From positions 1-64,000 of IMG/VR virus record IMGVR_UViG_2522572155_000001: a DNA stretch of 64,000 nt; one strand, written 5' to 3'. Made by a program: the position numbers and the translations under genes. The first letter of the stretch is position 1. Every line of letters starts with the position of its first letter. This DNA comes from a virus (taxonomy: Duplodnaviria > Caudoviricetes). A model generated the notes under the pieces. The model saw only the letters and a program-made list of their open reading frames with translations. It was not told the origin of the DNA and made no database searches. Positions 1 to 64,000 of this stretch are shown one piece after another.

Positions 1-2448
1 CTAGAAGGCTCGCGCGCCGTCCGCCCACCCGTGCCGGTGCGACGGGATCGTGCGACCCCAGTGCTCGGGGAGGGTTAGGTCGCCGGGATCATCGGGGCTC
101 GGGGGCTTCGGGGGAACGTGATCCGGCGCGACTGGGATTCGCTGCCGTAGCTCAGCGTCCCATCGGTACTTCTGCTGGAGGATCCGCTGTATGTCTTGCT
201 CAGAGTACCCGCGCTGCTGGAGCGCCGTGCGCGCGACTTCGACGTGGTGAGGAAGGGCTGTCCCCATGTTGATGCCGTGCATCAGAGTGTTGGTGTAGTC
301 GTGCAGGCGCATGTTGTAGCCGTTCTGCATGACCTTCTGAACACCAGGGTCCGACTCCGTCAGGCGCTTGACTTCTGGGTCTGAGAAGTCGTACTTGTCC
401 TCCGTCCACGCGTTGCCAAGCTCGCGACGCATGAGGTTGAAGGCCATCTCATCTAGATGCTCGGGCGGAGTGTTAGCGCCAGAGGCCAAGCCTCGTGCCT
501 TCTCCAGGTAGGGGGCGAGCATCTTGTTGTAGTGGTGGTCCGAGATCGCGTTGCGCGTGTCCAGGCTGATGAACTGCTCGGGCCAGTCACCCATGACCTT
601 CGCGTCCTCGTACGGGACGTTCACGTTGCGACGGTGGTAGGCGCGGGGATCGTCCCACGCCATGCGCTCATCGCCGCCTTCATCGTGACCGGGTACAGCG
701 CCGTGGTAGCGGTACAGGGCGTCCCGCAGCCGGTTAGTGTCGTCATCGGCGCCGTTGGTGCCCCAGCCGAGACCCATGCCCTTGATGCGGGCCATCTCGC
801 GCTCGTACTCGGAGTTCTCGTTGATCTCGTTGTAGAGGCCGTCCCAGAGTTCCTGCCAGTTGACCTTGTCCGGGTCGATCAGGTTGGGCTCGGTGTCGCC
901 GACGTCCTTGCCCATGCCGAGCGAATCAACGAAGTCCGCCGCTTCCTGGCTCTTGTTCTTGAGGTCTTCGTAGAGATGGTCAACGCGCTGATCCTCTGGG
1001 ATCTCGTTCCACTCGCGGGCGTCGGCAATCTGCTGCTTATTGAGCGGGCCGATGATGTTCCTGATGCACCAGGACTCGAACTGCTCAAGCGTCATGCCGC
1101 GCTCGAAGAGCTTGCGGATCTTCGTGTAGGTCGGCTCGTCGTTGTCCATCCATAGCTCGACCTGCTCGGTGTCCCACGAGTAGTTATCGCTGGCCACGGC
1201 CCAGAGCTTAGACCCCTTCGTCCAGTCCTCGGGAAAGGTATCGTCGGGCTTCTCGGACCACATGTCAGGGACGGTGTTCGGCACGCCCTCGCCGGGGCGC
1301 TGCATGTGCCAGCAGCGCCGCTGGGAGCACTCCCAGGCGCCATCGGGGTACAGGCGCCCGAGGGAGGAACCGTCTCGCCAGTGCATCTCCGAGCCGCACT
1401 GCGGGCAGTCGATGCCCTTCGGCATGATCTCCTTGAGCGCCTGCTCGGTGTCCGGCCAGCGGTGGCGGCAGCCCGCGCACTGGTAGTAGCGCGGGCCGGG
1501 TCCCCAGTTGTCGTGCTGATACTGGATGTCGCCGCCGCAGTACGGGCAGGGAATGAGGCCGTGCGCGGCTAGTTTGCCCTCCTTATTCCAGTCCTCGGGG
1601 AAGGTGAGGTCGCCGGGCGTGGTGTCCTCCTGCGCGCGCTGATGCTGCTCAAGCTCATCCTGGGCCGAGAGCCCTTCGAGCCACGCGAGGATCTCCTGTC
1701 CCTGGGCCTCTAGCCCTGGCCCCTGCTGCTGCCAGTACTCCATCTTGGGATCAGCGTTGGCCGTCCCGTCTGGGCCGAGGCGGTAGTCCGGCACTAGCCC
1801 GGATGCCTGGGCCTTCTCATAGCCGCGCATGTAGTCGGGGTCGTTGCGGCCGAGGGCGCGGGCGAAGTGCATACCGAGCTTCTGCGCGGCCTGGAGGTAG
1901 CTCGTGTCGTTGGTGAACCATCGCCGGTACCAGCCGTAGCCCTCCAGCCAGCCGAGCCAGTAGCCGATGTGGCTCTTCGTCACCCGAGGCAGCCGCTCGC
2001 TGGCAGACACGCGCACAGGATACTCCTCCCACCCGGCGGACTTCGAGAACGTGTTCTTCCACGAGACCGGGGCCTGGCCGAAGCTCCCCTGGGGGAGGGC
2101 GCCGTCCCGGTCAACGTCGAGCCACGGGAAGCGATTGAAGAAACCTTCGTTGGCAATGTTGCTCACGTGTAGCTGCTTGCCCGTGCGCTCGGCATATTGC
2201 TTCAGTGCCTCCACGAGCTTCGTGCCCTCTCCGGTGCCCTCGGGCTCCGCGATCACGGAATCGAGGGTCACGGAGTTCACATCCTCGTGGAGGGCCACTT
2301 CGACCGATGCCCGGGGCGTCCGGATTGTCGACAACGGACCCTGCTGGCTCAGCCGCCCGCCGAGGGTACGGGCAAGGAACTTGAGCGCGGCCCCGTTGTC
2401 CGCGTAGCCGTCGCCGTGCCCCTGCTCGTCCTGCCATTCAAGTGCCAT
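1..2448 (-). CDS. Polyvalent multidomain protein (GNAT-like N-terminus, tandem Zn ribbons, acidic helical domains)
   Basis: 815 aa; GNAT motif-A-like PEGTGEGTKLVEALKQYA; CPYC..CAGC and CPQC..CSQRRC; three (F/L)PE(D/H)W motifs closing modules. Confidence 0.75.
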   Translation of the reverse strand: MALEWQDEQGHGDGYADNGAALKFLARTLGGRLSQQGPLSTIRTPRASVEVALHEDVNSVTLDSVIAEPEGTGEGTKLVEALKQYAERTGKQLHVSNIANEGFFNRFPWLDVDRDGALPQGSFGQAPVSWKNTFSKSAGWEEYPVRVSASERLPRVTKSHIGYWLGWLEGYGWYRRWFTNDTSYLQAAQKLGMHFARALGRNDPDYMRGYEKAQASGLVPDYRLGPDGTANADPKMEYWQQQGPGLEAQGQEILAWLEGLSAQDELEQHQRAQEDTTPGDLTFPEDWNKEGKLAAHGLIPCPYCGGDIQYQHDNWGPGPRYYQCAGCRHRWPDTEQALKEIMPKGIDCPQCGSEMHWRDGSSLGRLYPDGAWECSQRRCWHMQRPGEGVPNTVPDMWSEKPDDTFPEDWTKGSKLWAVASDNYSWDTEQVELWMDNDEPTYTKIRKLFERGMTLEQFESWCIRNIIGPLNKQQIADAREWNEIPEDQRVDHLYEDLKNKSQEAADFVDSLGMGKDVGDTEPNLIDPDKVNWQELWDGLYNEINENSEYEREMARIKGMGLGWGTNGADDDTNRLRDALYRYHGAVPGHDEGGDERMAWDDPRAYHRRNVNVPYEDAKVMGDWPEQFISLDTRNAISDHHYNKMLAPYLEKARGLASGANTPPEHLDEMAFNLMRRELGNAWTEDKYDFSDPEVKRLTESDPGVQKVMQNGYNMRLHDYTNTLMHGINMGTALPHHVEVARTALQQRGYSEQDIQRILQQKYRWDAELRQRIPVAPDHVPPKPPSPDDPGDLTLPEHWGRTIPSHRHGWADGARAF

Positions 2449-2454
2449 CGCAAG

Positions 2455-2589
2455 TTACTGGCGCGTCCCCATGGGACAATGAGGGCAATCTGCGTTGTTG
2501 CCGGTGCGAATCCAGACGTGCAGGGGTACCCCGACTGGCAGGATCGCTGAAGACGGCCGCTGGCACAGACAGCACCTCAGGTTAGCCAT
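2455..2589 (-). CDS. Small Zn-finger protein (44 aa, not in ORF track)
   Basis: Manual translation MANLRCCLCQRP...DCPHCPMGTRQ; fills the gap between co-oriented genes. Confidence 0.55.
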   Translation of the reverse strand: MANLRCCLCQRPSSAILPVGVPLHVWIRTGNNADCPHCPMGTRQ

Positions 2590-2606
2590 CACGCGCGCCG
2601 TCTAGG

Positions 2607-2879
2607 CTAGGCAAAGTCTTCTCCCATCATGAAGTCGAGCATCGTCTGGAAGACCGGCTCGCGGGGGAGGATCCCAAGCTCGCAGTACACGGGATCGTGG
2701 TACATGAAGGCACGCTCGTAAAGGGTCAGGATGTTGTTGTCCTTTACCCAGTCGAGGACCGGCACGTATACGTCATGCCGGAGGTTGTTCCAGTGGATGC
2801 CGCCGTGGCCATCGATCGCGGACGGCTTCCACTGGCGCACGAGCGCGTAAAGCTCGACGGCAATGATCGCGTCGGTCAT
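2607..2879 (-). CDS. Hypothetical protein
   Basis: 90 aa, tightly packed with neighbours, normal composition. Confidence 0.7.
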   Translation of the reverse strand: MTDAIIAVELYALVRQWKPSAIDGHGGIHWNNLRHDVYVPVLDWVKDNNILTLYERAFMYHDPVYCELGILPREPVFQTMLDFMMGEDFA

Positions 2880-2881
2880 GG

Positions 2882-3265
2882 TTAGTCACGCAGTCCTGCG
2901 GCGGCCTCCATCACCTGAACGTAGAAGTCGTCCCAGGTAGACACATCCTTGCCGTCGTATAGCTCGGGGAGCGTCGGAAGCTGGTCGTCGGTGAAGCCTT
3001 CCTGGCGCAGGTAGTTACGCACGCCCATGCCGCCGCTCATGTGCCATGACCACTTGACCGTCTCGTCGCCAATGTCGACCGTCGCGGCAAACGGCTCCTC
3101 GTGGATGAAGTCGTGCCCGTAGCGCCGGTGACCTACTACCACGTCGGTGACCATGTCCGTGTCCCACCAGGACGCATTGCGAATGATCGCCACGGCGCGG
3201 TCGCGGTCTGCCTGCGACAGCTTCGCCCAGGCGATGTCGGGCCAGTTGTCGGGGAAGTTGCTCAT
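2882..3265 (-). CDS. Hypothetical protein
   Basis: 127 aa, AGGAG RBS upstream. Confidence 0.75.
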   Translation of the reverse strand: MSNFPDNWPDIAWAKLSQADRDRAVAIIRNASWWDTDMVTDVVVGHRRYGHDFIHEEPFAATVDIGDETVKWSWHMSGGMGVRNYLRQEGFTDDQLPTLPELYDGKDVSTWDDFYVQVMEAAAGLRD

Positions 3266-3274
3266 GTTCTACTC

Positions 3275-3883
3275 CTATCGGTGGGTCGCGATGACCGGGC
3301 CATCGGGGCTGTAGTCCTGAAGGTCGGGGTGCTCGCGCAGACGCTTGAGCGCGTTGTGGATGAACTGGTAGGTCGCGGCCTCGCTGCGGCCGATGACCTC
3401 TCCGATGTCCTTGCGCGTCCACGTCTCGTTCTCGCAGAAGGCGAGCCACAGCGCGAGGCGAGCCTCAGGGGAGAGGTCGGCCATTGCCTCCGCGAGGATG
3501 CCCCGGAGGTACGGGTCGACAAGCTCGATCTCCTCAGCCGGGATCAGGCTGGCCAAAGTCTGTGCGTCGCTGGGAGCACTGAATCGCTTCACCTGTACAT
3601 CGAGCGAGAGCACGTCGTAGCGATTGGGGTCACGACGAGTGCCCGTCTGGATCGAGCGGAGATAGTCTCGGATAGCACCGTACGCCCGGAAGTACACGAA
3701 CGACGTGAACGCCGCGCCCGCCTCCGGGTCCCAGCGCGGGGCTGCCTCAAGCGCGCCGAGGACACCCACCGACACAAGGTCTTCCGAGTCCGCGAGGTGA
3801 TGCGATAGATGGAAGTTCTTGCTCACGATGGACCGCACCATCGGGAGCACGCTATCGATGTCTGCTTCTGTGTACGCGGGCAT
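3275..3883 (-). CDS. Phage RNA polymerase sigma-70 family factor (FliA/WhiG-like)
   Basis: Region 2 EDLVSVGVLGALEAAPRWDP...FTSFVYFRAYGAIRDYLR; region 4 HTH TRKDIGEVIGRSEAATYQFIHNALKRLR; GGAGG RBS. Confidence 0.9.
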   Translation of the reverse strand: MPAYTEADIDSVLPMVRSIVSKNFHLSHHLADSEDLVSVGVLGALEAAPRWDPEAGAAFTSFVYFRAYGAIRDYLRSIQTGTRRDPNRYDVLSLDVQVKRFSAPSDAQTLASLIPAEEIELVDPYLRGILAEAMADLSPEARLALWLAFCENETWTRKDIGEVIGRSEAATYQFIHNALKRLREHPDLQDYSPDGPVIATHR

Positions 3884-4013
3884 TACTTCCTCCGGCTTAG
3901 AGTTGCGTCGCCGGAAACAGTAGGTTGCCCTTAGAGTTTGCGCAACCCTATCTAGGAAAGAGTAATCGCCCTGCTACTAGGTGTAGTCATTCGACCACCG
4001 GTAGAATGGTCGT

Positions 4014-4202
4014 ATGGCTACAGAGGGTCGGCTGGATGTCTACTGGCGCGAGGAGGGTGGCGCGTTCCACGTGAACATGTGGGACGGGGGCGAGGAGCTA
4101 GGAGAGGGGTACGGCAAGTCGCTCCACCAAGCCATCGAGGATGTAACGGATGACGTGTTTATCCGGCGACGCCTGAGCGGCCTTATCACCAGGCAGGAAT
4201 GA
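4014..4202 (+). CDS. Hypothetical protein, probably leaderless
   Basis: TAGAAT at 4002-4007, 6 nt before ATG. Confidence 0.7.
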   Translation: MATEGRLDVYWREEGGAFHVNMWDGGEELGEGYGKSLHQAIEDVTDDVFIRRRLSGLITRQE

Positions 4203-4365
4203 CCTCCCCTGCGAGCGCGGCCCCTCTGCTGCCAGGCCCGTGGAGGGAGGAGCCGCGCTTGGCGTGATACTAGCGGCGAGCATTCCTGTTTGCTCTGGAT
4301 GGGTTGAAAGATCCGGAACCACCGGGTATACGTTGAGTACATCAACAACGCCTGGGGAGGGGCCT

Positions 4366-4779
4366 ATGAGGTTCTGTTGTCCCGCAGTGCTCGCTGCCGT
4401 CGCGGTGCTCTGCATTCCGGTGAGTGCCCACGCGAGGCCGAACGCGGCGGGCTGCCCGACGTGCGCGAAGGTGCAGTTCGTCCAGCACATCTCGTGGAAG
4501 CGATTCAACGCCGAGTACGACTCGCGAGTGAAGAACCCGATCGTCAAGCCCGGGGTCAAGTCGCGCCTGAAGGCGTACGCCCGCCAGGAGAAGGACAAGT
4601 TCGCGGGCTGCAACGACAACGCGTTCATGAAGAAGGTCTGCCGAGCGGCGAAGGCATGTCTAGCGGCTGGCGGGTTTGCGCTCTACGCGGGCGTCGCGCA
4701 TGGGCAGAACGCGTGGCAGGCCGAGCGCGACGCAACCACAGCCTGCATCGGCGCGATCGTCGGTAGTCTCGCGTCATGA
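4366..4779 (+). CDS. Secreted Cys-rich basic protein with Gly/Ala-rich C-terminus
   Basis: GGGGAGG RBS; signal peptide ending AHA; six Cys in the mature part. Confidence 0.7.
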   Translation: MRFCCPAVLAAVAVLCIPVSAHARPNAAGCPTCAKVQFVQHISWKRFNAEYDSRVKNPIVKPGVKSRLKAYARQEKDKFAGCNDNAFMKKVCRAAKACLAAGGFALYAGVAHGQNAWQAERDATTACIGAIVGSLAS

Positions 4780-4928
4780 AGCGCAACCACTGGATCGTGT
4801 TCGCTGTATTCGCGGGCGCGCTCGCGCTGCTGATCGCGTTCTCGGGCCTGCCGGGGTGGGCGTGGGGGTTCTACGGCGTGATCGTCGCGCTGCTGCTTTC
4901 GGCGGCGCATCGGAGCGAGGCCGAATGA
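4776..4928 (+). CDS. Small two-TM membrane protein (50 aa, not in ORF track)
   Basis: MKRNHWIVFAVFAGALALLIAFSGLPGWAWGFYGVIVALLLSAAHRSEAE; ATGA overlaps at both ends. Confidence 0.75.
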   Translation: MKRNHWIVFAVFAGALALLIAFSGLPGWAWGFYGVIVALLLSAAHRSEAE

Positions 4929-5680
4929 GCGCTCGCGCACTCGCGATGCGGGCGGCCGTCTCGGTCGCCGCGCTCGCTGCTGTCGCCGCTCCGGCGTACG
5001 GAGCCCCCGGCGACGATGACGACGGACCGCCGATCGACATCAACTGGGGTCCGGCTCCCGAGGACACGAGCGACGACGAGCCGGACCTCCCGCCGCAGCC
5101 CGCACCGGCCCCCACAGAGGCTCCTACGGCCGTGCCGATCGTGGTGGCGACGCCGGAGCCCACCGCCTCACCGGTCGTGGACGTGGGGGAAGCGCAGGGC
5201 GGCCAGGAGACTGTCCAGGCGCCCGTGCCCACAGCGACGGCAACTCCTGTAGAGACGGTCATAGCGCCAGCCGTCACGCCACAGGGGCCAGACGCGCCAG
5301 GGGCGAGCGCTCCGCCAGCTACGGGGGTGCAGGACCAGAACCCGGTCGCGGCCCCCGTGGTCAAGCCAGAGGTGAAGAAAGTCAGTCGAAAGCCACATCG
5401 CGCCCGCGCCCACCGTCTCGGGGCGCGTGCGAAGGCGAAGGGCGGCGTGGCCCCGGCGAAGCAGGAGAGTCGTCTGCCGGTGGCTCAGGTACATGCCACG
5501 AACCCTACCGTCGTGGCGGTCGGAACGCGGCTCTCGGGCAAGGTCTACGTCGTCCGGCCGGGTGACTGCCTCAGCGTCATCGCGGCCCGCTACGGGACCT
5601 CCTGGCCCCGGCTGGCCGAGGTCAACCGGCTCGCCAACCCGGACCTGATCTACCCCGGCCAGGTGCTCCAGATCGTCTGA
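4925..5680 (+). CDS. Secreted LysM peptidoglycan-binding protein
   Basis: Signal peptide, Pro/Thr/Ala linker, C-terminal YVVRPGDCLSVIAARYGTSWPRLAEVNRLANPDLIYPGQVLQI. Confidence 0.9.
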   Translation: MSARALAMRAAVSVAALAAVAAPAYGAPGDDDDGPPIDINWGPAPEDTSDDEPDLPPQPAPAPTEAPTAVPIVVATPEPTASPVVDVGEAQGGQETVQAPVPTATATPVETVIAPAVTPQGPDAPGASAPPATGVQDQNPVAAPVVKPEVKKVSRKPHRARAHRLGARAKAKGGVAPAKQESRLPVAQVHATNPTVVAVGTRLSGKVYVVRPGDCLSVIAARYGTSWPRLAEVNRLANPDLIYPGQVLQIV

Positions 5681-5765
5681 TACGCTCGGAGGGCGCGGAA
5701 GTTGTGTTCGAAGATGGGTTCCGCGTTTCGCGGGCTCCGTGTCCCATACTGCGGCGGCTCGTAAT

Positions 5766-5793
5766 CAGAAGGCCCGCTCCGGCGGGCCTTCTG
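5766..5793. terminator. Hairpin terminator between convergent genes
   Basis: CAGAAGGCCCGC-TCCG-GCGGGCCTTCTG perfect 12-bp stem. Confidence 0.75.
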
Positions 5794-5805
5794 CGTTGTA
5801 TGGAC

Positions 5806-6108
5806 CTAGGCCCGCAGCGCGAGGAAGTCACGCCACGAGCGCGTCCCCGCTGCGCGGGGATCCTCCTTACGGAGGAGGGCCGCCTTCACCTGGGCCTCGG
5901 CCACGATCTCGCTGAGGCACTCGATGAACTCCTCTCCCTGAGCCTCGGTCGCGATCCCGGACGCCACGAGCGCGTCACGGACGTGCAGGGTCCAGTCCGC
6001 CAGCGGCGCGTAGGGCCGCCCCGGGGCCGGTGGATGCTCCCGGTGATCCGCGATGGTTGAGTGTCGTCCGATGGGGGCTGCTGGCATGGCAGCGATGATG
6101 TCCCGCAT
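5806..6108 (-). CDS. Hypothetical protein (start uncertain)
   Basis: 3' part of ORF 5806..6201 has protein-like composition and ends at the terminator. Confidence 0.5.
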   Translation of the reverse strand: MRDIIAAMPAAPIGRHSTIADHREHPPAPGRPYAPLADWTLHVRDALVASGIATEAQGEEFIECLSEIVAEAQVKAALLRKEDPRAAGTRSWRDFLALRA

Positions 6109-6125
6109 GCGGATAGAATACTCGC

Positions 6126-6533
6126 ATGCCCTCGGTCCGAGCGCTGACAGAAGAGCAGATTGACGAGCTAGCGCGCCTGTACGACGATGGTCGTGGGCCA
6201 ACCATGCATGATCTTGCTATGCAGTTTCACGTCAGCCCCAGCACCGTGAGCAAGTACCTCACCGAGAGAGGTGTCTCACTGCGGTGGGGAGGAAAGCGCA
6301 CTACACCCGAGCAGGACCGGATCGAGGAGATTCGGCGCCTCTACTGGGTGGAGTACAAGACGACCCACGAGATCGCGGACATCATCGGTATCTCCCAGCG
6401 CACCGTCCACAGCCGCATGCGCAAGTACGACGTGCCGACGAGGCGGGCCTGCTGGCGTCCGCCTCACATGCGCCCTAGGAAGGGGGAGTCTCGCGAGGCG
6501 GTCCGGCGGCGTCAGATCGTGTGGGGCGAGTAG
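6126..6533 (+). CDS. Double-HTH DNA-binding protein
   Basis: TMHDLAMQFHVSPSTVSKYL and TTHEIADIIGISQRTVHSRM; TAGAAT 6 nt upstream. Confidence 0.85.
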   Translation: MPSVRALTEEQIDELARLYDDGRGPTMHDLAMQFHVSPSTVSKYLTERGVSLRWGGKRTTPEQDRIEEIRRLYWVEYKTTHEIADIIGISQRTVHSRMRKYDVPTRRACWRPPHMRPRKGESREAVRRRQIVWGE

Positions 6534-6872
6534 CTGAGCTACTGCCCCCCCCGATGGCGTCGAGCGCTTCGCGGGCGATCCGCCTGGCCTCGCCTTCCCA
6601 TAGTCCCAGCCGCGCTGGAGGAGAAGGGGGAGGGGACTATCCTTGTTGATCGCGGACCGCCATCCCCACTCCATGGTGAACTGTCCCACGAGGAACTTGC
6701 CCCAGTTGAACTCCGAGCCCTGCGTCGCCTCGATGATGTGCGTCAGCATCTCTCTCCATTCTCCGGCCGCTGCGACTGAGCCTCGGCCTCCCGCAGGCTC
6801 TGCCGTGGTCACCGCTAGGACTCTATCGTGATTGCTGCCGCGATCCGTCCGAGATCCGGATAGTCTCATGGC

Positions 6873-7292
6873 ATGGGGAGAATCCTTCGGGCCTGGCGCG
6901 AGCTATGGAACGCGCGCGGCGAAATACCGATTTCCATCGTGATAGTCATGGTTCCCGCCTATCTCGTCGCCCTGTGGGCGCCGCTGCCGGAGGCGGTGTC
7001 CTCGATCATCACGGGCATCAGCCTGGCCGCGATGGTCAGCGCCATCGGCTACGCGACCGGCAGGCGCGACGGCATGCAGGCTGGCGCCGAGATGACCCTT
7101 GAGCGCGTCGCGAAGGTGCAGGAGACGGCGCATCTTGAAGGCTTCACGCGCTGGGCTGAGCATAAGCTCTCCAGAGACGAGGAGATGAGCGACGAGGAGC
7201 GAAGCTCTCTCCAGCGTGAGTTCCAGGCCGCCCAGACCCGCTTGCAAGAGCTTCGCCAAGAGGTCGAGTACCGCGAGGTTTCCGCGAGCTAG
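6873..7292 (+). CDS. Membrane protein (2 TM plus coiled coil)
   Basis: Two hydrophobic segments, then charged helical tail. Confidence 0.75.
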   Translation: MGRILRAWRELWNARGEIPISIVIVMVPAYLVALWAPLPEAVSSIITGISLAAMVSAIGYATGRRDGMQAGAEMTLERVAKVQETAHLEGFTRWAEHKLSRDEEMSDEERSSLQREFQAAQTRLQELRQEVEYREVSAS

Positions 7293-7295
7293 GCT

Positions 7296-8309
7296 GTGCA
7301 GGCGATGGACTTTGACCCCGACGAAGGAGCCCCGGTGGCAGTAGCGGCCGAGCGTGTCGAACTGAGCGACGAAGCGGATCCTGACCGGCTTGTCGCTGCG
7401 GCAGCCGAACTCGAAGCCGAGGCAGAGCGGCTTCGGGAGCAGCGGCTGAGCCTTCTCGCCCGCGCGAGAGAACTCAAGCAGCACGCCGAGCTTGTGCGCA
7501 TCTACCAGTCACGCCGGGTTGAGCACAAACGAGTCGGCATGCCGACCGATCGCCGTGGCCGTGACATTCCTCCTCACGAGCTAGAGGTAATCAAGCGGCA
7601 GGTAGAGGCACTTCAGCCGCACGCGTCTGTGCCCGCCATCGCAGAGCATCTGACCATCACCGAGAACATGGTCCGCACTCGTCTCGAACGGCTCATCGCA
7701 AGCGGAGCCGTCGAGCGTACCGGCCAGGCGTCAGGCACGCGGTACTGGTTGAAGGACACAGCGCCCAAGCACATGGTTGACCCGCTCGGGTTCGTGTGTG
7801 ACGTGGGCCGGGAGTTGAAGGGGGCGTTCTTTATCCAGGACATCCTCAACGTCGCGCCGGGGATGAGCTACGCCACGGCGGCAAAGTGCTGTGAGGAGTG
7901 GGTCAAACGAGGGACCTTCGACAGGGTCGAGGTAGAGGATTCCTCCATACCCGCAGGCAAGCGCATCCTCTACGACTACATCAATCGACCGTCAGAGCCG
8001 GTCAACCGGCGCAAGCGGGCGCCGGTCGAGGTAGAGGTGGCGCGGTCGGTCGCCGCTCAGCGTCCACGGCGCGGGAGGAGCGTCGCGGGGACGGGACGCG
8101 GGATCACGTACCGCAGTGACGAAGTGCGCAAGTTCGTGGAACAGGTCGAGGCGCAGGGGCTGGGGGTCCGTCCGGTGGCCAGTGGCGGCTCCCACCTCCA
8201 GTTCATCGATGGCGATCAGGTGGTCGGCGGGATCAGCAACGGGAACATGGACCCTCGCGCCATCGCCAACCAGCGCGCCGAACTGCGCCGCAAGGGATAC
8301 GACCTATGA
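7296..8309 (+). CDS. Coiled-coil / wHTH protein with C-terminal HicA-like domain
   Basis: SVPAIAEHLTITENMVRTRLERLIASGAVER; C-terminal EVRKFVEQVEAQG..GGSHLQF..DPRAIANQRAELRRKG. Confidence 0.7.
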   Translation: MQAMDFDPDEGAPVAVAAERVELSDEADPDRLVAAAAELEAEAERLREQRLSLLARARELKQHAELVRIYQSRRVEHKRVGMPTDRRGRDIPPHELEVIKRQVEALQPHASVPAIAEHLTITENMVRTRLERLIASGAVERTGQASGTRYWLKDTAPKHMVDPLGFVCDVGRELKGAFFIQDILNVAPGMSYATAAKCCEEWVKRGTFDRVEVEDSSIPAGKRILYDYINRPSEPVNRRKRAPVEVEVARSVAAQRPRRGRSVAGTGRGITYRSDEVRKFVEQVEAQGLGVRPVASGGSHLQFIDGDQVVGGISNGNMDPRAIANQRAELRRKGYDL

Positions 8310-8545
8310 CGTGGGACGACCCTGCGATGTACGCCATCGCGCGCGAGATCACCGACGAGGTGCTGCCGCCGATCACGCTTGAGATCGGCAGGCGCTACGT
8401 GCACCCGGAGCAGGGGGAGATCGAGATCACGTCGGGTTGCTACCGGGACCCGACCTACGATCGCATCTCGAACTGGTGGACCTGGACCGTGGTGGCGACC
8501 GGCGAGAAGAGGGCGGGCTATGGCAGCAACTGGCCAGTGGCCTGA
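8306..8545 (+). CDS. Hypothetical protein
   Basis: ATGA overlap with the upstream gene. Confidence 0.7.
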   Translation: MTWDDPAMYAIAREITDEVLPPITLEIGRRYVHPEQGEIEITSGCYRDPTYDRISNWWTWTVVATGEKRAGYGSNWPVA

Positions 8546-8753
8546 GAGCGAGCGGCTGCCGCCGCTGCTGTTGGTCATCTACGAAGCGCTGCGCGAGCGC
8601 GGCTGGACGCTCGGGGATGACCGCGATCGGGCGATGACGTACTTCGAGGATCCCGAGGGCAACCGCTGGTATGACCTGGAGCGCGCGATCCTGGCGCAGT
8701 CCCTGCGGGAGATCGCAGTGGCGGGTGGAGATGAGCAAGGTCGAGATCACTGA
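8520..8753 (+). CDS. Hypothetical protein
   Basis: 3' part of ORF 8379..8753; operon packing. Confidence 0.55.
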   Translation: MAATGQWPESERLPPLLLVIYEALRERGWTLGDDRDRAMTYFEDPEGNRWYDLERAILAQSLREIAVAGGDEQGRDH

Positions 8754-9153
8754 CCTGGAGCAGACGTGCTGGGCTTGCCCATCTCAGTGGGAGGGCAAGC
8801 TCGCGGACGGCCGCCACGTGTACATCCGCTACCGGTGGGGTTTCCTGCGGGTGACGGTCGGGGCCACGATGAACGACGCTATCAAGGTGGGCTCCTCCGA
8901 CTTGATGGCCCACGTGAGGCTCCACCGCTGGTTCGAGGAGGGGCTAATCGACAATGAGATCGACAGCAACGCTCGTCTGTTCGAGCGAGAGGTGGAGCGC
9001 ATCCGCGCCGAGGCCGAGGACGGCGAGTACATCTACGGTGAGCAGGTGGGCGACGACTTGGACGGCGACATGAGTACCATCGACATGCTCGACCGCCTGC
9101 GCGCAGCGGGTGTGCTCGCGGACAGTACCTTCACCTTCAAGTTCAGCGCATGA
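8731..9153 (+). CDS. Phage hypothetical protein (CPSQWEG motif)
   Basis: TCWACPSQWEG...YIRYRWG; GGAG upstream. Confidence 0.75.
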   Translation: MSKVEITDLEQTCWACPSQWEGKLADGRHVYIRYRWGFLRVTVGATMNDAIKVGSSDLMAHVRLHRWFEEGLIDNEIDSNARLFEREVERIRAEAEDGEYIYGEQVGDDLDGDMSTIDMLDRLRAAGVLADSTFTFKFSA

Positions 9154-9548
9154 GCGACTTCGAGACGATCAAGACATTCAACGGCACGCGTGAGCTATGG
9201 CCGAGCATCATGTTCCGCGAGGTGCCGGTCACCGAGCCGCCGCCAGAGGGAACGGTCTGCATCCACTGCGAGGAGGACTTCTCTGCCGGTGGGACCGACT
9301 TCCCTGTCTATGCCGACTCGCGCTTCGGTGACGGCGCTCCCGGCGTCTACTACGGAAACGGGGCGCCCGCCCATCTGGAGTGCTTCCTGCGGGCCGGTAT
9401 CGGCGGCCTGAACCACCTCAAGGGCACGTGCTCGTGCTGCGGGGGTGACGATCCTCCCGACCCGCCCGACCTCAGCCGGAGGGAGGCCGCCCTCCAGGCC
9501 GTGCTCTACTTCGACATGACCCGGCCGCACGAGGGGAACGCCCTGTGA
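9150..9548 (+). CDS. Cys/His-rich Zn-binding protein
   Basis: CIHC..HLEC..H..CSCC; ATGA overlap. Confidence 0.7.
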   Translation: MSDFETIKTFNGTRELWPSIMFREVPVTEPPPEGTVCIHCEEDFSAGGTDFPVYADSRFGDGAPGVYYGNGAPAHLECFLRAGIGGLNHLKGTCSCCGGDDPPDPPDLSRREAALQAVLYFDMTRPHEGNAL

Positions 9549-9733
9549 TCTCTCAGCGGCAGGTGACGTTGATGTCGTGGTTCGCCGGGCTCATGAACAT
9601 CTTCGTCGGCTGCTACGTCGGCTTCAACGGCAGCATCGGGTGGACCGGATGGGCCAACATCGTCGTCGGCATCGGCGTCATCGTGACGCTGTACTGGATT
9701 CGGTCATACCGGCGCAAGAATGACCGACGCTAA
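9545..9733 (+). CDS. Small two-TM membrane protein
   Basis: Two hydrophobic helices, basic tail. Confidence 0.7.
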   Translation: MISQRQVTLMSWFAGLMNIFVGCYVGFNGSIGWTGWANIVVGIGVIVTLYWIRSYRRKNDRR

Positions 9734-10016
9734 GCCCTACTACGCCTCGCAGGTTCGCGTCGGGGACAACGTGTACGTCTTCGAGGGCTGGGCTCCCGAG
9801 ATCGAGTTCCTGTTCCGCCCGGGCGTACTCGGGGAGGAGGCTCGCTGGCTGCTCGGGCTGCGGCTGAAGTACTGGAAGCCGCCGTGGTTCAAGCGCTGGG
9901 ATCCGCCGATGCAGGTCCGCCGCATCCCACCCGCGCCTCCGGCGACGCCGCTTGAGCGAGCCCTGGGGTGGCTCCTGGTGCTCTACACGGCCTGGACGGC
10001 GCTCAGGCGGGGGTGA
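9720..10016 (+). CDS. Hypothetical protein with C-terminal TM segment
   Basis: Operon packing; LGWLLVLYTAWTAL. Confidence 0.6.
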   Translation: MTDAKPYYASQVRVGDNVYVFEGWAPEIEFLFRPGVLGEEARWLLGLRLKYWKPPWFKRWDPPMQVRRIPPAPPATPLERALGWLLVLYTAWTALRRG

Positions 10017-10209
10017 ACTCGCCCGGCGCCGTTTCGAGGGCTCTGACGGCCCTCAGGCGCCCGTAGGCGGCATGGAAGACGACATCCGAGCCCACGGCCC
10101 GGACGCCGCCCTCCTCGCCCTGGAAGACGCTGAGCGCGTCCCGCTCGTCGCCAGCGTCGTGGATGACGCAGACGGGCCTCTCGGCGGCGACGATGATGAA
10201 GTCGGCCAC
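10003..10209 (-). CDS. Hypothetical protein
   Basis: 68 aa; TAGACT shortly upstream. Confidence 0.55.
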   Translation of the reverse strand: MADFIIVAAERPVCVIHDAGDERDALSVFQGEEGGVRAVGSDVVFHAAYGRLRAVRALETAPGEFTPA

Positions 10210-10219
10210 GCGGTCGAGT

Positions 10220-10750
10220 CTACTTGCGCTCGAAGCGGTCGAGTTCGACGGTGACGCGCGCGATGTGGCCGGTGATCTCGCCGTCCACGACGAACTGCAC
10301 CTCGAATGACGAGCCGCGCCGCTGCTCGGAGATCGGGGAGATGTTGTGTCCGCGAACCGAGTTGCGCAGCATCTTCGTCAGGCCGTCGATCAGAGAGCGC
10401 TCGCGCCCGATGATGGAAAGCTCGCTCTTCGGCGTGTCCGGCCATCGATCCCTCGCGAAGACGGTGCCGTTGGCCACGTGCCCCTCGTGGGTGAGGGTGA
10501 CGAGCCACGGGCCGGGTCCCTCGCCCTGCTCCCACGTGATGAGCTTGTGCTCGCGGAAGAAGTTCCACGCCTTGCCGGAGATGTCGGCTCCCGTAGTAGC
10601 CCCGCGACCAAGCGCGCGGACAGGGGTGGGGGCAACGCCCCTGATGGTCAGCGCGTGGATCTTGCCTGCCGCGACCTTGGCCAGGGCCGCCTTGTGGGCG
10701 GGGATGAGTTCCGGCACCTTCTCGGTCATCGCTTCGGCCTCCTCACTCAT
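10220..10750 (-). CDS. Hypothetical protein
   Basis: GAAGGA RBS, ATGA overlap. Confidence 0.7.
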   Translation of the reverse strand: MSEEAEAMTEKVPELIPAHKAALAKVAAGKIHALTIRGVAPTPVRALGRGATTGADISGKAWNFFREHKLITWEQGEGPGPWLVTLTHEGHVANGTVFARDRWPDTPKSELSIIGRERSLIDGLTKMLRNSVRGHNISPISEQRRGSSFEVQFVVDGEITGHIARVTVELDRFERK

Positions 10751-11052
10751 GTGTCCTTCTTCTTCCATGCGTCCTCCTCGATGGCGCTTGCGATCAGCGC
10801 CGCCACCGCTTCGGGCACGTCGCCAGAGTCGATGCCCAGCTTCTCGGCCCAGTCCTGCGACCAGTGGTCGGGGTCTTCCCAGGCGGCTGCGAACATCGTC
10901 ACGCCGCTGATTTTCACGTTCAGGTCGGTGGACAGGTCGTCCCAGACCTGACGCATCACCTGCTGGGTGGGGTCTTCGCCCTCATCGAGCAGGGCGGCGT
11001 CGATGAGGCCGCCGACGTAGGAACGCTCAACGGCGAAATTGACCTTCTTCAC
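10747..11052 (-). CDS. Acidic hypothetical protein
   Basis: GAGG RBS, operon packing. Confidence 0.7.
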   Translation of the reverse strand: MKKVNFAVERSYVGGLIDAALLDEGEDPTQQVMRQVWDDLSTDLNVKISGVTMFAAAWEDPDHWSQDWAEKLGIDSGDVPEAVAALIASAIEEDAWKKKDT

Positions 11053-11053
11053 G

Positions 11054-11416
11054 TCACACCTCGATCAGTTCGTCCAGGTGGGCGCGGGCGCCGTCCACGG
11101 CCTCACGCAGCGCGGTGCGCATCTCGATCAGCCGGTTGAGCACGTCCTCGGCCTCGTCCAGCGTCTCCAGCGCCTCCCCGACGGCCTCCACGTAGTCGTT
11201 CGCGTTGGAGAGAGCGTCGTCGCGCTCCTCCCACTCGCGCTCCTCGTGAGCGCCCTGCGCCTGCTCCAGCGCCTCGGCCGCCTCGGACAGAGACTCGCTG
11301 ATCCTCTCGGCCGCCTCGTTGATGCGGGCCACGTCACTCGCGACGTCACCGAAGTCCGCGTTGGACATGAGACCGGCCGCCTCAGCGATGCGGTCCAGCT
11401 TAGACATCCGCGCCAT
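11054..11416 (-). CDS. Highly acidic all-helical protein
   Basis: AAGGGAG RBS; E/D/A-rich; first gene after the promoter. Confidence 0.75.
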   Translation of the reverse strand: MARMSKLDRIAEAAGLMSNADFGDVASDVARINEAAERISESLSEAAEALEQAQGAHEEREWEERDDALSNANDYVEAVGEALETLDEAEDVLNRLIEMRTALREAVDGARAHLDELIEV

Positions 11417-11446
11417 GTGTCTCCCTTGGGTAGGTGTGTACCCCAC

Positions 11447-11475
11447 ACTCTATCACCCCTGGTCACGGGTGACAA
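11447..11475 (-). promoter_or_regulatory. SigmaA-type promoter
   Basis: TTGTCA-N17-TAGAGT with TGn extension. Confidence 0.7.
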
Positions 11476-11649
11476 GCATTTCGGATCCGAAAGATACACC
11501 AGGTACCTCGGGCGAGAGAATTACCTTGAGCGAACGTGGTTTGGAGGCACATTACCTACCTCAGGGAGACGTTGTGACCCGAAACGTCGCCCCGAGATAC
11601 ACGAAGAGCCGCTTTCGCGGCCCCTCAGTCACTTCGGTTGCGGCTTCCC

Positions 11650-11937
11650 TTAGGTCGCCCTGGGTACCGGAACGTCTTCAAGCTCGGCTAGCTCGAAGCG
11701 CGCGAGGCGGATCGGCTGACCGTACTTGTGCAGGTGCGCGAGCGCGTAGGGCATCTGGTCGAGCATGGCCTCGCGGATCCGATGCACGAGCACCACCGCC
11801 CTGGGGAAGTCCTGCGAACGTTCCGGAGTCATACCCGCGATCTCCTCAGCGCGCGCGAGGACCACCGAGACGACCGACCAGGACCCATCGGGCTGCTGGC
11901 TCTGCCAGGCCCACAGCGTGTCGCCTAGTTCGGCCAT
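11650..11937 (-). CDS. Hypothetical protein
   Basis: GAAGGA RBS before MAELGDTLW. Confidence 0.7.
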   Translation of the reverse strand: MAELGDTLWAWQSQQPDGSWSVVSVVLARAEEIAGMTPERSQDFPRAVVLVHRIREAMLDQMPYALAHLHKYGQPIRLARFELAELEDVPVPRAT

Positions 11938-12097
11938 GTCGTCCTTCTCCTTCTCGGTCGTCGCACTCGAAACAACGACACCCAGCCACGGCGACAGCGG
12001 GGGCAGTACTTGAACTCCCCCTGGTAGTTGTCTTGCAAGCCGTGGCCGAAGTGCCGAACGCGGTGGGCGTAGTAGCCGGGGCGGTAGAGGAACACGT

Positions 12098-12364
12098 TCA
12101 GTGTTCGTCCTCGCGCAGCATGCGCTCGACGGTCCCGGGCGCCTGGGGGAGAGTCCACAGCGGCGCGGGGGCGACGCCGAGGTTGGGAGAGGCCCAGTCG
12201 GGCGCGTCGGCCTCATCGCAGCCGCGTAGCGCGGCGAGTATCTCCGGCAGCGCGCAGGTGCGGCAGAGGTCTTGCCGGTGCCAGTGGTACCAGTTGTCGG
12301 GCCAGGTGGGTCCCTGGGCCGAGGCCCCGCACTTGTCGCACGTGACGGTGATGACGCGCGCCAT
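12098..12364 (-). CDS. Zn-finger protein
   Basis: TCDKCG...DLCRTC. Confidence 0.65.
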   Translation of the reverse strand: MARVITVTCDKCGASAQGPTWPDNWYHWHRQDLCRTCALPEILAALRGCDEADAPDWASPNLGVAPAPLWTLPQAPGTVERMLREDEH

Positions 12365-12410
12365 CAGCCCTGGGGTCGGCGGAAGGGACCGATCCCCGCC
12401 TCGATCGTCA

Positions 12411-12986
12411 TCAGACCGCGACGGCCGTGGCCCCGTTGGCGCTGGCGACGGGGATAGGCGGGAGTTCATCGAACGAGGGAAGCTCGGCGTGGACCTCACG
12501 GCCCCGGGGCGAGAGCCCGTAGAAGTGCGCGAGCGCTCCGCGCCTGGGCTCCGTTCGGATCAACGACACCGCGTCGTACTCGCGCAGCATTCGCATGTGG
12601 TAGCTGACGACCCCGAGGTGGACCCCAATCGCGTGCTTGAGGTCGTTGGGCGACAGCGCCTGGCGGCCGGAGCCCTTGCACTCCTTACAAGTCTCCTCCT
12701 TGCGGTGCCCCTTGCCCCGGCAGGGCTCGCACGCGGGCGCGTCCCCGAGCAGCCGGACCATGCGGGCGCGGATCGGGTGCGAGCACGCCTTCGCCATCTG
12801 CGGGTCGCTCAGGATGCTGGCCTTCCGCGTCTCCGAGAGCTTGGCGATGATCTCGCGCGCCACGACCGTGGCAGCCGGGGCCTCGCGATCATGGCGGTCG
12901 CGCCGAATGATCGCCGCCACGGCAGCCACTTGCCTTTCGCTGTCCAATGGGTCCTCCAAATCGTTTGCTTGGACAACCCCGAACAT
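12411..12986 (-). CDS. ArsR-like wHTH regulator with inserted DnaJ-type Zn finger (start uncertain)
   Basis: AKACSHPIRARMV..CEPCRGKG..CKECKGSG..LGVVSYHMRML..RTEPRRGALAHFY. Confidence 0.8.
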   Translation of the reverse strand: MFGVVQANDLEDPLDSERQVAAVAAIIRRDRHDREAPAATVVAREIIAKLSETRKASILSDPQMAKACSHPIRARMVRLLGDAPACEPCRGKGHRKEETCKECKGSGRQALSPNDLKHAIGVHLGVVSYHMRMLREYDAVSLIRTEPRRGALAHFYGLSPRGREVHAELPSFDELPPIPVASANGATAVAV

Positions 12987-13435
12987 ATCAGCCGCCGACG
13001 ACGGAAAGCGTCGGAACGCAAAACGCCGAAGCCTTAGGCGAACCCCAGGGGGTTCTGGGTACTTGTCCCTCCGAGCTTTCACTCAGCAGGGTCGTTGCCC
13101 ACAGACGGTCTTTTCACCATTCTCCCGTGAGGGATGAGGTAGGGAGTCGCGTCTTTCGGCGTGAACTCCCTCGGGCTTGTTTCCTTACCCGGTCTGCCGT
13201 CTGTTCCTTAGCTCCGGCTCGACACAAGCTAGCACCCTCTCAACGGCCGTCAAGGGTCAGTTACGAGAGTGTTGTCACACGAACAACGAGGTGATCTCGC
13301 TGCCAGGTTGGCCCATGGCTCCGCTATGCTCGTGCGCGTCGTCCCCCGGATGCGCGACTCCTTCCGGGACCGACCCCGCCCGGCCGCCAGGGGATTCCGC
13401 CAGTCAGCCAAACAGGTGCCCTGGCGGCCGGGGCT

Positions 13436-14764
13436 CTAACCGTCACGCTCCTGGACCACGACCTCGTAGCCCGGGTCGTACATCTTGGCCACGACGTAGG
13501 CGATCGTCGTCACGCGCTGCTCGAAGCTCGTCTCGCTCGACACGACGACCGCGCCCAACGACTCGATCGTCTTGACCATGTGCTCCACCGCCAGCGCAAG
13601 GTGGACATCCTCGGACGCGTGAGACCGCTGGGGCTCTGAGCGCAGGCGCTCGATCTCGGCTCGCATCTCCTTCTCCAGCGGTGTCGCGGCCCTCATGCCG
13701 TACACGTCGTCCTGGACGAGCATCAATCCCTGGGCCGTGTCCACGAAATGCCTGAGAACGTCCATCGTGCTACTGCCCCCCGTGGGCCTTGAGGATCGCC
13801 CGCAACGACGCGCTGTGCGCGATCAATCTGGCGTCGCCGGATCGCTCCCACAGGTCGGCCAGTCTCCCGATCTCTTCGCGCAGTCCTACGGCCCCCTCGG
13901 TGTCGTCAACGCGCACGATGACCGCCTCGCACCGCTCCGGATTCAGGTGGTCGAGACACATCGGCGGATCACCGGGAAGCTGAGCGCGCTTGCGGCAGAC
14001 CGGGCAGACGTAGATCGTCCAACGCTCGATATCACCCATCAGGTCCCCGCCGGAGCGCTGAGGGCCTCAACGACCCGGGCGATCATCGCATCGCGCTCAT
14101 CGGCCAGGGAGCGCAGTCTCGCTCCCTCCCGCGTCTGGCGGCCCATGTAGCTGCCGAGCCACGTGCCGACGACGGGCGCGGGCTCATACTCGCCCATGAT
14201 CTCGATCAGCTTGAGCGCGATCTCGTCCTGCGTCCAGTGGCACGGGCACGCGCAGGGGAAGGGGTTGTCGTGGCACCAGTAGTGGCCCCAGTGTCGCGCC
14301 GGAGTGTTGCCCGGAGGACCGAGGCGGTTCAGCCGCTCCTGGCGCACCAGGTCACACTGATGCGACACCTTGCCGTCGATGAACGGCTGGAGGAAGTCGA
14401 TGATCTCGTGGATGTGGGGGTCGCGGTCCATGCGAAGAGTCTATCGCCTCTCCTGCTCGCGGGCCACGGCCGCTTTGACCGCCTGTACGGCGGCCTCGTG
14501 ACCCTCAAGGGCAGAGAACTCGTCCTTGTAGCGCCAGCAGCGCTCATCCAGCGGGCCACCGAAGATCATCGTCTCGAACCGCCATCCGTCCAGCGAGAGG
14601 GGAAGCCACACGGTGGACACCTCAACGTCGGCCCACCACGTCTTCCGGAGTACCCGGTAGTTCTCGTCGGTCAGGAGGCGACCGGCCTCCAGGAAGGAGA
14701 TTGGATTGCCCTCGCGGTCGTGGAGAGGAAGGTCGAAGTCGTCGGGGTCGATGCTGTCAGACAC
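13436..14764 (-). CDS. Four small hypothetical genes (13436-13765, 13770-14039, 14039-14431, 14441-14764), two Cys-rich
   Basis: Contiguous co-oriented ORFs with protein-like composition. Confidence 0.65.
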
Positions 14765-15044
14765 GCGTCTTACCGGCCTTCAGGCCCTCGCGGTAGATGC
14801 GCTCCAGGTTCAGCCACAGCCGCTTGGGGATGCCCGTCCCGAAGTGCAGGGCGTCCGCGATCGTGTCGGTGATCGGCTGCTCGCCCGCCTCGATCGCCGT
14901 GTAGAGGTCCACCGACATACGCGCGCAGGTGGTGGCGGCGGCCTTGACGCCGAGCTTGTTCTCCTCGCGCCACTCCTTCAACGTCTCCCCGGGGGCGATC
15001 ACCCAGTCGGGGTCGAACCGCTTATCCGTCACTTTCCCCTCCAC
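14757..15044 (-). CDS. HigA-like XRE-family HTH protein
   Basis: PGETLKEW...IEAGEQPITDTIADALHFGTGIPKRLWLNLERIY matches the HigA/VapI pattern. Confidence 0.8.
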   Translation of the reverse strand: MEGKVTDKRFDPDWVIAPGETLKEWREENKLGVKAAATTCARMSVDLYTAIEAGEQPITDTIADALHFGTGIPKRLWLNLERIYREGLKAGKTRV

Positions 15045-15051
15045 CGCGTGC

Positions 15052-16057
15052 CTAATTCCACGTCGCCGCCTTGCGCATGTCGTCCAGGTACTCCTCCGAG
15101 GAGATGGCAGGGTTACGCCAGCGCCACACCGCGACCCGGAGGTAGATCACCCCGGCTCCCATGACGAGATTTACCCCCAACGTGAGAAGCAAGCCGGGAG
15201 ACAGCAGCCGTGACAGGACCGTGTCGAGGGCAACCGTGAGGACCGCCCACGGCCACAGCCTCGGGAAGTACGCCCGGCGGTGGGCGAAGTACCGTCGCCT
15301 CATGGACGCTTCCTCGTGCCGACCTCGCGCACTCTCACAAGCTCACACCACGACGGTGTGCCGGGCGGGACGTAACCATCCGGGCGATGCTCGCAGAACG
15401 GCCACACCGCCAGGCGGCTGCACGTCTTGCAGACCTCGATCGTCCAGATGCGCTTAGCCGCGTCACGTTCCATCGGGAGGTCCATCCGCGTCGAGCTTGG
15501 CCTGAAGGTCAGCGATGGCCTCGCGCACATACTCAGTCTGCGGCCTGCGCTGAATGAAAGACATCTCGCGCAGCCACTCGACCTGATCGGGGCGAAGGCC
15601 AAAGTTGCGGTTCACCATCTTCTTCTTCGGCTCACGCTCCATCGGGACTCCTATCCATCATGGCCTGAGCGCCGATCATGATGCCGTAGCACAGCGACAG
15701 CGGGTCGATGGCCGCGTTGGGGAACTCCGCGCTCGCGATGAACTCTTGGAGCGCGCCGTACGCGATCCCCGCCTCGGCCTCGCTTCCCGTATCCCCCACG
15801 AGGTCCGCCGCCCGGTGTAGCTCCTCGGCAGAGAGAAGCCTATCGAAGGAATCTGCCACGCGCGGGAGTCTAGCGCAGGGTCATTCGTAGTTGGGAGTGC
15901 CGTTCTGGCCGGTCGGGCAGCCGGGCGAGTGATCCTCGCGGTGGCCGGGGCGGACCTCGTTGAAGCAGCCCACGCACTGACGCGTGTCCGTCTCCGATTC
16001 TGCCTTCGCCTTCAGGTCGGCCACAACCTTGGCCGCCTCATCAGGGGTAGCGTGCAT
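15052..16057 (-). CDS. Small hypothetical genes (15052-15303 membrane; 15300-~15473 Cys-rich; 15632-15859; 15881-16057 Cys/His, not in track)
   Basis: Co-oriented short ORFs, some preceded by TANNNT; 15881-16057 translated manually (MHATPDEAAK...). Confidence 0.55.
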
Positions 16058-16611
16058 TCCACAGGATACACGACAAGGGTACCTATCGCCAGTGGAGTCC
16101 TCTGGGTCCCTTTCAGGGTTACGCGGTGCCTATCCCTCACCAACCTGCCGGGATATGTCACTTTACCTGCGAGCAATCTGCGCGGTGACGTTCACCTATC
16201 GAGCCCTGTGCGAGGGGAGCCCTCAAAGCACAAGCCCTCCGGTTTGTCAAGGGGCAGCGTCAGGCAGGCGACACACAGCGCCTGAGCATGTGACCCCACG
16301 CTCTCCAAGCGTCATGTCCAACCACGAATGCCCTGCATACGAGGCACTTCGTCCTAGGGCTGAGTATGCGTCCCCAGCTACGCCCCACATACGGGCATTG
16401 CTCGCCCCTAGGCTTGCTCACCCGTAGCCGACCCTTACCACACGAGCTAGGGGCAGTCAACCCCCCGGGGCGGGCAGGGCGCGCGTGGAGGCGTCTGATA
16501 GGTAGATCACGGGTAGATCATGCCCTGGGGCTGTGGGATCATCGCGGCAAGCCTGCCAGGACGTGCCGAGTCGAGCCTAGCGCCCTGGGCGAACGGCGCT
16601 ACTGTATTCGC

Positions 16612-18215
16612 ATGTCTGAGTATGACGCGGATCGAGTTGCGCCTGCCTATCGGCTTGCCTACCCGGGCGATGGCGCTGATGACGATGATGCGGTGATCGT
16701 CACTGTACAGAACGCCGAGGCGTTGCCATCTGCGCTGGAGGACCACGGACTCATCATGATGTCCCCGAGTGAGATGCGTGACCTGTTTGGCGATCACCCG
16801 ATGGACTGGCCCATGCGCTTCGTGGGCATGTGCATCAGGGTGGGAGCGCCGCCGAGCGAGCGGGTGGCCGGGTTCGTGTTGCCCAAGACCGCGACGAAGA
16901 GGCGAGGTGGCTCGGGGTAGACACGCATTGGGGCGGGGGGCGAGCTACGATACGTGGCATGGCGATCATTGTGCGTGACCTGTTCACTGCGGGACAGGAG
17001 CTTGACGCTGCCGGGCTGTGTTACCTCGCGACCGCTGTGCGCCTGGCCGAGGAGACGATCATGGCCCTACCCGAGGACCAGCGTGGGCCGACGACCGAGG
17101 GGCTGCTCTCTGATGTAGTACGTGTGCTGGGCCGCGTAGGTGATGGTGAGTACACGCAGTGATCCCCCAATGATCGACCGAGGCGCGGGCCGCCTTACAC
17201 TCAGGCTAGTGCGCCCTGTATGCTGCGCTGGTCGGGCTGCTCCGAGCCACTGGCTTCATAGGGGACGCACGCAGCCGAAGCACAGCCCCAATGGGATACG
17301 GCTCTGTCCTCTCCCGGGGCAACGCGGAAGCGGTCCCTCCCCGAAGGAGCAGCCCGACACTCTACGAGCGCTAAGCTTGCGCGCATGCAGATCGAGCTAC
17401 GCTTCGCCTTCGCTGCCAACCCCGAGGGGACAGAGACCAAGACGCAGGCCGACGAGGCGACGGACATCATCAGGCGTGAGTTCGAGTACTTCCTCGGTAG
17501 CCTCACCTCACGTCTCAGTGACGAGGCCGGGGTGGACAGCGTGAGTTTCGTGAGGGCCGAGGAGTGAGCTACGCCGAGCGGGCCGCCATGGAGAGAGCCG
17601 CGATGCGCGCGCTCATGAGTGACAGCGACGTGGTGCGACTCACCGGGCCGGTGTTCGAGTGCGATGGCTGCGGGACGCGGCGTAGCCCTGAGCTTGCCGA
17701 CGCCGAGGGATGGGTGAGCATCAACGCCCTTGACTACTGCGCTGGCTGCTGGCCGGGGTGAGCGACGATGCGACTGTTCAAGCGCTGCTCTCGCTGTGGC
17801 CTGATCCGCCTGTGTGACGTGACCGAGGGCGAGCCGGTCCTCTGCGACGAGTGCTTGGGCCGCGAGGCCCCTGAGCCCCCTGAGCCGTCCTGAGCGCCGC
17901 CTGAGGTTCGCGTGCGGACATTGAGCCGGGCCTGGAGGGCGGCGCCCGAGGCGGGCGCTAAGCTCCTCGCAAATGGATGCCAGACCGGAGAGGACCGGAG
18001 CGGAGCGCGCGCCCTTCACGCTGTCGTTCCTGGAGGAGACGTATCCATACATCCGCTGGCGCGAGCCGGTGAAGGTCACGACGCCGCGAGGCGAGGGCTT
18101 TGACTGCCGTGTCTGCATCGCGAGCTTCGGCAAGCGCGCAAGTGACGGGCCGCAGTTCTATGTCCATGAGGCCGCCCTCGGACACATCGCTGAGCATGTA
18201 GAGCACGATGAGTGA
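16612..18215 (+). CDS. Small hypothetical genes (16612-16920, 16959-17162, 17385-17567, 17564-17761, 17973-18215)
   Basis: Short ORFs, several with TANNNT 6-7 nt before ATG. Confidence 0.6.
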
Positions 18216-18531
18216 CGACTGGTCGCCGTCGAAGGCGTTCGTGCGTCAGGTCATCTCCGGTCTGGCGCCCAAGATTGAGCAGAGTGATGTGTTCCTCTCG
18301 CTCGGGCCGAGTGACCCCAACGATACCGCTGGCGACGTGAAGCTGTGGGTCGAGCTTGGGGCCGCGATCATGATGGACAAGCCGATCCTCGCCGTCGTGC
18401 TGAGCCGCCGTGTCTCCAAGCGTCTGCGGCGTGTGGCCGACGAGATCGTGTATGCCCCCAACGGGCTCAACGATGAGGTGGCTAAGGAGATTCAAGCGGC
18501 GATGACGCGCATGGTGCACAAGTTCCGCTGA
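18208..18531 (+). CDS. Nucleoside 2-deoxyribosyltransferase/TIR-like flavodoxin-fold protein
   Basis: IEQSDVFLSL...WVELGAAIMMDKPILAV (ELGxA...KPI motif). Confidence 0.6.
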   Translation: MSDDWSPSKAFVRQVISGLAPKIEQSDVFLSLGPSDPNDTAGDVKLWVELGAAIMMDKPILAVVLSRRVSKRLRRVADEIVYAPNGLNDEVAKEIQAAMTRMVHKFR

Positions 18532-18570
18532 GGCGTCAGGTTACGTCAGCTTGGCCTCAGGCGTGCGCCT

Positions 18571-21500
18571 GTGTATATGTGCGACAGTGAACATGACGGC
18601 AACTTGCCAGGGCAGGTTGACCGCGCGAGTGTCAGGAGAGGCATGAGGTACACCGAGCTTGTCTCCCGCGTCGCCCGGCTCGACAGTGAGCAGGCCGCGC
18701 GCGATCTCATCGCTGAGCACGCCTGGGTGGTGGGCGACGTGGTGAGGGCCAAGCAGGACATCGGGTGGGTGCTCGGTGACCTGAGTGAGGAACAGCGAGG
18801 TGAGGCGCTGCGCTGGCTGCCCGAGGATGTCATGCATCCCATCCTCGGGCGTGACTTCCGCCGCCGCTCGGCCCACGAGTTGCTGGAGTTGGGCCGTCAG
18901 TTCATGCATGACCAGGTGGCCCGGCGCGGCGAGTGGCGCGCCGAGCGCGACGAGTGAGCCAAATGTCCGAGTGCGAACGCGCCAGAATTGTCACCCGAAT
19001 GACACTGCATGTCACACGCGCGCTCGGCGGCTCAGGCGCGCATCGCACCAGCATCTAGCGCCTCTCAGAATGTCCGCGCACGGACGTGGGGCGCTTCGGT
19101 CCGGACGCGGTGATAGCGTCGTTGCATGCTGATCCCCCTCAGGCGCGAGCAACTGGATGACATGCGCTGCGGCATGAAGCACGGCGGCCGTCCCTGCGAT
19201 CACCAGCAGGGTGTGCCGCTGTACTTCCACGCGCGCTGTCACCCCGAGGCTGCCACGCGCGTCATGTATGACCACGGCGTCCTGCATATCTCGTGCCATC
19301 GGTGCGAGGCGGCCATCGCGCAGGTGTCGGTGAAGGAGTGACCCATGGCATTCGATGATGAACGCCTGGAGGAGCCCGAGCCCGACGAGCCGGTCAAGAC
19401 GGAAATACAGGCATCGTTGGAGAGCGATGCCGTCGAGGCCATGAGCACGCTCGTCGCGGAGTACGGCTACACCACGGCGGACCTGATGAACATGGTCTAC
19501 GCGGCGCTGTCTAGTGCTTGACGCGTTTCTCGCGCTCCAGGTGATCGAAGACGAGGGCGCGGGCCACCTCGCGCTGCACTGCACCTGCGGGGAGGCGTTC
19601 AAGCCTGGAGAGACAGGGATCATCGTGCGCTATGAGCCGGACGCGTTCGGCATGAGCTATGTCCTGTGCCATCAGCGCTGCCTGCGCCACGTTGATGATC
19701 GTGACGGTGCAACGTGAGCGCGGCATGTGCTCGCACCACCTTGAAGATGGCGTCAGCAGGTCTAGCGTTAGTGCGCTATGAACCACATCGTTGTCGGCGT
19801 GTCGCCAGCGGGCGGCAAAGCAGAGGAGACGCTGGGCGAGGTCAATGAGCAGTGGTCGGTCGAGGAGATTGACGCCGACACGCCCGCACGACCGCACGAC
19901 ACGGTGATACTGGCAGTGCCCGAGGGACTGGGCAGGGAGATTGGCGAGCAGGTGTGTAATGCGCTCAGAGGAGAGGCCAGTGCAGGAGAGAGAGAAGGTA
20001 GGAGGTGACGAGCGTGCACGCACACTTGTTGCTCAAGCTCCTGGCGGAAAAGTCCGTCTCACTATTGCCGGGCAAGGTGATCTCAGCGGGCTTACGGCTG
20101 ATGGTCACTACGTCATCGAGCGGCTGCCAGTTGACCAGATCATTGCTGTCGAGCCCGTCCCCGACGACACCCCGGTCGATGTCCTCATCGGTCAGTGACC
20201 CGCCCTGCGAGACGTGTGGGATGCGTCACGGTCACGCGCTGTCATGCCCTATGACGCCATATCACCTGCGCGTCGATGTGCCGCCCATCGCAGCGTGCCC
20301 GGTGTGCGCGAAGGAGACGTGGTGGCCGCCCGAGGTCGGTGGACCGTGTCCGAACTGTGACGGCATGTTCGAGATCACCGACGCCTACCGCGAGCACTGT
20401 CGGACCGAGCTTGAACTGAAGATGCTCGAACGACTGTGGGAATCACCGGCTGCCGACCGCCAGCGGCCGTAGACTGTCCGGCATGACCCAGTACACATCA
20501 GAGGAAGATGCCGAGCGCTTGCACGCCGAGGTAAAAGCCGCCGCGATCGGGCCGCTCGGCTCGGCGGTCATGCTCGGCCCTGACGGCGTCTACGTGTTCT
20601 TCAAGGTCCGATGGTCAGACACGATGCGGCGTGTCACCACGCTGGCCGTCTCGCGAGAGGACATCAACTCGGAGTCGCGATGGTCGTTCTTCCGCGAGCC
20701 GCATGCCGCCCGAGGTGAGTTCTCGCTCGTGCTGGAGATTCAGTGGCCTGAGGTGGAAGAGCGCGCCGTCCTGTACTTCGAGTGGAAGCAGTGGCATGTC
20801 GAGCTTGAGCAGGTGGAGCGTAACGGTGGGCTGATCGCGCTGTGCCCCGAAGCCGCCAGGGGGCACGAGATGCTCAGGCAGGGTCTCTACGTTGAGGTGG
20901 CGACGGACGTGCTCACGGCTGTGCGCAAGGCGCTGGCCAGGGTCACCGGTACATGACCTCTAGCGGCGCTGGTACCCTGTTCCCATGACGCTGTACATCA
21001 CCCTCAGGGACGATGGCCGCAGGCTCTACGCCTACGAGGTGGAGGCCGACACGCGCGACGCCTGCATCGCTGAGGCCCGGCGCCAGGCGCGCGAGGAGAC
21101 CGGCAGGCTGCGCTTCTCGCTCGTGAGCGTCACCGAGGTCCAGCGGGCGTGACGCTCGACACGCACGGCCGCGTGCTCGAACACGTCGTGATCGCCGCCG
21201 GACAGCCCTTCCCGCATCCGTCACTCGGGCAGGCGATCCTGTTCATCCAGCAGTGCTGGCAGGTTGGGATCCCCGCGCACCTGTCGCACTGCCGGTTCGG
21301 CGCGGAGCGGCTGAACTACTCGCCCGACGCGCTGCGTATGCTCTCACTATGAGCGACGAGCGCACCGAGGCCGAGCGGATCGATCCCTCGATCGGCGTCG
21401 GACCGGACGACCCGCGCTACCGGGGCTTCCGTATCCGTGAGTACTGGATGGCCACCACGGTCTCATCGACGCGTGGCGAGGACTGGGAGGGGCCGCTGTG

Positions 21501-22145
21501 GATCACTCCACAGGTTGCCAAGGCGTTCGGCTTCTCCTCGCCCGGACCGGCGATGGCCAACGATCAGCGCTCGCTCGCGGTCATACGCAAGTGGGCCGAG
21601 TGGATGACGAGAGAGAACGCCGGGCTCATCATCCGCATCCGTCACTTCGTCACAGAGGGTCCTGACGAGGTGATTGGTCAAGTGGTGATTGAAGCGCCTC
21701 GACGTACGCAGGACTGAGCGGCTGACCCTTCTTGAAGCGCCCGATGTTGGTGTCACCCCAGGTGCGCACCCAGCGCAGGCACTCGTAGACGCTGGCGCTC
21801 TCGGTCATGATGCGCTGGTCGTGCGCTCTCACCACGAGCCACTTGTTGGCGTAGCGCCCCGCCCACGTGACGATCTCGAAGTCGGCCATGCACTCAGTAG
21901 TCGGCCAGCGTAGCGCTACCATCAGGCGCATGGCAGTAGACAGGGATATTCAGGCCGTCGTCGCGGCGGCGCTGGACGTGCAGTACGACCGGGCGCGGGA
22001 CGATCAGCACGGCGCTGAGAAGAGCTTCGCAGTGCTCTTCGCGCTGGTGCTCTCGATGCCGGAGCACCACAGCACAGTTGCGAGCGTCCTCTCCGAGGGG
22101 CCTAGCGGCCCGTCTGCGGCCCGTCCAGGCCCGCAGGAGGGGTAG
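18571..22145 (+). CDS. Array of small hypothetical genes (~18644-18957, 19126-19341, 19514-19717, 19778-20008, ~20026-20198, ~20195-20472, 20483-20956, 20985-21152, 21149-21352, 21349-21717, 21930-22145)
   Basis: Dense short ORFs, many Cys/His-rich; one - strand gene at ~21650-21889 is interleaved. Confidence 0.55.
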
Positions 22146-22644
22146 CGCCCGCCTCGCCCTCGCTCGTGGCCTCTGAGGGGCCTGCTTCGAGCGGCAACTC
22201 GACGGCCTCCGCGTCCACGGCCGTCGCCTCGATCGCCTCCGGCTGCTCGGGCCATTCCCTGTCCAGCATCTCCAGGATGGCGATGCGCGCGAACCGGGCA
22301 CGGTTGAAGTCCCGGTAGTTGATGTCCGTGCGCTTGCGGTGCGCGATGTAGGCGTCGATCAGCGCGCCGATCTCCGGCGGCACGTCGAGCGCGATCCGGA
22401 CGTACTTCTCCTTGCCGTCCTTGTCGTAGCCGGGTCCCTGGCCGTGGCGCCGATCACGCCAGATCATCTCCAGACGGCTCACCTGGAGGCGACCACGGCC
22501 GCCGCAGTACTCGTGAGGCTTGCGCGGGTCGCCACCCTCCCACCACTCCTCAAGGCCGGTGCCGTGGCAGATGATGCACGTGCGCTCGATGCGACGGCCG
22601 TCCACCACGTTGATCTCTTCGCCGTCCCAGCTAGGCATGGTCAC
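22102..22644 (-). CDS. DnaJ-type Zn finger plus ribbon-helix-helix protein
   Basis: CIICHGTG..HEYCGGRG; VRIALDVPPEIGALIDAY..NRARFARIAILEML. Confidence 0.7.
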   Translation of the reverse strand: MTMPSWDGEEINVVDGRRIERTCIICHGTGLEEWWEGGDPRKPHEYCGGRGRLQVSRLEMIWRDRRHGQGPGYDKDGKEKYVRIALDVPPEIGALIDAYIAHRKRTDINYRDFNRARFARIAILEMLDREWPEQPEAIEATAVDAEAVELPLEAGPSEATSEGEAGATPPAGLDGPQTGR

Positions 22645-23200
22645 TGCCCACCCGGTAGACGTGACCGTCGCGGCGCCAGCGGATCACGCAGACGGCCATC
22701 GAGAGCCCATCGAGCCCCGGCGCGTACCTCGGCACCCCGGCGCGTTTGAGGATCGGGCGAGTGGGCGGCGGCACGCGGGACGCGAGCCGGTCAGCGAGCA
22801 CCATGAGGTCATAGCCCATGTGCTGCATGGTGATGCCGTGCTCCTCGGAGAGTGAGTCGGCATCCCTGATCGCCGTGGCGATCTCCTCGAAGCCGAGCAC
22901 CGGAGTGACCGGCTCGCCCTCACCATGCTCCATCAGCACGCCGAGCGCGAAGCCGTCGATCCACTGCTCGAACATGCGCTGGATCGCCAGGGCCGGGACC
23001 ACGACCGGCGTCCGCTTGCCCCAGCCCTTCACCTGTCCACTGAGAGCGGCGTACAGGTTCGTGCAGCGCTGGCCGATCACACGGGTGAGGCCGTCAATGT
23101 CGATGCCACGGTCGGTAATCAGCGCCTGGAAGTCATCCGGCGTGTTGACGGCCGCGACGCGCTCCTCCTGAGCCCTGAGCAGGGCGCCCGTGTCCTTCAC
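22631..23200 (-). CDS. Hypothetical protein
   Basis: 189 aa, GAGGCAGG upstream. Confidence 0.65.
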   Translation of the reverse strand: MKDTGALLRAQEERVAAVNTPDDFQALITDRGIDIDGLTRVIGQRCTNLYAALSGQVKGWGKRTPVVVPALAIQRMFEQWIDGFALGVLMEHGEGEPVTPVLGFEEIATAIRDADSLSEEHGITMQHMGYDLMVLADRLASRVPPPTRPILKRAGVPRYAPGLDGLSMAVCVIRWRRDGHVYRVGSDHA

Positions 23201-23305
23201 GGCCGGTCACCTGCCTCGCGGTCCAGCGCCCTGATCTGACTCTCCCGAGTCGTGCCGGACGGTTCCAGGTGGCTGCTCATGTCGAGTATTCCTCTCGTAG
23301 CTTGA

Positions 23306-23327
23306 GGGCGGGGCCGAAGCCCCGCCC
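23306..23327 (-). terminator. GC hairpin with cUUCGg loop
   Basis: GGGCGGGGC-TTCG-GCCCCGCCC just after the stop at 23345; no U tract. Confidence 0.65.
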
Positions 23328-23344
23328 GTGAAGTGTAGTGTGGG

Positions 23345-25033
23345 TCAGTCCTCGATGTTGTCGTCGTGCGAAGCCTGGACGGGCTCGCTCACGACCTTCT
23401 GGAACGTCAGGCGCTTGACGTTGGTCTGCTTGCCGTACTTCTCGTCGTCCACGTGACCGGCGTAGTAGTCGGTCTCGGCGTTGACGCTGAAGTCCACGAT
23501 GTACGTCCCGCCGAGCACCGGGTTCGTGCCGTTCTCCTTGATGCTCGGCATCTTGCTGGCCTTGGCGCGGATGACGTTGCCCTCGGGCGTCTTCAGGGTG
23601 AAGATCGGGCTCGTGCTGTCGTAGGCGTAGGGGTTGTTGACCCAGTAGATGCTGTCCACGGTGACCGTGACGCCCTTCGAGCGCTTGCCCGGGGTGCCGA
23701 CGAAGGCGCGCTCGGCCGTCGCCTCACGCTTGGCCTGGCGGGCCTTGTAGTTGGTGTAGGCGGCGAAGACGGCGGCGGCCATGCCGAACGCCTTCGGGTC
23801 CACGACCTCGGGGGTGACGGCCGTCTTGACGTTGTAGGCGAACTCGCCGTTCTCCTCCCACTCAGTCAGCGCCCAGGCGCGCACGATGCGAGCCGCGTCC
23901 ATGTCCTGCTGCTCGGGCTCGGTCCACAGCGGGGCGCCGGTCTTGGGGTGCTTGCGCTGATCGCGCTTGTTCCAGTAGTTCCTGGAGGCGACGGCCTTGG
24001 TGGAGTTGTCGTAGTCGCGGGTGGAGACGTAGCCGCCCTCCTTGCGCACCGTCAGCGCGCAGTGCGTGAGGAAGTCGTGCATGAGAACCGGCGGCACCTC
24101 GCCCTTGGAGGAGGAGAGCGAGCGCATCTCCTCCCACACCTGCTGGAGCACCTTCATGATCCGCTCGGGGTTGTTGAGGCCGGTGAAGTCGCGGAGGCAC
24201 TGGCGGCCCACCTGCTTGGTCTCGCCGGTCTCGTGCGAGTAGACGATGAAGGTGTCGTTGCGCTCGCGCTTGTAGCCGCAGTGCTCGCAGATGGAGCCGG
24301 TGTCGCGGAAGCGGTCGAGGTTGATCGCGTTGAGGGCCAGCGCGGCGGCCGACTCGCTCTCGCGCACGATGTGACCGTCGCCCCAGTCGAGTCCGCGCTG
24401 CATGCCGAAGCGGATGACGGGGATGCGCTTGATGATGTTGCCCGCCTCGGTCGTGTTCACCGTGGCGAGGAACTCGAAGCCATCGATCTTCGGCGTCGTG
24501 CCCGAGAAGATCACGAACGTGTGCAGGAAGTCGGCGTGATAGCCGCGATCGGGGTCCTCGGCGTAGCAGTAGTTGAGGAGGACCGTCTCGTCCGTGTCCG
24601 TGAGCGTCAGGTCGTCGCAGCCGATGCGGGCGGCCTTGCGCGAGAGGGCGGTGATGCGCTCGTGGGCGTAGGCGAGCTTGTCACCCGCGACGCAGAAGAC
24701 GATCCCGCCGACCTCGGCCTGCGCCTCGCTGGCAGCCTTGCTGGCGACCTCGGCCTTCGCGCGAAGCTCGATGGTCACGGCGTCGCGCTCGACCCGCGTG
24801 GTGGGGTCGGTGAGGGAACCGATGGCACCGCGAGCGGCGGCGATGCGCTCGTCGCGGTCGATCTGGTCGTACAGGCGCTCGCGGTGCCAGTCCAGGTTGC
24901 GCTGCGCTGTGTCGGCGGCGTTCTGGAGAGCGAACGCGCGGGCGGCCGGGCCGATGTGCCCGATGTCCTCAAGGGTGAGGCCCGACACGGAGTCGATGCC
25001 GATGGCCTGGGACTCGATCATGGGAGTCGTCAT
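23345..25033 (-). CDS. Early phage protein with Zn finger and possible C-terminal OB-like fold
   Basis: CEHCGYKRERNDTF..KQVGRQCLRDF; strong codon bias; leaderless promoter. Confidence 0.75.
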   Translation of the reverse strand: MTTPMIESQAIGIDSVSGLTLEDIGHIGPAARAFALQNAADTAQRNLDWHRERLYDQIDRDERIAAARGAIGSLTDPTTRVERDAVTIELRAKAEVASKAASEAQAEVGGIVFCVAGDKLAYAHERITALSRKAARIGCDDLTLTDTDETVLLNYCYAEDPDRGYHADFLHTFVIFSGTTPKIDGFEFLATVNTTEAGNIIKRIPVIRFGMQRGLDWGDGHIVRESESAAALALNAINLDRFRDTGSICEHCGYKRERNDTFIVYSHETGETKQVGRQCLRDFTGLNNPERIMKVLQQVWEEMRSLSSSKGEVPPVLMHDFLTHCALTVRKEGGYVSTRDYDNSTKAVASRNYWNKRDQRKHPKTGAPLWTEPEQQDMDAARIVRAWALTEWEENGEFAYNVKTAVTPEVVDPKAFGMAAAVFAAYTNYKARQAKREATAERAFVGTPGKRSKGVTVTVDSIYWVNNPYAYDSTSPIFTLKTPEGNVIRAKASKMPSIKENGTNPVLGGTYIVDFSVNAETDYYAGHVDDEKYGKQTNVKRLTFQKVVSEPVQASHDDNIED

Positions 25034-25040
25034 GGGCACA

Positions 25041-25070
25041 ACCCTACCAGCTAGGGATAACTCGTGTCTA
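25041..25070 (-). promoter_or_regulatory. SigmaA-type leaderless promoter
   Basis: TAGACA-N18-TAGGGT-N7-ATG. Confidence 0.65.
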
Positions 25071-26415
25071 CCCCTTCAGCGCGGCGATGTCCTGCCTGCT
25101 GTCAACGTCAAGCTCGTAACCATGTGCCTCGATCAGCGAGACGGCCTCCTCGGCGCTGTCGGGCATCTCGAACGGGCCGTACTCATCGTCATCCGCCCAG
25201 CGGATCACGAGCCCCGCGTTGCCGGTGCCGTCACCGGGGTCGTCCCAGTAGATGTGGCCGACGACATCTCCCATCGAGATGTCGCGGCCGGTGGCGATGT
25301 CGTAGCCGCCGTCGTGCGGGTTACGCAGGTGAGCGAGCCTCATGCCGTCTCCTCCGGGGGCACCACGGCCGCGAGGCGGTAGCGCCAGTTGATGCCCCCG
25401 GTGATCTCGCGCATGAGTCCATCGGGGCACTGGACGGGCGGCTCAGGCGTCTCGAACTGCGCCTCAGACGTGCCGTAGGTGAAGCCCACGGTGTGCCCCA
25501 TGCCGGGATGGCCGAACTCCTCGTTGCGGTAGAGGGCGATGCCCTTGCCGCGCTCGATGTGCAGCGTCAGCGCGAGCACGTACTCAGCCGGATCGCTGCC
25601 GTCCGCGATTGCCGTCGCGGCCTGCTCGATCGTCCATGTCTCCGGCATCTGCGTCACTCCCCCTTCAGGAGGGCGGCCACGCGGCGCCCCAGGTCGGTCA
25701 TGCGGTACGTCTTCGGGCCGTAGGGGACGCCGCTCATCGAGATCAGGCCCTTCTCGGCCAGCTTGCTCGCGGGGGCCACCATGTCGGTGGAGTACGGGCC
25801 GGTCCAGGTGCGGTCGAGGCCGGGGCGGACGCTCTGATTGGGGGCGAGGTGCTTGTCGAGCGCCAGCAGCGTCTCGCGCTGACGCCGGGGCAGCTTGGCG
25901 GCGATGCGCGCCTCCTCGGAGGTCTGCGGGATCGCGGGGGCGACCGGCTGAGCCTTCTGCGCCATGACCGCCTCCATGACGCGCTGGTCGCGGCGCAGGC
26001 GCTTCATCTGGCCCGTGACGTAGTTGAACCAGCCCTGGGTGATGGCGTTGCCCTGCGCGTCGCGGATCCATCCGCCGTGGTCGCCCTTGTGACCGTGACG
26101 CGTGGCGTAGTCACGAACCGCCTGGAGCGGCTGGCCGCCGTTGGTGAGGAAGTCGTTGCCGCGCAGCGTGACCGCGTTGACCTCCACCTGCTTGGCCTCG
26201 TTCCAGTCCGGGTCGCGCTCCGAACGGACGGCGAAGAACTTGACGAACTTGCCCTCGATCTCGTACGCCTGCCCGTCGTGGAAGCGCGGGTCATCCAGGC
26301 GGTTGAAGCGGTCGTGGGCGGGACCATAGTCGAGCCATTCCGACACGCGGTACATCGTGTTGTCGGTGGTGACGGCGAAGGCGGCGTGCTGCTCGATGGT
26401 GATGGTGCGCGGCAT
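25068..26415 (-). CDS. Three-gene early operon (25654-26415, 25340-25648, 25068-25343), hypothetical proteins
   Basis: GGAG RBSs and ATGA overlap; the first ends in a wHTH-like segment. Confidence 0.7.
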
Positions 26416-26422
26416 GGGAAGA

Positions 26423-26467
26423 AAGATACAGGGTAGAGAGGGGGTACGTCAAGCGTAAGGGTTACGC
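26423..26467 (-). promoter_or_regulatory. SigmaA-type leaderless promoter with upstream palindrome
   Basis: TTGACG-N18-TATCTT-N7-ATG; GCGTAA-GGG-TTACGC at 26453-26467. Confidence 0.75.
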
Positions 26468-26473
26468 CAAGGG

Positions 26474-27142
26474 TTACGAGCCCTGCGGGCCGTACATGCG
26501 CGCGGCCAGTGCCCTCTCCTCCTCGCGCATCTCCTGCTCCAGCTTCGACTCCGTGACGACCTCGTAGGGCACGCCCTCGCTGATCGTGATGTTGCCCAGG
26601 CGGTGACGCGACTCGTGCTGGCGCTCGTCGGCCTCGGAGCCGTCCGCCCGCAGGAAGATGGTCACGCGCTCCGAGATCACGTAGTCGCTCTTGCGGCCGT
26701 CCTTCACCTGGACCGCGCGCGGGTTGTAGTCCACGTCCAGGCCGTACAGCGTGCCGAGGTCGTCGCCGGGGAACGATGTGATCCTGACGTTGACGGGCTG
26801 GTTCGTGACCTGTGCGGCCAGGACGGGGACCTGGGCCAGCACGACCAGCGGGATGGGGCGGTAGTACATGGTTCAGGTCTCCTAGATGGATTCGACGGCG
26901 ACGACGATCTCGCCCGAGCGGGCGACGTTGCTGCGGCTCCAGCGCTTGACCGCGAACGGCGGCGCCTGGCCGGGCTCCCAACGCCAGGTGGTGCGCTTGA
27001 CGAAGGCGTAGGGGTAGCGGTGGGCGCTGCGGCGGACACCGCCGGGGATATCGCGGCCGTCAACCGTGACCGTGTGCACCACGTTGGCACCGGCCTGGCG
27101 GGCGGTACCGATGAACTCGAACGTGTGCGGCTGCGCGGTCAT
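26474..27142 (-). CDS. Two-gene early operon (26882-27142, 26474-26869), hypothetical proteins
   Basis: GGAG RBSs. Confidence 0.7.
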
Positions 27143-27179
27143 GAGGCTCCAATCGTAGGGAACAGGCGCTTGAGGGACA

Positions 27180-27209
27180 AGCCTACATGGTAGAAGTAAT
27201 CATTGTCAA
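27180..27209 (-). promoter_or_regulatory. SigmaA-type promoter
   Basis: TTGACA-N18-TAGGCT. Confidence 0.75.
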
Positions 27210-27231
27210 CCCTACCTGATGAAGAGGTAGG

Positions 27232-29460
27232 CTAGAAGAGTCGCGCCTGAGCGTCCGGCGAAGGCACATCCGCCAGCGCGAGCCGATCGGCAGGCTGGAC
27301 GATCGCGTACGGCTTGCCCTGATAGTGCACGAGGGCGCGGTTACCCGGCACATCCACGGCCTGCACCTCACCCTTGATTCCGAGCATCGTGTGCTCGACG
27401 GTCTGGCCAGGGGAGAACGGCCAGCCCACCGGTACCCGAGCGGAGGCATAGAACGTGCGCGCTGCTGAGAGACTCGGGGGGCGCAAGCCCGGGGGTAGCT
27501 GCCGGTAGAGCGCCTGGGCGCGGGCGATGTCACCTTCCTCTACCGCCTTGCCGATCTCCCACCAGATGTTCTCCCTCGGTGTTCGACCTCGGGGGGCGAA
27601 GGGGTCGAGTGTCTCAGGGTCGGGAGTAGTGCGGACCGGGCCGAAGCCAGCCGGGGCGCCTTCGGGCATGTCGCCCATATCGATCGAGGCCGACGTGTAG
27701 GCACCCGGCTCAGGGTCAGGAGTGGGCACAGGGTCATCGACGGCGTACGAGGGAGATGCGTTCGAGGGGTCGCCTCCGTGTGACTTCAGCCAGTAGTAGA
27801 GGTCGAGCGCATGCGGCGCATCGCCATCCGGGGGCTCGATGGGGCGCGTGCCGGTATTGCCCTGAAGCCTTCGGATCTCTCGGTGCGGCCACGAGCAGTT
27901 CGGGCACTCATGGATCGGGTACTTGGTCCTCGGCAGCGGCACGTCAGTGCCCTCGTACATCGGCCGTCCGGCATCATCGGGAAGCTGAACGGACTCATTG
28001 CCCTTCCACATGAGTCCCGTCCCGCATGCCGGGCACGTGCGCTGATAGTTGATTGCAGCGGTGTTCGGACGCGGTGTGTCCGGCGGGTCACGGAACGGGT
28101 GAGTGCCGCCTAGCTGGTCAACGTCCTCGTAGGCGCGATCGATCGCGTGGCCGAGGTTGATCGGTCGGTAGGTGATCGGCCCGTATGGATCACGAGGGTG
28201 CGAGTAGCCCTGGAAGGCGGCGACCTGTTCGCCCCACTCGTTGCGCCCGTTGACAAACTTCTCCCCTCCGGGAAGAGCGCTACGGAAGTGCACCCCGTAG
28301 TCAGGATGGGATGTCGTCGCCTCCTCGCCCGGGAGTAGATGCAGGTAGCGGCGAGTGTCACTGTGCTTGTACTCGCGCAAGCCGCCAGGTCCGTAGCCCA
28401 TCCACATCCAGTCACGCAGGTACGGCTCGGGAATGATGCTCTTCAGCGGCTCCCAGTCAGGCTCGTTCATGCCGCGCGAGCGCATCAACTCGGCCATCTG
28501 CTCCTGGATCGGGCCAAGCTCGCCCATTAGCTCTTCCTGCTTGCGCTTGCGTTCCTGCTCCTCCCAGGCCGCATTGTCCCGCGCGTCCTGCGCGTCAGCC
28601 GGATCGTACTCGTCATCTTCCCAGCCACCGAAGTGGCGACGACCCATCTCAGTCGACGGAGGTACCTCGTAGCCCTCGCCGTACTGCTGCGGGCGGCCTT
28701 GGTCGCTGAGCCAGTAGGTCTCGTCCTCAGGACCCTCGCCCGCCGTCTTCGGCTCGGCGGGCATCTGTACGTCCTCATCGTGCCAGTGCGCCTGGCAGTC
28801 TTCGGTACCGCACTCGGGGCAGGTGACCGCCGAGTTGCGCAACCACGAAATGTCAGTGGGTAGTTCCTGCCCTGGCTCCCAGCGGCTCGCCTGACGTGGG
28901 TTCCAGTCGTAGTGACCGCAGTACTCACACGGCTCACCGATCTGCTTCGTATGCTTGCACTGAGTGCACATCTCCACCGGGTTGCCGTGCTCGTCCTCGG
29001 GGATGTCCTGCCACTCAGGGTTTTCTGGGTGCTCGGTCACCTTGTTGCAGTTCAGGCAATACGCCTGGTCGGCGGGCCGCTCCATGTGGCACTCGGGGCA
29101 CTTGTCCCACCAGACCGGCTCCTCTTCAGGCATGCCGTTATCCATGCCGGGGTTGGAGTCGTTCCACTCGGCGCCCTGGCGGGTCCACTTGGGCGCTGCG
29201 TCGGGGTGAGCCTGGTTGAGCAGGCGGTAGAACTCGGTCATCGTCATGTTGCCGAGGAGGTGCGCATTTACGTGGCCGCCGGGGGAGAGTGTGAAGTGCG
29301 CATAGGCTTGGCGAGGGCAGGATGCTTCGGAGGCATGTGCGCCCGGCTCGTGTGCCGTGTTCCACGACACCACGTCGCCATACTGATTGATGTACCCGAC
29401 TCCGTGGCTCCCGCGTGTCCACTGAGCCTTCGGGTGAGGCTTACTGTGGGTCGTCCACAT
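27232..29460 (-). CDS. Polyvalent multidomain protein (Zn ribbons, SH3-like C-terminus); start uncertain
   Basis: Multiple CxxC pairs; modules separated by RQGA/RQAS/KTAG/NTAA; ends QARLF. Confidence 0.75.
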   Translation of the reverse strand: MWTTHSKPHPKAQWTRGSHGVGYINQYGDVVSWNTAHEPGAHASEASCPRQAYAHFTLSPGGHVNAHLLGNMTMTEFYRLLNQAHPDAAPKWTRQGAEWNDSNPGMDNGMPEEEPVWWDKCPECHMERPADQAYCLNCNKVTEHPENPEWQDIPEDEHGNPVEMCTQCKHTKQIGEPCEYCGHYDWNPRQASRWEPGQELPTDISWLRNSAVTCPECGTEDCQAHWHDEDVQMPAEPKTAGEGPEDETYWLSDQGRPQQYGEGYEVPPSTEMGRRHFGGWEDDEYDPADAQDARDNAAWEEQERKRKQEELMGELGPIQEQMAELMRSRGMNEPDWEPLKSIIPEPYLRDWMWMGYGPGGLREYKHSDTRRYLHLLPGEEATTSHPDYGVHFRSALPGGEKFVNGRNEWGEQVAAFQGYSHPRDPYGPITYRPINLGHAIDRAYEDVDQLGGTHPFRDPPDTPRPNTAAINYQRTCPACGTGLMWKGNESVQLPDDAGRPMYEGTDVPLPRTKYPIHECPNCSWPHREIRRLQGNTGTRPIEPPDGDAPHALDLYYWLKSHGGDPSNASPSYAVDDPVPTPDPEPGAYTSASIDMGDMPEGAPAGFGPVRTTPDPETLDPFAPRGRTPRENIWWEIGKAVEEGDIARAQALYRQLPPGLRPPSLSAARTFYASARVPVGWPFSPGQTVEHTMLGIKGEVQAVDVPGNRALVHYQGKPYAIVQPADRLALADVPSPDAQARLF

Positions 29461-29866
29461 GCTTCGCCTGCTGCTCCGCGCGCATCGCCTGCTGCTCCAA
29501 TGAGGCGACGCGCTCACGTAGGTATCGGACCTCATCCTCAAGGCGAGTGTTCACTGAAACGAGTTCGGCAAGCTCGCGCCGGGCCTCCCCAAGTTCAAAG
29601 CGTAGCTTGCGGGCCTCCTCCTGGGCCTCATGGAGGTCACCACGGAGGTTCTGAATCGCTGCCTCGAACACCTCGACGGCGTTGCGTGTTGCATCGGTGA
29701 TCGTCCGCTCCCGCTCGGCCTCGATCTTCGCGCGCTCGGCTTCGAGCTTGCGCTTCTCAGGACGGATCTTGAGAAGACCGAAGAGGGAGAATCCTACCCC
29801 GCCACCACAGATGGTGGTGATGAGCGGAACGAGGGTGGTTACGAGTTCTGATGCGAAGACATGCAT
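29441..29866 (-). CDS. Single-TM coiled-coil membrane protein (possibly lysis-associated)
   Basis: N-terminal hydrophobic helix with GGGVG, long heptad-like tail. Confidence 0.7.
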   Translation of the reverse strand: MHVFASELVTTLVPLITTICGGGVGFSLFGLLKIRPEKRKLEAERAKIEAERERTITDATRNAVEVFEAAIQNLRGDLHEAQEEARKLRFELGEARRELAELVSVNTRLEDEVRYLRERVASLEQQAMRAEQQAKHVDDPQ

Positions 29867-29908
29867 GGGTGGCCTAAGGAGAGAAATGAAAAGGTCATCC
29901 GTTATCGC

Positions 29909-30061
29909 CTAGATGTTGTCGCGAAGCCAGGGGCAGTCCTTGCGGTCATCCCACATGAGCCATGTCCCTACGGCCACGAGCGCGATGCCGACCAGACCAT
30001 GGTGGATCCGCTTACCGCAAACCCACACTCTCTGGCGCTGTCTGTCATACCTCCACACCAT
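29909..30061 (-). CDS. Small single-TM protein (50 aa, not in track)
   Basis: MVWRYDRQRQRVWVCGKRIHHGLVGIALVAVGTWLMWDDRKDCPWLRDNI. Confidence 0.6.
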   Translation of the reverse strand: MVWRYDRQRQRVWVCGKRIHHGLVGIALVAVGTWLMWDDRKDCPWLRDNI

Positions 30062-30191
30062 TCGTCTCTTTCATGTGCGCAAGGAAGCGATCTACAGCAC
30101 GTAACCAGTCGTTCACGGCTTGCTGGAGGTCATAGTCATTCGGCGCTCGTATCCCGGCCTTCAGGCACAGCGAGCAGGCAGGGCCGCACAT
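30045..30191 (-). CDS. Small hypothetical protein (48 aa, not in track)
   Basis: MCGPACSLC...; TGATG overlap with the upstream ORF. Confidence 0.5.
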   Translation of the reverse strand: MCGPACSLCLKAGIRAPNDYDLQQAVNDWLRAVDRFLAHMKETNGVEV

Positions 30192-30383
30192 CAGAGACCG
30201 GGTGAGAGATCGATGTCAGGCAGGCTCTGTATCACGAGGAGGTGAATTTCGGCCTCCCCTGCGTCGCGGTACGCGTGCGCGTCCGGCGGCCAGAGCCAGT
30301 ACACCCCGCAGGTGTAGTCAGGGAACCGGAGCAGGTAGGGATAACGGACGTACTTGCCGCTGAGGGGCGGCGTGGCAAGCCGG

Positions 30384-30566
30384 TCAGATGCCCGCGCCGC
30401 CCACTGGGAGAGGCGTTCGAGCAGCCACGAGCCAACGTGAGCCAGGAAGTCGCGCAGGGTCGTACTCGACGCGGGGGAGGAGAGCCGGGTCGGCTTCGTT
30501 GAGGGCATCGGTCGCTTCCTGCCTCGTGGCGTGGACGGTGAGGGTTGTTCGGGTGTAGGCGGTCAT
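30384..30566 (-). CDS. Small hypothetical protein
   Basis: GGAGAG RBS before MTAYTRTT. Confidence 0.6.
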   Translation of the reverse strand: MTAYTRTTLTVHATRQEATDALNEADPALLPRVEYDPARLPGSRWLVAARTPLPVGGAGI

Positions 30567-30630
30567 TGACTCTCCGTAGTCCGATCTACGGGTGATAATC
30601 GCCCAGTCGGGTCCGAACCTCAGGGAACGA

Positions 30631-30659
30631 CAAAAGGGCCGCTCCGAGGAGCGGCCCTT
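30631..30659 (-). terminator. Intrinsic terminator
   Basis: AAGGGCCGCTC-loop-GAGCGGCCCTT then TT on the - strand, after the 31522 operon. Confidence 0.8.
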
Positions 30660-30690
30660 GAGTGACTGCGCGGTGCTGCTTAGCGCGGCG

Positions 30691-31522
30691 TCAAGAGAAG
30701 ATGCGCGACGCGACCACCGTGCGCTCCTGACCGGCGTCCGGGGCGGGGGAGATCGGCCGGATGACCACTCGCCCCCATAGTGCACGGCGCAGCACCTCGC
30801 AGGGCCACACCGTGCCGTCGTCATACGTGCACCACATCACGGGTTGAGCACCCGGTCCACGATGTCGCGGGCCGACGTGCTCCCGCTCACGAGCGGCACG
30901 ACGATGCACTCCAGAGCGGTACCGGCGCGCTCGGACGCCTTGCGGATGGTGTCGGCCTTCGTGTCCACGTCTCCCTCGGCGGACTGGTAGGCGCCGACGA
31001 TGATGCCCTCGCCCATGTTCCCGTCGCCGTCCCAGACGAAGATGCCCCAGCGGACTTTGGTCGTGCGAGGCATCAGCCGATCACCTGCGCGATCTCGCGG
31101 AGCTTGCGGGCCATGTCGCTTTGGTCGAGCCCCGGCGAGTTGGCCGCCACCGTGAGCAGGAGGTCCACGAGGTCGCTTCCGGCGTACATGCCGTCCGGGC
31201 CGTGGGACTTCTTGACGGTGGCCAGCAGCGACTTCTCGTCACCCGAGCGCCTGACGATGATGACCGTCTCGTCGGCGTTCGCGGTGACGGTGAAGCTGCG
31301 GCCCGGGGTGGCCGTCCCGTCCGGGTGGCACGTGCGGAGGGTGTCGTGCGTCGCCGCATGCTCGACGTAGACCAACTGCTTCTGGCTGGCCGCCTGCGCC
31401 GTGCCGGACTTTGTGATGTCCTCCAGCGTGGTGACGGCGCCGTTGCGGCCGTTGAGGTAGTAGGGGAATGCCATGGGCACACCCTCAGCGGTGCGGAGAA
31501 TCCAGTTGGCGGTGCTGGGCAT
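30691..31522 (-). CDS. Three-gene early operon (31073-31522, 30837-31073, 30691-30837), hypothetical proteins
   Basis: TGATG overlaps, GGAG RBS. Confidence 0.7.
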
Positions 31523-31562
31523 GTCGTAGGGCTCCAGTCGTGAGAAGCAGCTTGCAGGAAGA

Positions 31563-31592
31563 AAGATACAGGGTAGGATGAGTGCCTGTCAA
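31563..31592 (-). promoter_or_regulatory. SigmaA-type promoter
   Basis: TTGACA-N18-TATCTT; shares CTACCCTGTATCTTTCTTCC with the 26423 promoter. Confidence 0.8.
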
Positions 31593-31601
31593 GCGTAACC
31601 G

Positions 31602-32200
31602 TTAGACGTGCTGCTCCCGCAAGAGCTTGTCCCGCAAGCCCTCCAGGTACTCGATCTTCTGCTGCTTCTCTTCGGTGAACTGCTGCAACGTCGGGCCGGG
31701 CCTCGCGGCGGCGAGCTTGCGCTGCTCGCGGCCGAGGTCACGGCCCACGAGGACCCGGAGATACGCGAGGTCTTCGTCGGTCAGGAAGTCGTCCATCATG
31801 GGGTCTCCTTGACGGCGGTGAGGAAGGCGCGGGCGTTGCTGAGCCGGTAGAACGTGACAGGGACGGGGGAGCCCTTCATCAGCCAGTCTGAGGCGCCTGT
31901 GCGGCCGTCACCGGACTGCGGGACCATGGGGTAGCCCTTGAACCACCACCAGCCGTCCTTACGGCGCATCTTCGCGGGGGCCGAGTAGTCCAGGGTGTCC
32001 AACCAGTCGAGCAGTAGCTCGCCGTACTTCGGTCCCTCCACGTGGGCGACCGGGGCATCCGCGCCCCGGCCACTGCGCACGAACTCCAGCCGGAACCTGC
32101 CGTTGCCCACCGAATAGCAGAGCAGGGGGCGGCCCTTGAACTCGCCACGGTACCCGCTCTCGTGACGCTTGAGGTACTTCAGGGGGAAGGTGTCGTCCAT
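31602..32200 (-). CDS. Two hypothetical genes downstream of ardC (31796-32200, 31602-31799)
   Basis: Stop/start overlaps. Confidence 0.65.
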
Positions 32201-33300
32201 CACGCAGCCTCTCCGTTGATCGGCTCCTGGGTGTTCTGCTGCACGCCGAGAATGTAGTCGGCGGCCTTCTGCGCGCGGGCGGCGGCCATGACCAGCCACT
32301 TGCGGTCCTTGGCCGTCTCGTCCTTGATGGCCTTCGCCCAGCCGCTGAGGTAGGCCGCGCTCTGGTCCAGGTCGCCGTCAATGTTGGCCATGCCGCAGAG
32401 GAACGCCGAGCCCATCTCGGCCACAAGCTCCTCCTGCGCATAGGGCTGCCCGCTGCCGAAGCCCGTCCACTGCTTGACGCGGTGCAGGCGGCTCTCGTGG
32501 CCGGTCGAGTGCACAAGCTCGTGGAACAGCGTCGCGTAGTACGACTCCTCGGTGCGGAAGTCGCCGCGCTCGGGCATCTGCACGTGGTCGAGGAAGGGCG
32601 CGTAGTGGGCGCTGTTGCCGCCGTGACGGAGGCTGGGGGCGTTGGGCATTTCGGTGACGATGGACTCGGCGGCTTCGATCGGAGTGAACTCGACCTCGGG
32701 CTCGGCCTCCGGCTCCTCCACGATGCTGGCGAGGTCCAGGTTGTCGCACTGCTCGACGTTGAAGACCTTGAAGTAGGTGAGCAGCAGCCGCTGGACCTGC
32801 TTGGGCTTGCCGGTCTTCGGGTCCAGGATGACCTCGCCCGTCTTCGGGTCCTTGGCGTCGGCCCTGAACGGCTTCCAGAGGGTCACGAGGGTGGACTCCT
32901 CGCCCTTGATGACGCCGCCCCGGTAGCCCGCCTTGACGGCCTCCATGTATGCCGTCTCGCCCGCCTCATCGTCCGCGTGCCCGTTGGCCTTCAGCCACAC
33001 GGCCTTGGCGCGCTTGGCGGCCTGGTTGAACGTCAGCCAGCGCGGATCGTTGTAACCCATCGAGGCGGCGGCGACGTTGAGGAGGAAGACGTTGATGCCC
33101 CGGTAGGCACGGCCGGTGATCGCGTTGCGCATCTGCTCGATCGGCTGGCCGGGCTTGCTGCTCCAGGGCTTGCGCCAGGGCTTGATGCCCGCGTCGAGCG
33201 CCTTGTTCATGGCCTCGTTGACGGCGACGTAGACGTCAAAGCGCTCGGCACTGGAGCGGCGCTTGCGGGGGGACTTGCGGGAGGTCTTCTTCGCGGCCAT
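32200..33300 (-). CDS. ardC: ArdC-family antirestriction protein (ssDNA-binding plus zincin-like domain)
   Basis: PWRKPW, NAITGRAYRGIN, WLTFNQA, VFNVEQC, YYATLFHELVHSTGH, EELVAEMGSAFL. Confidence 0.92.
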   Translation of the reverse strand: MAAKKTSRKSPRKRRSSAERFDVYVAVNEAMNKALDAGIKPWRKPWSSKPGQPIEQMRNAITGRAYRGINVFLLNVAAASMGYNDPRWLTFNQAAKRAKAVWLKANGHADDEAGETAYMEAVKAGYRGGVIKGEESTLVTLWKPFRADAKDPKTGEVILDPKTGKPKQVQRLLLTYFKVFNVEQCDNLDLASIVEEPEAEPEVEFTPIEAAESIVTEMPNAPSLRHGGNSAHYAPFLDHVQMPERGDFRTEESYYATLFHELVHSTGHESRLHRVKQWTGFGSGQPYAQEELVAEMGSAFLCGMANIDGDLDQSAAYLSGWAKAIKDETAKDRKWLVMAAARAQKAADYILGVQQNTQEPINGEAA

Positions 33301-33348
33301 GTCGTGACTCCAATCGTGGGGAGTAAAGGGGCGCTGCTTGCAGAGAGG

Positions 33349-33378
33349 ATACTACAGGCTAGGAAAGGGTTACGTCAA
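33349..33378 (-). promoter_or_regulatory. SigmaA-type promoter of the ardC operon
   Basis: TTGACG-N18-TAGTAT. Confidence 0.8.
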
Positions 33379-33402
33379 GCGTACCCGTTACTGCCCCCGA
33401 GG

Positions 33403-34108
33403 CTATGCCGTGGCGCGGGCGACGAGATCGGCGCAGGCGGGGTGCACGAGCATGTCGCCCATCTCGATGTGCTCCACGTCGATGACCATGACCTCGCGCT
33501 GCTTGGCCACCTCGTCGGCGTACTGCACGGCCTCCACGAGCGTGTCGAAACTCGCGTGCGGCCGGAACTGGTCGCCGGGGACAAAGCGGTGATACACGAT
33601 GTTGCGGGCGTAGCGCTCCATCACGAAATCCTTTCGATCTTCCTGTACCCGGCCGAGACGTAACGGCCGGGAGGGGTGGACTCGCCCACCGCCAGCGTCA
33701 GGACCGGCGCGAACGCCTTGCTCTTCTCGAAGTGGGTTTCGTCCACCTCGCGCGGGGGCCGGTTGGCCGTGTAGGTGATCTTGAACGTCATCGAGGACTC
33801 CATCGCGTGCCGACCCACTCGCCCGGTTGCGCGACGTTGCGCAGGTGCGTGTCGATGTGGGAGTGAGAGAGGTTGCGGGGCGACGGGTAGACGACCGTCT
33901 CGCCCTGCGAGGTCGTGTGGGCCACCGCGCGCCAGTCGGTCTTGCCGTTGCGGTTGGTCGTGAGGCGCAGGGTCCAGGTCGTCGCGCGGTCGTTCTTGTT
34001 GCGGACCACGAGGGCGAACGGCTCGCCCGTCTCCTTGTCGATGCCCGAGCCTCCCTTGAACCATGTCTCGGGCTCAAGGGAGGTGGTGAACGGGTGACTA
34101 ACAGGCAT
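33403..34108 (-). CDS. Three-gene early operon (33788-34108, 33621-~33803, 33403-33621), hypothetical proteins
   Basis: Overlapping ends, AAAGGA RBS. Confidence 0.65.
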
Positions 34109-34115
34109 GGATAGG

Positions 34116-34145
34116 AGCTTAGCAGGGGTTACGAGGGTAGGTCAA
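34116..34145 (-). promoter_or_regulatory. SigmaA-type leaderless promoter
   Basis: TTGACC-N18-TAAGCT-N7-ATG. Confidence 0.75.
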
Positions 34146-34159
34146 CCGTACTGCGAGGC

Positions 34160-34375
34160 TCAGTCCTCCTGCTCGCCGTTGCGTTTCTCGTCTCTCTTCT
34201 GCATGAGGTCGATGACCCGGACGCTGAGCACGTCGAGCAGGTGGTCGTCCCCGTCCATCTCGGCGTCGAGCCTACTCGACTTCAGTTCGGAGTGGTACCG
34301 CCCGCACGAACAGACTGCGACGTAGTAGCCCCTGCCTGCCGGTTCGACGGTGATTGTGTGCTCAGCGTCGGCCAT
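34160..34375 (-). CDS. Small Zn-binding protein
   Basis: H..CSCG..H. Confidence 0.65.
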   Translation of the reverse strand: MADAEHTITVEPAGRGYYVAVCSCGRYHSELKSSRLDAEMDGDDHLLDVLSVRVIDLMQKRDEKRNGEQED

Positions 34376-34379
34376 GGGG

Positions 34380-34715
34380 CTACCGGATCCGCTTGCCCTT
34401 GCGGTCGAGGTCGCCCACGGCCTGGCCGATGCGCTTGACGCCCGCGTCGGTCAGCGCCCACAGGACGGCGGGGCGGCCGGGCCTGCCGGTCTGCTCGACG
34501 CCGACGCGGCGCACGAGCGCGGACCCCACGTCGGGGTTCTCCAGGTTGAGCATGTAGGCGGGGGTTGTGCCCGCGTCCTTCGCCGTCAGCGGGACGCGCT
34601 TGCCGTTCTCGCCCACCGAGCGGTACAGGGCGAGGAGAACCTGGTTGCGGTTCGGCGCGACGTAGGTGCGCTGACGGACACGCGACTTCGTGGTCGCGAC
34701 GGGAACGGTGGACAT
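34380..34715 (-). CDS. Basic wHTH-like protein
   Basis: Wing motif GRPGRPAVLWALTDAG; GGGAGG RBS. Confidence 0.7.
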   Translation of the reverse strand: MSTVPVATTKSRVRQRTYVAPNRNQVLLALYRSVGENGKRVPLTAKDAGTTPAYMLNLENPDVGSALVRRVGVEQTGRPGRPAVLWALTDAGVKRIGQAVGDLDRKGKRIR

Positions 34716-34752
34716 CGTGAGACCCTCCCAGGGCTTCGATTGCGTGGATAGG

Positions 34753-34782
34753 ACCCTATCAACGTCTCGTCGCGTATGTCAA
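34753..34782 (-). promoter_or_regulatory. SigmaA-type promoter
   Basis: TTGACA-N18-TAGGGT. Confidence 0.75.
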
Positions 34783-34805
34783 CCGTTGAGCGTTACACGG
34801 GTTAT

Positions 34806-36011
34806 CTATCTCCGCTTGATGAAGGGGCCGGGTGCCTTGACCCATCCCGCCACCGTTAGGTCCGAGGCGGGGATGAAGGCACGGACGTGGTAGGGCTCCA
34901 TCGGCCCGTTGTTGCGGCACGGTCCCGCGAAGATCACCTCTACGACCTTGCCGAGCACGGGTAGCTCGTCCTCTCCCATGACGGTGCCGATCTCGTTCTG
35001 GGGAATCTCCATGTACTGCCCGGCGCCGTGCTCTTCGGACTTGCCTTCGAGGATGCCCATGTGGGGCTTGTCGAGCCGCACCTGCATGTCCGGCGTGAAC
35101 TCGGCTGCGGCGACGTGGGAGAACGTACCCCCTGCGTTCTGCACGGGGTTGAAGGGATCGGGGACCTTGGCGCCGGGGACGGAGACGGCGTTGGGCTGCG
35201 AGATGCCACCGCCGGGGGTCGTGCCCGGGATCGGTAGCTGCAACTGGTCGACGCCGAAGCCGGGCAGCATCGGCTGCGGCGGGATCACGCCGGAGCCCGG
35301 GGGAGCCATCCCAGCCGGAGCCGGAGCCGGGGCGGGCGCAGGGGACGGCGCAGGGGTCTGCTGAGGGCTCGGGAGGGGTGGAGGGGCGTAACCGGCGGCG
35401 TCGAGGTCTAGCTGCCCCGCAGGCGGCCCGGGAGGGGCTCCAGGGGGCGCGCTCGGAGCGGGTCCCATCTGGCCCTTGGGCAGCGGCCCGTGCTCACTCG
35501 GGTCGTAGTCTTCATCGACCGGCGTGCGGCGCGCCTGCCAGAACGTGGCCAGCACGTGCGAGCAGACGCGTCCCTCGTACTTCTTCCACTTGCGCGTGCG
35601 CTGCCAGGCGTACTGGTCCCAGGGGCATTCGCACTGCCAGCCGGTGATCGTCCACGAGTTGGGGTCGTCGCGGGAGAACTCGCAGTTGTACTCGCCGTGG
35701 TCTCCGATGACGTGACCCACCACCATGTTGCGGTGGTTGCGCAGAACCTGTACCTGCCCGGAGTCGATCAGGCGCTTGGCCTTCGCCATGATGTCGTCCC
35801 AGTGGGACTGCTTGGTCACCGAGCCGGTGATCTCGAACTGCGCGGCCTCGTAGCCGCACTCGGCTAGGGAGACACGGGTGACGTAGAGGGCGACGGCGCG
35901 ATCGTCGGCCGTGCCTCCAAGTACCTTGATGAGGGCGACGCCGGGATCCGTCTCCTCCCAGGAGACATCGACTGCGCCGAGACGGAACACCTTGGAGGGG
36001 AGAGCGGGCAT
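34806..36011 (-). CDS. SWIM Zn-finger protein with Pro-rich linker and SH3-like C-terminus
   Basis: WQCECPW...GRVCSHVLA (CxC..CxH). Confidence 0.75.
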   Translation of the reverse strand: MPALPSKVFRLGAVDVSWEETDPGVALIKVLGGTADDRAVALYVTRVSLAECGYEAAQFEITGSVTKQSHWDDIMAKAKRLIDSGQVQVLRNHRNMVVGHVIGDHGEYNCEFSRDDPNSWTITGWQCECPWDQYAWQRTRKWKKYEGRVCSHVLATFWQARRTPVDEDYDPSEHGPLPKGQMGPAPSAPPGAPPGPPAGQLDLDAAGYAPPPLPSPQQTPAPSPAPAPAPAPAGMAPPGSGVIPPQPMLPGFGVDQLQLPIPGTTPGGGISQPNAVSVPGAKVPDPFNPVQNAGGTFSHVAAAEFTPDMQVRLDKPHMGILEGKSEEHGAGQYMEIPQNEIGTVMGEDELPVLGKVVEVIFAGPCRNNGPMEPYHVRAFIPASDLTVAGWVKAPGPFIKRR

Positions 36012-36096
36012 GCTACCCGTTATCGGCCAGATACTGGCGCGCGTCATGTAGCTACACGTACTGGCGCCTACCCTTCTTCGTCATCGCTTGCCTGCC

Positions 36097-36570
36097 CTAT
36101 ACATCATCGAAGATGATGTTGCACGAACCGCACTCCGCACATCGTCCAGCCTGACCGGTCCCATGCTGCCCTGTCCGTAGCTGCAAGTTCTCGATGCGGT
36201 TATCGGTCTTGTCGCCGTTCTTGTGATGGACCGTCTCATACGATTCGAGCGGCCGACGAAGGTGATTCGCCATCACGTACCGATGCTCTGCGACGTAGCG
36301 TGAGGAGGGACGCTTCATCGCTTCGAGGAACGGCCACTCGTCGGAGGGCATCACCTGAACGTAGCCCGAGTCGGCTAGGTGCCGCCCCCAAATCTCGGGA
36401 GGATCGCCTGCCGCGACGGCGCGCTGCACCGTCTGGAAGTGCACTCCATACCGACGCCCGAGGGCTGTCCATGACGTACCCTCGGCTCTCAGGCGTTTCG
36501 CCTCTCTCCTCTGTTCAGCCGTGAGCTTCTGCTTCCGCCACTTACGCTCGGCTACCTGTTCCTCTATCAC
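36097..36570 (-). CDS. HNH homing endonuclease with N-terminal HTH
   Basis: YVAEHRYVM..TVHHKNGDKTDNRIENLQL. Confidence 0.92.
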   Translation of the reverse strand: MIEEQVAERKWRKQKLTAEQRREAKRLRAEGTSWTALGRRYGVHFQTVQRAVAAGDPPEIWGRHLADSGYVQVMPSDEWPFLEAMKRPSSRYVAEHRYVMANHLRRPLESYETVHHKNGDKTDNRIENLQLRTGQHGTGQAGRCAECGSCNIIFDDV

Positions 36571-37150
36571 GAGTATTACTCTGCCTGTACGAGCGCGAGT
36601 TGTAGTAGCGCTTCGAGCCGCCGTTGCGCTTGGCGATGAACGAGTTCAGCAGGCGAGTGACGCGGTGGGGACGGTAGTCCAGTACCTCGACCGAGACGTT
36701 GATGTTACGCGCTCTAGACCTCTCGCCACGTGCGTACGGGTGGTTGTGGATGTGGCCGTGCACGTGAATCTCCTTGTGGTCATGCACGAACAGCGGGTAG
36801 TGCGAGAAGGAGACGGTATAGCCCCGGTAGGGCATCGAGAACGGCTTCAGGACGGTGAAGCCGAGTGCCTCGTAGTCCCACTTCTTCTTGTCATGGTTAC
36901 CGAGGATGATGAACTTCTTGCCAGGCAGATTCGGCGTCAGTTCTTCCTTGAACCGGTCGTATCCTTCCTGCCCGCCGAAGAACAGGTCTCCGAGGTGAAG
37001 GATCGTGTCTGAGTCATCGATGGTGCGTTGCCAGCGCTTGACCATCATGACCTCGTGGTCATAGGGGCGACCGCAGAACTCAAGGATACGCTCATGGTAG
37101 AAGTGCGTATCGGAGAGTACGTAGAACGGCGCCTTCAGTGGGGGAGCCAT
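36542..37150 (-). CDS. Calcineurin-like metallophosphoesterase
   Basis: SDTHF, HLGD, GNHD, SHYP, HGHIH. Confidence 0.92.
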   Translation of the reverse strand: MAPPLKAPFYVLSDTHFYHERILEFCGRPYDHEVMMVKRWQRTIDDSDTILHLGDLFFGGQEGYDRFKEELTPNLPGKKFIILGNHDKKKWDYEALGFTVLKPFSMPYRGYTVSFSHYPLFVHDHKEIHVHGHIHNHPYARGERSRARNINVSVEVLDYRPHRVTRLLNSFIAKRNGGSKRYYNSRSYRQSNTRDRGTGSRA

Positions 37151-37215
37151 CGCCCGTTACGCACGGGCGGCCTGACCTTTGCTAGCGTCCTCTCGGACAA
37201 CCCGAAGGGAGGCTG

Positions 37216-37371
37216 ATGGTTCAGCAGGCAACGAAACCAGACCCGGGCTCGGACGACGCGCTCAAGCGCGGTTGTACTTGTCCGCGCCCTGACTCAAGCA
37301 AGCCAGGGACGAACGTCTTCGCCGTGAAGCGCGATTGCGAGGTTCACGGCTGGGCGCGGACGTCCAGCTAG
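37216..37371 (+). CDS. Small Zn-binding phage protein (51 aa, not in track)
   Basis: GGGAGG RBS; PDPGSDDALKRGCTCP...DCEVHG; hairpin follows at 37371-37395. Confidence 0.75.
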   Translation: MVQQATKPDPGSDDALKRGCTCPRPDSSKPGTNVFAVKRDCEVHGWARTSS

Positions 37372-37497
37372 GCGGCTGCTAGGGTTCTAGCCGCCGAGAG
37401 GCGAACTGCTCAGGCCCTGGCCCGGGGAACCGCACACAATACAAGCGGTGGTCTTCAGTGATCCCGGGCCGGGGCAGGGGCGGCTTGCCATAGCGCG

Positions 37498-37839
37498 TCA
37501 CTCCTCGTGCAGCGCCCAAGTGGCGCGCAGGTTCGCCATCATCTCGTCGTAGGTCTCGTAGAGGTCCCACTCCTCGGGGAAGGGACCCCACACCTGCTCC
37601 GGCGCGATGCGCCCATGCATGAGCAGGAGACGGACGCGGATGTTGTCCCCGCCATATCTGACCATCCACCCCTGGCACGCAAGCTCGGTGCCGTCCTTGG
37701 ACCAGTGGCACGCGAAGACGTTGCCCATCTGGTCGGTGCAGGTGGGCTCAAGCTCCTCGGCAAGCTCCATCTTGAAGCCGGGGATCCTGCGCGCGTCGGC
37801 GCCCCTGCGCCAGGGGCAGGTGGGGCAGGGCGGCTTCAC
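37498..37839 (-). CDS. DUF6283-like Cys/His protein
   Basis: PCPTCPWRR..FACH..CQGW. Confidence 0.7.
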   Translation of the reverse strand: MKPPCPTCPWRRGADARRIPGFKMELAEELEPTCTDQMGNVFACHWSKDGTELACQGWMVRYGGDNIRVRLLLMHGRIAPEQVWGPFPEEWDLYETYDEMMANLRATWALHEE

Positions 37840-39220
37840 CTACTGCCCCCCAAGGCGGGCGAACTCGGCCCGTTCGTCGGCGTCCTGGTGCGGATAGCCG
37901 CGCTCGACGCTCGTCCACTCGTCGCCGTAGCGGTACATCGTGACCGGCTCGCCTACGGCCCCCCGCCAGTCGGCGGCCGTGACGAGGACGCATTCGACCT
38001 CCTCCAGGTCGCGCTTGCACGTCGGGCAGTACCAGTCGGCGAATCTGGCGTCGTTGTCGCTGACGAGCCCGTGGTCGGGGCATTGGTATGCCGACTGCGT
38101 GATAACGGGCATTCAGTAGTCCCTCGGAGTCAGGATGGTGGTGACAGAGCGGTCGGCCTCGGTGATGACGTAGAGCTTGGTGGCGAAGTCGGTGCCGTAG
38201 ACGCTCATGAGGCGGCCGTCGTGCTTCAGGGCGTTCTCGTTCGTGCCTCGGTCCTGCTCGTCCACGTCGCCCCAATCGCCGGAGACGTGCCGGTCGAGGA
38301 GCCCACTGGCGTAGCGCTGGACGTTGCCGTCCGGGTCCAGGCGCTCCATGATCTCCTGAGCGCCCGGCGTCATGACGGTCTGACCGAGGGGGAACATCAC
38401 GGGCACAGCGTACAGTCGGGATGGTCGTAGCCGTCGTTGTGCTTGCCCTGCTCGTGGGCCTCGCGTTCCTCCTGCTCGTGCTGCTCGAACAGGGCGGCCT
38501 CGGCCTCGGCCTGCTCGCGCTCGACGCGCTCCATGTCGGCCCACTTGTCCTGCGCCATCTTGAGCAGGACGGGGAAATCAGCGAGCAGATAAGGACGGGG
38601 CTCCATGCTCCACGTCAGGGGCATGTCCCCGCCGAACATCTTCACCATGACGCTGCATAGCGTCCAGAGGCCGAGCACCACGTCGTGGTTGCCGCCCTCG
38701 CCCTGCTGGTACTCGAAGGCGATGTGCACGTCGAACAGACCTGTGCCGGTCAGGGAGAAGGCGACGGAGGTGAAACCGTCCGCAAGGCCGACGCTGCGGT
38801 CACCGGGGTCGTACTCGAACTCGATGTCCAGGTCGGCCACGCCGGAGATCGTGCGCATGAGGCCCGCGTCGGAGAAGTTCTGCGGGTCGTACCACTCGGG
38901 GAGGGTGAGAGCGTCGGTCATGCCGACTCGCTCCACTCGCCGTCGCGAAGGTAGGACTCAATGTAGGGCGTCATGGCCTCGCTGTCCGCGAGCGTGACGT
39001 TGATCCTGTCAACGCACTCGTGCTCGGGGTCGAAGCGGGCTCCGGTGGCCTTGCTCGTGCCGCCCCTGTACGCCTGGAGAACGCCGCCGCCGGTCGCGGT
39101 GGGGAAGTAGAGGAAGCGGTATCTCCCGGCCTCCACGTTGCGGTCCGTGTTGTGGAATTGCTCGGTCCGGGTGACGGTCACGTCACGCTGGAACCAACCC
39201 TCGGGAAGTGTCGTCGGCAT
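37840..39220 (-). CDS. Early operon genes (38918-39220, 38397-~38921, 38113-38400, 37840-38112); 38113-38400 is a conserved mobile-element protein
   Basis: Stop/start overlaps; FPLGQTVMTPG..RHVSGDWG..ITEADRSVTTIL motif. Confidence 0.7.
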
Positions 39221-39227
39221 GGAGAGG

Positions 39228-39256
39228 AGTGTAGCCTACTCCCCCCGGGGAGTCAA
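39228..39256 (-). promoter_or_regulatory. SigmaA-type leaderless promoter
   Basis: TTGACT-N17-TACACT-N7-ATG. Confidence 0.75.
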
Positions 39257-39258
39257 CG

Positions 39259-40074
39259 CTACCTATCTGTATCCACGTGCTGGAAGGGAGACGTGGTAGG
39301 CACAAGGGTCATCTCGAAACTCTGGCCGACTGTCCACCGGTTGCCTACGTCACCCGAGTATTCCCGCCTGCCCCTGCGGTCCTGTCCACGGATAGATACA
39401 GGGTTGACCTGCTTGGCCTGGTAGCGCTCGTGGGTCGCCACGATGTTGCCGCTGCGGTCTAGCTCGACGTTGACGATCATGTCGTTGTCGTTCATGTCCG
39501 GCCACCAGGGAGCCTGCGCGGTAGCCGTCTGAACCTTGATGAGGGCACCGGTCGGCGCGAGCTTGAAGAAGTCCTCGGCTGCGTCGGGCTCGATGAAGTA
39601 CGTCAGGTAGCCGCGATCAAAGCCACGATAGAGGGGAGCCGGTACGTGCGCGCTGGACGGCTTGACGGCCGCCTTGACGATCGTCCCGTCCGGCGCGATC
39701 CACTCGCCTGGAGCCGTCTGAACCGAGCAGAAGCCGGTACCCCAGGAGAGTGGGTCGACGGCGCGTGTCTGGCCGTAGGCGTCGGCCATGTTGGGGGAGC
39801 GCTGCGCGAGACCGCTCTCTACGTCCTCGGCGGTGTACATGCGCTTCACCAGGATCGGCTGACCGAAGCGGCGGAATGTGTCGTAGACGGAGCGACGGAG
39901 CCGCTTGATGTCGCGGGGGACATTCTCATTCCCTAGGTACTTTGCGGAAGGCTCCGGCCTGATCCCACGCACCCTCGGCGTGAGCGGCGGGAGGGTGACG
40001 GGAGCTTCCGAAGTCCCACCGGGGTACAGCGTGCTTGCCGGAAAGAGTCCGGTAGACGGATAGAGCATCGGCAA
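39259..40074 (-). CDS. Putative virion structural protein
   Basis: Follows the tail gene; N-terminal LYP/LFP repeats as seen in actinophage tail proteins. Confidence 0.55.
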   Translation of the reverse strand: MPMLYPSTGLFPASTLYPGGTSEAPVTLPPLTPRVRGIRPEPSAKYLGNENVPRDIKRLRRSVYDTFRRFGQPILVKRMYTAEDVESGLAQRSPNMADAYGQTRAVDPLSWGTGFCSVQTAPGEWIAPDGTIVKAAVKPSSAHVPAPLYRGFDRGYLTYFIEPDAAEDFFKLAPTGALIKVQTATAQAPWWPDMNDNDMIVNVELDRSGNIVATHERYQAKQVNPVSIRGQDRRGRREYSGDVGNRWTVGQSFEMTLVPTTSPFQHVDTDR

Positions 40075-40084
40075 GCCAGCGCCC

Positions 40085-42715
40085 TTACAGCAGCGTCCAC
40101 GTCCACGTCGGGGCGGACGAGTACGTGAGTGTGATCGTCTTCCCTGACGGCAACATCACTAGGCCGCTCGTGACGCCGAGCGTCTGGCCGTCTACCGCGA
40201 TTGCGGTAACGGTGCCGCCGCTGACGAGGACGGCAGCGTCACGGAAGAAGGGGTTGGTGAACGGCGTAGCGGAGGCCGGGATTACTGGCGTGGAGGGAGC
40301 CGCGCCAGCGACCCGGTTTAGGTCGGTGATGCGAACGTTCTTCGCCCCACTGACTGTGGGCGCCACGTTGTTGTTGTCGGTGAAGTTGATCTGCCCGACG
40401 AGGCCGTTAGTCGGATCGCTGAACGTCGTACCGGTGCTCGTCTCGATGTTCAGGTTACCGATGAACACGGGGAACTTGCAGCCAGCGTTGACGCTGGTGT
40501 CAATGATGGTATCGCTCGCCTCGACGGAGAGATTGAGGATCGACGCGCCGTGGAAGGCACGTCCTCCTAGTCCGTACAAGCCCAGTGCCTTCTTGGCGAA
40601 CAGGATGCCGATTCGGTTCGCAGCGAGGTGGTCGGTGAGCGTCATACCGGTGTAGAAGCCCGCGCACGAGAACGTGTCAATCGTAACGTTGTCGTTGTTG
40701 CCAACCTTCGGCAGGATCAGACCCGCGCCATTCGGGTTTGTGGGCTTCGCGGCGTTCATCTGTGCCGTCGTCTGGAAGGCGAGCGTCGAGAGGCTCTTGA
40801 CGTCTGCCATCGCGATGCGCTTGAGATTGACTGCGACAAGCCCGGGGTTAGGCGGCGCGATGACCTGGAGTCCGTCGATGACGAGGAGCATGTTGCTCCA
40901 CCCGGACGGGAACGGGCTTGTGGCAATGATCGCGTCTGTCGGGTCGGGGCCGCCGATGATCGACGGGACACCGTAGCTGGGATCAGTTGCGACGCCGGTA
41001 AGCGTACTGCGGAGAATCACACCGTTGTGCTGCGCAACGTCCTGGTTCCAGTGGTTCCAGGTACTCGCGTTGGCGGTCCCCTTGAGGACGAGAGTGAACT
41101 TCTGCTCGTCATCGTCGCAGATCGGGAGCGGGATTTGCGCGTTGCCGAGGGTGGTCCCGCCCTTGATCGTGGGGCCATCGAGGAGGTACTCGCCACGCTC
41201 GGCAGAGAAGATGACCTCGGCGTAGTGGGAGCCATCCGCGCGACCCTGCGCGAACGCCGCCCCGATGGCGTCATTGATTGCCTGCTGGTCGCTGACACCG
41301 GACGCGACGTAATCTTCGACGTAGAAGCGATTGAGTCCCTCTGAGCCCCTCGCAAACGTTACGGGCTGCCAAGTGCCGCTCACGAGCACAGACATGCGCG
41401 CCGAGACAGGGGCGGGCGGCGTCGCGGGGGCAGTCGGGGTCACCGCGTTCGAATCTGCCGATGCGGAGCCCGCGCCGTTAGAGGCAGTCACCGTACAAAG
41501 GATTGCCTGACCCTCGTCGGCGGGCTGAAGGTCGTAGAGGCTCGACGTTGCGCCGGGGATGCTCGTGCCAGCGCGCTTCCACTGGAATGCGAAGCTCGTG
41601 GGCGAGTTGGTCCAGGAGCCATTCGAGCACGCAAGCGTCTGCCCGGTCTCCGCTGTGCCGGTGAGCGCAGGCGCGACGGTGTTTGCCGGAGGGCTGCCAG
41701 CAGGTGCGGTGGGTGTGACGGTGTTCGAATCGGCGGATACGGAGCCGCCCGCATTCGTTGCCGTCACGGTGCACGTCACAGGCTGGCCTTGGTCAGCCAC
41801 CTGGAGAGCGTAGGCGTTAGCGGTCGCGCCGGAGATTACCGCGCCTGCCCGCTTCCACTGGAATGCGTACGCGGATGGGCTATTCGCCCATGTGCCGGTG
41901 GAGCAGGTGAGCGTCTGTCCGGTCTCTGCGACGCCGGTGATGGCGGGAGCGGTCGTATTCGCCGGGGGAGACGTGGTGGCGGTGCCCGCTGCGTAGTGGG
42001 CAGCAACGCGCGTGCTGGAAAGTTCGCCCTTGTAGACGGCAACCTCATCGAGGCGTCCGGCCAGGTTCAATGACGTAGTGCCGCGAGCCATCAGGAATAG
42101 CGTGCCACTCACCTTGAACGTACTGGCGGTGACGAGTGCGTCCTGACGCGAGGTGGTCGTCACGGGCGCTCCATCTACGTACACCTTGATACGGCTCGCG
42201 GAGGCGACAGCCGGATCGGGCGTGTAGACAGCTACCAAGTGGTGCCAGGCCGCAGCGGACATCGCGGAGCGCGGGAACGTGTGACGGACGATCTCGTTGA
42301 GGTTCGTGCGAAAGCCCACGCTAACCGTGTTGGCCTCCGCACCGGTTGCGGAGTTGTTGGGATCGATGACGAATGTCCCGGAGTTCGTTGACCACGCGCC
42401 GCCGAACTCAGCGAGCATCCGATCATCGTTCGAGTAGGCGTCAATCCAGCACCAACATTCGAAGGTGAGGGGTGCTCCGGCTGTCCCTGACAGGTCGAGC
42501 CCGCTACGGTCGGCGTATTCCGTCGAGCCGTTGAACTGTCGAGCCTGATCCGAGTCTGCTGCGAGCGCTCCAGCGACAGCGGTAAGATTGCCCGCAGGAA
42601 TGACAAGGTCCCGCAAACTGATGGTCGGGTTGATCTCATCGTGGATCGGGGTCGAGCCTCCCATCCGGTAATAGAGATGGGGAGTGTCAGCGAGTACTTC
42701 GGTGGTGTAACTCAT
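40085..42715 (-). CDS. Tail fibre / receptor-binding protein: LamG-like domain, two Ig-like repeats, beta-helix-like domain
   Basis: WHHLVAVY..KVYVDG..GRLDEVAVY; PPANTxAPAxTGxAETGQTLxCSxGxWxNSP..FQWKR twice; DQQAINDAI. Confidence 0.8.
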   Translation of the reverse strand: MSYTTEVLADTPHLYYRMGGSTPIHDEINPTISLRDLVIPAGNLTAVAGALAADSDQARQFNGSTEYADRSGLDLSGTAGAPLTFECWCWIDAYSNDDRMLAEFGGAWSTNSGTFVIDPNNSATGAEANTVSVGFRTNLNEIVRHTFPRSAMSAAAWHHLVAVYTPDPAVASASRIKVYVDGAPVTTTSRQDALVTASTFKVSGTLFLMARGTTSLNLAGRLDEVAVYKGELSSTRVAAHYAAGTATTSPPANTTAPAITGVAETGQTLTCSTGTWANSPSAYAFQWKRAGAVISGATANAYALQVADQGQPVTCTVTATNAGGSVSADSNTVTPTAPAGSPPANTVAPALTGTAETGQTLACSNGSWTNSPTSFAFQWKRAGTSIPGATSSLYDLQPADEGQAILCTVTASNGAGSASADSNAVTPTAPATPPAPVSARMSVLVSGTWQPVTFARGSEGLNRFYVEDYVASGVSDQQAINDAIGAAFAQGRADGSHYAEVIFSAERGEYLLDGPTIKGGTTLGNAQIPLPICDDDEQKFTLVLKGTANASTWNHWNQDVAQHNGVILRSTLTGVATDPSYGVPSIIGGPDPTDAIIATSPFPSGWSNMLLVIDGLQVIAPPNPGLVAVNLKRIAMADVKSLSTLAFQTTAQMNAAKPTNPNGAGLILPKVGNNDNVTIDTFSCAGFYTGMTLTDHLAANRIGILFAKKALGLYGLGGRAFHGASILNLSVEASDTIIDTSVNAGCKFPVFIGNLNIETSTGTTFSDPTNGLVGQINFTDNNNVAPTVSGAKNVRITDLNRVAGAAPSTPVIPASATPFTNPFFRDAAVLVSGGTVTAIAVDGQTLGVTSGLVMLPSGKTITLTYSSAPTWTWTLL

Positions 42716-43033
42716 TTATAGGAGCCTTGCGATCCAGAGTGTGTTGGCGGCATAGGCACTCGGATCCGGGGATGCCTCGGCGGGTCCCGTGACTACGATC
42801 TGCACCAAAGCGTCTGCGCCATCGGCTCCGGCAGGACCGGCGGGACCGGCGGGACCCTCAGGACCGGCGGGACCCTCAAGACCGGCGGGACCGGCGGGAC
42901 CGGCGGGACCCTCAGGACCAGGCTGCGTCTCCGCATAGGCAGCTAGGCGCGTCTCAAGATCGATGAGGCCCGCTGCGTCAAGCGGCGTTGAGCTATCGGG
43001 GGAGTTCTTCCACTGCTTCGGCGTGAATGCCAT
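42716..43033 (-). CDS. Collagen-like minor tail/whisker protein
   Basis: (GPA/GPE)n; N-terminal WKNSP..TPLDAAGLIDLE. Confidence 0.8.
   Translation of the reverse strand: MAFTPKQWKNSPDSSTPLDAAGLIDLETRLAAYAETQPGPEGPAGPAGPAGLEGPAGPEGPAGPAGPAGADGADALVQIVVTGPAEASPDPSAYAANTLWIARLL
42825..42919. repeat. 9-bp tandem repeat encoding Gly-Pro-X
   Basis: (GGACCGGCG/GGACCCTCA)n. Confidence 0.9.
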
Positions 43034-43190
43034 ACCACCTATTGAGGTGGCAGAGGTGCACTCGTTCCTTGCCTAGAAACGCGAAAGCCGAGCGAGGCTC
43101 GGGCTCTTCACGGGGCGACGGAGAGGTGTGTCAGACGAACGCGCCGCGCTCACACGTTCAGGGCGCAGCATCACCCCTTACCCCGCCGCA

Positions 43191-46100
43191 TCAGGGCTGA
43201 TGGTAGCCCAGGGCCGTGTGCACATCCTCGACCGGCACCTTGAAGCCCGGATCGGCGTACGGGTTCCGGCTGCCGTTGTGTTCGCTCACCGTGCGGAAGC
43301 GATAGTGTCCGCCCTCGTTGATGAGTTCGTGAGGCGTGCCGTAGGTATCCTTGAACTGCCCGCCGCCCATTCGCATCGCCTGTTCCAGGCTTTCCCGGTC
43401 GTAGTGGTGAGTCTCGGTGCAGGGGTTCGGGTGCTCCTGGGGCTCGACCCACGGGTGATACTCGACCGGCGGTCCGTCGAAGTGGTGATTGAGCCCAATC
43501 GGCTGCCAACCCTGAAAGTCCTCAATTGAGCGTCGGGGGTAGCCTAGCTTCTCGTCAATTGCACGGTGCTCATCCAACTCGTGCTCGGCGTAGCGGTGCG
43601 CGGAACGCGGCCGTCCGCACTGCCCGCACTCGTCGTAGTCGGACCACTGACGCTGATCCTCTACGGTGACGTTGTGCTTGCTCGTGGTGTCGAACACGAC
43701 CGGGTGGCCGTGTTCGGACTCCTTCATCACCGTTAGGTCGCGCGGGGGCGGCGGGCGCTTCTCATCGCCGCGACAGTAGGCACACTTGTCGCTCGGCAGT
43801 CCCATCAGGGTTCCGGTGCCCGGGACGACCTTGTACGTACCGTGACAGTTATGGCACTGGCCGAGGAGATTCACCTTCTTCATGTAAACCAGGAGATCGG
43901 TGTAGTCCTTCCCGTCGTGGATCAGGTCCATACCCGTAGCCGCCTTCTGCTGCTCGATGATGTTTCGGGCCATCGTCTCGGCCTCGGCCTCGGCCTTATC
44001 GGGCGGGAGCGACTTCAGGTACTCGGTAATCAGGTGATTGGGCACCGTATTCGGATCAGGCTCAGGCGTCCAGTCTTCGGGGAAGTAGTCGGGCACGTCG
44101 GACGACAGCTTAGCGCCCGCGAGCAGCCCTGTCACCTGCTGGAGCAGCCCTCGGTTGTCCAGCATCTTGTAGGTGAGGTTCGAGGCGGCGAAGTCCCCCT
44201 TGCCCGCCGCCTGGTCGCGCATCCGCTTGCGGTGTAGCTGCCGGTAGAACATGACGGCCTTGTCGGGCTCGTAGCGCAGCAGCCGATCCATCTTGTCGGC
44301 GTTGATGAGCGCCTGCGTGTATGCCTCGTTCTCCTCGTGCTCGGGATCGTGCGCGAGATCGGGCTGGGGCGGGACGAGCCACTTGTCCTGGATGACGTTG
44401 TAGCCCGAGCGTAGACCGGGCTGGTAGAGGTCGGCGGGCTTGATGCCGCGCGCCACGACGTAGGTCTGTAGCTCATGTGTGGTGCCCGGCATGATGAGGC
44501 CGTCGCACGCCTGGATCATCAGGCCGATCATCTCCGAGCGCGACCACTCGGGGAACTGCTCGGCGTCCACGAACAGCGACACGTCCACGTCCGAGTGATC
44601 GGCGTACTGGTACGTCGTGAGGCTACCGGTGAGATACAGGCTGCCCCACTTCTCGCAGCCCGTGTAACCCGCCTCGCTTAGGATGCTGTAGATCGAGTCC
44701 ATGATCCACAGCCGATGCTCGTGCTTGAGGCGCGGAGTGGGGGAGGCCGGGTCATCCCATACCGTGGGGTCGAGTGTGTCGCGGATCGGGTCGAGGACGT
44801 TGCCCTGGCGCTTCGGGATGCGCGGGTCCGGCTTCACGGAGTCGTTGATGTCCTCCTCGATCACGCGCTTCCACCACGGACCCTCGTATGGGCCGCCGTC
44901 GCTCTCGCCCTCAAACCACATCATGAGGGCGTTCTGCATCGCCTTGTCGGCCATCTCCGGCGTCGTGCCGGGGTGGATCCTCACGAGGCGGTCGATCGCG
45001 TCCTGGCGCGAGAGGTTGTCGCCGTTGACCATGAGGTTCCACGCCGACATCTGGAGATCGGAGTCGGGGTACCGGCGGAAGTCAGTGGCAACACGCGCCG
45101 CACGTAGCTGCGACGGGGGTACGATGTTCTCCTCGCCCGTCTCGGCGTGCACAACGCTGACAAGCGGCTCGTGCGGGTCATTGACGATGTCGGTCACATA
45201 GTGCGGCTGACCGTTGAGGAGAACGCGCTGCCCGTGCGTAAGCTGGCGCTGGAAGAGTGCCTGTGCGTCCTCCGTCGACACCGGCTGAGCCATCGGGTGC
45301 TCCGCGTTGGTGAAGACGTGATCGCACGCGCCCTGCTCGCAGCGCTGTAGCTGGCGCCTGATGTTTCCAATCTGGACCGGGACCGGCTGTCCTCGGCCGC
45401 CGCCATGGACGCTGCCGAAGCCGGTAACGATGTGGCGGTTGCCGTTCGCGTCGGGCCACGAGTACATCGGGTGGCCCTGGGCGTTGTACTTGTCCAAGGA
45501 CCAGTGCGGCATCTCGGCCGCCATGAAGTCGGCCTCGGACTTATAGTTCGCGGCTAGGCGTGATTGAGCGTCCGGCAGTGCGGACAGACGCCTGTCGGCC
45601 CGGGCAGCGCGATCGGCTCCCGGCAGCCCGAGCAGGTCACGACGGTCGTCCGGCCGCCCTGCGCCGATGTGAGTGCGATCTTCTTCATGCTCGTTACGCG
45701 ATTGTACCGGGCCGCCCTGTAGTGGTCCATGGCGCTTCGCCACGGTACGGTCAAACAATGTCTCCTGCCCCGGTGGCGTCCTCTTCGGCCTCGGCCGAGG
45801 GTCGTAGGGCTCAATTGACCGCCACCTCGGGATCAGTGCGCCGCCGAGGTGGTTGTAGTACTGCGCGGCGATCGGGTCAATCTCCTGGTGGAACTCCAGC
45901 GGACGGAGCTTGCGCCAATCCGCTACGCCGTTGTCGGCCATGTGCTCGGTCAGGGCTTCGCGAAGATAGTCCTCGTGACCGGCCTCCTTCGCGTGCTGGA
46001 GGAGGAAGTTCGCCCATTCGGGACGGTAGCCCGGCTGTACCTGGACGCGCTGGTTCCGCCCGTCCTGCCACGTGTTCCACGACGACTCGAACCGGTCAGG

Positions 46101-49100
46101 CTCAATCATCGAGCCGATGATCTTCTCGTAGTTCGGGTCCCCGATCTCTAGGTCGGGTCCCTCGACGCCATGCTCGTCGGCGTCGCCCTGCGCGATCCGG
46201 TAATCCTCGGGCTCGTTCTCGTACCACTGATCCTGCGCATACGGGTGCATATCCGGCAGATGGTGTTCGCGGCCACCCACGTAGCCGCCGTTGTACCCGA
46301 CCAACTGTGTGAGAGATTCGGGACCGTCCATGTGGTAGGTGTCATCCCACCACGGCTGGTAGGCAGCCGCCTCGGCGCCCTTCGTCCCGAGGTACTCGTT
46401 CATGCGGTCGTTGTACTCGTCGTCCACGTCCTGGTTGGAGCGACCCTTGTACTCCGTCGTCTCCGACCCGGGACCGACCCGGGCGCGGATCACGCCGCCG
46501 CAGTGATCGCACTGCTGGCCATGACCGTATCGACCGTAGTCATGTCCACAGTTGGCGCACTCGGCGTGATCCGGCGTCATCTGGAGCGTAGCGTGGGGAT
46601 GGTTCTTGCGGTCGCGAAGCGACAGGAAGACAGAACTGCCTAGCTCTGCATCATCGCCATAGCTCCCAACGCAATGGCCCATCATGTCGCCCTCGTCGCG
46701 CATCTCATGCCGGTTGTTCAACTGCCGCACGGTCCAGCCGTCAGGGAACTCGTGAACAACCTCACCGAGATCCTTGCGGGCCTTAGCCTCCTGGTCGGCG
46801 CGCCAGTCGGTAATGCGGGTCAGTAACTCCGGCGCACCCAACTGCATGATGTCGATGCCCTGACGGGCCTTCTTCATCTGATCGAGGTCGCGCTGAATCT
46901 CGGCCAGCGTCTGCGGGTTGAGCGGGGACTGCCCGGGACCGGGGACGCCAAGTCCTCCCACATCATTTGGGATCAGGCGTCCCTTACGCCACTCACGAAC
47001 GACCCAGGGGAGCAGCTTGTCGGCCTGGCGGTAGCCCTGTTCATCAAGGAAACGCAGGAACTCCTCACCCTCCGGCGTCTGCATGTCCGGGCGCGCGGCG
47101 AGCCAGTCGAACTTGGACGCGGTGCGCCCCATGTAGGTGTGTGCGCCCCACGGGCAGGTGCACGGCTGCCCGGTGGTGATGTGCGAGTGCGGGCGTCGCT
47201 TCACGCTCTTGTGAGGCGTTGCGCCCTGGCGGGGCGTCAAGCCCTCCGGCAGAACGCGCGGGTCAACCTCGCCCGGCACCGCGCCCATGTCCTCGAAGGG
47301 GTACTCACGGCCGGGCACAGGATCATCGCCGCCGACCATCTGGCGGTGTCCGCACCCAAGGCACAGGAGAGTTGGAACGCCGGTCTGTTCGAGGTACATC
47401 TGGTGCTCGCCGCATTCGGGGCATAGCAGCCACTCTTCGTCTACAGAGGCCCACTTAGAGGGCGTTACCGAGCCAGTCGTAGGTCCTAGAGGGTGCTCGG
47501 TTTCCGGAAGGGCGCGCAAGGCATCGCCCAGTGGCGCAATTAGCTGCTCGTGCATCTTCATGCGATCCCCAAAGGTGTAACCGGACGAGCAGCCGTTGCA
47601 CACGTAGCCGTTCATCTCAGGCACGATCGAGAGGTCGCTGCCGCACCTCGGGCACGGGGCACCGAACTGCATCAGGTAGGGCCTCTTGGGCGGGTTGACA
47701 GCAGATGTCTTAGAGGGCGTTACCTCGCCGTCCTGGTCGTCAACTAGGCGCAGGCGCTCAGGAGCGATGTGGGTGACATCGCTCTGCCAGGCGCCAGGGC
47801 GACCCCTGCCTGGCGCGGGGTCCCAGTAGTCCGCCGGAACCTGCTTGAACCACGGATCGCGCTTCAGCCTACCGACAGCGCGAGGATGAACCTCCCACAA
47901 GTCGTGCGGCTCGATGCCGTTACAAATCTCGGCGTAACGCCGCGCCTCTGGGAGGTTGTCCCAGAAGTGCATCGGGTTGCCCGTAACGGGGTTGGGGACC
48001 ATACCCTCAGCAAGCACCTGCTCGCGTATGGAGGAAGGCAGAAGCCTGTAGTACGGACGTACGCGCGCCGAGGCGACAGAGGACCGACGAGTCATCTTCT
48101 CCCAATGCTCGTACGTCGGGGCAAAGCGCAGACCGCCTCCAGCGAAGCGTCTCGCCTTCTCGATGGCATTCGGGTCAGGAGACCTACTGTCGCTCAGGGT
48201 GTACCACCCGCTCGGATGGATGACAATAGGACACTCGTAGTCCTGCGGCCAGGGGCAACGGGTCGCAGCTACATCGTCGTGGTGCGGGGCCAGCCCCGGA
48301 GCGCGGACGTTCCACATCACGGGCTCGTTGTTGACGAGGAAGCCCTTGCCCCACTCGCCGGGAGTCCAGTCCATGTGGAGCGGCGTCGAGGCCGTGCGCT
48401 CCTGGTCTACAGAAGATGCCTTAGCGGGCGCCGCCGGGATGTACGCCGGGAGATGCGTATCTCCGCGACGATGCGCGACGGTGGCACGATGCCAGCCATC
48501 GAGCAAGGTGCCCTCATGGTCGATGACCACTTCGGGCATCGGCCCAGGCATCTGCGCGAGGCTATTCACCCGGTCGGGCTCCACGTCCAGGGAGCCCACC
48601 CCGGCGATGCTCGCCAGCGGGTGTTGTGTGCGCGTCCAAGAGGGATGCTGGTGGATCTTGCGCTCCATGCGCTCCCACCAGATGTCGTTATCCACCCGAG
48701 AGCGTCCACGCGAGCCCTTGTGGAGGGCACGCATGTGCTCCATAACCTGCTCAGGTGAGATCACGGCCACAGACTCTACAGAACCGCCATTAGGGGGCGC
48801 TGACGCCATCCGGCTCCAGTCGCGAACCTTGTTCTTGAGCCACGGGTTATCCCAATGGAAGGCGTCAATCGGCTGGCCACCCGCACGAAGCTCCTCGGTG
48901 AGCCGGTTGAACAGACCCTTCCCACGGTGCTCAGGATGCGTGTACGCCGAGCCAAGCATGATGCCGCCTGGCACACCCTGCCAGGTCACGCTCGCGACCG
49001 GCTCGCCGTTGTAGTACGCGACGCGACCGTCGCCCTGGCCATGCTTCGTCGTCAGCGTGTCACCGCCACGGCTATCGAAGCGCGGGACGAAGGTCCCGGT

Positions 49101-50936
49101 GTCGTGGGAGAACCATCCCTCGTCGGCGGGACGAATCTCGTACGGGTCTACAGAATCCGCGTTAGAGGGCGTTGACGCCTGACGAGTACTCGCCCACTCG
49201 TTCACACGCGCCATGTACTCGGGCTTCGGATCGGAGTTCTTCATCCCTAGCGGCTGGTCAACGCGCGCCATGTTCGACCGGAGGCCGGAGTAGAAGCTCA
49301 CATGCGGGATGTTGTCCGGGTCTCGGAGGGAGTGCGGGTAGTTCGACCAGCCAGCCGGGTCAATGCGGTGGTGAAGTTCCAGGACCGGGTGCCCTGCCGC
49401 CTTCGCATCCTCGTAGTACTCGGACAGCGGGCCGTAAGGGATGTCCACTCCGCTGTCATCCTCATCTGGGTCGAGCCAATCCCCCTGAGGGTGGCTGGCC
49501 CACATGCCCGCCGGAGAGTCGGAGTAGTCGCCGTTCCAGCAGTTGTGCATCAGTGCACCCTCGCGGTACACATCGCTCCAGGTGGTCGGACGGCGGATGG
49601 TCCAGCCGTCCGGGAAGGCGTGGACGACCTCGGACTGATCGGGTGCGCCAATGGCCGCCTCTACTTCGGCGGCGCGACGGAGCTTTTGCGTCCTGGTCTC
49701 CGCTCCCACGCGCTGGGAGTTTACAGAAGGCCCGTTCGCAGGCGCTGACGCGACGGTGCGATCGAAGAGCGACGCCTGTCCCTCGGGATCCTGGGTCGGC
49801 ACCACGGGCCACGGCTTGCCGTTGACGCCCGTGATGTTGACGGCGTCACCCGTGGGGACGCGCCACTCCTTGAGTGAGCCCATCGGGTAGCCGTGACCAT
49901 TCTTGACCGGCTGGGCCTCAACGACGCCGATGTGGTTCGGATTGACCTTAGCGAACCACTCGGGGTCGACACTAGTGAAGAGCGGGTCAGGCGGACCGCC
50001 GCTCCAGCCACGCATCGGCGCATACGGGTTACGCCACCACTCGAATGCCTCATGCGCCTGCTCCTCTGGCGAGAGGTGACGGTAGACGCTCTGGGCGGTG
50101 TAGATCGGCTTCTCAGGCGACCCGAGGGCGTAGGCGTCCTCGTAGGGGTAGTAGCCGTACTGCGCCCACTCCTCAGCCGGAAGGGTCTGAAATCCGCCGC
50201 TCATACCCTTTAGCGGGTGGCCCTCGGGTAGCAAGTGTGAGTAGAACGGCTTACGGCCCAGGAGGAGGTCATCAAGCGCGCGAGGATTGCCCCGCGACCA
50301 GTCATGGTCACCGAACATCTTGCGTAGCCACGGCTCCTTGGCTCCCTCGCCCTTCTCGGCCATCTCGACCAGGCGGTGGATCGGGAGGCGGCCGGAGGCA
50401 ACGTCGGCGCCCTCGCGCATGGCCATGAGGATGTTGTGCGCGATCGTCGGGTCGTCGGTCAGCGAGATCGTCTCATCGTCACCGCCGCCGAGTCCACGAC
50501 CGGCGTTGACGCCGTTGAGATCGAGTTCATGACGCGACCGCAGAACCCCGGACTTCAGAACGTCGGGCAGGTTCGTGGTGACGTGATAGAGCTTCTTCGG
50601 CAGCGGCTTCCAGGACCCGGTGTTCTCGTGGTACGGCGCCCAGGAGTTCGAGTCGGCCTCGTAACCGCTCGGGCGGTACCCGCGAGCCACCGCCTCTGCG
50701 GGGGTGAGACGGCCGGTCGCGATGGCATGGCGGGCGGCGCGATCCCACTCCTTCTCCAGGCTCCGAACCGTCTCGTGATCGCGGTCTAGGTGCCGCGTCC
50801 GCGCCCCGTAGTCCTCGTATGGCTCGTACGGCCGCTGCGAGGGATAGCCTCGATACTCGTCACGGGTCTGGTTGAGGATGTCGTGGTTCACCGGGATGAC
50901 CGGCATCGCCTTGCGCCTGAACGGATTACGCATCAT
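43191..50936 (-). CDS. Giant polyvalent protein: ART, PcfJ, GNAT, ParB-like, WTPG domain, second ART-like, Zn ribbons, second PcfJ, HicA-like, SH3-like, Pol-beta nucleotidyltransferase
   Basis: LYHVT..ISLT..KEWRV; EGALMHNC and EGDMMGHCVG..SLRD; HPEHRGKGL; LLDGWHR; LTGSLTTYQYADHSDVDV. Confidence 0.85.
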   Translation of the reverse strand: MMRNPFRRKAMPVIPVNHDILNQTRDEYRGYPSQRPYEPYEDYGARTRHLDRDHETVRSLEKEWDRAARHAIATGRLTPAEAVARGYRPSGYEADSNSWAPYHENTGSWKPLPKKLYHVTTNLPDVLKSGVLRSRHELDLNGVNAGRGLGGGDDETISLTDDPTIAHNILMAMREGADVASGRLPIHRLVEMAEKGEGAKEPWLRKMFGDHDWSRGNPRALDDLLLGRKPFYSHLLPEGHPLKGMSGGFQTLPAEEWAQYGYYPYEDAYALGSPEKPIYTAQSVYRHLSPEEQAHEAFEWWRNPYAPMRGWSGGPPDPLFTSVDPEWFAKVNPNHIGVVEAQPVKNGHGYPMGSLKEWRVPTGDAVNITGVNGKPWPVVPTQDPEGQASLFDRTVASAPANGPSVNSQRVGAETRTQKLRRAAEVEAAIGAPDQSEVVHAFPDGWTIRRPTTWSDVYREGALMHNCWNGDYSDSPAGMWASHPQGDWLDPDEDDSGVDIPYGPLSEYYEDAKAAGHPVLELHHRIDPAGWSNYPHSLRDPDNIPHVSFYSGLRSNMARVDQPLGMKNSDPKPEYMARVNEWASTRQASTPSNADSVDPYEIRPADEGWFSHDTGTFVPRFDSRGGDTLTTKHGQGDGRVAYYNGEPVASVTWQGVPGGIMLGSAYTHPEHRGKGLFNRLTEELRAGGQPIDAFHWDNPWLKNKVRDWSRMASAPPNGGSVESVAVISPEQVMEHMRALHKGSRGRSRVDNDIWWERMERKIHQHPSWTRTQHPLASIAGVGSLDVEPDRVNSLAQMPGPMPEVVIDHEGTLLDGWHRATVAHRRGDTHLPAYIPAAPAKASSVDQERTASTPLHMDWTPGEWGKGFLVNNEPVMWNVRAPGLAPHHDDVAATRCPWPQDYECPIVIHPSGWYTLSDSRSPDPNAIEKARRFAGGGLRFAPTYEHWEKMTRRSSVASARVRPYYRLLPSSIREQVLAEGMVPNPVTGNPMHFWDNLPEARRYAEICNGIEPHDLWEVHPRAVGRLKRDPWFKQVPADYWDPAPGRGRPGAWQSDVTHIAPERLRLVDDQDGEVTPSKTSAVNPPKRPYLMQFGAPCPRCGSDLSIVPEMNGYVCNGCSSGYTFGDRMKMHEQLIAPLGDALRALPETEHPLGPTTGSVTPSKWASVDEEWLLCPECGEHQMYLEQTGVPTLLCLGCGHRQMVGGDDPVPGREYPFEDMGAVPGEVDPRVLPEGLTPRQGATPHKSVKRRPHSHITTGQPCTCPWGAHTYMGRTASKFDWLAARPDMQTPEGEEFLRFLDEQGYRQADKLLPWVVREWRKGRLIPNDVGGLGVPGPGQSPLNPQTLAEIQRDLDQMKKARQGIDIMQLGAPELLTRITDWRADQEAKARKDLGEVVHEFPDGWTVRQLNNRHEMRDEGDMMGHCVGSYGDDAELGSSVFLSLRDRKNHPHATLQMTPDHAECANCGHDYGRYGHGQQCDHCGGVIRARVGPGSETTEYKGRSNQDVDDEYNDRMNEYLGTKGAEAAAYQPWWDDTYHMDGPESLTQLVGYNGGYVGGREHHLPDMHPYAQDQWYENEPEDYRIAQGDADEHGVEGPDLEIGDPNYEKIIGSMIEPDRFESSWNTWQDGRNQRVQVQPGYRPEWANFLLQHAKEAGHEDYLREALTEHMADNGVADWRKLRPLEFHQEIDPIAAQYYNHLGGALIPRWRSIEPYDPRPRPKRTPPGQETLFDRTVAKRHGPLQGGPVQSRNEHEEDRTHIGAGRPDDRRDLLGLPGADRAARADRRLSALPDAQSRLAANYKSEADFMAAEMPHWSLDKYNAQGHPMYSWPDANGNRHIVTGFGSVHGGGRGQPVPVQIGNIRRQLQRCEQGACDHVFTNAEHPMAQPVSTEDAQALFQRQLTHGQRVLLNGQPHYVTDIVNDPHEPLVSVVHAETGEENIVPPSQLRAARVATDFRRYPDSDLQMSAWNLMVNGDNLSRQDAIDRLVRIHPGTTPEMADKAMQNALMMWFEGESDGGPYEGPWWKRVIEEDINDSVKPDPRIPKRQGNVLDPIRDTLDPTVWDDPASPTPRLKHEHRLWIMDSIYSILSEAGYTGCEKWGSLYLTGSLTTYQYADHSDVDVSLFVDAEQFPEWSRSEMIGLMIQACDGLIMPGTTHELQTYVVARGIKPADLYQPGLRSGYNVIQDKWLVPPQPDLAHDPEHEENEAYTQALINADKMDRLLRYEPDKAVMFYRQLHRKRMRDQAAGKGDFAASNLTYKMLDNRGLLQQVTGLLAGAKLSSDVPDYFPEDWTPEPDPNTVPNHLITEYLKSLPPDKAEAEAETMARNIIEQQKAATGMDLIHDGKDYTDLLVYMKKVNLLGQCHNCHGTYKVVPGTGTLMGLPSDKCAYCRGDEKRPPPPRDLTVMKESEHGHPVVFDTTSKHNVTVEDQRQWSDYDECGQCGRPRSAHRYAEHELDEHRAIDEKLGYPRRSIEDFQGWQPIGLNHHFDGPPVEYHPWVEPQEHPNPCTETHHYDRESLEQAMRMGGGQFKDTYGTPHELINEGGHYRFRTVSEHNGSRNPYADPGFKVPVEDVHTALGYHQP
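45554..45688 (-). CDS. Nested 44-aa Zn-finger gene in an alternative frame of the 2581-aa ORF
   Basis: MKKIALT..CSGC..CPHC; GC-ending codons in this frame; TGGACC-N17-TACAAT upstream. Confidence 0.6.
   Translation of the reverse strand: MKKIALTSAQGGRTTVVTCSGCREPIALPGPTGVCPHCRTLNHA
47439..49745 (-). repeat. Six direct 27-bp dif-like repeats at 47439, 47694, 48405, 48774, 49146, 49719
   Basis: Coding-strand consensus RCGCCCTCTAA-N6-TTCTGTAGAC; spacings 255, 711, 369, 372, 573 bp. Confidence 0.85.
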
Positions 50937-53900
50937 ACATTCTGGCCGCGCTCAGCAGCGTTTCCGGGTTGTTGGCCGCCGGGTCTTCGAGCACGATGTC
51001 GGTGAGGTGACGTAGTACCTCGCCCATCTGCGGGCCGGGCGTGAAGCCAGCACGGATGAGGTCGTGCCCGTTGATCGCCAGATGGCTCGCGTTCGTGGGC
51101 TCGCCCGCTTCACGTACTCTGTTCACCAGTTCGCGCTGCTTATCCACGTTGAGCTTCGGATCGCTCGGGTATTCCAGCTTGCCGCCCTGGTCGGCCTGGC
51201 GCAGGAGGAGAAGGTCATCGGCGTTCTCGTCGCCCACCTTGTTGATGAACTTTCGCGCGCCGTTGGTGGAGTGGAAGGCAGGGAACATGTGATGGCGCAC
51301 GATGTGCGTCATGTAGCCGATGTCGTCGTTGGAGACGCGGAGGTCACGCAAGTCCTGCTCGAACTGGTCAGCCCCGAGCGGAGCGTGGTCGGCTCCCCAT
51401 ACAGTGCGGGATCCGTTCGGATTCTCCTGGCGCCACTCGTAGTAGTGACCCTCGCCGTCCTGCCCGCAGGTGGGGCACACCTTGCCGGGGATCGGGTTCT
51501 TCACGCGTAGGCCGGTGGCGTGGTCGGTCTGCGAGCACGGCTTGCACTCGAACCACTGCGAGTCCACCTTGCCGTTGTCGTGGTTCGCCGCCGCTAGCTG
51601 GAGTAGCGGGTGTGCCCCGAGTTGCTTGGCGTGACGGAGGACGAGCAGGTTGTGCTCTCCGAGGTCGCCCTCGGGGTGATGCGGGTTGTACTGCTCGAAG
51701 CCCATCGTGCGGGCGAGGCCGGGTAGGAAGTAGGGGAGAGTGCCTGTCTCGTGCGCGAGCCGCAGCGACCGCTCGGTGTACGGCGCGGGCTTGGGTTCCC
51801 GCGTTTCGGGGTCGAGCCCGAACATCTTGAAGAGTTCATTGCGCTTGCGATCGGCCGGGAGGTGCACGAGGCGATCGGCGTACATCGCCATCTGTGCCTT
51901 GGTCATCTCGTCGGGTTCGAGTCCGTGGCGCGCGTTGAGCGCGAGCGCGCGCATGATCCGCAGCGGGTCGTCCTCGAAGCTCTTGGTCGAGGTGGTCGAG
52001 AACGTGCCGTGCCGGATGGCGTCGGCGCCGCCGTAGGGGTCCACGAGCTTGCCGGTGTCGAGGTCGACGCCCATCGCGTTGACATTGAAGTCTCGCCGGG
52101 CGAAGTCTTCCTCGGGGGTCATCGTATGGTCGGCCTGCACGTCGAAGTCGGTGTGCTCGGGGCCGGTCGAGCGCTCGCGACGGGGGAGGGCGATCTCGAT
52201 GACCTCGCCGTCCTGGCGATAGCGGATGACGCTGAAGTCCTGGCCGTGCTGCATGACCTTACCGGGGAGCCTGCGCAGGGCGGCCAGCACCTGCTGATGC
52301 GGGAGCCCGGTGACCATCAGGTCCAAGTCCTTGGGGGCCTCGCCCATGACGGCGTCGCGGACCGCGCCGCCGACCACGTAGACGTGCCCGCCCTCCTGCT
52401 TGAGGGCCTGGTAGACGCGCCAGGCAAGGTCATCCTGGGCGACGAGGTTGGCGATGTGCTGGCCGATCTCCATGTTGGACGTGATCGGCCGTGCCGACAC
52501 GGGCTGGTATGCGGGATTGGGGGCGAACTTCCAGCCTCCGGGGCCGTCGTCGCTGATGCCGGTCATGACGTGCGTGCCGACGATCGCGTGCGGAGGGATA
52601 GTGCCCTGGTGTGCGAGCGAGTGATGCTGGTCGCTTTCGAGGATCACTTGCGTGAGTTCGGGATTGTCTCCCAGGCCAACTCCCTCCGCCCACCTGCCCT
52701 TGTTGTCGTACTCGCCGGTGTCCCACATCCCAGTAGGAGTGGCGTCCTCGTCGGGGTTGATGTTCTCCGGGTCGAGATAGCGCGGATCTACCTCAACTAC
52801 CGTGGCGTCATCTGACGCGGTCGTGGGAGCGATGTTCCACGCAAAGTCCTTGTCGTTAGTTAGGTACACGTGGCCCGGGCGCGGGGTCATCCTCGGGTCC
52901 CAGTTATGCTGACCTAGCTCATCCCACGGACGCAGACCCTGGCGGGTGATGTCAGCGGCACGACTGCTCGTCGTGCCATGGTAGAGCTTCTCCCACTTAG
53001 GCCAACCCTGGTAGCGAGACCGTGCTAGTTCCGGCTGCGTCTCGTCCTCCCAATAGCCTTCATCAACCGGGCGGGCGACGCGTGCCAGCTTCGTGTCGTT
53101 ACCTGCGTCGTCGCGCAGATGGACCGACTTGATGACGAATTCCGGGTGCTGGTAATACCAGAGTTCCAGCATGTGCCGAACCGTGTAGGGCATGTTGGTG
53201 AGCGAGCGGACGATTACCTTGCCGCCCGGCTCGTATGTGCCCTCAACGATGCCGCCCGGGGTGAACTTGCCCTGGATGTCGGAGTGGCGCTCGCCGGGGT
53301 GACCGACTGTCACGGAGTCCTCGTCCACGTCATAGATGAACGGTACGGCACCTTCAAGGAGCTTGGAGGGATCCTGGTCGGCCGACCAGCGGTAGATACG
53401 GTGCCCGGCATGGATGAAGCCCATCCGGGTGAGGACGTGGAACTCTTCAGTCGCCGCAAGCCGCTGCCCGTCCGGCGAGTACTCAGCGGCGAGGTGCATG
53501 TGGAGGTCCGTGTAGACTCGCTGAAGGCGCGAGAGGATCGCGTCAGTGACGTGGAATCCCACGGGTGAGGAAATCCAGGTGAGCAACGGGCCTTCGAGGG
53601 CAGCGCAGCCAACCGGCGATCCGTTCTCGTAGGCCGTGTAGTAGGTGCTCTCTGCGTGGCGGAAGTAGCGGTGATTGACACCGGGTACCTTGTCTGCCTC
53701 TGCATTGCTCGTGCGGAGGATGACGCCCTCGAAACGGGAGAAGTTCGCCCCCGGAGGACCGGGCGGGCCATCCGGGTAAGCCGAGCGGGGCATAGGGAAG
53801 TGGCGCAGGAAGTAGTCGCGCACGAAGTCGTGCGTGGCGGGCACCACCGCACTGACACCGCCGTTCAGGAAGATGAGACGGTCGCCGCCAGCAACGTTGA

Positions 53901-55530
53901 CCGAATCGAACCCATTCGCGGCCAACCAGTTAGCCGCCTCAGCCAAGTCACTCTGCACGTCCCCCTCAAAGGCGTGCGGATCAGCCTTGATCTCCTCAGG
54001 ACTCCACGCCTGCCCGAAGCCAACCTGTCCAACCGGCTGATCGCCACGGTAGACGTAGATGCCGAACCCGCGAGTGGCGAGATCAGCATCCCAGGGCCAC
54101 GGCCCGCGTCCATGAGCCGCAACGACGTTCGTCGGCTCGAAGCTCTGCTCGGAGAAGTTGGGCGGGAAGGTGGCGTCCTGGTCAGGAAGCTCGGGGAACT
54201 TGGACGGCTGCACCGTGGTGTCGGTCGTCCCCATCGGCTCCTCCTGCTCACGGTGACGAATGTAGAGGTCCCAGCGGGGGAAAATCTGGTCGCACTCGGG
54301 GCACTTGAAGACTCCACCGGGCGCGCGCTCGTCACGCTGCGGCTCGTTGAAGAACTGGCCGCCCTCGGGCTCGTTGTCGGTTGGGCTCCAGAGGTTGTCG
54401 GTCTGTAGGTCTTCGATGCGCTTGACGACGTTATCCCCGGCCATCAGGCGCAGACCGCTGTCTGTTGCCCACTCGCTCAGTGCGGTGAACAGGTACGGGC
54501 GATCCCGGAAGCGCGCCACCTTGGCGACAGCACCTTCGATGTGAATCGCGCCGGTTACGGCGGCCTCCCTGGGTCCCACGCCGTAGTCAGCTTCGATCGC
54601 CGTGGCGAGGTCCCATGCGGAGCGCGCGAGCAGCAGATGCTCTGTATCAGGTAGCCAGGCGTAGATCAGGCGGGATGACTTCTTCGGAGCGAAGTCATCG
54701 TTGATCGGCTGCCCGCTGGAGTCCACGAGCCCGCCCCACTCCCAGCCCACGTGCTTGTCGTAGTCCTTGAGCACCCGCTCCAGGGCGTGGAGAGCGATGT
54801 TCGACCGTAGCTGCCAGTTGGCGCTGCCCATATTGACCGTCACGAATCCGGCGGCGAACGGGCCGGTGTGGTCGACCGGGATCCCGGCCTGGCGAGCTAG
54901 CTCCTCGTGGGAGTCGTCGGCCGAGAGATGAAGGTTGCCATTGCCGTAGACGACGTTGTAGGTCTTCGGGCCGTCCGGGGCTCCGGGGGTGTCGTGGAGA
55001 TAGCGCTGGTTGTAGTTCTCGACCGCCTGCGCCTCCTCGCCGGGGTAGGCGTCTCCGAGGTCGAACGCGAGCTTGGCGTAGCGGCCCTCTAGCGCGCGAT
55101 CGGCGCGCGACATGAAGCGGACAGTGCGCGGCTCCGGATCGATGTCCGGGATGACCTCATGCCCGGCGAAGATAGGATGAGTAGTTCGCTTGTAGAGCAT
55201 CGGTGCCGTCCTCCACCGAAGGTGCTCCGGGTGAAGCCGCAGGCCGGGATCCTCTTCGTCCAGCCGGATGCCCTCGATAGACGGATCGGCAGGCGGTAGG
55301 ACGTGGCGATCACCGCAGATATCCAGAGCGTGCTTGCCGTCCGTCCAAAAGTAACAACCATCCTTGCGCCCGACGTGTCCCCCGAGCTTGCTCTGAAGCC
55401 AGCGTGAGGTGACGTAGCACTGGCCCACCGCAGGTACCGGGTGACCACGAAAGGCGTCAGGGCGCGTGTCATCAGACCACGCCTGCGTCGCGGCATTCTG
55501 GAGGGCATGGATTTGATCCTGGCTAAGCAT
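50926..55530 (-). CDS. Polyvalent protein: YunG-like domain, Zn finger, GNAT-like, Tpt1/KptA-like ART, class II CCA tRNA nucleotidyltransferase with HD domain
   Basis: AWS..GQCYVTS..LGG; LYHGT..GLRP..VYLT..TIPP; [34 protein letters not shown]. Confidence 0.88.
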
Positions 55531-56303
55531 TAGAAGTGGTTGATCGCGTCGTCTGCGTCCGGCGCATCCTGGACCGTCGGGCTCGGGTGATCCGGTTCCA
55601 GAAAGGGGTTACGGAAGGGAACTTCCTCTATGAGCTTCGGCACGGTATGCGCGCGGTAGGCGAAGATGCCTTCGAAGCGTCTGCCGCCGATGGTTACGCC
55701 CGCGAGCGGCATCTCCTTGACGTAGATGTCGGCTACCGACCGGCGATAGTCGAGCATGACGAGGATGCCAAGCACACCCTTGTATCCCATCTTCGCCGCC
55801 GTTTCGTTCTTACTAGCCTTCTCGCTTGGGCGTCCGGCGATGAAGCGATGGTTCTTTGCGTCTACCGCGACGGCCTTGACCTCGATGCCCCACTCTGCCG
55901 TGCCCCCGTCGAGGGGCGAGTTGTAGATATCGGACCACCATGTGATCGGCCCGTAACCCGGAATCTCTCCGAGGCCCTTCACGATGTTCTCGGCCAGCCG
56001 CCCCTGCTCGGTCGGAGAGAGCCCGACGATAGTGCGACCTCCCGGCGTGAAGCGACCCTGAGCGAACGGAGCCGGGTCGAGGAGGTTGTATGTCTTCCGG
56101 CACGACGGGCAGGTGAAGGCGTCATACTCGTCGTGCGTCGCCAGACGGTCCGGGTGGATGTGATAGTCGCACACCGGGTTGTAACACTTCTCGAACCCTG
56201 CCTGCTGGAGGGTGGCGGCTTCCTGAGCGGACCCCGCGACCTGACCCTCGGGCGAGGTGTCAACATTGTTCAGAGTCGAGACGGGGATCTGCTCAGGAGC
56301 CAT
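55530..56303 (-). CDS. Zn ribbon plus PD-(D/E)XK nuclease-like protein
   Basis: GRLAE..PLD..IEVK. Confidence 0.7.
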   Translation of the reverse strand: MAPEQIPVSTLNNVDTSPEGQVAGSAQEAATLQQAGFEKCYNPVCDYHIHPDRLATHDEYDAFTCPSCRKTYNLLDPAPFAQGRFTPGGRTIVGLSPTEQGRLAENIVKGLGEIPGYGPITWWSDIYNSPLDGGTAEWGIEVKAVAVDAKNHRFIAGRPSEKASKNETAAKMGYKGVLGILVMLDYRRSVADIYVKEMPLAGVTIGGRRFEGIFAYRAHTVPKLIEEVPFRNPFLEPDHPSPTVQDAPDADDAINHF

Positions 56304-56309
56304 TACCTA

Positions 56310-57814
56310 TTAGTCCTCAGGAGTAACGCGCTTCCAGTGCTCGGCCATAGCCGCTTCGAGTTCCGGTCCGTCACATGTAGAGCAGAGCCGGAGGGGGATG
56401 TCCTTGGCGAACTCCAAGGCGGTGATCTCGTCCGGGAGGACCACTAGCTCGCGCGGTGACTGACCGGCACGTTCGCGGTCCTTCTTGCATCCTTGGCAGT
56501 ACTTAGACGGGCTTGCATCCAACGCCACAGGTCAGTCCTCTCTTTCCGATCTTGCGGGCCTCCCGGCGGCACTTGACGCAGCGCGTCTCTCCTCCGGTGC
56601 ACTTGGCGAACTGCGCGGAGGGAGCGGCGTATACCGTGCCTCCGCACTCGCAGTTCCATTCATTCTTGATTGGGCGGTCATTCACCACCCGGCGGGAGAA
56701 GACGTGTCCCCTACCGTCCATTGCGCTTGCGCATCCTCTCTCGAATCGACTTCTGAAGTACCTCCTGGCCGAGTTCCATCGCCTCGGCTTCAAGAAGGTC
56801 AACCGAGTTCTGGTCCATGGCGGCCGAGATGCGGTTCGGGTACATGTCAACTACTCCGTGGACCTGTTCCTTCGTGATCCACATGAGCACGAAGCCCTCT
56901 GACCCACGCGCTTCCTCTACCGCGTGCTCGAAGAGCGCGCGGAGGTAGTCGCGGTTCTCCTGCTCATGGTTACCGCCGCAGCCCGGGCAGACATCATTCG
57001 CCCCGATGGGATTGTCGAGGTCTAGTACCTGTTCGGCGGCTTCGCGCTCGATCGCATCCTCTACGAAGTCCTTGACGCTCGGCGCCCGCACGACGTGGAA
57101 GTGACTCGGGTAGGTCCAACCGTCTTCCTGGCCGGGGCGGTAGAGCCAGTGATCGCGGTCCCACTTGACGTAGATCATCTCGAAGCCGTCCTCATCGACC
57201 TTGGCGTCAACGACGGTCCCTCGCCACCCAGCGGTAGCTACCACGTAGAAGTCGGCGCCGGACTCCGTTACCTCAACGGTGAGGCCAACGAGGTTCGTGA
57301 CATCGCTCATGGCAGTAGCCGCCGCAAGCGGGGAACGAGGTCATCCACGAGTTCCTCCACGTGAATGTTGGTGAGCGGGTAGGTTTCGAGGTAATCGAGG
57401 ATGTCTCGAATCTCGGCCGCAAGGTCACGATCGCGAGCAGACACGCGGCCCCTCGCCTCAGCGACCTGAGCCTCAAGATCGGCGCGCACATCTTCGGCGT
57501 CAACGAACGAACCGAGAGTTTGCCCCGTGAACGGCGAGTCCTGGGAGTGGAAGCCGTAGCTGGGTGACCAGCCTGCGCGTCCGACCTCCTCACTCATCCT
57601 CGGGCTCCTCGGCGGACTCGATGTAGCCTTCGAGCTTCAGGAGCGCGTCGGCTACGGCATTGGTCAGCGGTGAGCGGCGCACGCGCGTGTCTAGCTTGCG
57701 GTACTGCGACGCGAGGTCTTCCGCCTGGAGGACGTTGTGAACCGCGTTGAGGGTGTCCCGGATCAGGGTAAGGTCGCCTACGAGGATCGGTGCTTCCTTC
57801 GTGGGATCAGGCAT
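56310..57814 (-). CDS. Hypothetical genes (57590-57814, 57307-57597, 56711-57310, 56503-~56721 Zn finger, 56310-56528 Zn finger)
   Basis: Overlapping stop/start chain. Confidence 0.7.
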
Positions 57815-58463
57815 TGATGTACTCCGTAACGTCTACGATTGGGTAGACAGGGTCGTAGACGTCGTTGACGTGGGCGACGCTGATGACGGGTGTTCCTGAC
57901 ATGTGCTCGTGAATGCCGTGGCTTTCGTGTATGTGGCCGCAGATGAACACCTGGGGCTTCACTCGGAAGAGCATTAGGTTGGCAGCCGATGTGCCCACAT
58001 GGTCGGCGCGAGGGATACGGTCAGCAACGAAATGGGGCGGGCCATGGGAGATCACGATGTCCGTGTCATCCGGCACCGCCGCATAGACTCTGGCCAGCGT
58101 CGCGTCGGATGCGTAGAAGGCCCAGTACCTGAGGTTAGGTACCCACGGGGTCCCGTAGATGGTTAGCCCCTGCCAGACCGTGGTCTCGTCGCGCAGGTAC
58201 GTCCACGGCAAGTCCTTGGGTACGAGATCGCCGTTTTCGAACACGAAGTCGTGGTTACCCGCGACGCCGATGACCGTCGTGGTTGTCGGCATGTCGAGTA
58301 GCCATTCGCGGAACTCAGTGTCGAGCCAGTCAGACTGGCGCGACGCCATCTCGCTGGGCGTCCCGCCGAAGTCGGGGCAGATATCTCCCGCGATGATGAG
58401 GAGGTCACAGGGCTCGACCTCTGGAAGGTTCCCGTGGAGGTCGCTAGTAGCGAAGATCCGCAC
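57807..58463 (-). CDS. Metallophosphoesterase
   Basis: SDLHG, AGD, GNHD, SHGPP, GHIHE. Confidence 0.92.
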   Translation of the reverse strand: MRIFATSDLHGNLPEVEPCDLLIIAGDICPDFGGTPSEMASRQSDWLDTEFREWLLDMPTTTTVIGVAGNHDFVFENGDLVPKDLPWTYLRDETTVWQGLTIYGTPWVPNLRYWAFYASDATLARVYAAVPDDTDIVISHGPPHFVADRIPRADHVGTSAANLMLFRVKPQVFICGHIHESHGIHEHMSGTPVISVAHVNDVYDPVYPIVDVTEYINA

Positions 58464-59079
58464 TGCTGAGCGCCCCCTTGTCCATCATCGTGTGGATCAG
58501 CAGACGCCACGACGGCGCAAGCTGAATGCCTGGGACATCGGTCAACGCGCGGTTGTACTCCTTCAGTAGCCCGAACCCGAGACGGGGAGTGTCGGGATTC
58601 AGCAGCGCCCAGTCAGCGTCATAGGCGAACTGCACGAGCGTCTTGGGACGGTCGTCCACGATGTAACGGCACTCACGGACATACGGAATCTTGGAATCGT
58701 GCGTGCAGATCAGGTCCCCGGGAGGGAACCCGCAGAAGTCGAACAGCCACGTTGCGGTCGCCTCAGTTGCCTCGGGCTTGCGCGTGGAGATGTAGAGGAT
58801 GCTGTCGAACTCCTCAGCGATGTCCCACATGCCCTCGTAGGCGCCCAGGTACGGCTCCTGCGTAGTGATGGCGTCGTTGTCGTGACAGCGGTCGATGATC
58901 TCCAGCCACTGGGAGAGGTCGATTACGTCAGCGGGTGAACGCCACTCCGGCCATGCGCAGTAGGCGCCACGGAGGAGGGTCTTGTCTCCGGACTCGATCG
59001 CGAGCTTGGACCACGTATCTCGGGCGAGGTCACCGAAGCTGTACAGCGTGTCGTCAATATCGATTGCGATGCTGGCCAT
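58444..59079 (-). CDS. HAD-family 5'(3')-deoxyribonucleotidase-like protein
   Basis: DIDDTL, ISTR, K, IVDD, YNR. Confidence 0.85.
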   Translation of the reverse strand: MASIAIDIDDTLYSFGDLARDTWSKLAIESGDKTLLRGAYCAWPEWRSPADVIDLSQWLEIIDRCHDNDAITTQEPYLGAYEGMWDIAEEFDSILYISTRKPEATEATATWLFDFCGFPPGDLICTHDSKIPYVRECRYIVDDRPKTLVQFAYDADWALLNPDTPRLGFGLLKEYNRALTDVPGIQLAPSWRLLIHTMMDKGALSSADLRY

Positions 59080-59085
59080 GTACCG

Positions 59086-59724
59086 TTACCTATTCGGCCA
59101 GCGAAGCCCGTAGTGATGGAGCAGCGCCTGAGAGAGGTGCGCCTTGAGATCGTCCAACGTGCCCGAGTTGTCGATTACTACGTCCAGGTACTCGGGAGCG
59201 AGGGGCTTTTCCGAAGCGTGACCATCGCCCTTTGCAACTGTGGGTCGATCGATCTTCCATACCTGGCCGCCGCAGTCATGGATATGGTCTGCCTCGTTGG
59301 GGAAGCGCACGTCGGTGATGACGAGGAAGTCGGCCATCTCGTCTACGTCGGCGCGCCCCCAGTTGGCCGCCACGGGGTTAGGGAGGACGACTCGCGTCCA
59401 GAAGTCATGCCCGAACACGTCGCGATGTGCCTCTGTGCCGTAGTGCTGGAGGAAGACGCGACCGGTGATCCCGAGCCTGCCGTAGGACATCTCCGCTTCG
59501 TCATCAGAGAGGGAGAAGATGTGCCCGCTCTCCTTGAGGGAGTTGCACCATGCGATGGCGTCTTCCACCGCGATGTCGGGGAAGAAGACGCGCGCGGCTG
59601 ATAGCTTCAGACGGTCAGCGAAGGCGTCACGGATCACGTTCATGTCCGGCAATAGCTCGCGGATGAACGTGAGTGATTGATCCTTGCCGGATTCGGCAAG
59701 GCCATGCAATCCGAGAAGAGGCAA
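59086..59724 (-). CDS. Deoxynucleoside monophosphate kinase
   Basis: GLAESGKD, AFADRLK, LQHYGTE, ITDVRFPNE, HASE; TTG start after TAAGGA. Confidence 0.9.
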   Translation of the reverse strand: MPLLGLHGLAESGKDQSLTFIRELLPDMNVIRDAFADRLKLSAARVFFPDIAVEDAIAWCNSLKESGHIFSLSDDEAEMSYGRLGITGRVFLQHYGTEAHRDVFGHDFWTRVVLPNPVAANWGRADVDEMADFLVITDVRFPNEADHIHDCGGQVWKIDRPTVAKGDGHASEKPLAPEYLDVVIDNSGTLDDLKAHLSQALLHHYGLRWPNR

Positions 59725-59743
59725 TGTTGTCCTTAGGGAAAGC

Positions 59744-59770
59744 GAAGGGGCACCAGAAAGGTGCCCCTTC
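59744..59770 (-). terminator. Hairpin terminator
   Basis: GAAGGGGCACC-AGAAA-GGTGCCCCTTC. Confidence 0.7.
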
Positions 59771-59789
59771 ACAACGGCTCTAGGTGCGG

Positions 59790-60335
59790 CTAGGAGAGGG
59801 CGAGGGCGGTGTCGGCAACGGCGTTGGCCGCGATGCCTGCGATGTAGTTGGCGTCGAAGCCCTGGACGGCCTGTAGGAGTACCTCGGCGGCACGTGTGCG
59901 CTCGCCCACGTACTCGTCTTCGTCGGCCACCACATCGCTGAGGAAGACGATGGCCTGTCCCGCGACGAGCGAGAGCGGATCCGGGACCGGCGCATGAAGG
60001 ATGTCCGCGAGGTCGTCCAGACTGACCTGGACGAAGTCGTCGGCCGCCTCGTCGGAAGGCGCGTCGCCGCAATCGCAGTCGTCACCGCAGAACGGGCCGC
60101 CGTCGACCGGGCAGGTGTCCTCGGCCTCCTCGGCGGCGCGTTGCGCGAGGAGAAACTCGGCGGTGCCGACATCCTCTTGGACGAAGACCTTGGGATTCGA
60201 GAAGTATCCCGGTCCGTATTCACCGCCGGTGGCGAGAGCGCGGTACTTGCCCTTGACGGAGCCGTCACTCTCGAACACGGGGTCAAATACCTCGTAGGTG
60301 TTGTCGCCATACGCCTGAACAATGATGCTGGTCAT
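59790..60335 (-). CDS. Acidic hypothetical protein
   Basis: 181 aa, AGGGA upstream. Confidence 0.7.
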   Translation of the reverse strand: MTSIIVQAYGDNTYEVFDPVFESDGSVKGKYRALATGGEYGPGYFSNPKVFVQEDVGTAEFLLAQRAAEEAEDTCPVDGGPFCGDDCDCGDAPSDEAADDFVQVSLDDLADILHAPVPDPLSLVAGQAIVFLSDVVADEDEYVGERTRAAEVLLQAVQGFDANYIAGIAANAVADTALALS

Positions 60336-60344
60336 CCTGTATCC

Positions 60345-60590
60345 CTACTTGTTGAGTGCTGTGCGTGCGTCTTGAAGTGCCTGGTATTCCGCCTCAGCGT
60401 GCGGCTCGACCTCTTCTCGAAGGTCTGCCATCTTCGCGGCGTGGAATGCCTTGGCGTCTTCCTCGGTCCATTCACCCGACCAGACTCGGCGCATGGTGAA
60501 CGTGTAGTTCGCGTCCTGCTCGTACTTGACAAGCTGGAACTTGCCCCCAACGGAGACGGAGGCGCTGACTTCGGTGACTACGGGATCCAT
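60345..60590 (-). CDS. Hypothetical protein
   Basis: 3' part of ORF 60345..60971 from MDPVVTE. Confidence 0.65.
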   Translation of the reverse strand: MDPVVTEVSASVSVGGKFQLVKYEQDANYTFTMRRVWSGEWTEEDAKAFHAAKMADLREEVEPHAEAEYQALQDARTALNK

Positions 60591-60595
60591 GTGAA

Positions 60596-60916
60596 CTACG
60601 TTGTCGGCCGGACCGCTGCCGACTGCTGAAGGACGATGCCCTGAAAGAAGCCACCGCGCGCGACCCGCTTCCCGTCCGCGACCAAGAGAAGGTCTTCCTG
60701 GACGTAGTTGTCTAGTGCGGCGAGTGCGAGCAACACCTCGAAGATGTCTGCTAGCTCTTCGACATTGCCTTCCTCTAGGTACTCCGTGACCTCCTCCTGG
60801 AGCTTGTCGCGGAGTAGCTGCTCGTACTCGGTGCCCGCAGCGCGATACGTCGTCGGGAAGGATCCCTCGCGCTGCGCGATGATGAGAGGGATACGATCCC
60901 GGACGAGCTTCCTCAC
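60596..60916 (-). CDS. MazG/HisE-like all-alpha NTP pyrophosphohydrolase
   Basis: KLVRDRIP..KLQEEVTEY..EELADIFEV..RGGF. Confidence 0.88.
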   Translation of the reverse strand: MRKLVRDRIPLIIAQREGSFPTTYRAAGTEYEQLLRDKLQEEVTEYLEEGNVEELADIFEVLLALAALDNYVQEDLLLVADGKRVARGGFFQGIVLQQSAAVRPTT

Positions 60917-61051
60917 TCGTCTTCGTCCGGAAGGACTCCCATGTTTGCCAACACGGTGGAAGCCATGACACTCGACGTGATGGCGAGAGAATTCGCCGCC
61001 TCTAGGGCTCCGGCGACACGCTCGACGGCCTCAATGAGACGCTCTGACTGT

Positions 61052-61573
61052 TCATGCAACACTGGTACTCTCCTCACTCGACTTGTGGACCAGGGTCATC
61101 CCCAGTCCCGACTGTGCTACTGCTTCTGCGTTATCGGCCCCGTAGGCGACGAGTGCTGATGGGGCGCCGGAGTTGCCTGGGGCTTTCTGCCCGTCGCCTG
61201 GTACGAAGGTGAGGCGGCCCGCGACGAGGCACACGGCGTCGGCGTCGCGTACCGTCTCGTGCCACCACTTCACGTCGGTGCGCGCGAACACCAGCGCGAT
61301 TCCGTTGCCGTGATCGCGAAGCTTGTGCATCCACTTGCCTGTGACTCTCCCGTAGGGCGGGTTCATCCAGACGCGGCCGAACCACCGCTGACTGAGACCG
61401 TCGTCGGCCTCAGACATCCAGGTCTTCACGGGAATCCACGGGACGCCCTCAGGCGGCGAGCAGGGGTCGAGCGAGAACTCGACCCCCAGTGCCTCGAAGA
61501 CATGTGGGGGCGTGTACCACTCATTCGTTGCCCCCTCGTTCGGTGCGTGGAGCTTACGCCACGGATCCGTCAC
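61052..61573 (-). CDS. Phage DNA N6-adenine methyltransferase (Dam-type)
   Basis: EWYTPP, LDPCS, DGL..W, NPPY, ARTD. Confidence 0.92.
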   Translation of the reverse strand: MTDPWRKLHAPNEGATNEWYTPPHVFEALGVEFSLDPCSPPEGVPWIPVKTWMSEADDGLSQRWFGRVWMNPPYGRVTGKWMHKLRDHGNGIALVFARTDVKWWHETVRDADAVCLVAGRLTFVPGDGQKAPGNSGAPSALVAYGADNAEAVAQSGLGMTLVHKSSEESTSVA

Positions 61574-61788
61574 GTCCTCGTGAAGTTGATGAGGTACCCC
61601 TTCGAGAATGCGATCTCGTGGATGGAGTTCACGATCTCGGTTGCGTCTGAGTCCGGCATCGGCTTCCCGCTCGGGTCGTGAACAACGATGCAGACGGCTG
61701 GTGACCTCTGCACGTAACCGTGAGAGCGGCCACGCGAGCGTCCGGCAGTGCGACGGCTCTTGGAGCCGCCGTTCTTCTGTTCAGCCAT
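61570..61788 (-). CDS. Hypothetical protein
   Basis: GAGG RBS; overlaps the start of the methyltransferase gene. Confidence 0.7.
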   Translation of the reverse strand: MAEQKNGGSKSRRTAGRSRGRSHGYVQRSPAVCIVVHDPSGKPMPDSDATEIVNSIHEIAFSKGYLINFTRT

Positions 61789-61819
61789 GATTACCTCTGG
61801 CTAGGGGATGGATACGAAG

Positions 61820-63112
61820 TTAGTACCGCTGGTCGCGCCACATAAGCTTGCCGTCAACGTATGAGGCAAGTTCTGCCTTGAAGGTGCCGTCAGGCCACAC
61901 GATTGCCGTGCCGAAGCCGTTCTGCCAGTTGGCGAACCGCTTGTAGCCGAGGCCGCCCTGAATGCGGGCCATCGTGCCAATCTCCATGCCGGTCACTGTG
62001 CAGGGGACGCCGTCAATGTCGTGGACGGTCTTGTGTGTGATCGCCTGGCGATGGGTGTGCGCCATCGCGATGGAGTGCTGTACCTCGTCCAGGTGTGCGA
62101 GGACCGAGGCGCCTGGATCCTTCTTCACCTTCTCGCCGTGAATGGCTGCGAGCACATCGGACACGCGGTAGTGCGCGTGTGCGTAGCCGCCGTCCGGCTC
62201 GATCAGCTTGATGCCGAGAGAGTCAAGGTGCAAGAGGTCACGGATGTCCCACACCGCCCGGAAGGGGTCCTCGCCAGGGATGTCAGCGGGGCGGATGCCG
62301 TGCAGGTTGGTCATATAGTTGATGAGGCGGTTGCGGATCCGCTCATCGTGGTTTCCGAGCAGCTTGACCCAGTTCGTGGAACGGCATGCCTGTACGTAGT
62401 CCCGCAGCATGAGATAGCCCGAGTTGATTGATGTCTGGGCATCGACGTGCCAATCTGGATTGCCGGGGTGACGAGACACGTCTGGCAGGTCAATGGTGTC
62501 ACCCATAAGGACGCCGCGATCCGGGCGGTTGAACTCCAACCACTGGCAGAACTTGTCGTGTAGGTCCGGGTTCTGGTACGGAGCCTGCTGACATCCGACG
62601 AAGACCACTAGCTCGGCGTCGCGGTCGAGCGTGACGTATAGTCGGTCCAGCCGGAAGCTCGGCCCGTCTACAGCAGGCATGACGAACTCGTACGGCTTCT
62701 TGCGCGCGCACGTCACCTTCAACTGCTTCATCGTGACGATGGGGTTCTCGCCGTACTCATCAGCGCTCCCCATCGTGTCCCATTCGTTGACCGTAAGGGA
62801 CGTGATCTCCCACTCGTCGGGGTCAAGCCCCCGCTCGCGCAGTAGCTCCCCAGGTGAGTTGAGGACGGTTGCCGCACGACTCGTTACCGTGGCCTGGTCG
62901 CCGTCGATACGGACTCCTGCCTTCTCGGCGTGATCGTCACCCGGAGCTACCGCACCCCAACGTCGAAGCGCCCGGCGCACCGACCGCTCGGACGTTGTGA
63001 CACCGAGGGCATACAATTCGCGAACGATCTCGGGGTTCGTGAACGGCCTGGCGTGAAGGTCTAGAATGAACTCCCGATGCGCGTCAAGCGGGCTTGTCTG
63101 GGTCTGAGTCAC
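61820..63112 (-). CDS. HTH plus metallophosphoesterase-like (nuclease-type) protein
   Basis: TSERSVRRAL; GDTID, GNHDER, IHG, AHTHR. Confidence 0.8.
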   Translation of the reverse strand: MTQTQTSPLDAHREFILDLHARPFTNPEIVRELYALGVTTSERSVRRALRRWGAVAPGDDHAEKAGVRIDGDQATVTSRAATVLNSPGELLRERGLDPDEWEITSLTVNEWDTMGSADEYGENPIVTMKQLKVTCARKKPYEFVMPAVDGPSFRLDRLYVTLDRDAELVVFVGCQQAPYQNPDLHDKFCQWLEFNRPDRGVLMGDTIDLPDVSRHPGNPDWHVDAQTSINSGYLMLRDYVQACRSTNWVKLLGNHDERIRNRLINYMTNLHGIRPADIPGEDPFRAVWDIRDLLHLDSLGIKLIEPDGGYAHAHYRVSDVLAAIHGEKVKKDPGASVLAHLDEVQHSIAMAHTHRQAITHKTVHDIDGVPCTVTGMEIGTMARIQGGLGYKRFANWQNGFGTAIVWPDGTFKAELASYVDGKLMWRDQRY

Positions 63113-64000
63113 TTGCCTTGTAATCCGGTTCGATGATGCTGTAGGACTGCTTCTTCACCGGCCGGGGCAGGCGCTCTACCGTCTTCTCTGCGGAGGCGAC
63201 ACGCGGCCGTAGTGCTGTACCTTCATTCTCGGCCGCATCGTGGGTAACCTCAGCCTTGACAGACGATGTTGGTCCGCCGATGCCGGGCCGCCTCTCCATC
63301 GAGATTGCAGGGGCCACCAGACCGCCGCCAGGGCCTCCCTGAGGGCCAGGGGCGGTGATGGCGGGGCCGCCACCCGGCACGCTGTCTCCGAAGCCTCCAG
63401 GGCCAAGCATTCCGCCCGGGGGAGGGGGCATGACGATTGAGTCGCCCGGCGTACCTCCCGGCATCGGCGGACCGCCTGCGTCGGGTCCCATCGGAGGCCC
63501 GGCCATCGGCATCCCGCCGGGCGCACCCGGACCGGGGGTACCCGGTGCGATCGGCATCGAGCCCTGAAGGACTGTCTCCACCTCGGCCTTGAGGTCGGGC
63601 GGGATCGGCAGGTTCTTCTCGTGAAGTACCTTGTAGGTCTTCATCTTCGCTTCCTGCTGAGCGACGGTCTTCTTGACCAGTTCCTCGTTGTAGTCGTTGA
63701 TCTCGTCCTCGATGTCGAAGTCAACGCCGATGAGCATGCTCTTGTCGGAGATGGGCACACCCATGGTCCGGAGTGTCTGGAGGAACTGACGCTCGGTTGC
63801 CTCGTCGCGGAGATCGAGCGTCTGGAAGCGAAGCTCCGGGATTAGGAGCTTGTGCCGCTCCACGATGACCTTCTTGCCCTCGGCGTCGTGCTCTACGACT
63901 TCCTCCATCACCGGCACGCGAGTCTGTCCACGCGTTTCGTACTCGTAGTGCCCCTGAGCCTCTGCCACGACCATCGCGCGGGAGCGGAAGTGATCCTTGA
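63084..64000 (-). CDS. Probable portal protein, C-terminal part (frame open past the window edge)
   Basis: PELRFQTLDLRDE..RQFLQTL..GVPIS then a Pro/Gly-rich tail; recalled resemblance to actinobacterial myovirus portals, unverified. Confidence 0.55.
   Translation of the reverse strand, partial: KDHFRSRAMVVAEAQGHYEYETRGQTRVPVMEEVVEHDAEGKKVIVERHKLLIPELRFQTLDLRDEATERQFLQTLRTMGVPISDKSMLIGVDFDIEDEINDYNEELVKKTVAQQEAKMKTYKVLHEKNLPIPPDLKAEVETVLQGSMPIAPGTPGPGAPGGMPMAGPPMGPDAGGPPMPGGTPGDSIVMPPPPGGMLGPGGFGDSVPGGGPAITAPGPQGGPGGGLVAPAISMERRPGIGGPTSSVKAEVTHDAAENEGTALRPRVASAEKTVERLPRPVKKQSYSIIEPDYKASDSDPDKPA

Follow-up and report, generated by a model that had tools for sequence, protein, structure and literature searches.

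How can a complete small gene sit inside a far longer open reading frame (ORF) without either frame being broken, and which of the two frames encodes protein there? The question arises in a 64,000-nt stretch of viral DNA (Caudoviricetes; IMG/VR record IMGVR_UViG_2522572155_000001), referred to here as the window. The window is part of contig C5 of a 6.6-Mb genome, carries phage-type genes, and has a GC content of 65%, against 72% for the whole genome. On its minus strand, a 2581-codon ORF runs without a stop codon across a 44-aa ORF that lies wholly within it, on the same strand and in frame +1. An earlier note on this DNA had described this small ORF, here called zn44, as an autonomous mini-gene with its own promoter, inserted or engulfed at a module boundary. 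Our analysis suggests that zn44 looks like a genuine small gene that is read through in another frame by the long ORF. It was probably engulfed when two neighbouring genes became one ORF, rather than inserted. The features on which this reading is based are collected in Table 1.

Table 1. Features of the long ORF, of the nested small ORF and of the comparison locus L014. Coordinates are those of the window, except for the L014 features, which follow the L014 contig; frame 0 is the frame of the long ORF.
Feature	Coordinates	Strand	Basis or remark
Long ORF, 2581 codons (2581 aa)	50936..43191	-	ORF scan; open throughout
Part A of long ORF (residues 1-1734), successive modules closing with GQETLFDRTVA-K	45735..50936	-	last ~500 aa 65% identical to P0002
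Terminal linker of part A, frame 0 (KRHGPLQGGPVQS)	45699..45737	-	degenerate copy of the linker at other module junctions
Promoter-like match TGGACC-N17-TACAAT	45701..45729	-	pattern search; chance level
Frame-+2 TAA	45694..45696	-	5 nt before the zn44 ATG
zn44, 44 aa (ATG 45688; TAG 45556-45554)	45554..45688	-	ORF, motif, codon signal, and positional counterpart zn59 in L014
zn44 Cys knuckles	CSGC 45634-45623; CPHC 45586-45575	-	
N-terminal part of zn44 as read through in frame 0 (37 codons, rich in Arg, Asp, Ala and Gly)	45588..45698	-	poor synonymous codons; conserved in no relative
Overlap of zn44 and part B as in L014: second CxxC and tail of zn44 over frame-0 LSALPDAQSRL	45557..45587	-	position alignment
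Part B of long ORF, from ATG 45524 (MAAEMPHW...)	43191..45524	-	free-standing protein in relatives
33-nt junction motif, five copies	47440-47472, 48406-48438, 48775-48807, 49147-49179, 49720-49752	+	coordinates given on the plus strand
L014 polyvalent gene, 1067 aa, with CCA-enzyme domain	1601..4804		not homologous to part A
L014 zn59, 59-aa ORF, CGWC-X14-CHIC	4801..4980		ATG overlaps the upstream stop as ATGA
L014 gene B, 737-aa part-B homologue	4905..7118		frame +2 relative to zn59

The product of the long ORF contains a PcfJ-like domain; one of its modules matches phrog_36119 and, as we read its GS...DxD pattern, appears to carry a Pol-beta-type nucleotidyltransferase motif. The long ORF comes after an ORF of 1534 codons whose final part is a CCA-adding enzyme, and its neighbours are this CCA-enzyme fusion and an ArdC-like gene. 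We regard the product as a polyvalent protein, in view of its PcfJ-like domain, its nucleotidyltransferase module, its zinc ribbons, and modules that are found reordered in P0002, P0083 and P0089. Polyvalent proteins have been described from phages and conjugative elements (Iyer et al. 2017; PMC5512222). The present protein resembles them in being a giant multi-domain prophage protein whose modules recur, reordered and free-standing, in its relatives. It differs in that no processing peptidase domain was detected in it by Pfam; the Pfam and PHROGs scans revealed no peptidase family at all, MPTase included, a distant one being possible. The three mentions of processing in Iyer et al. 2017 (PMC5512222) concern proteolysis and not overlapping genes, and no terms for zinc ribbons, linkers or adjacent genes were found in its text. 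Searches at the DNA and protein level against GenBank phages and PLSDB plasmids returned no close relatives of the locus, and the locus was also absent from 40 relatives of the host.

The small ORF is present as the earlier note had claimed, with mostly GC-ending codons. Its start codon, four cysteines and stop codon are all intact. The cysteines form the motif CSGC-X12-CPHC, with the two CxxC pairs at residues 19-22 and 35-38, a spacing that falls within that of zinc ribbons (two CxxC pairs approximately 8-20 residues apart). A weak AlphaFold2 model (mean pLDDT 58, pTM 0.34) places short strands around the knuckles. In size and in its two-knuckle cysteine pattern, zn44 is similar to YhfH (PF14149) and phage NinF (PF05810), yet it differs from both in having no above-threshold sequence match in Pfam, where the sole hit was to DUF7837 (10 residues, with 17.7 bits where the cut-off is 27.8). 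Its nearest neighbours in a protein language model were small hypothetical proteins and the YhfH and NinF clusters, at scores of 0.89-0.91 that shuffled sequences sometimes also attain. The homology search that the earlier note had called for came back empty: the 86-aa frame-+1 ORF that ends in zn44 has no detectable homologues, and no paralogue of zn44 was found in its own genome. In relatives, nucleotidyltransferase modules are followed by an SGEYIA-KTAA tail, and the start of zn44 (SMKKIALTSAQ) was considered as a possible vestige of it; this origin was rejected, the profile score being 0.5 bits against up to 5.7 for shuffles.

Codon usage provides a second view of which frame is coding. 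Measured over windows of 30 codons, the long frame has a GC3 of 0.8-1.0, which gives way to 0.57-0.73 between approximately 45776 and 45537, with its minimum of 0.57 at 45746-45657, while GC3 of frame +1 climbs to 0.83-0.93 over 45746-45567. The host genome, at 72% GC and with its abundance of shadow ORFs, gave no usable GC3 background for judging this shift; we instead drew 8658 windows of 44 codons from the 12 long ORFs of the window. Against this background, the excess of frame +1 over frame 0 at zn44 (0.32) is the highest in any confidently called gene, and was surpassed in one ORF only, which we take to be mis-called. A synonymous-codon score, which disregards amino-acid composition, gives 0.49 for zn44, compared with a true-frame mean of 0.47; among +1 off-frame windows, scores this high make up just 0.13%. 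The long frame, by contrast, scores -0.04 over 45698-45561, and only 0.4% of true-frame windows are so low. The long frame thus has the off-frame appearance over zn44 that had been attributed to it, in GC3 as well as in synonymous codons, and the per-frame codon check that had been proposed favours the short frame and disfavours the long one over the same stretch. A 12-codon log-odds frame scan was too noisy for locating the points at which the frames switch.

These statistics alone do not prove that zn44 is a gene, because a Pro/Ala-rich, low-complexity linker in a 413-aa gene (35313-35444, minus strand) imitates the signal. In this linker, GC3 is 0.68 in frame 0 and 0.91 in frame +1, a false +1 signal, and the synonymous-codon scores are 0.15 and 0.60, respectively, a pattern weaker than that at zn44. 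The linker is a useful negative control for frame plots.

Comparison with relatives shows that zn44 does lie at a module boundary, as the earlier note had placed it. When the final 1182 residues of the long ORF were used in an exhaustive profile search, 935 relatives were recovered. The closest relative, P0002 (1297 aa), is 65% identical as far as LFDRTVA and diverges at exactly this point, continuing in frame into an unrelated module. A metagenome scan for related loci found only L038, the contig of P0002, whose translated similarity to the window ends at 45735. On the far side of zn44, the part-B homologues P0008, P0009, P0089, P0006 and P0078 are free-standing proteins, each with a methionine 10-25 residues ahead of an xAExPHW motif, which in the window comes after the short ORF. 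In part B itself, a His/Cys-rich domain at the N-terminus is accompanied by a Pol-beta-type nucleotidyltransferase module and by other modules. The frame-0 peptide between LFDRTVA and the start of part B is conserved in no relative. The earlier note had held that conservation of this peptide, combined with a lack of homologues or expression of the short ORF, would count against the small gene, and no relative was found to keep its stretch from 45698 to 45588.

Several further observations concern the exchange of modules. Besides P0002, two segments of L038 (1150-2261 and 7777-8523) share several genes with the window (2455-4190 and 7356-8168) in a different order, and we read L038 as a related mobile element with rearranged modules. 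In P0089 (769 aa), the part-B N-terminal domain and the nucleotidyltransferase come first, and the C-terminal module resembles the N-terminus of the 2581-aa ORF, matching its YHVTTN... region (window 50936-49700); the same modules thus occur in reversed order. Five module junctions of the long ORF also have in common a 33-nt DNA motif (TCTACAGA...TTAG...GGGCG on the plus strand), which encodes ASAPxNGxSV[ED] and uses the codons CCT, AAT, TCT and GTA, rare in this GC-rich element. A further, degenerate copy lies at the junction 45737-45699.

The most informative comparison comes from L014 (IMG/VR UViG_3300027976_000082), a distant viral contig. Among 35 loci recovered by a part-B alignment scan of viral contigs, the part-B N-terminal domain was found in L014 alone, and only there does a small zinc-ribbon ORF overlap the start of a large gene. 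Scans of viral and genome contigs with pieces of the junction or with module alignments gave no match at the junction, and the three-gene layout is known from this single relative with DNA context. Its three genes, all on one strand, are a polyvalent gene, the small ORF zn59 and gene B. The likeness to the window extends to gene order, strand, the two-CxxC small ORF and the frame relation, gene B and part B each being in frame +2 relative to the small ORF. It extends also to the distance from the TAG of the small ORF to the ATG of the M(V)AAExPHW motif, which is 26 nt in L014 (MVAAEYPHW) and 29 nt in the window (MAAEMPHW). The loci differ in that the upstream gene of L014 stops, in the ATGA overlap, and has no homology to part A, and in that the tail of zn59 is 14 residues longer. 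Furthermore, LSALPDAQSRL lines up by position with the N-terminus of gene B, and two ATG codons of gene B there correspond to CTG in the window (45587-45585 and 45578-45576).

The small ORF of L014 looks like a coding sequence. In its non-overlapping part, GC3 is 0.68, compared with 0.41 in either alternative frame, and both alternatives are interrupted by stops. Its codon score, 0.07, is normal, the mean for in-frame sequence being 0.09. It has one relative, which is 95% identical. A global alignment of zn44 with zn59 gives 26% identity, and BLASTP does not align the two, so that their homology rests on position, frame and motif. Two-knuckle cysteine motifs occur 11 times in the 105,367 aa of the six-frame translation, with approximately three judged to lie in non-coding frames. 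Because such motifs are rare in non-coding frames, their presence at the same position in both loci is unlikely to be fortuitous; we estimate the odds that chance alone put a cysteine motif at exactly this place in both at no more than about 1 in 10,000.

How, then, might the small gene have come to lie inside the long one? We propose that zn44 would originally have been a separate small zinc-ribbon gene, normally situated between two large polyvalent-protein genes and just upstream of the part-B gene. Judged by its position, it may encode a small protein that is expressed together with part B as its partner or regulator. In this prophage, no stop codon follows the terminal linker of part A, and its frame runs across zn44 out of frame. 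This read-through would yield an Arg/Asp/Ala/Gly-rich spacer of approximately 46 residues, probably disordered. Part B happens to share the frame of part A, and the two join in frame into one 2581-codon ORF, with a short, putatively dual-coding stretch at 45698-45554. The frame that part A enters is the -1 frame of zn44, and in real genes of this element approximately 30% of 45-codon stretches in the -1 frame lack a stop. A read-through is thus to be expected by chance that often, and nothing more is needed to account for it. Of the two origins named in the earlier note, engulfment is favoured over insertion, because the units are separate genes in L014, P0002 diverges at LFDRTVA, and part-B homologues start as free-standing proteins. 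Taken as a whole, the account in which a separate zn44 was overrun by a fusion of its neighbours that is real in the organism, with zn44 still translated, seems to us slightly better than an even bet. The component claim that translation of zn44 persists, with ribosomes starting internally at ATG 45688, we regard as evenly balanced.

Details of the junction bear on whether the fusion is real. Frame 0 is backed by homology and by the linker pattern as far as PVQS (45701-45699). Immediately downstream lies the frame-+2 TAA, which part A, being one or two bases out of phase with it, reads past, and a second frame-+2 stop, TGA, overlaps the start of zn44 as ATGA, out of phase with part A. Between 45741 and 45524, frame 0 contains no ATG, GTG or TTG, and its tail RLAANYKSEADF, ahead of ATG 45524, resembles the N-terminal tails of part-B homologues. 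As there is no such start codon, only ribosomes that arrive from upstream or start at a CTG could translate this tail. The lack of starts and the likeness of RLAANYKSEADF together favour a real fusion over an assembly error, mildly so, since ATG 45524, with GAGG 8 nt upstream, would be usable. We infer that the fusion is real in the organism. It is conceivable, though we hold the idea tentatively, that both frames are translated and that the fusion was selected since the downstream module had lost its own ATG, which is ATG in L014 and CTG here. Should both frames be translated, the same 135 bases might both constitute a gene and provide the spacer that separates enzyme modules, a dual role that we consider possible but doubtful.

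The start of zn44 has features of its own. No good Shine-Dalgarno sequence precedes ATG 45688, and most genes of the element are likewise without one. The sequence TAA-CGAGC-ATG resembles that of the gene at 37150 (GCGTAACGGGCG-ATG); the starts at 37150 and 45688 on the minus strand share GCGTAACG[AG]GC(G)-ATG, that is, a TAA, a spacer of 5-6 nt and an ATG. This arrangement may be a common stop-restart junction in the prophage. An alternative ATG at 45730 on the minus strand would give a 58-aa version in the short frame (MDHYRAARYNRVTS followed by zn44), and near it 15 of 18 third positions in frame +1 are G or C over 45739-45686. The alignment with zn59 favours ATG 45688 over ATG 45730 as the start.

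The promoter that had been proposed for zn44 found no support in a comparison with those of the prophage. The match TGGACC-N17-TACAAT exists, but it occurs once in 8.2 kb, where 1.4 are expected from shuffles, and its TACAAT is made of the linker codons GTA CAA TCG (V-Q-S) that close the upstream module. The prophage has its own promoter family, TTGAC-N18-TAnnnT, with seven strict minus-strand sites and an eighth (25041) that fits loosely. In all eight, a pyrimidine-rich stretch follows the -10 box, and in four of them the ATG lies 7 nt past it. The candidate differs from this family in its -35 box and spacer (TGGACC and 17 nt rather than TTGAC and 18 nt), and has 12 purine-rich nucleotides (CGCGTAACGAGC) before the ATG in place of a 7-nt pyrimidine-rich gap, so that ATG 45688 stands 13 nt past the -10 box. 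An own promoter for zn44 is thus not supported.

Other readings of the locus deserve consideration. The giant ORF could be an artefact, an alternative that the earlier note had also named: there would be three separate genes, and an indel of 1-2 nt introduced by sequencing or assembly at approximately 45699-45694 would hide the TAA that, placed in frame, ends part A. Such a layout would match that of L014, would make TAA-CGAGC-ATG a normal stop-spacer-start of this element, as at 37150, and would give part B a start at ATG 45524; moreover, the fused 2581-codon form has been seen in a single assembly only. We nevertheless consider an artefact unlikely, given that two neighbouring giant ORFs stay open over 12.3 kb, which points to a low local rate of indel errors, that no homopolymer of at least 4 nt lies within 45770-45540, and that the coding-looking tail RLAANYKSEADF would be left without a canonical start. 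A different possibility is that the fusion is real and zn44 is a dead relic, the long frame alone being translated, while the codon signature and cysteines persist since the fusion is recent. Coupling to an upstream stop, in the manner of the ATGA of L014, has been lost in phase, neither a supported promoter nor a Shine-Dalgarno sequence is present, and the locus has no close relatives in which selection could show. Yet zn44 is intact from start to stop, with all four cysteines, its codons are as well chosen as those of true genes, and the want of a Shine-Dalgarno sequence is shared with most genes of the element; we find the relic quite improbable.

Insertion of an autonomous mini-gene, equipped with its own promoter, at the module boundary seems very unlikely. 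The promoter-like match does stand just upstream, and the prophage does place promoters a few bases before ATG starts, but this match is at chance level and departs from the family in box, distance and base composition as set out above, its TACAAT derives from linker codons, and L014 indicates that the small gene has long been resident at this position. It is still harder to see the pattern as chance, with only the long frame coding and a charged, low-complexity linker whose first codon positions mimic a +1 signal. The linker of the 413-aa gene provides a similar, weaker case; even so, the synonymous-codon score of the long frame at zn44 lies below that of 99.6% of true-frame windows, and the short frame holds a complete zinc-ribbon motif, a start, a stop and a positional counterpart in L014, which makes chance a highly improbable explanation. 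A programmed +1 frameshift near 45700 would generate a second product in which part A ends in the zinc ribbon, and in-frame units of linker and zinc ribbon do occur elsewhere in the 2581-aa protein and in relatives. With no in-phase slippery heptamer (the sole XXXYYYZ is out of phase), no homopolymer of at least 4 nt, no in-frame stop and no obvious pause site, we give a frameshift next to no weight.

The nested geometry favoured here is already known. In phage lambda, Rz1 lies inside Rz as a nested, or overprinted, gene. The present case is similar in that a short ORF lies wholly within a longer one, on the same strand, in the +1 frame, and in a phage genome. It differs in that the short frame would carry the older and better coding signal, the long frame having arrived later in this stretch, and in that the predicted products of zn44 and the long ORF have no known joint function. 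What is particular to this locus is its likely origin, with a small resident gene swallowed by the fusion of its neighbours. If real, the locus would be a snapshot of giant multi-enzyme phage proteins in the process of growing, as neighbours merge through the loss of one stop codon. A small gene caught between the merging neighbours would thereby turn into a nested, dual-coding gene. There would also be implications for annotation: that of such giant ORFs can conceal small conserved genes, and promoter-like hexamers can come from linker codons.

The junction also contains a 10-nt direct repeat, CAGGGCGGCC, at 45719-45710 and 45661-45652 on the minus strand, the copies being 58 nt apart. The first copy encodes QGG in frame 0 and the second QGG in frame +1. 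A deletion between the copies would fuse part A in frame with the zinc ribbon. By a rough estimate, the probability of such a repeat arising by chance is approximately 0.1.

Follow-up and report, generated by a model that had tools for sequence, protein, structure and literature searches.

The window, by which the whole analysed stretch of 64,000 nucleotides is meant, belongs to a prophage of about 165 kb in a genome of 6.64 Mb. Between the portal-side genes and the tail genes of this prophage lies the giant gene P0001, the product of which combines many unrelated effector and DNA-binding domains in one polypeptide; in its prophage context it is thus a phage polyvalent protein. The features on which the analysis rests are the following:

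43191..50936, minus strand: polyvalent-protein gene P0001, 2581 aa, which holds all six junction repeats
49719..49745, minus strand: junction repeat 1, aa 398-406 (APANGPSVN), preceded by GCG TCA, between the N-terminal module and PcfJ-like module 1
49146..49172, minus strand: junction repeat 2, aa 589-597 (TPSNADSVD), preceded by GCG TCA, between the PcfJ-like and GNAT modules
48774..48800, minus strand: junction repeat 3, aa 713-721 (APPNGGSVE), preceded by ATG GCG TCA, between the GNAT and ParB-like modules
48405..48431, minus strand: junction repeat 4, aa 836-844 (APAKASSVD), between the ParB-like module and the next one
47694..47720, minus strand: junction repeat 5, aa 1073-1081 (TPSKTSAVN), preceded by GTA, after the block shared with P0005 (aa 956-1067)
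47439..47465, minus strand: junction repeat 6, aa 1158-1166 (TPSKWASVD), preceded by GTA, between two Zn-ribbon modules
32200..33300, minus strand: ArdC-like gene with an MPTase-PolyVal zincin peptidase domain (PF18818, 118.8 bits)

The domains of P0001 have homologues in more than 100 other multi-domain phage proteins, where their order varies. The labels that the sequence-only reading had given to these domains stood in part. Pfam produced weak matches for the GNAT, Zn-ribbon and NTase modules and a match for PcfJ that was rated weak in one assessment and confident in another, the GNAT label is backed by the fold, and the ParB-like label rests on homologues flagged as ParB_N. The ART labels received no support from Pfam; the ART-PolyVal model had no match in the genome, and a control likewise had none. 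The MPTase-PolyVal peptidase is encoded by a separate gene, not fused to P0001, and a gene of the same ArdC-like/MPTase type also accompanies the polyvalent gene in L028. This protein is the sole candidate processing protease found in the element, while no head proteases of the S77, S78 or ClpP types were found in the prophage.

The six repeats, located earlier from the sequence alone, were all recovered on the minus strand between positions 47439 and 49745, in one reading frame of P0001, as copies of the degenerate pattern RCGCCNNCKAA-N6-YKCTGTMRAS without a single mismatch. Their layout is 11-6-10, with conserved arms around a variable 6-nt centre, and they encode a peptide of about 11 residues with the consensus (A-S or x-V)-[AT]-P-x-[NK]-x-x-[SA]-V-[DNE], two of the six ending in N rather than D or E. 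The pattern matched shuffled sequence 0.09 times on average. No further copies were found in the 6.64-Mb genome at up to one relevant mismatch, and a position weight matrix (PWM) scan of the whole prophage gave 31-39 bits for the six sites and 13 for the next match; chance origin was rejected on these three grounds. The scan for additional sites that had been suggested was therefore negative for the prophage and the genome, and searching the 165 kb with PWMs for the full site and for either arm revealed neither a further full site nor orphan cassettes. The DNA motif was also absent from 400 genomes of the same order. Motif scans of viral and genome collections returned single chance matches only, as did a codon-degenerate scan of viral contigs among the matches listed, and a metagenome scan gave one convincing match, in soil contig L034.

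Several other readings of the repeats were rejected. A promoter or stoperator does not fit since a consistent -10 hexamer is lacking, and an RNA hairpin would have a sole possible stem of 4 bp, which is broken in two sites. Selected off-frame stops (TAA of the left arm in the -1 frame and TAG of the right arm in the +1 frame) were dismissed, since 74 and 85 off-frame stops occur in the gene in any case.

The repeats coincide with domain boundaries, as had been proposed. Local alignments of P0001 to more than 100 other proteins start and stop at the repeats, and the homology blocks begin immediately past the motif. In an AlphaFold model of aa 560-860, pLDDT falls below 50 at or overlapping linkers 2-4, which flank two confidently folded domains: the low stretch 577-594 overlaps repeat 2, the stretch 712-722 corresponds to repeat 3, and at repeat 4 low values begin at aa 839. 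Among relatives the order of domains varies strongly, and the breakpoints map to the junctions. The junction peptide sits between domains that fold and evolve independently.

Conservation of the repeats goes beyond the needs of the peptide, in agreement with the sequence-only reading. Compared in pairs, the repeats have on average 0.67 differences per site in the 6-nt spacer versus 0.22 per site at the third positions of the arms; silent arm positions are about threefold less divergent than the spacer, and the conservation therefore lies partly at the nucleotide or codon level. The pair TCT GTA is present in five of the six repeats, TCT accounting for 13.7% of Ser codons and GTA for 11% of Val codons in the gene, and a third-position T in a variable codon also recurs in five of six. 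On these two observations, conservation of the peptide alone was rejected for P0001. In an internal control, the peptide LFDRTVA, which occurs twice in P0001, five of seven silent positions differ. The GC content at third codon positions (GC3) is 0.46-0.62 in the linkers versus 0.77-0.83 in the domains, the latter being normal for the phage; on account of this native GC3 of the domains, recent import from a low-GC donor was rejected. When the 11-codon windows of the gene are ranked by adaptation to the host, four of the six linkers fall among the 14 lowest, while none is an outlier when scored on the codon usage of the phage.

The positional orthologue P0005, from the syntenic L027, contains three copies of its own 15-nt repeat (VTPPA), which resembles only the left arm of the P0001 repeat and differs from it at silent sites. 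The block that the two proteins share starts and stops at P0005 linkers. In the syntenic L033 the orthologue comprises 394 aa and has no such linker, so that the array of domains must have grown in the P0001 lineage. Other polyvalent genes carry junction repeats of their own, of unrelated, contiguous sequence, some identical in DNA and some conserved as peptide only. Junction peptides of the types KTAA/KTSA/KQAS/RTAA, SKWK and EKADPG were found in many matches, and in P0119, P0020 and P0015 they also occur 6-11 residues from the N-terminus. Recurrent junction peptides are thus a general property of the polyvalent protein class, and they also stand at the N-terminus of stand-alone single-domain versions. 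Codon identity was assessed as the pairwise identity among repeat copies, observed versus expected from codon usage; it was 1.00 versus 0.44 in P0019, 0.83 versus 0.34 in P0005, 0.67 versus 0.35 in P0001, 0.54 versus 0.38 in P0020 and 0.29 versus 0.37 in P0119. Proteins within 90% identity of P0001 were limited to alternative start calls of P0001 itself, the protein had no match in the phage record collection, and no near-identical relative was found that would capture a recent gain or loss at the junctions.

Stand-alone single-domain homologues of P0001 domains are common. A stand-alone gene of 80 aa in L034, a contig that is otherwise unrelated, opens with the same 30 nt in identical codons and with yet another spacer; the identity of codons is subject to ascertainment bias, since L034 was found by a DNA-motif search. 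The GTG start of this gene overlaps the upstream stop, and a 5-nt tandem duplication (GTGAC) alone separates the split form from an in-frame fusion reading ...R-VTPANEPSVD.... No homologues of the 80-aa protein were found.

Taken together, the repeats are best interpreted, with a probability of about 0.6, as a leader or linker of modules, probably a flexible tether combined with a processing signal, that travels together with its domain in events of homology-assisted recombination, fusion and fission. The same unstructured peptide of about 11 residues precedes each effector domain of P0001; in the proposed scheme, it would act as a flexible tether and, most likely, would also mark the protein for processing or packaging. 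The giant precursor would be cut at the junctions into separate effectors, the cutter being perhaps a putative head protease or the MPTase-PolyVal protein of the element, which may be linked to the junctions. Domains may have been gained, duplicated, fused and split along with their leader, which would make the copies alike. Homology- or microhomology-assisted recombination together with small indels at the leader could provide the route, with no need for a site-specific recombinase, and the degree of DNA identity among copies would reflect the recency of these events. Selection may also hold the A/T-ending host-rare codons in place, whether because they make translation pause or because they were inherited from the 5' ends of genes. 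Simple copying and drift does not explain why the spacer is nearly saturated (0.67) when silent arm sites are not (0.22), nor the difference in GC3 between linkers (0.46-0.62) and domains (0.77-0.83). The arms, at 10-17 nt, are short for homologous recombination, and the recombination genes RecT and YqaJ were not found.

The codon usage of the linkers could have a purely translational meaning, in which the host-rare A/T-ending codons TCA, NCT, NNT, TCT and GTA slow ribosomes at domain boundaries for co-translational folding and the peptide is a mere linker. The rarity is real, TCT, TCA and GTA making up 1.4%, 2.2% and 1.1% of their codon families in the host; the poor host adaptation of four linkers and the low linker GC3 point in the same direction, and the linkers of P0005 too use rare GTA, ACA, CCT and GCT. 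However, the prophage supplies its own tRNA-Ser(GGA), tRNA-Ser(UGA) and tRNA-Val(UAC), and by phage codon usage the linkers are unremarkable. The common arm codons RCG and CCC are conserved as well, and any rare codon would suffice for a pause, yet identical ones recur; ribosome pausing is considered an unlikely explanation. Less probable still is an origin of the repeats as gene-start relics, with the giant ORF fused from small genes that shared one leader, the A/T-rich codons of which were selected for open mRNA at initiation and have not decayed since. This would agree with the position of the L034 motif right behind a start codon, with the 5-nt duplication being all that separates it from fusion, and with the frequency of stand-alone homologues; moreover, the GTA found before sites 5 and 6 and before the P0005 linkers is one transition from GTG, and the ATG GCG TCA before site 3 has GGAG upstream. 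Nevertheless, the split gene is a single example, most sites have no Shine-Dalgarno remnants upstream, and amelioration is complete in the domains but not in the linkers, a difference better explained by continuing constraint than by recency.

The mechanism favoured in the sequence-only reading, in which the 27-nt motif is a two-arm site at which a tyrosine recombinase, either host XerCD or an enzyme of the phage, brings about in-frame gain, loss and swapping of domains, fared poorly and now appears very improbable. It would account for the conserved arms around an unconstrained 6-nt centre, the conservation of silent arm sites, and the inner bases TAA-N6-TT.TGT, which are like the dif core, as well as for the motif with another spacer in the otherwise unrelated L034. 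The presence of a tyrosine recombinase in the prophage, next to a 13-nt repeat with partial identity to the right arm, would also be in its favour. Under this model the six differing spacers would make the sites heterospecific, so that internal deletion would be prevented and allelic cassette exchange allowed. Against it, the arms have no dyad symmetry beyond the innermost AA/TT, a weakness that had been recognised from the start. The agreement with E. coli dif extends to only 10 of 21 arm positions, and a search of the genome gave no sequence, the repeats included, within 9 mismatches of 28 to that site; the host's own dif was not found with E. coli-like patterns or generic ATAA-N6-TTAT scans. 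No sites or donor cassettes occur elsewhere in the prophage, in the genome or in the 400 genomes of the same order, and the syntenic orthologues have a one-armed repeat (L027) or none (L033). The search for an enzyme gave about 18 loci with tyrosine-recombinase matches in the genome, one of them in the prophage (C5:378210-379658), and no serine recombinase was found in the prophage. This single enzyme is encoded at the end of the prophage, as expected of an ordinary integrase. The prophage ends are flanked by repeats X (11 nt) and Y (13 nt); the latter, adjoining the integrase, shares CTGTAGAG with the right arm, the overlap with site 3 being 8 nt. This link between integrase attachment and the junction repeats was treated as a coincidence, because Y occurs four times in the genome and is outscored by the right-arm PWM matches, being no top match itself. 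Finally, contiguous linkers that are identical in DNA but of unrelated sequence occur in other polyvalent genes, and the same phenomenon in unrelated genes with different linkers points to a copying process that is independent of sequence. A wider version, in which the motif is a nucleic-acid-level site with two protein-contacted arms and a free 6-nt crossover region, recognised by a recombinase of the phage or the host and serving in-frame exchange of whole domains between co-infecting phages, is given an equally slight chance. It is retained because silent arm sites are three times more conserved than the spacer, because amelioration of GC has reached the domains but not the linkers, and because the same motif recurs with another spacer in an unrelated contig. 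If a recombinase site did prove correct, P0001 would represent a natural form of recombinase-mediated cassette exchange in which the spacers are heterospecific, or an integron that handles protein domains.

Compared with known recombination sites, the P0001 repeats are like Xer dif and pdif in having two arms of about 11 nt, a variable 6-nt centre and similar TAA...TT.TGT inner bases. They differ in being in frame and coding, with six sites in 2.3 kb. In dif, conservation is highest in the inner arms (PMC2731167); those of P0001 have no dyad symmetry, and the sites have no detectable similarity to a dif consensus. Module circles or partner sites were not seen for P0001 in the genome and the collections scanned.

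The T4 head maturation protease gp21 recognises L/I-x-E. The head protease gp245 of SPN3US cuts after A-x-E (PMC10052503), to which the conserved S-V-[DE] may be seen as a loose analogue. As in the propeptides and capsid-targeting leaders that head proteases remove, the P0001 leader is short, stands before its cargo and ends in a small-x-acidic motif, and it is also N-terminal in the stand-alone L034 protein. In contrast to these systems, the prophage has no recognised head protease, the final residue is Asn at two sites, and cleavage is putative.

In polymorphic toxins, pre-toxin demarcation motifs such as VENN in CdiA and PxxxxDPxGL in Rhs precede the toxin domain, and orphan cassettes recombine via the motif-coding DNA (reviewed in PMC7662968 and PMC6336857). 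In P0001, too, a short conserved peptide-coding stretch borders each swappable domain, and it could be both a processing site and a region of homology for cassette exchange. However, polymorphic toxins have one motif before one C-terminal toxin, with orphan cassettes nearby, while P0001 has six motifs in one ORF and no orphan copies in its prophage.

Polyvalent proteins are thought to be phage-injected cargo that disarms host defences. The polyvalent proteins of phages and conjugative elements were described by Iyer, Burroughs, Anand, de Souza and Aravind in 2017, who proposed that peptidases of the MPTase-PolyVal type process them (PMC5512222). Recurrent junction motifs are not described in that paper, and 'linker' and 'shuffl' are absent from its text. 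P0001 conforms to this class as a giant multi-domain phage protein encoded near virion genes, which strings together PcfJ-like, GNAT, ParB-like, nucleotidyltransferase and Zn-ribbon modules in an order that varies among relatives, with an MPTase-PolyVal peptidase in the same element. It departs from the published description in that its junctions are formed by a repeated unit of 27-33 nt with conserved silent sites. Marking every module, alike in its DNA and shared by genes of the fused and the split form, this unit gives predictions of the points at which the precursor would be processed and at which recombination would add or remove effectors. In phages that are still uncharacterised, it could serve as a tag by which effector modules are recognised in the sequence.

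A degenerate pattern built from the six 27-nt repeats (left arm, 6-nt spacer, right arm) matched the window exactly six times, always on the minus strand between 47439 and 49745, where the sequence-only reading had placed them, and 0.09 times in shuffled sequence. Elsewhere in the whole genome the pattern has no exact match, and allowing 1 mismatch adds a single GC-rich look-alike. The proposed position weight matrix scan, run on the prophage, scored the six sites at 31-39 bits and the next best position at 13 bits, while neither arm used singly flagged another full site in the prophage. All six are in frame in one gene, that of the phage polyvalent protein P0001, and encode the peptide [AT]-P-[ASP]-[NK]-x-x-[SA]-V-[DNE], with GCG TCA (Ala-Ser) just before the site in three of six cases and GTA (Val) in two.

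50926-55530, minus strand: 1534-aa multi-domain gene with a C-terminal CCA-adding nucleotidyltransferase, upstream of P0001
43191-50936, minus strand: ORF of P0001 (2581 aa), carrier of all six sites
49749-49769 and 45738-45758, minus strand: copies of the heptapeptide LFDRTVA
P0001 aa 407-588: PcfJ-like segment, between sites
P0001 aa 598-712: GNAT segment, between sites
P0001 aa 722-835: ParB-like segment, between sites
P0001 aa 956-1067: shared block, before site 5

The repeats were said to separate domains, and this is confirmed. P0001 aa 380-1200 served as query in a full HMMER search of 1.84 billion representatives, and the 260 matches were re-aligned with BLASTP. Each of the four segments listed above recurs in dozens of further multi-domain phage proteins, where the modules come in every order; junction 1 is the starting point of 93 alignments and junction 2 the end point of 104, and no relative among the re-aligned matches keeps a neighbouring module pair across a junction. 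Domain order thus varies among relatives, with breakpoints mapping to the junctions. The AlphaFold model of aa 560-860 contains two confident domains, the first of which matches GNAT folds; stretches with pLDDT under 50 coincide with or overlap junctions 2, 3 and 4. The domain names fared less evenly: PcfJ is supported by Pfam and GNAT by the fold matches, Pfam support for every label but PcfJ is weak, and the ART labels found no confirmation there. P0001 has two copies of LFDRTVA, each preceded by G-Q-x-x, at aa 390 and 1727, the first immediately before junction 1; the Q-x-x-L-F of their context resembles a sliding-clamp-binding motif. The second copy is followed by an Arg/Gly/Asp/Ala-rich stretch of odd composition (aa ~1734-1810; window ~45500-45740, minus strand).

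Many of the matched proteins have recurrent junction peptides of their own (KTAA, KTSA, KTAN, RTAA, KQAS, SKWK, EKADPG). In P0019 (55% GC), 23 nucleotides are identical at four junctions, which separate ParB-like, ART-like, GNAT and ART-like domains; in P0119, P0020 and P0006, [KR]-[TQ]-[AS]-[AS] is kept as a peptide only, with randomised codons, and is also present near the N-terminus, at a distance of 6-11 residues. P0015, a stand-alone homologue, starts with M-D-K-T-A-A. Between domains and near the N-terminus, this motif is seen in P0119, P0020, P0019, P0012, P0004, P0006 and P0015 (loci L031, L032, L029 and L028), which are otherwise unrelated and whose codons are mostly randomised; this pattern suggests a widespread junction or processing signal at the peptide level. 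P0001 sites 1-3 are preceded by R/T-x-A-S, the motif found at the borders of the homologous GNAT block in P0006 as well. In P0144 (L030:3001-7701), a polyvalent protein of 1566 aa from a phage with 37% GC, S-K-W-K-(I) occurs seven times with Ser always TCT, the last copy at the very C-terminus (…SKWKIC-stop). As far as these sequences tell, junction repeats are a general phenomenon in polyvalent proteins, and the sequence itself is not general. The spread of codon identities fits a junction peptide that is functional everywhere, its DNA identity being set by recency of copying.

Pairwise codon identity in polyvalent genes
P0019: observed 1.00, expected 0.44
P0005: observed 0.83, expected 0.34
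P0001: observed 0.67, expected 0.35
P0020: observed 0.54, expected 0.38
P0119: observed 0.29, expected 0.37

The window spans C5:223233-287232 and lies inside an island of ~165 kb and 62-67% GC (about C5:215,000-379,700) in a genome of 6.64 Mb and 72% GC. Portal, tail and anti-restriction genes, a single cluster of 32 tRNA genes and one tmRNA gene, and a lone tyrosine recombinase at the right end mark the island as a large prophage. Its ends (G000:C5 ~215001-379723), beyond the window on both sides, bear two short direct repeats, their order swapped between the ends.

C5:215001 and 379713: 11-mer end repeat
C5:215031 and 379676: 13-mer end repeat
C5:378210-379658: tyrosine recombinase frame, 482 aa

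The P0001 ORF overlaps the 1534-aa upstream gene by 11 nt. The C-terminal part and position of the latter are conserved in two syntenic phage loci, L027 and L033, while the polyvalent gene downstream of the CCA-enzyme gene varies among loci from 394 to 2581 aa. In L027, where shared blocks have ~70% nucleotide identity, the positional orthologue is P0005 (781 aa). Its set of domains differs from that of P0001; common to both are the aa 956-1067 block, which starts and ends at P0005 junctions, and a nucleotidyltransferase. The P0005 junctions hold three mutually identical copies of a 15-nt repeat (V/G-T-P-P-A) resembling only the left arm of the P0001 site, with silent differences (ACA CCG vs ACG CCC); the right arm is absent. 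An IS481-family transposase gene (L027:2747-3724, minus strand) abuts the 3' end of the P0005 gene and may have truncated it at the equivalent of P0001 aa ~2278. L033, whose proteins are 60-80% identical over 10 kb, carries a 394-aa orthologue in which no such junction is present. The two-arm site is not kept in these closest relatives, so the domain array has expanded in the P0001 lineage, to which the motif is private.

A metagenome scan for the DNA motif gave six matches, five of them chance-like. The sixth, on contig L034 (1528 nt, 65% GC), is in frame and has every conserved position, the same rare codons and a spacer one base off that of site 1; its codon identity is biased, because the match was found through the DNA motif. 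The motif directly follows a GTG start overlapping the stop of the upstream ORF, an overlap created by a 5-nt tandem duplication, GTGAC GTGAC, exactly at the motif (L034:1240-1262, minus strand). Minus one copy, the ORFs fuse in frame as ...R-V-T-P-A-N-E-P-S-V-D..., like sites 5 and 6. L034 has no other resemblance to the prophage, and no homologues of its protein were found. Chance is unlikely, given the frame, the gene-start position and the matches beyond the searched positions. L034 shows the unit serving as N-terminal leader of a stand-alone module, with fusion and fission at this unit.

The junction peptide, then, lies between domains, is disordered, occurs class-wide and also at N-termini with varied DNA identity, and has one example of fission. 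It would act as a tether and as a processing or packaging signal, and modules may be copied, exchanged, fused and split along with this leader by homology-assisted events, which would give the DNA likeness. At a distance of 10 kb from the P0001 gene there is a gene for an MPTase-PolyVal peptidase, a type of gene that accompanies P0006 too; processing of polyvalent proteins by such peptidases has been proposed by Iyer et al. (PMC5512222), and large-phage head proteases cleave after small-x-Glu (PMC10052503).

Conservation at the DNA level, as originally claimed, holds in part. TCT GTA stands at five of six sites, although TCT is 13.7% of Ser codons and GTA 11% of Val codons in P0001 (host: 1.4% and 1.1%). 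The second variable codon ends in T at 5/6 sites (13% across the gene) despite differing residues (P, D, G, S, S, A). Mean pairwise difference per site is 0.67 in the spacer vs 0.22 at arm third positions (Fisher p = 2e-4, which overstates the contrast because the six copies are not independent); in the LFDRTVA pair, an internal control, 5/7 codons differ silently. The tether-and-leader mechanism does not account for a spacer at saturation next to arms whose silent positions are conserved, nor for the A/T-ending codons that persist. These codons are no trace of recent import, since GC3 is 0.77-0.83, normal for the phage, in the domains vs 0.46-0.62 at the junctions. A pause signal made of rare codons is possible but is weakened by the matching tRNAs that the phage encodes and by the conservation of common arm codons as well.

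The sites had also been read as dif-like targets of a tyrosine recombinase, a reading that is not supported. One such enzyme was found in the prophage, adjoining candidate att repeats as an ordinary integrase does; no serine recombinase is present. The 13-nt repeat beside it has 8 nt in common with one right arm and was rejected as a link to the sites, having four genome occurrences and being absent from the top matrix matches. Chance single matches apart, no further sites occur in the prophage, the genome, 400 same-order genomes or the viral and genome collections, so there are no donor cassettes. A search of the genome with E. coli dif gave nothing within 9/28 mismatches and the host's own dif was not located with E. 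coli-like patterns; E. coli dif itself is matched at only 10/21 arm positions. A true nucleic-acid site is very improbable. Conservation in dif is highest in the inner halves of the arms, which are symmetric (PMC2731167), whereas the inverted symmetry between the two arms of the P0001 sites is confined to the innermost AA/TT.
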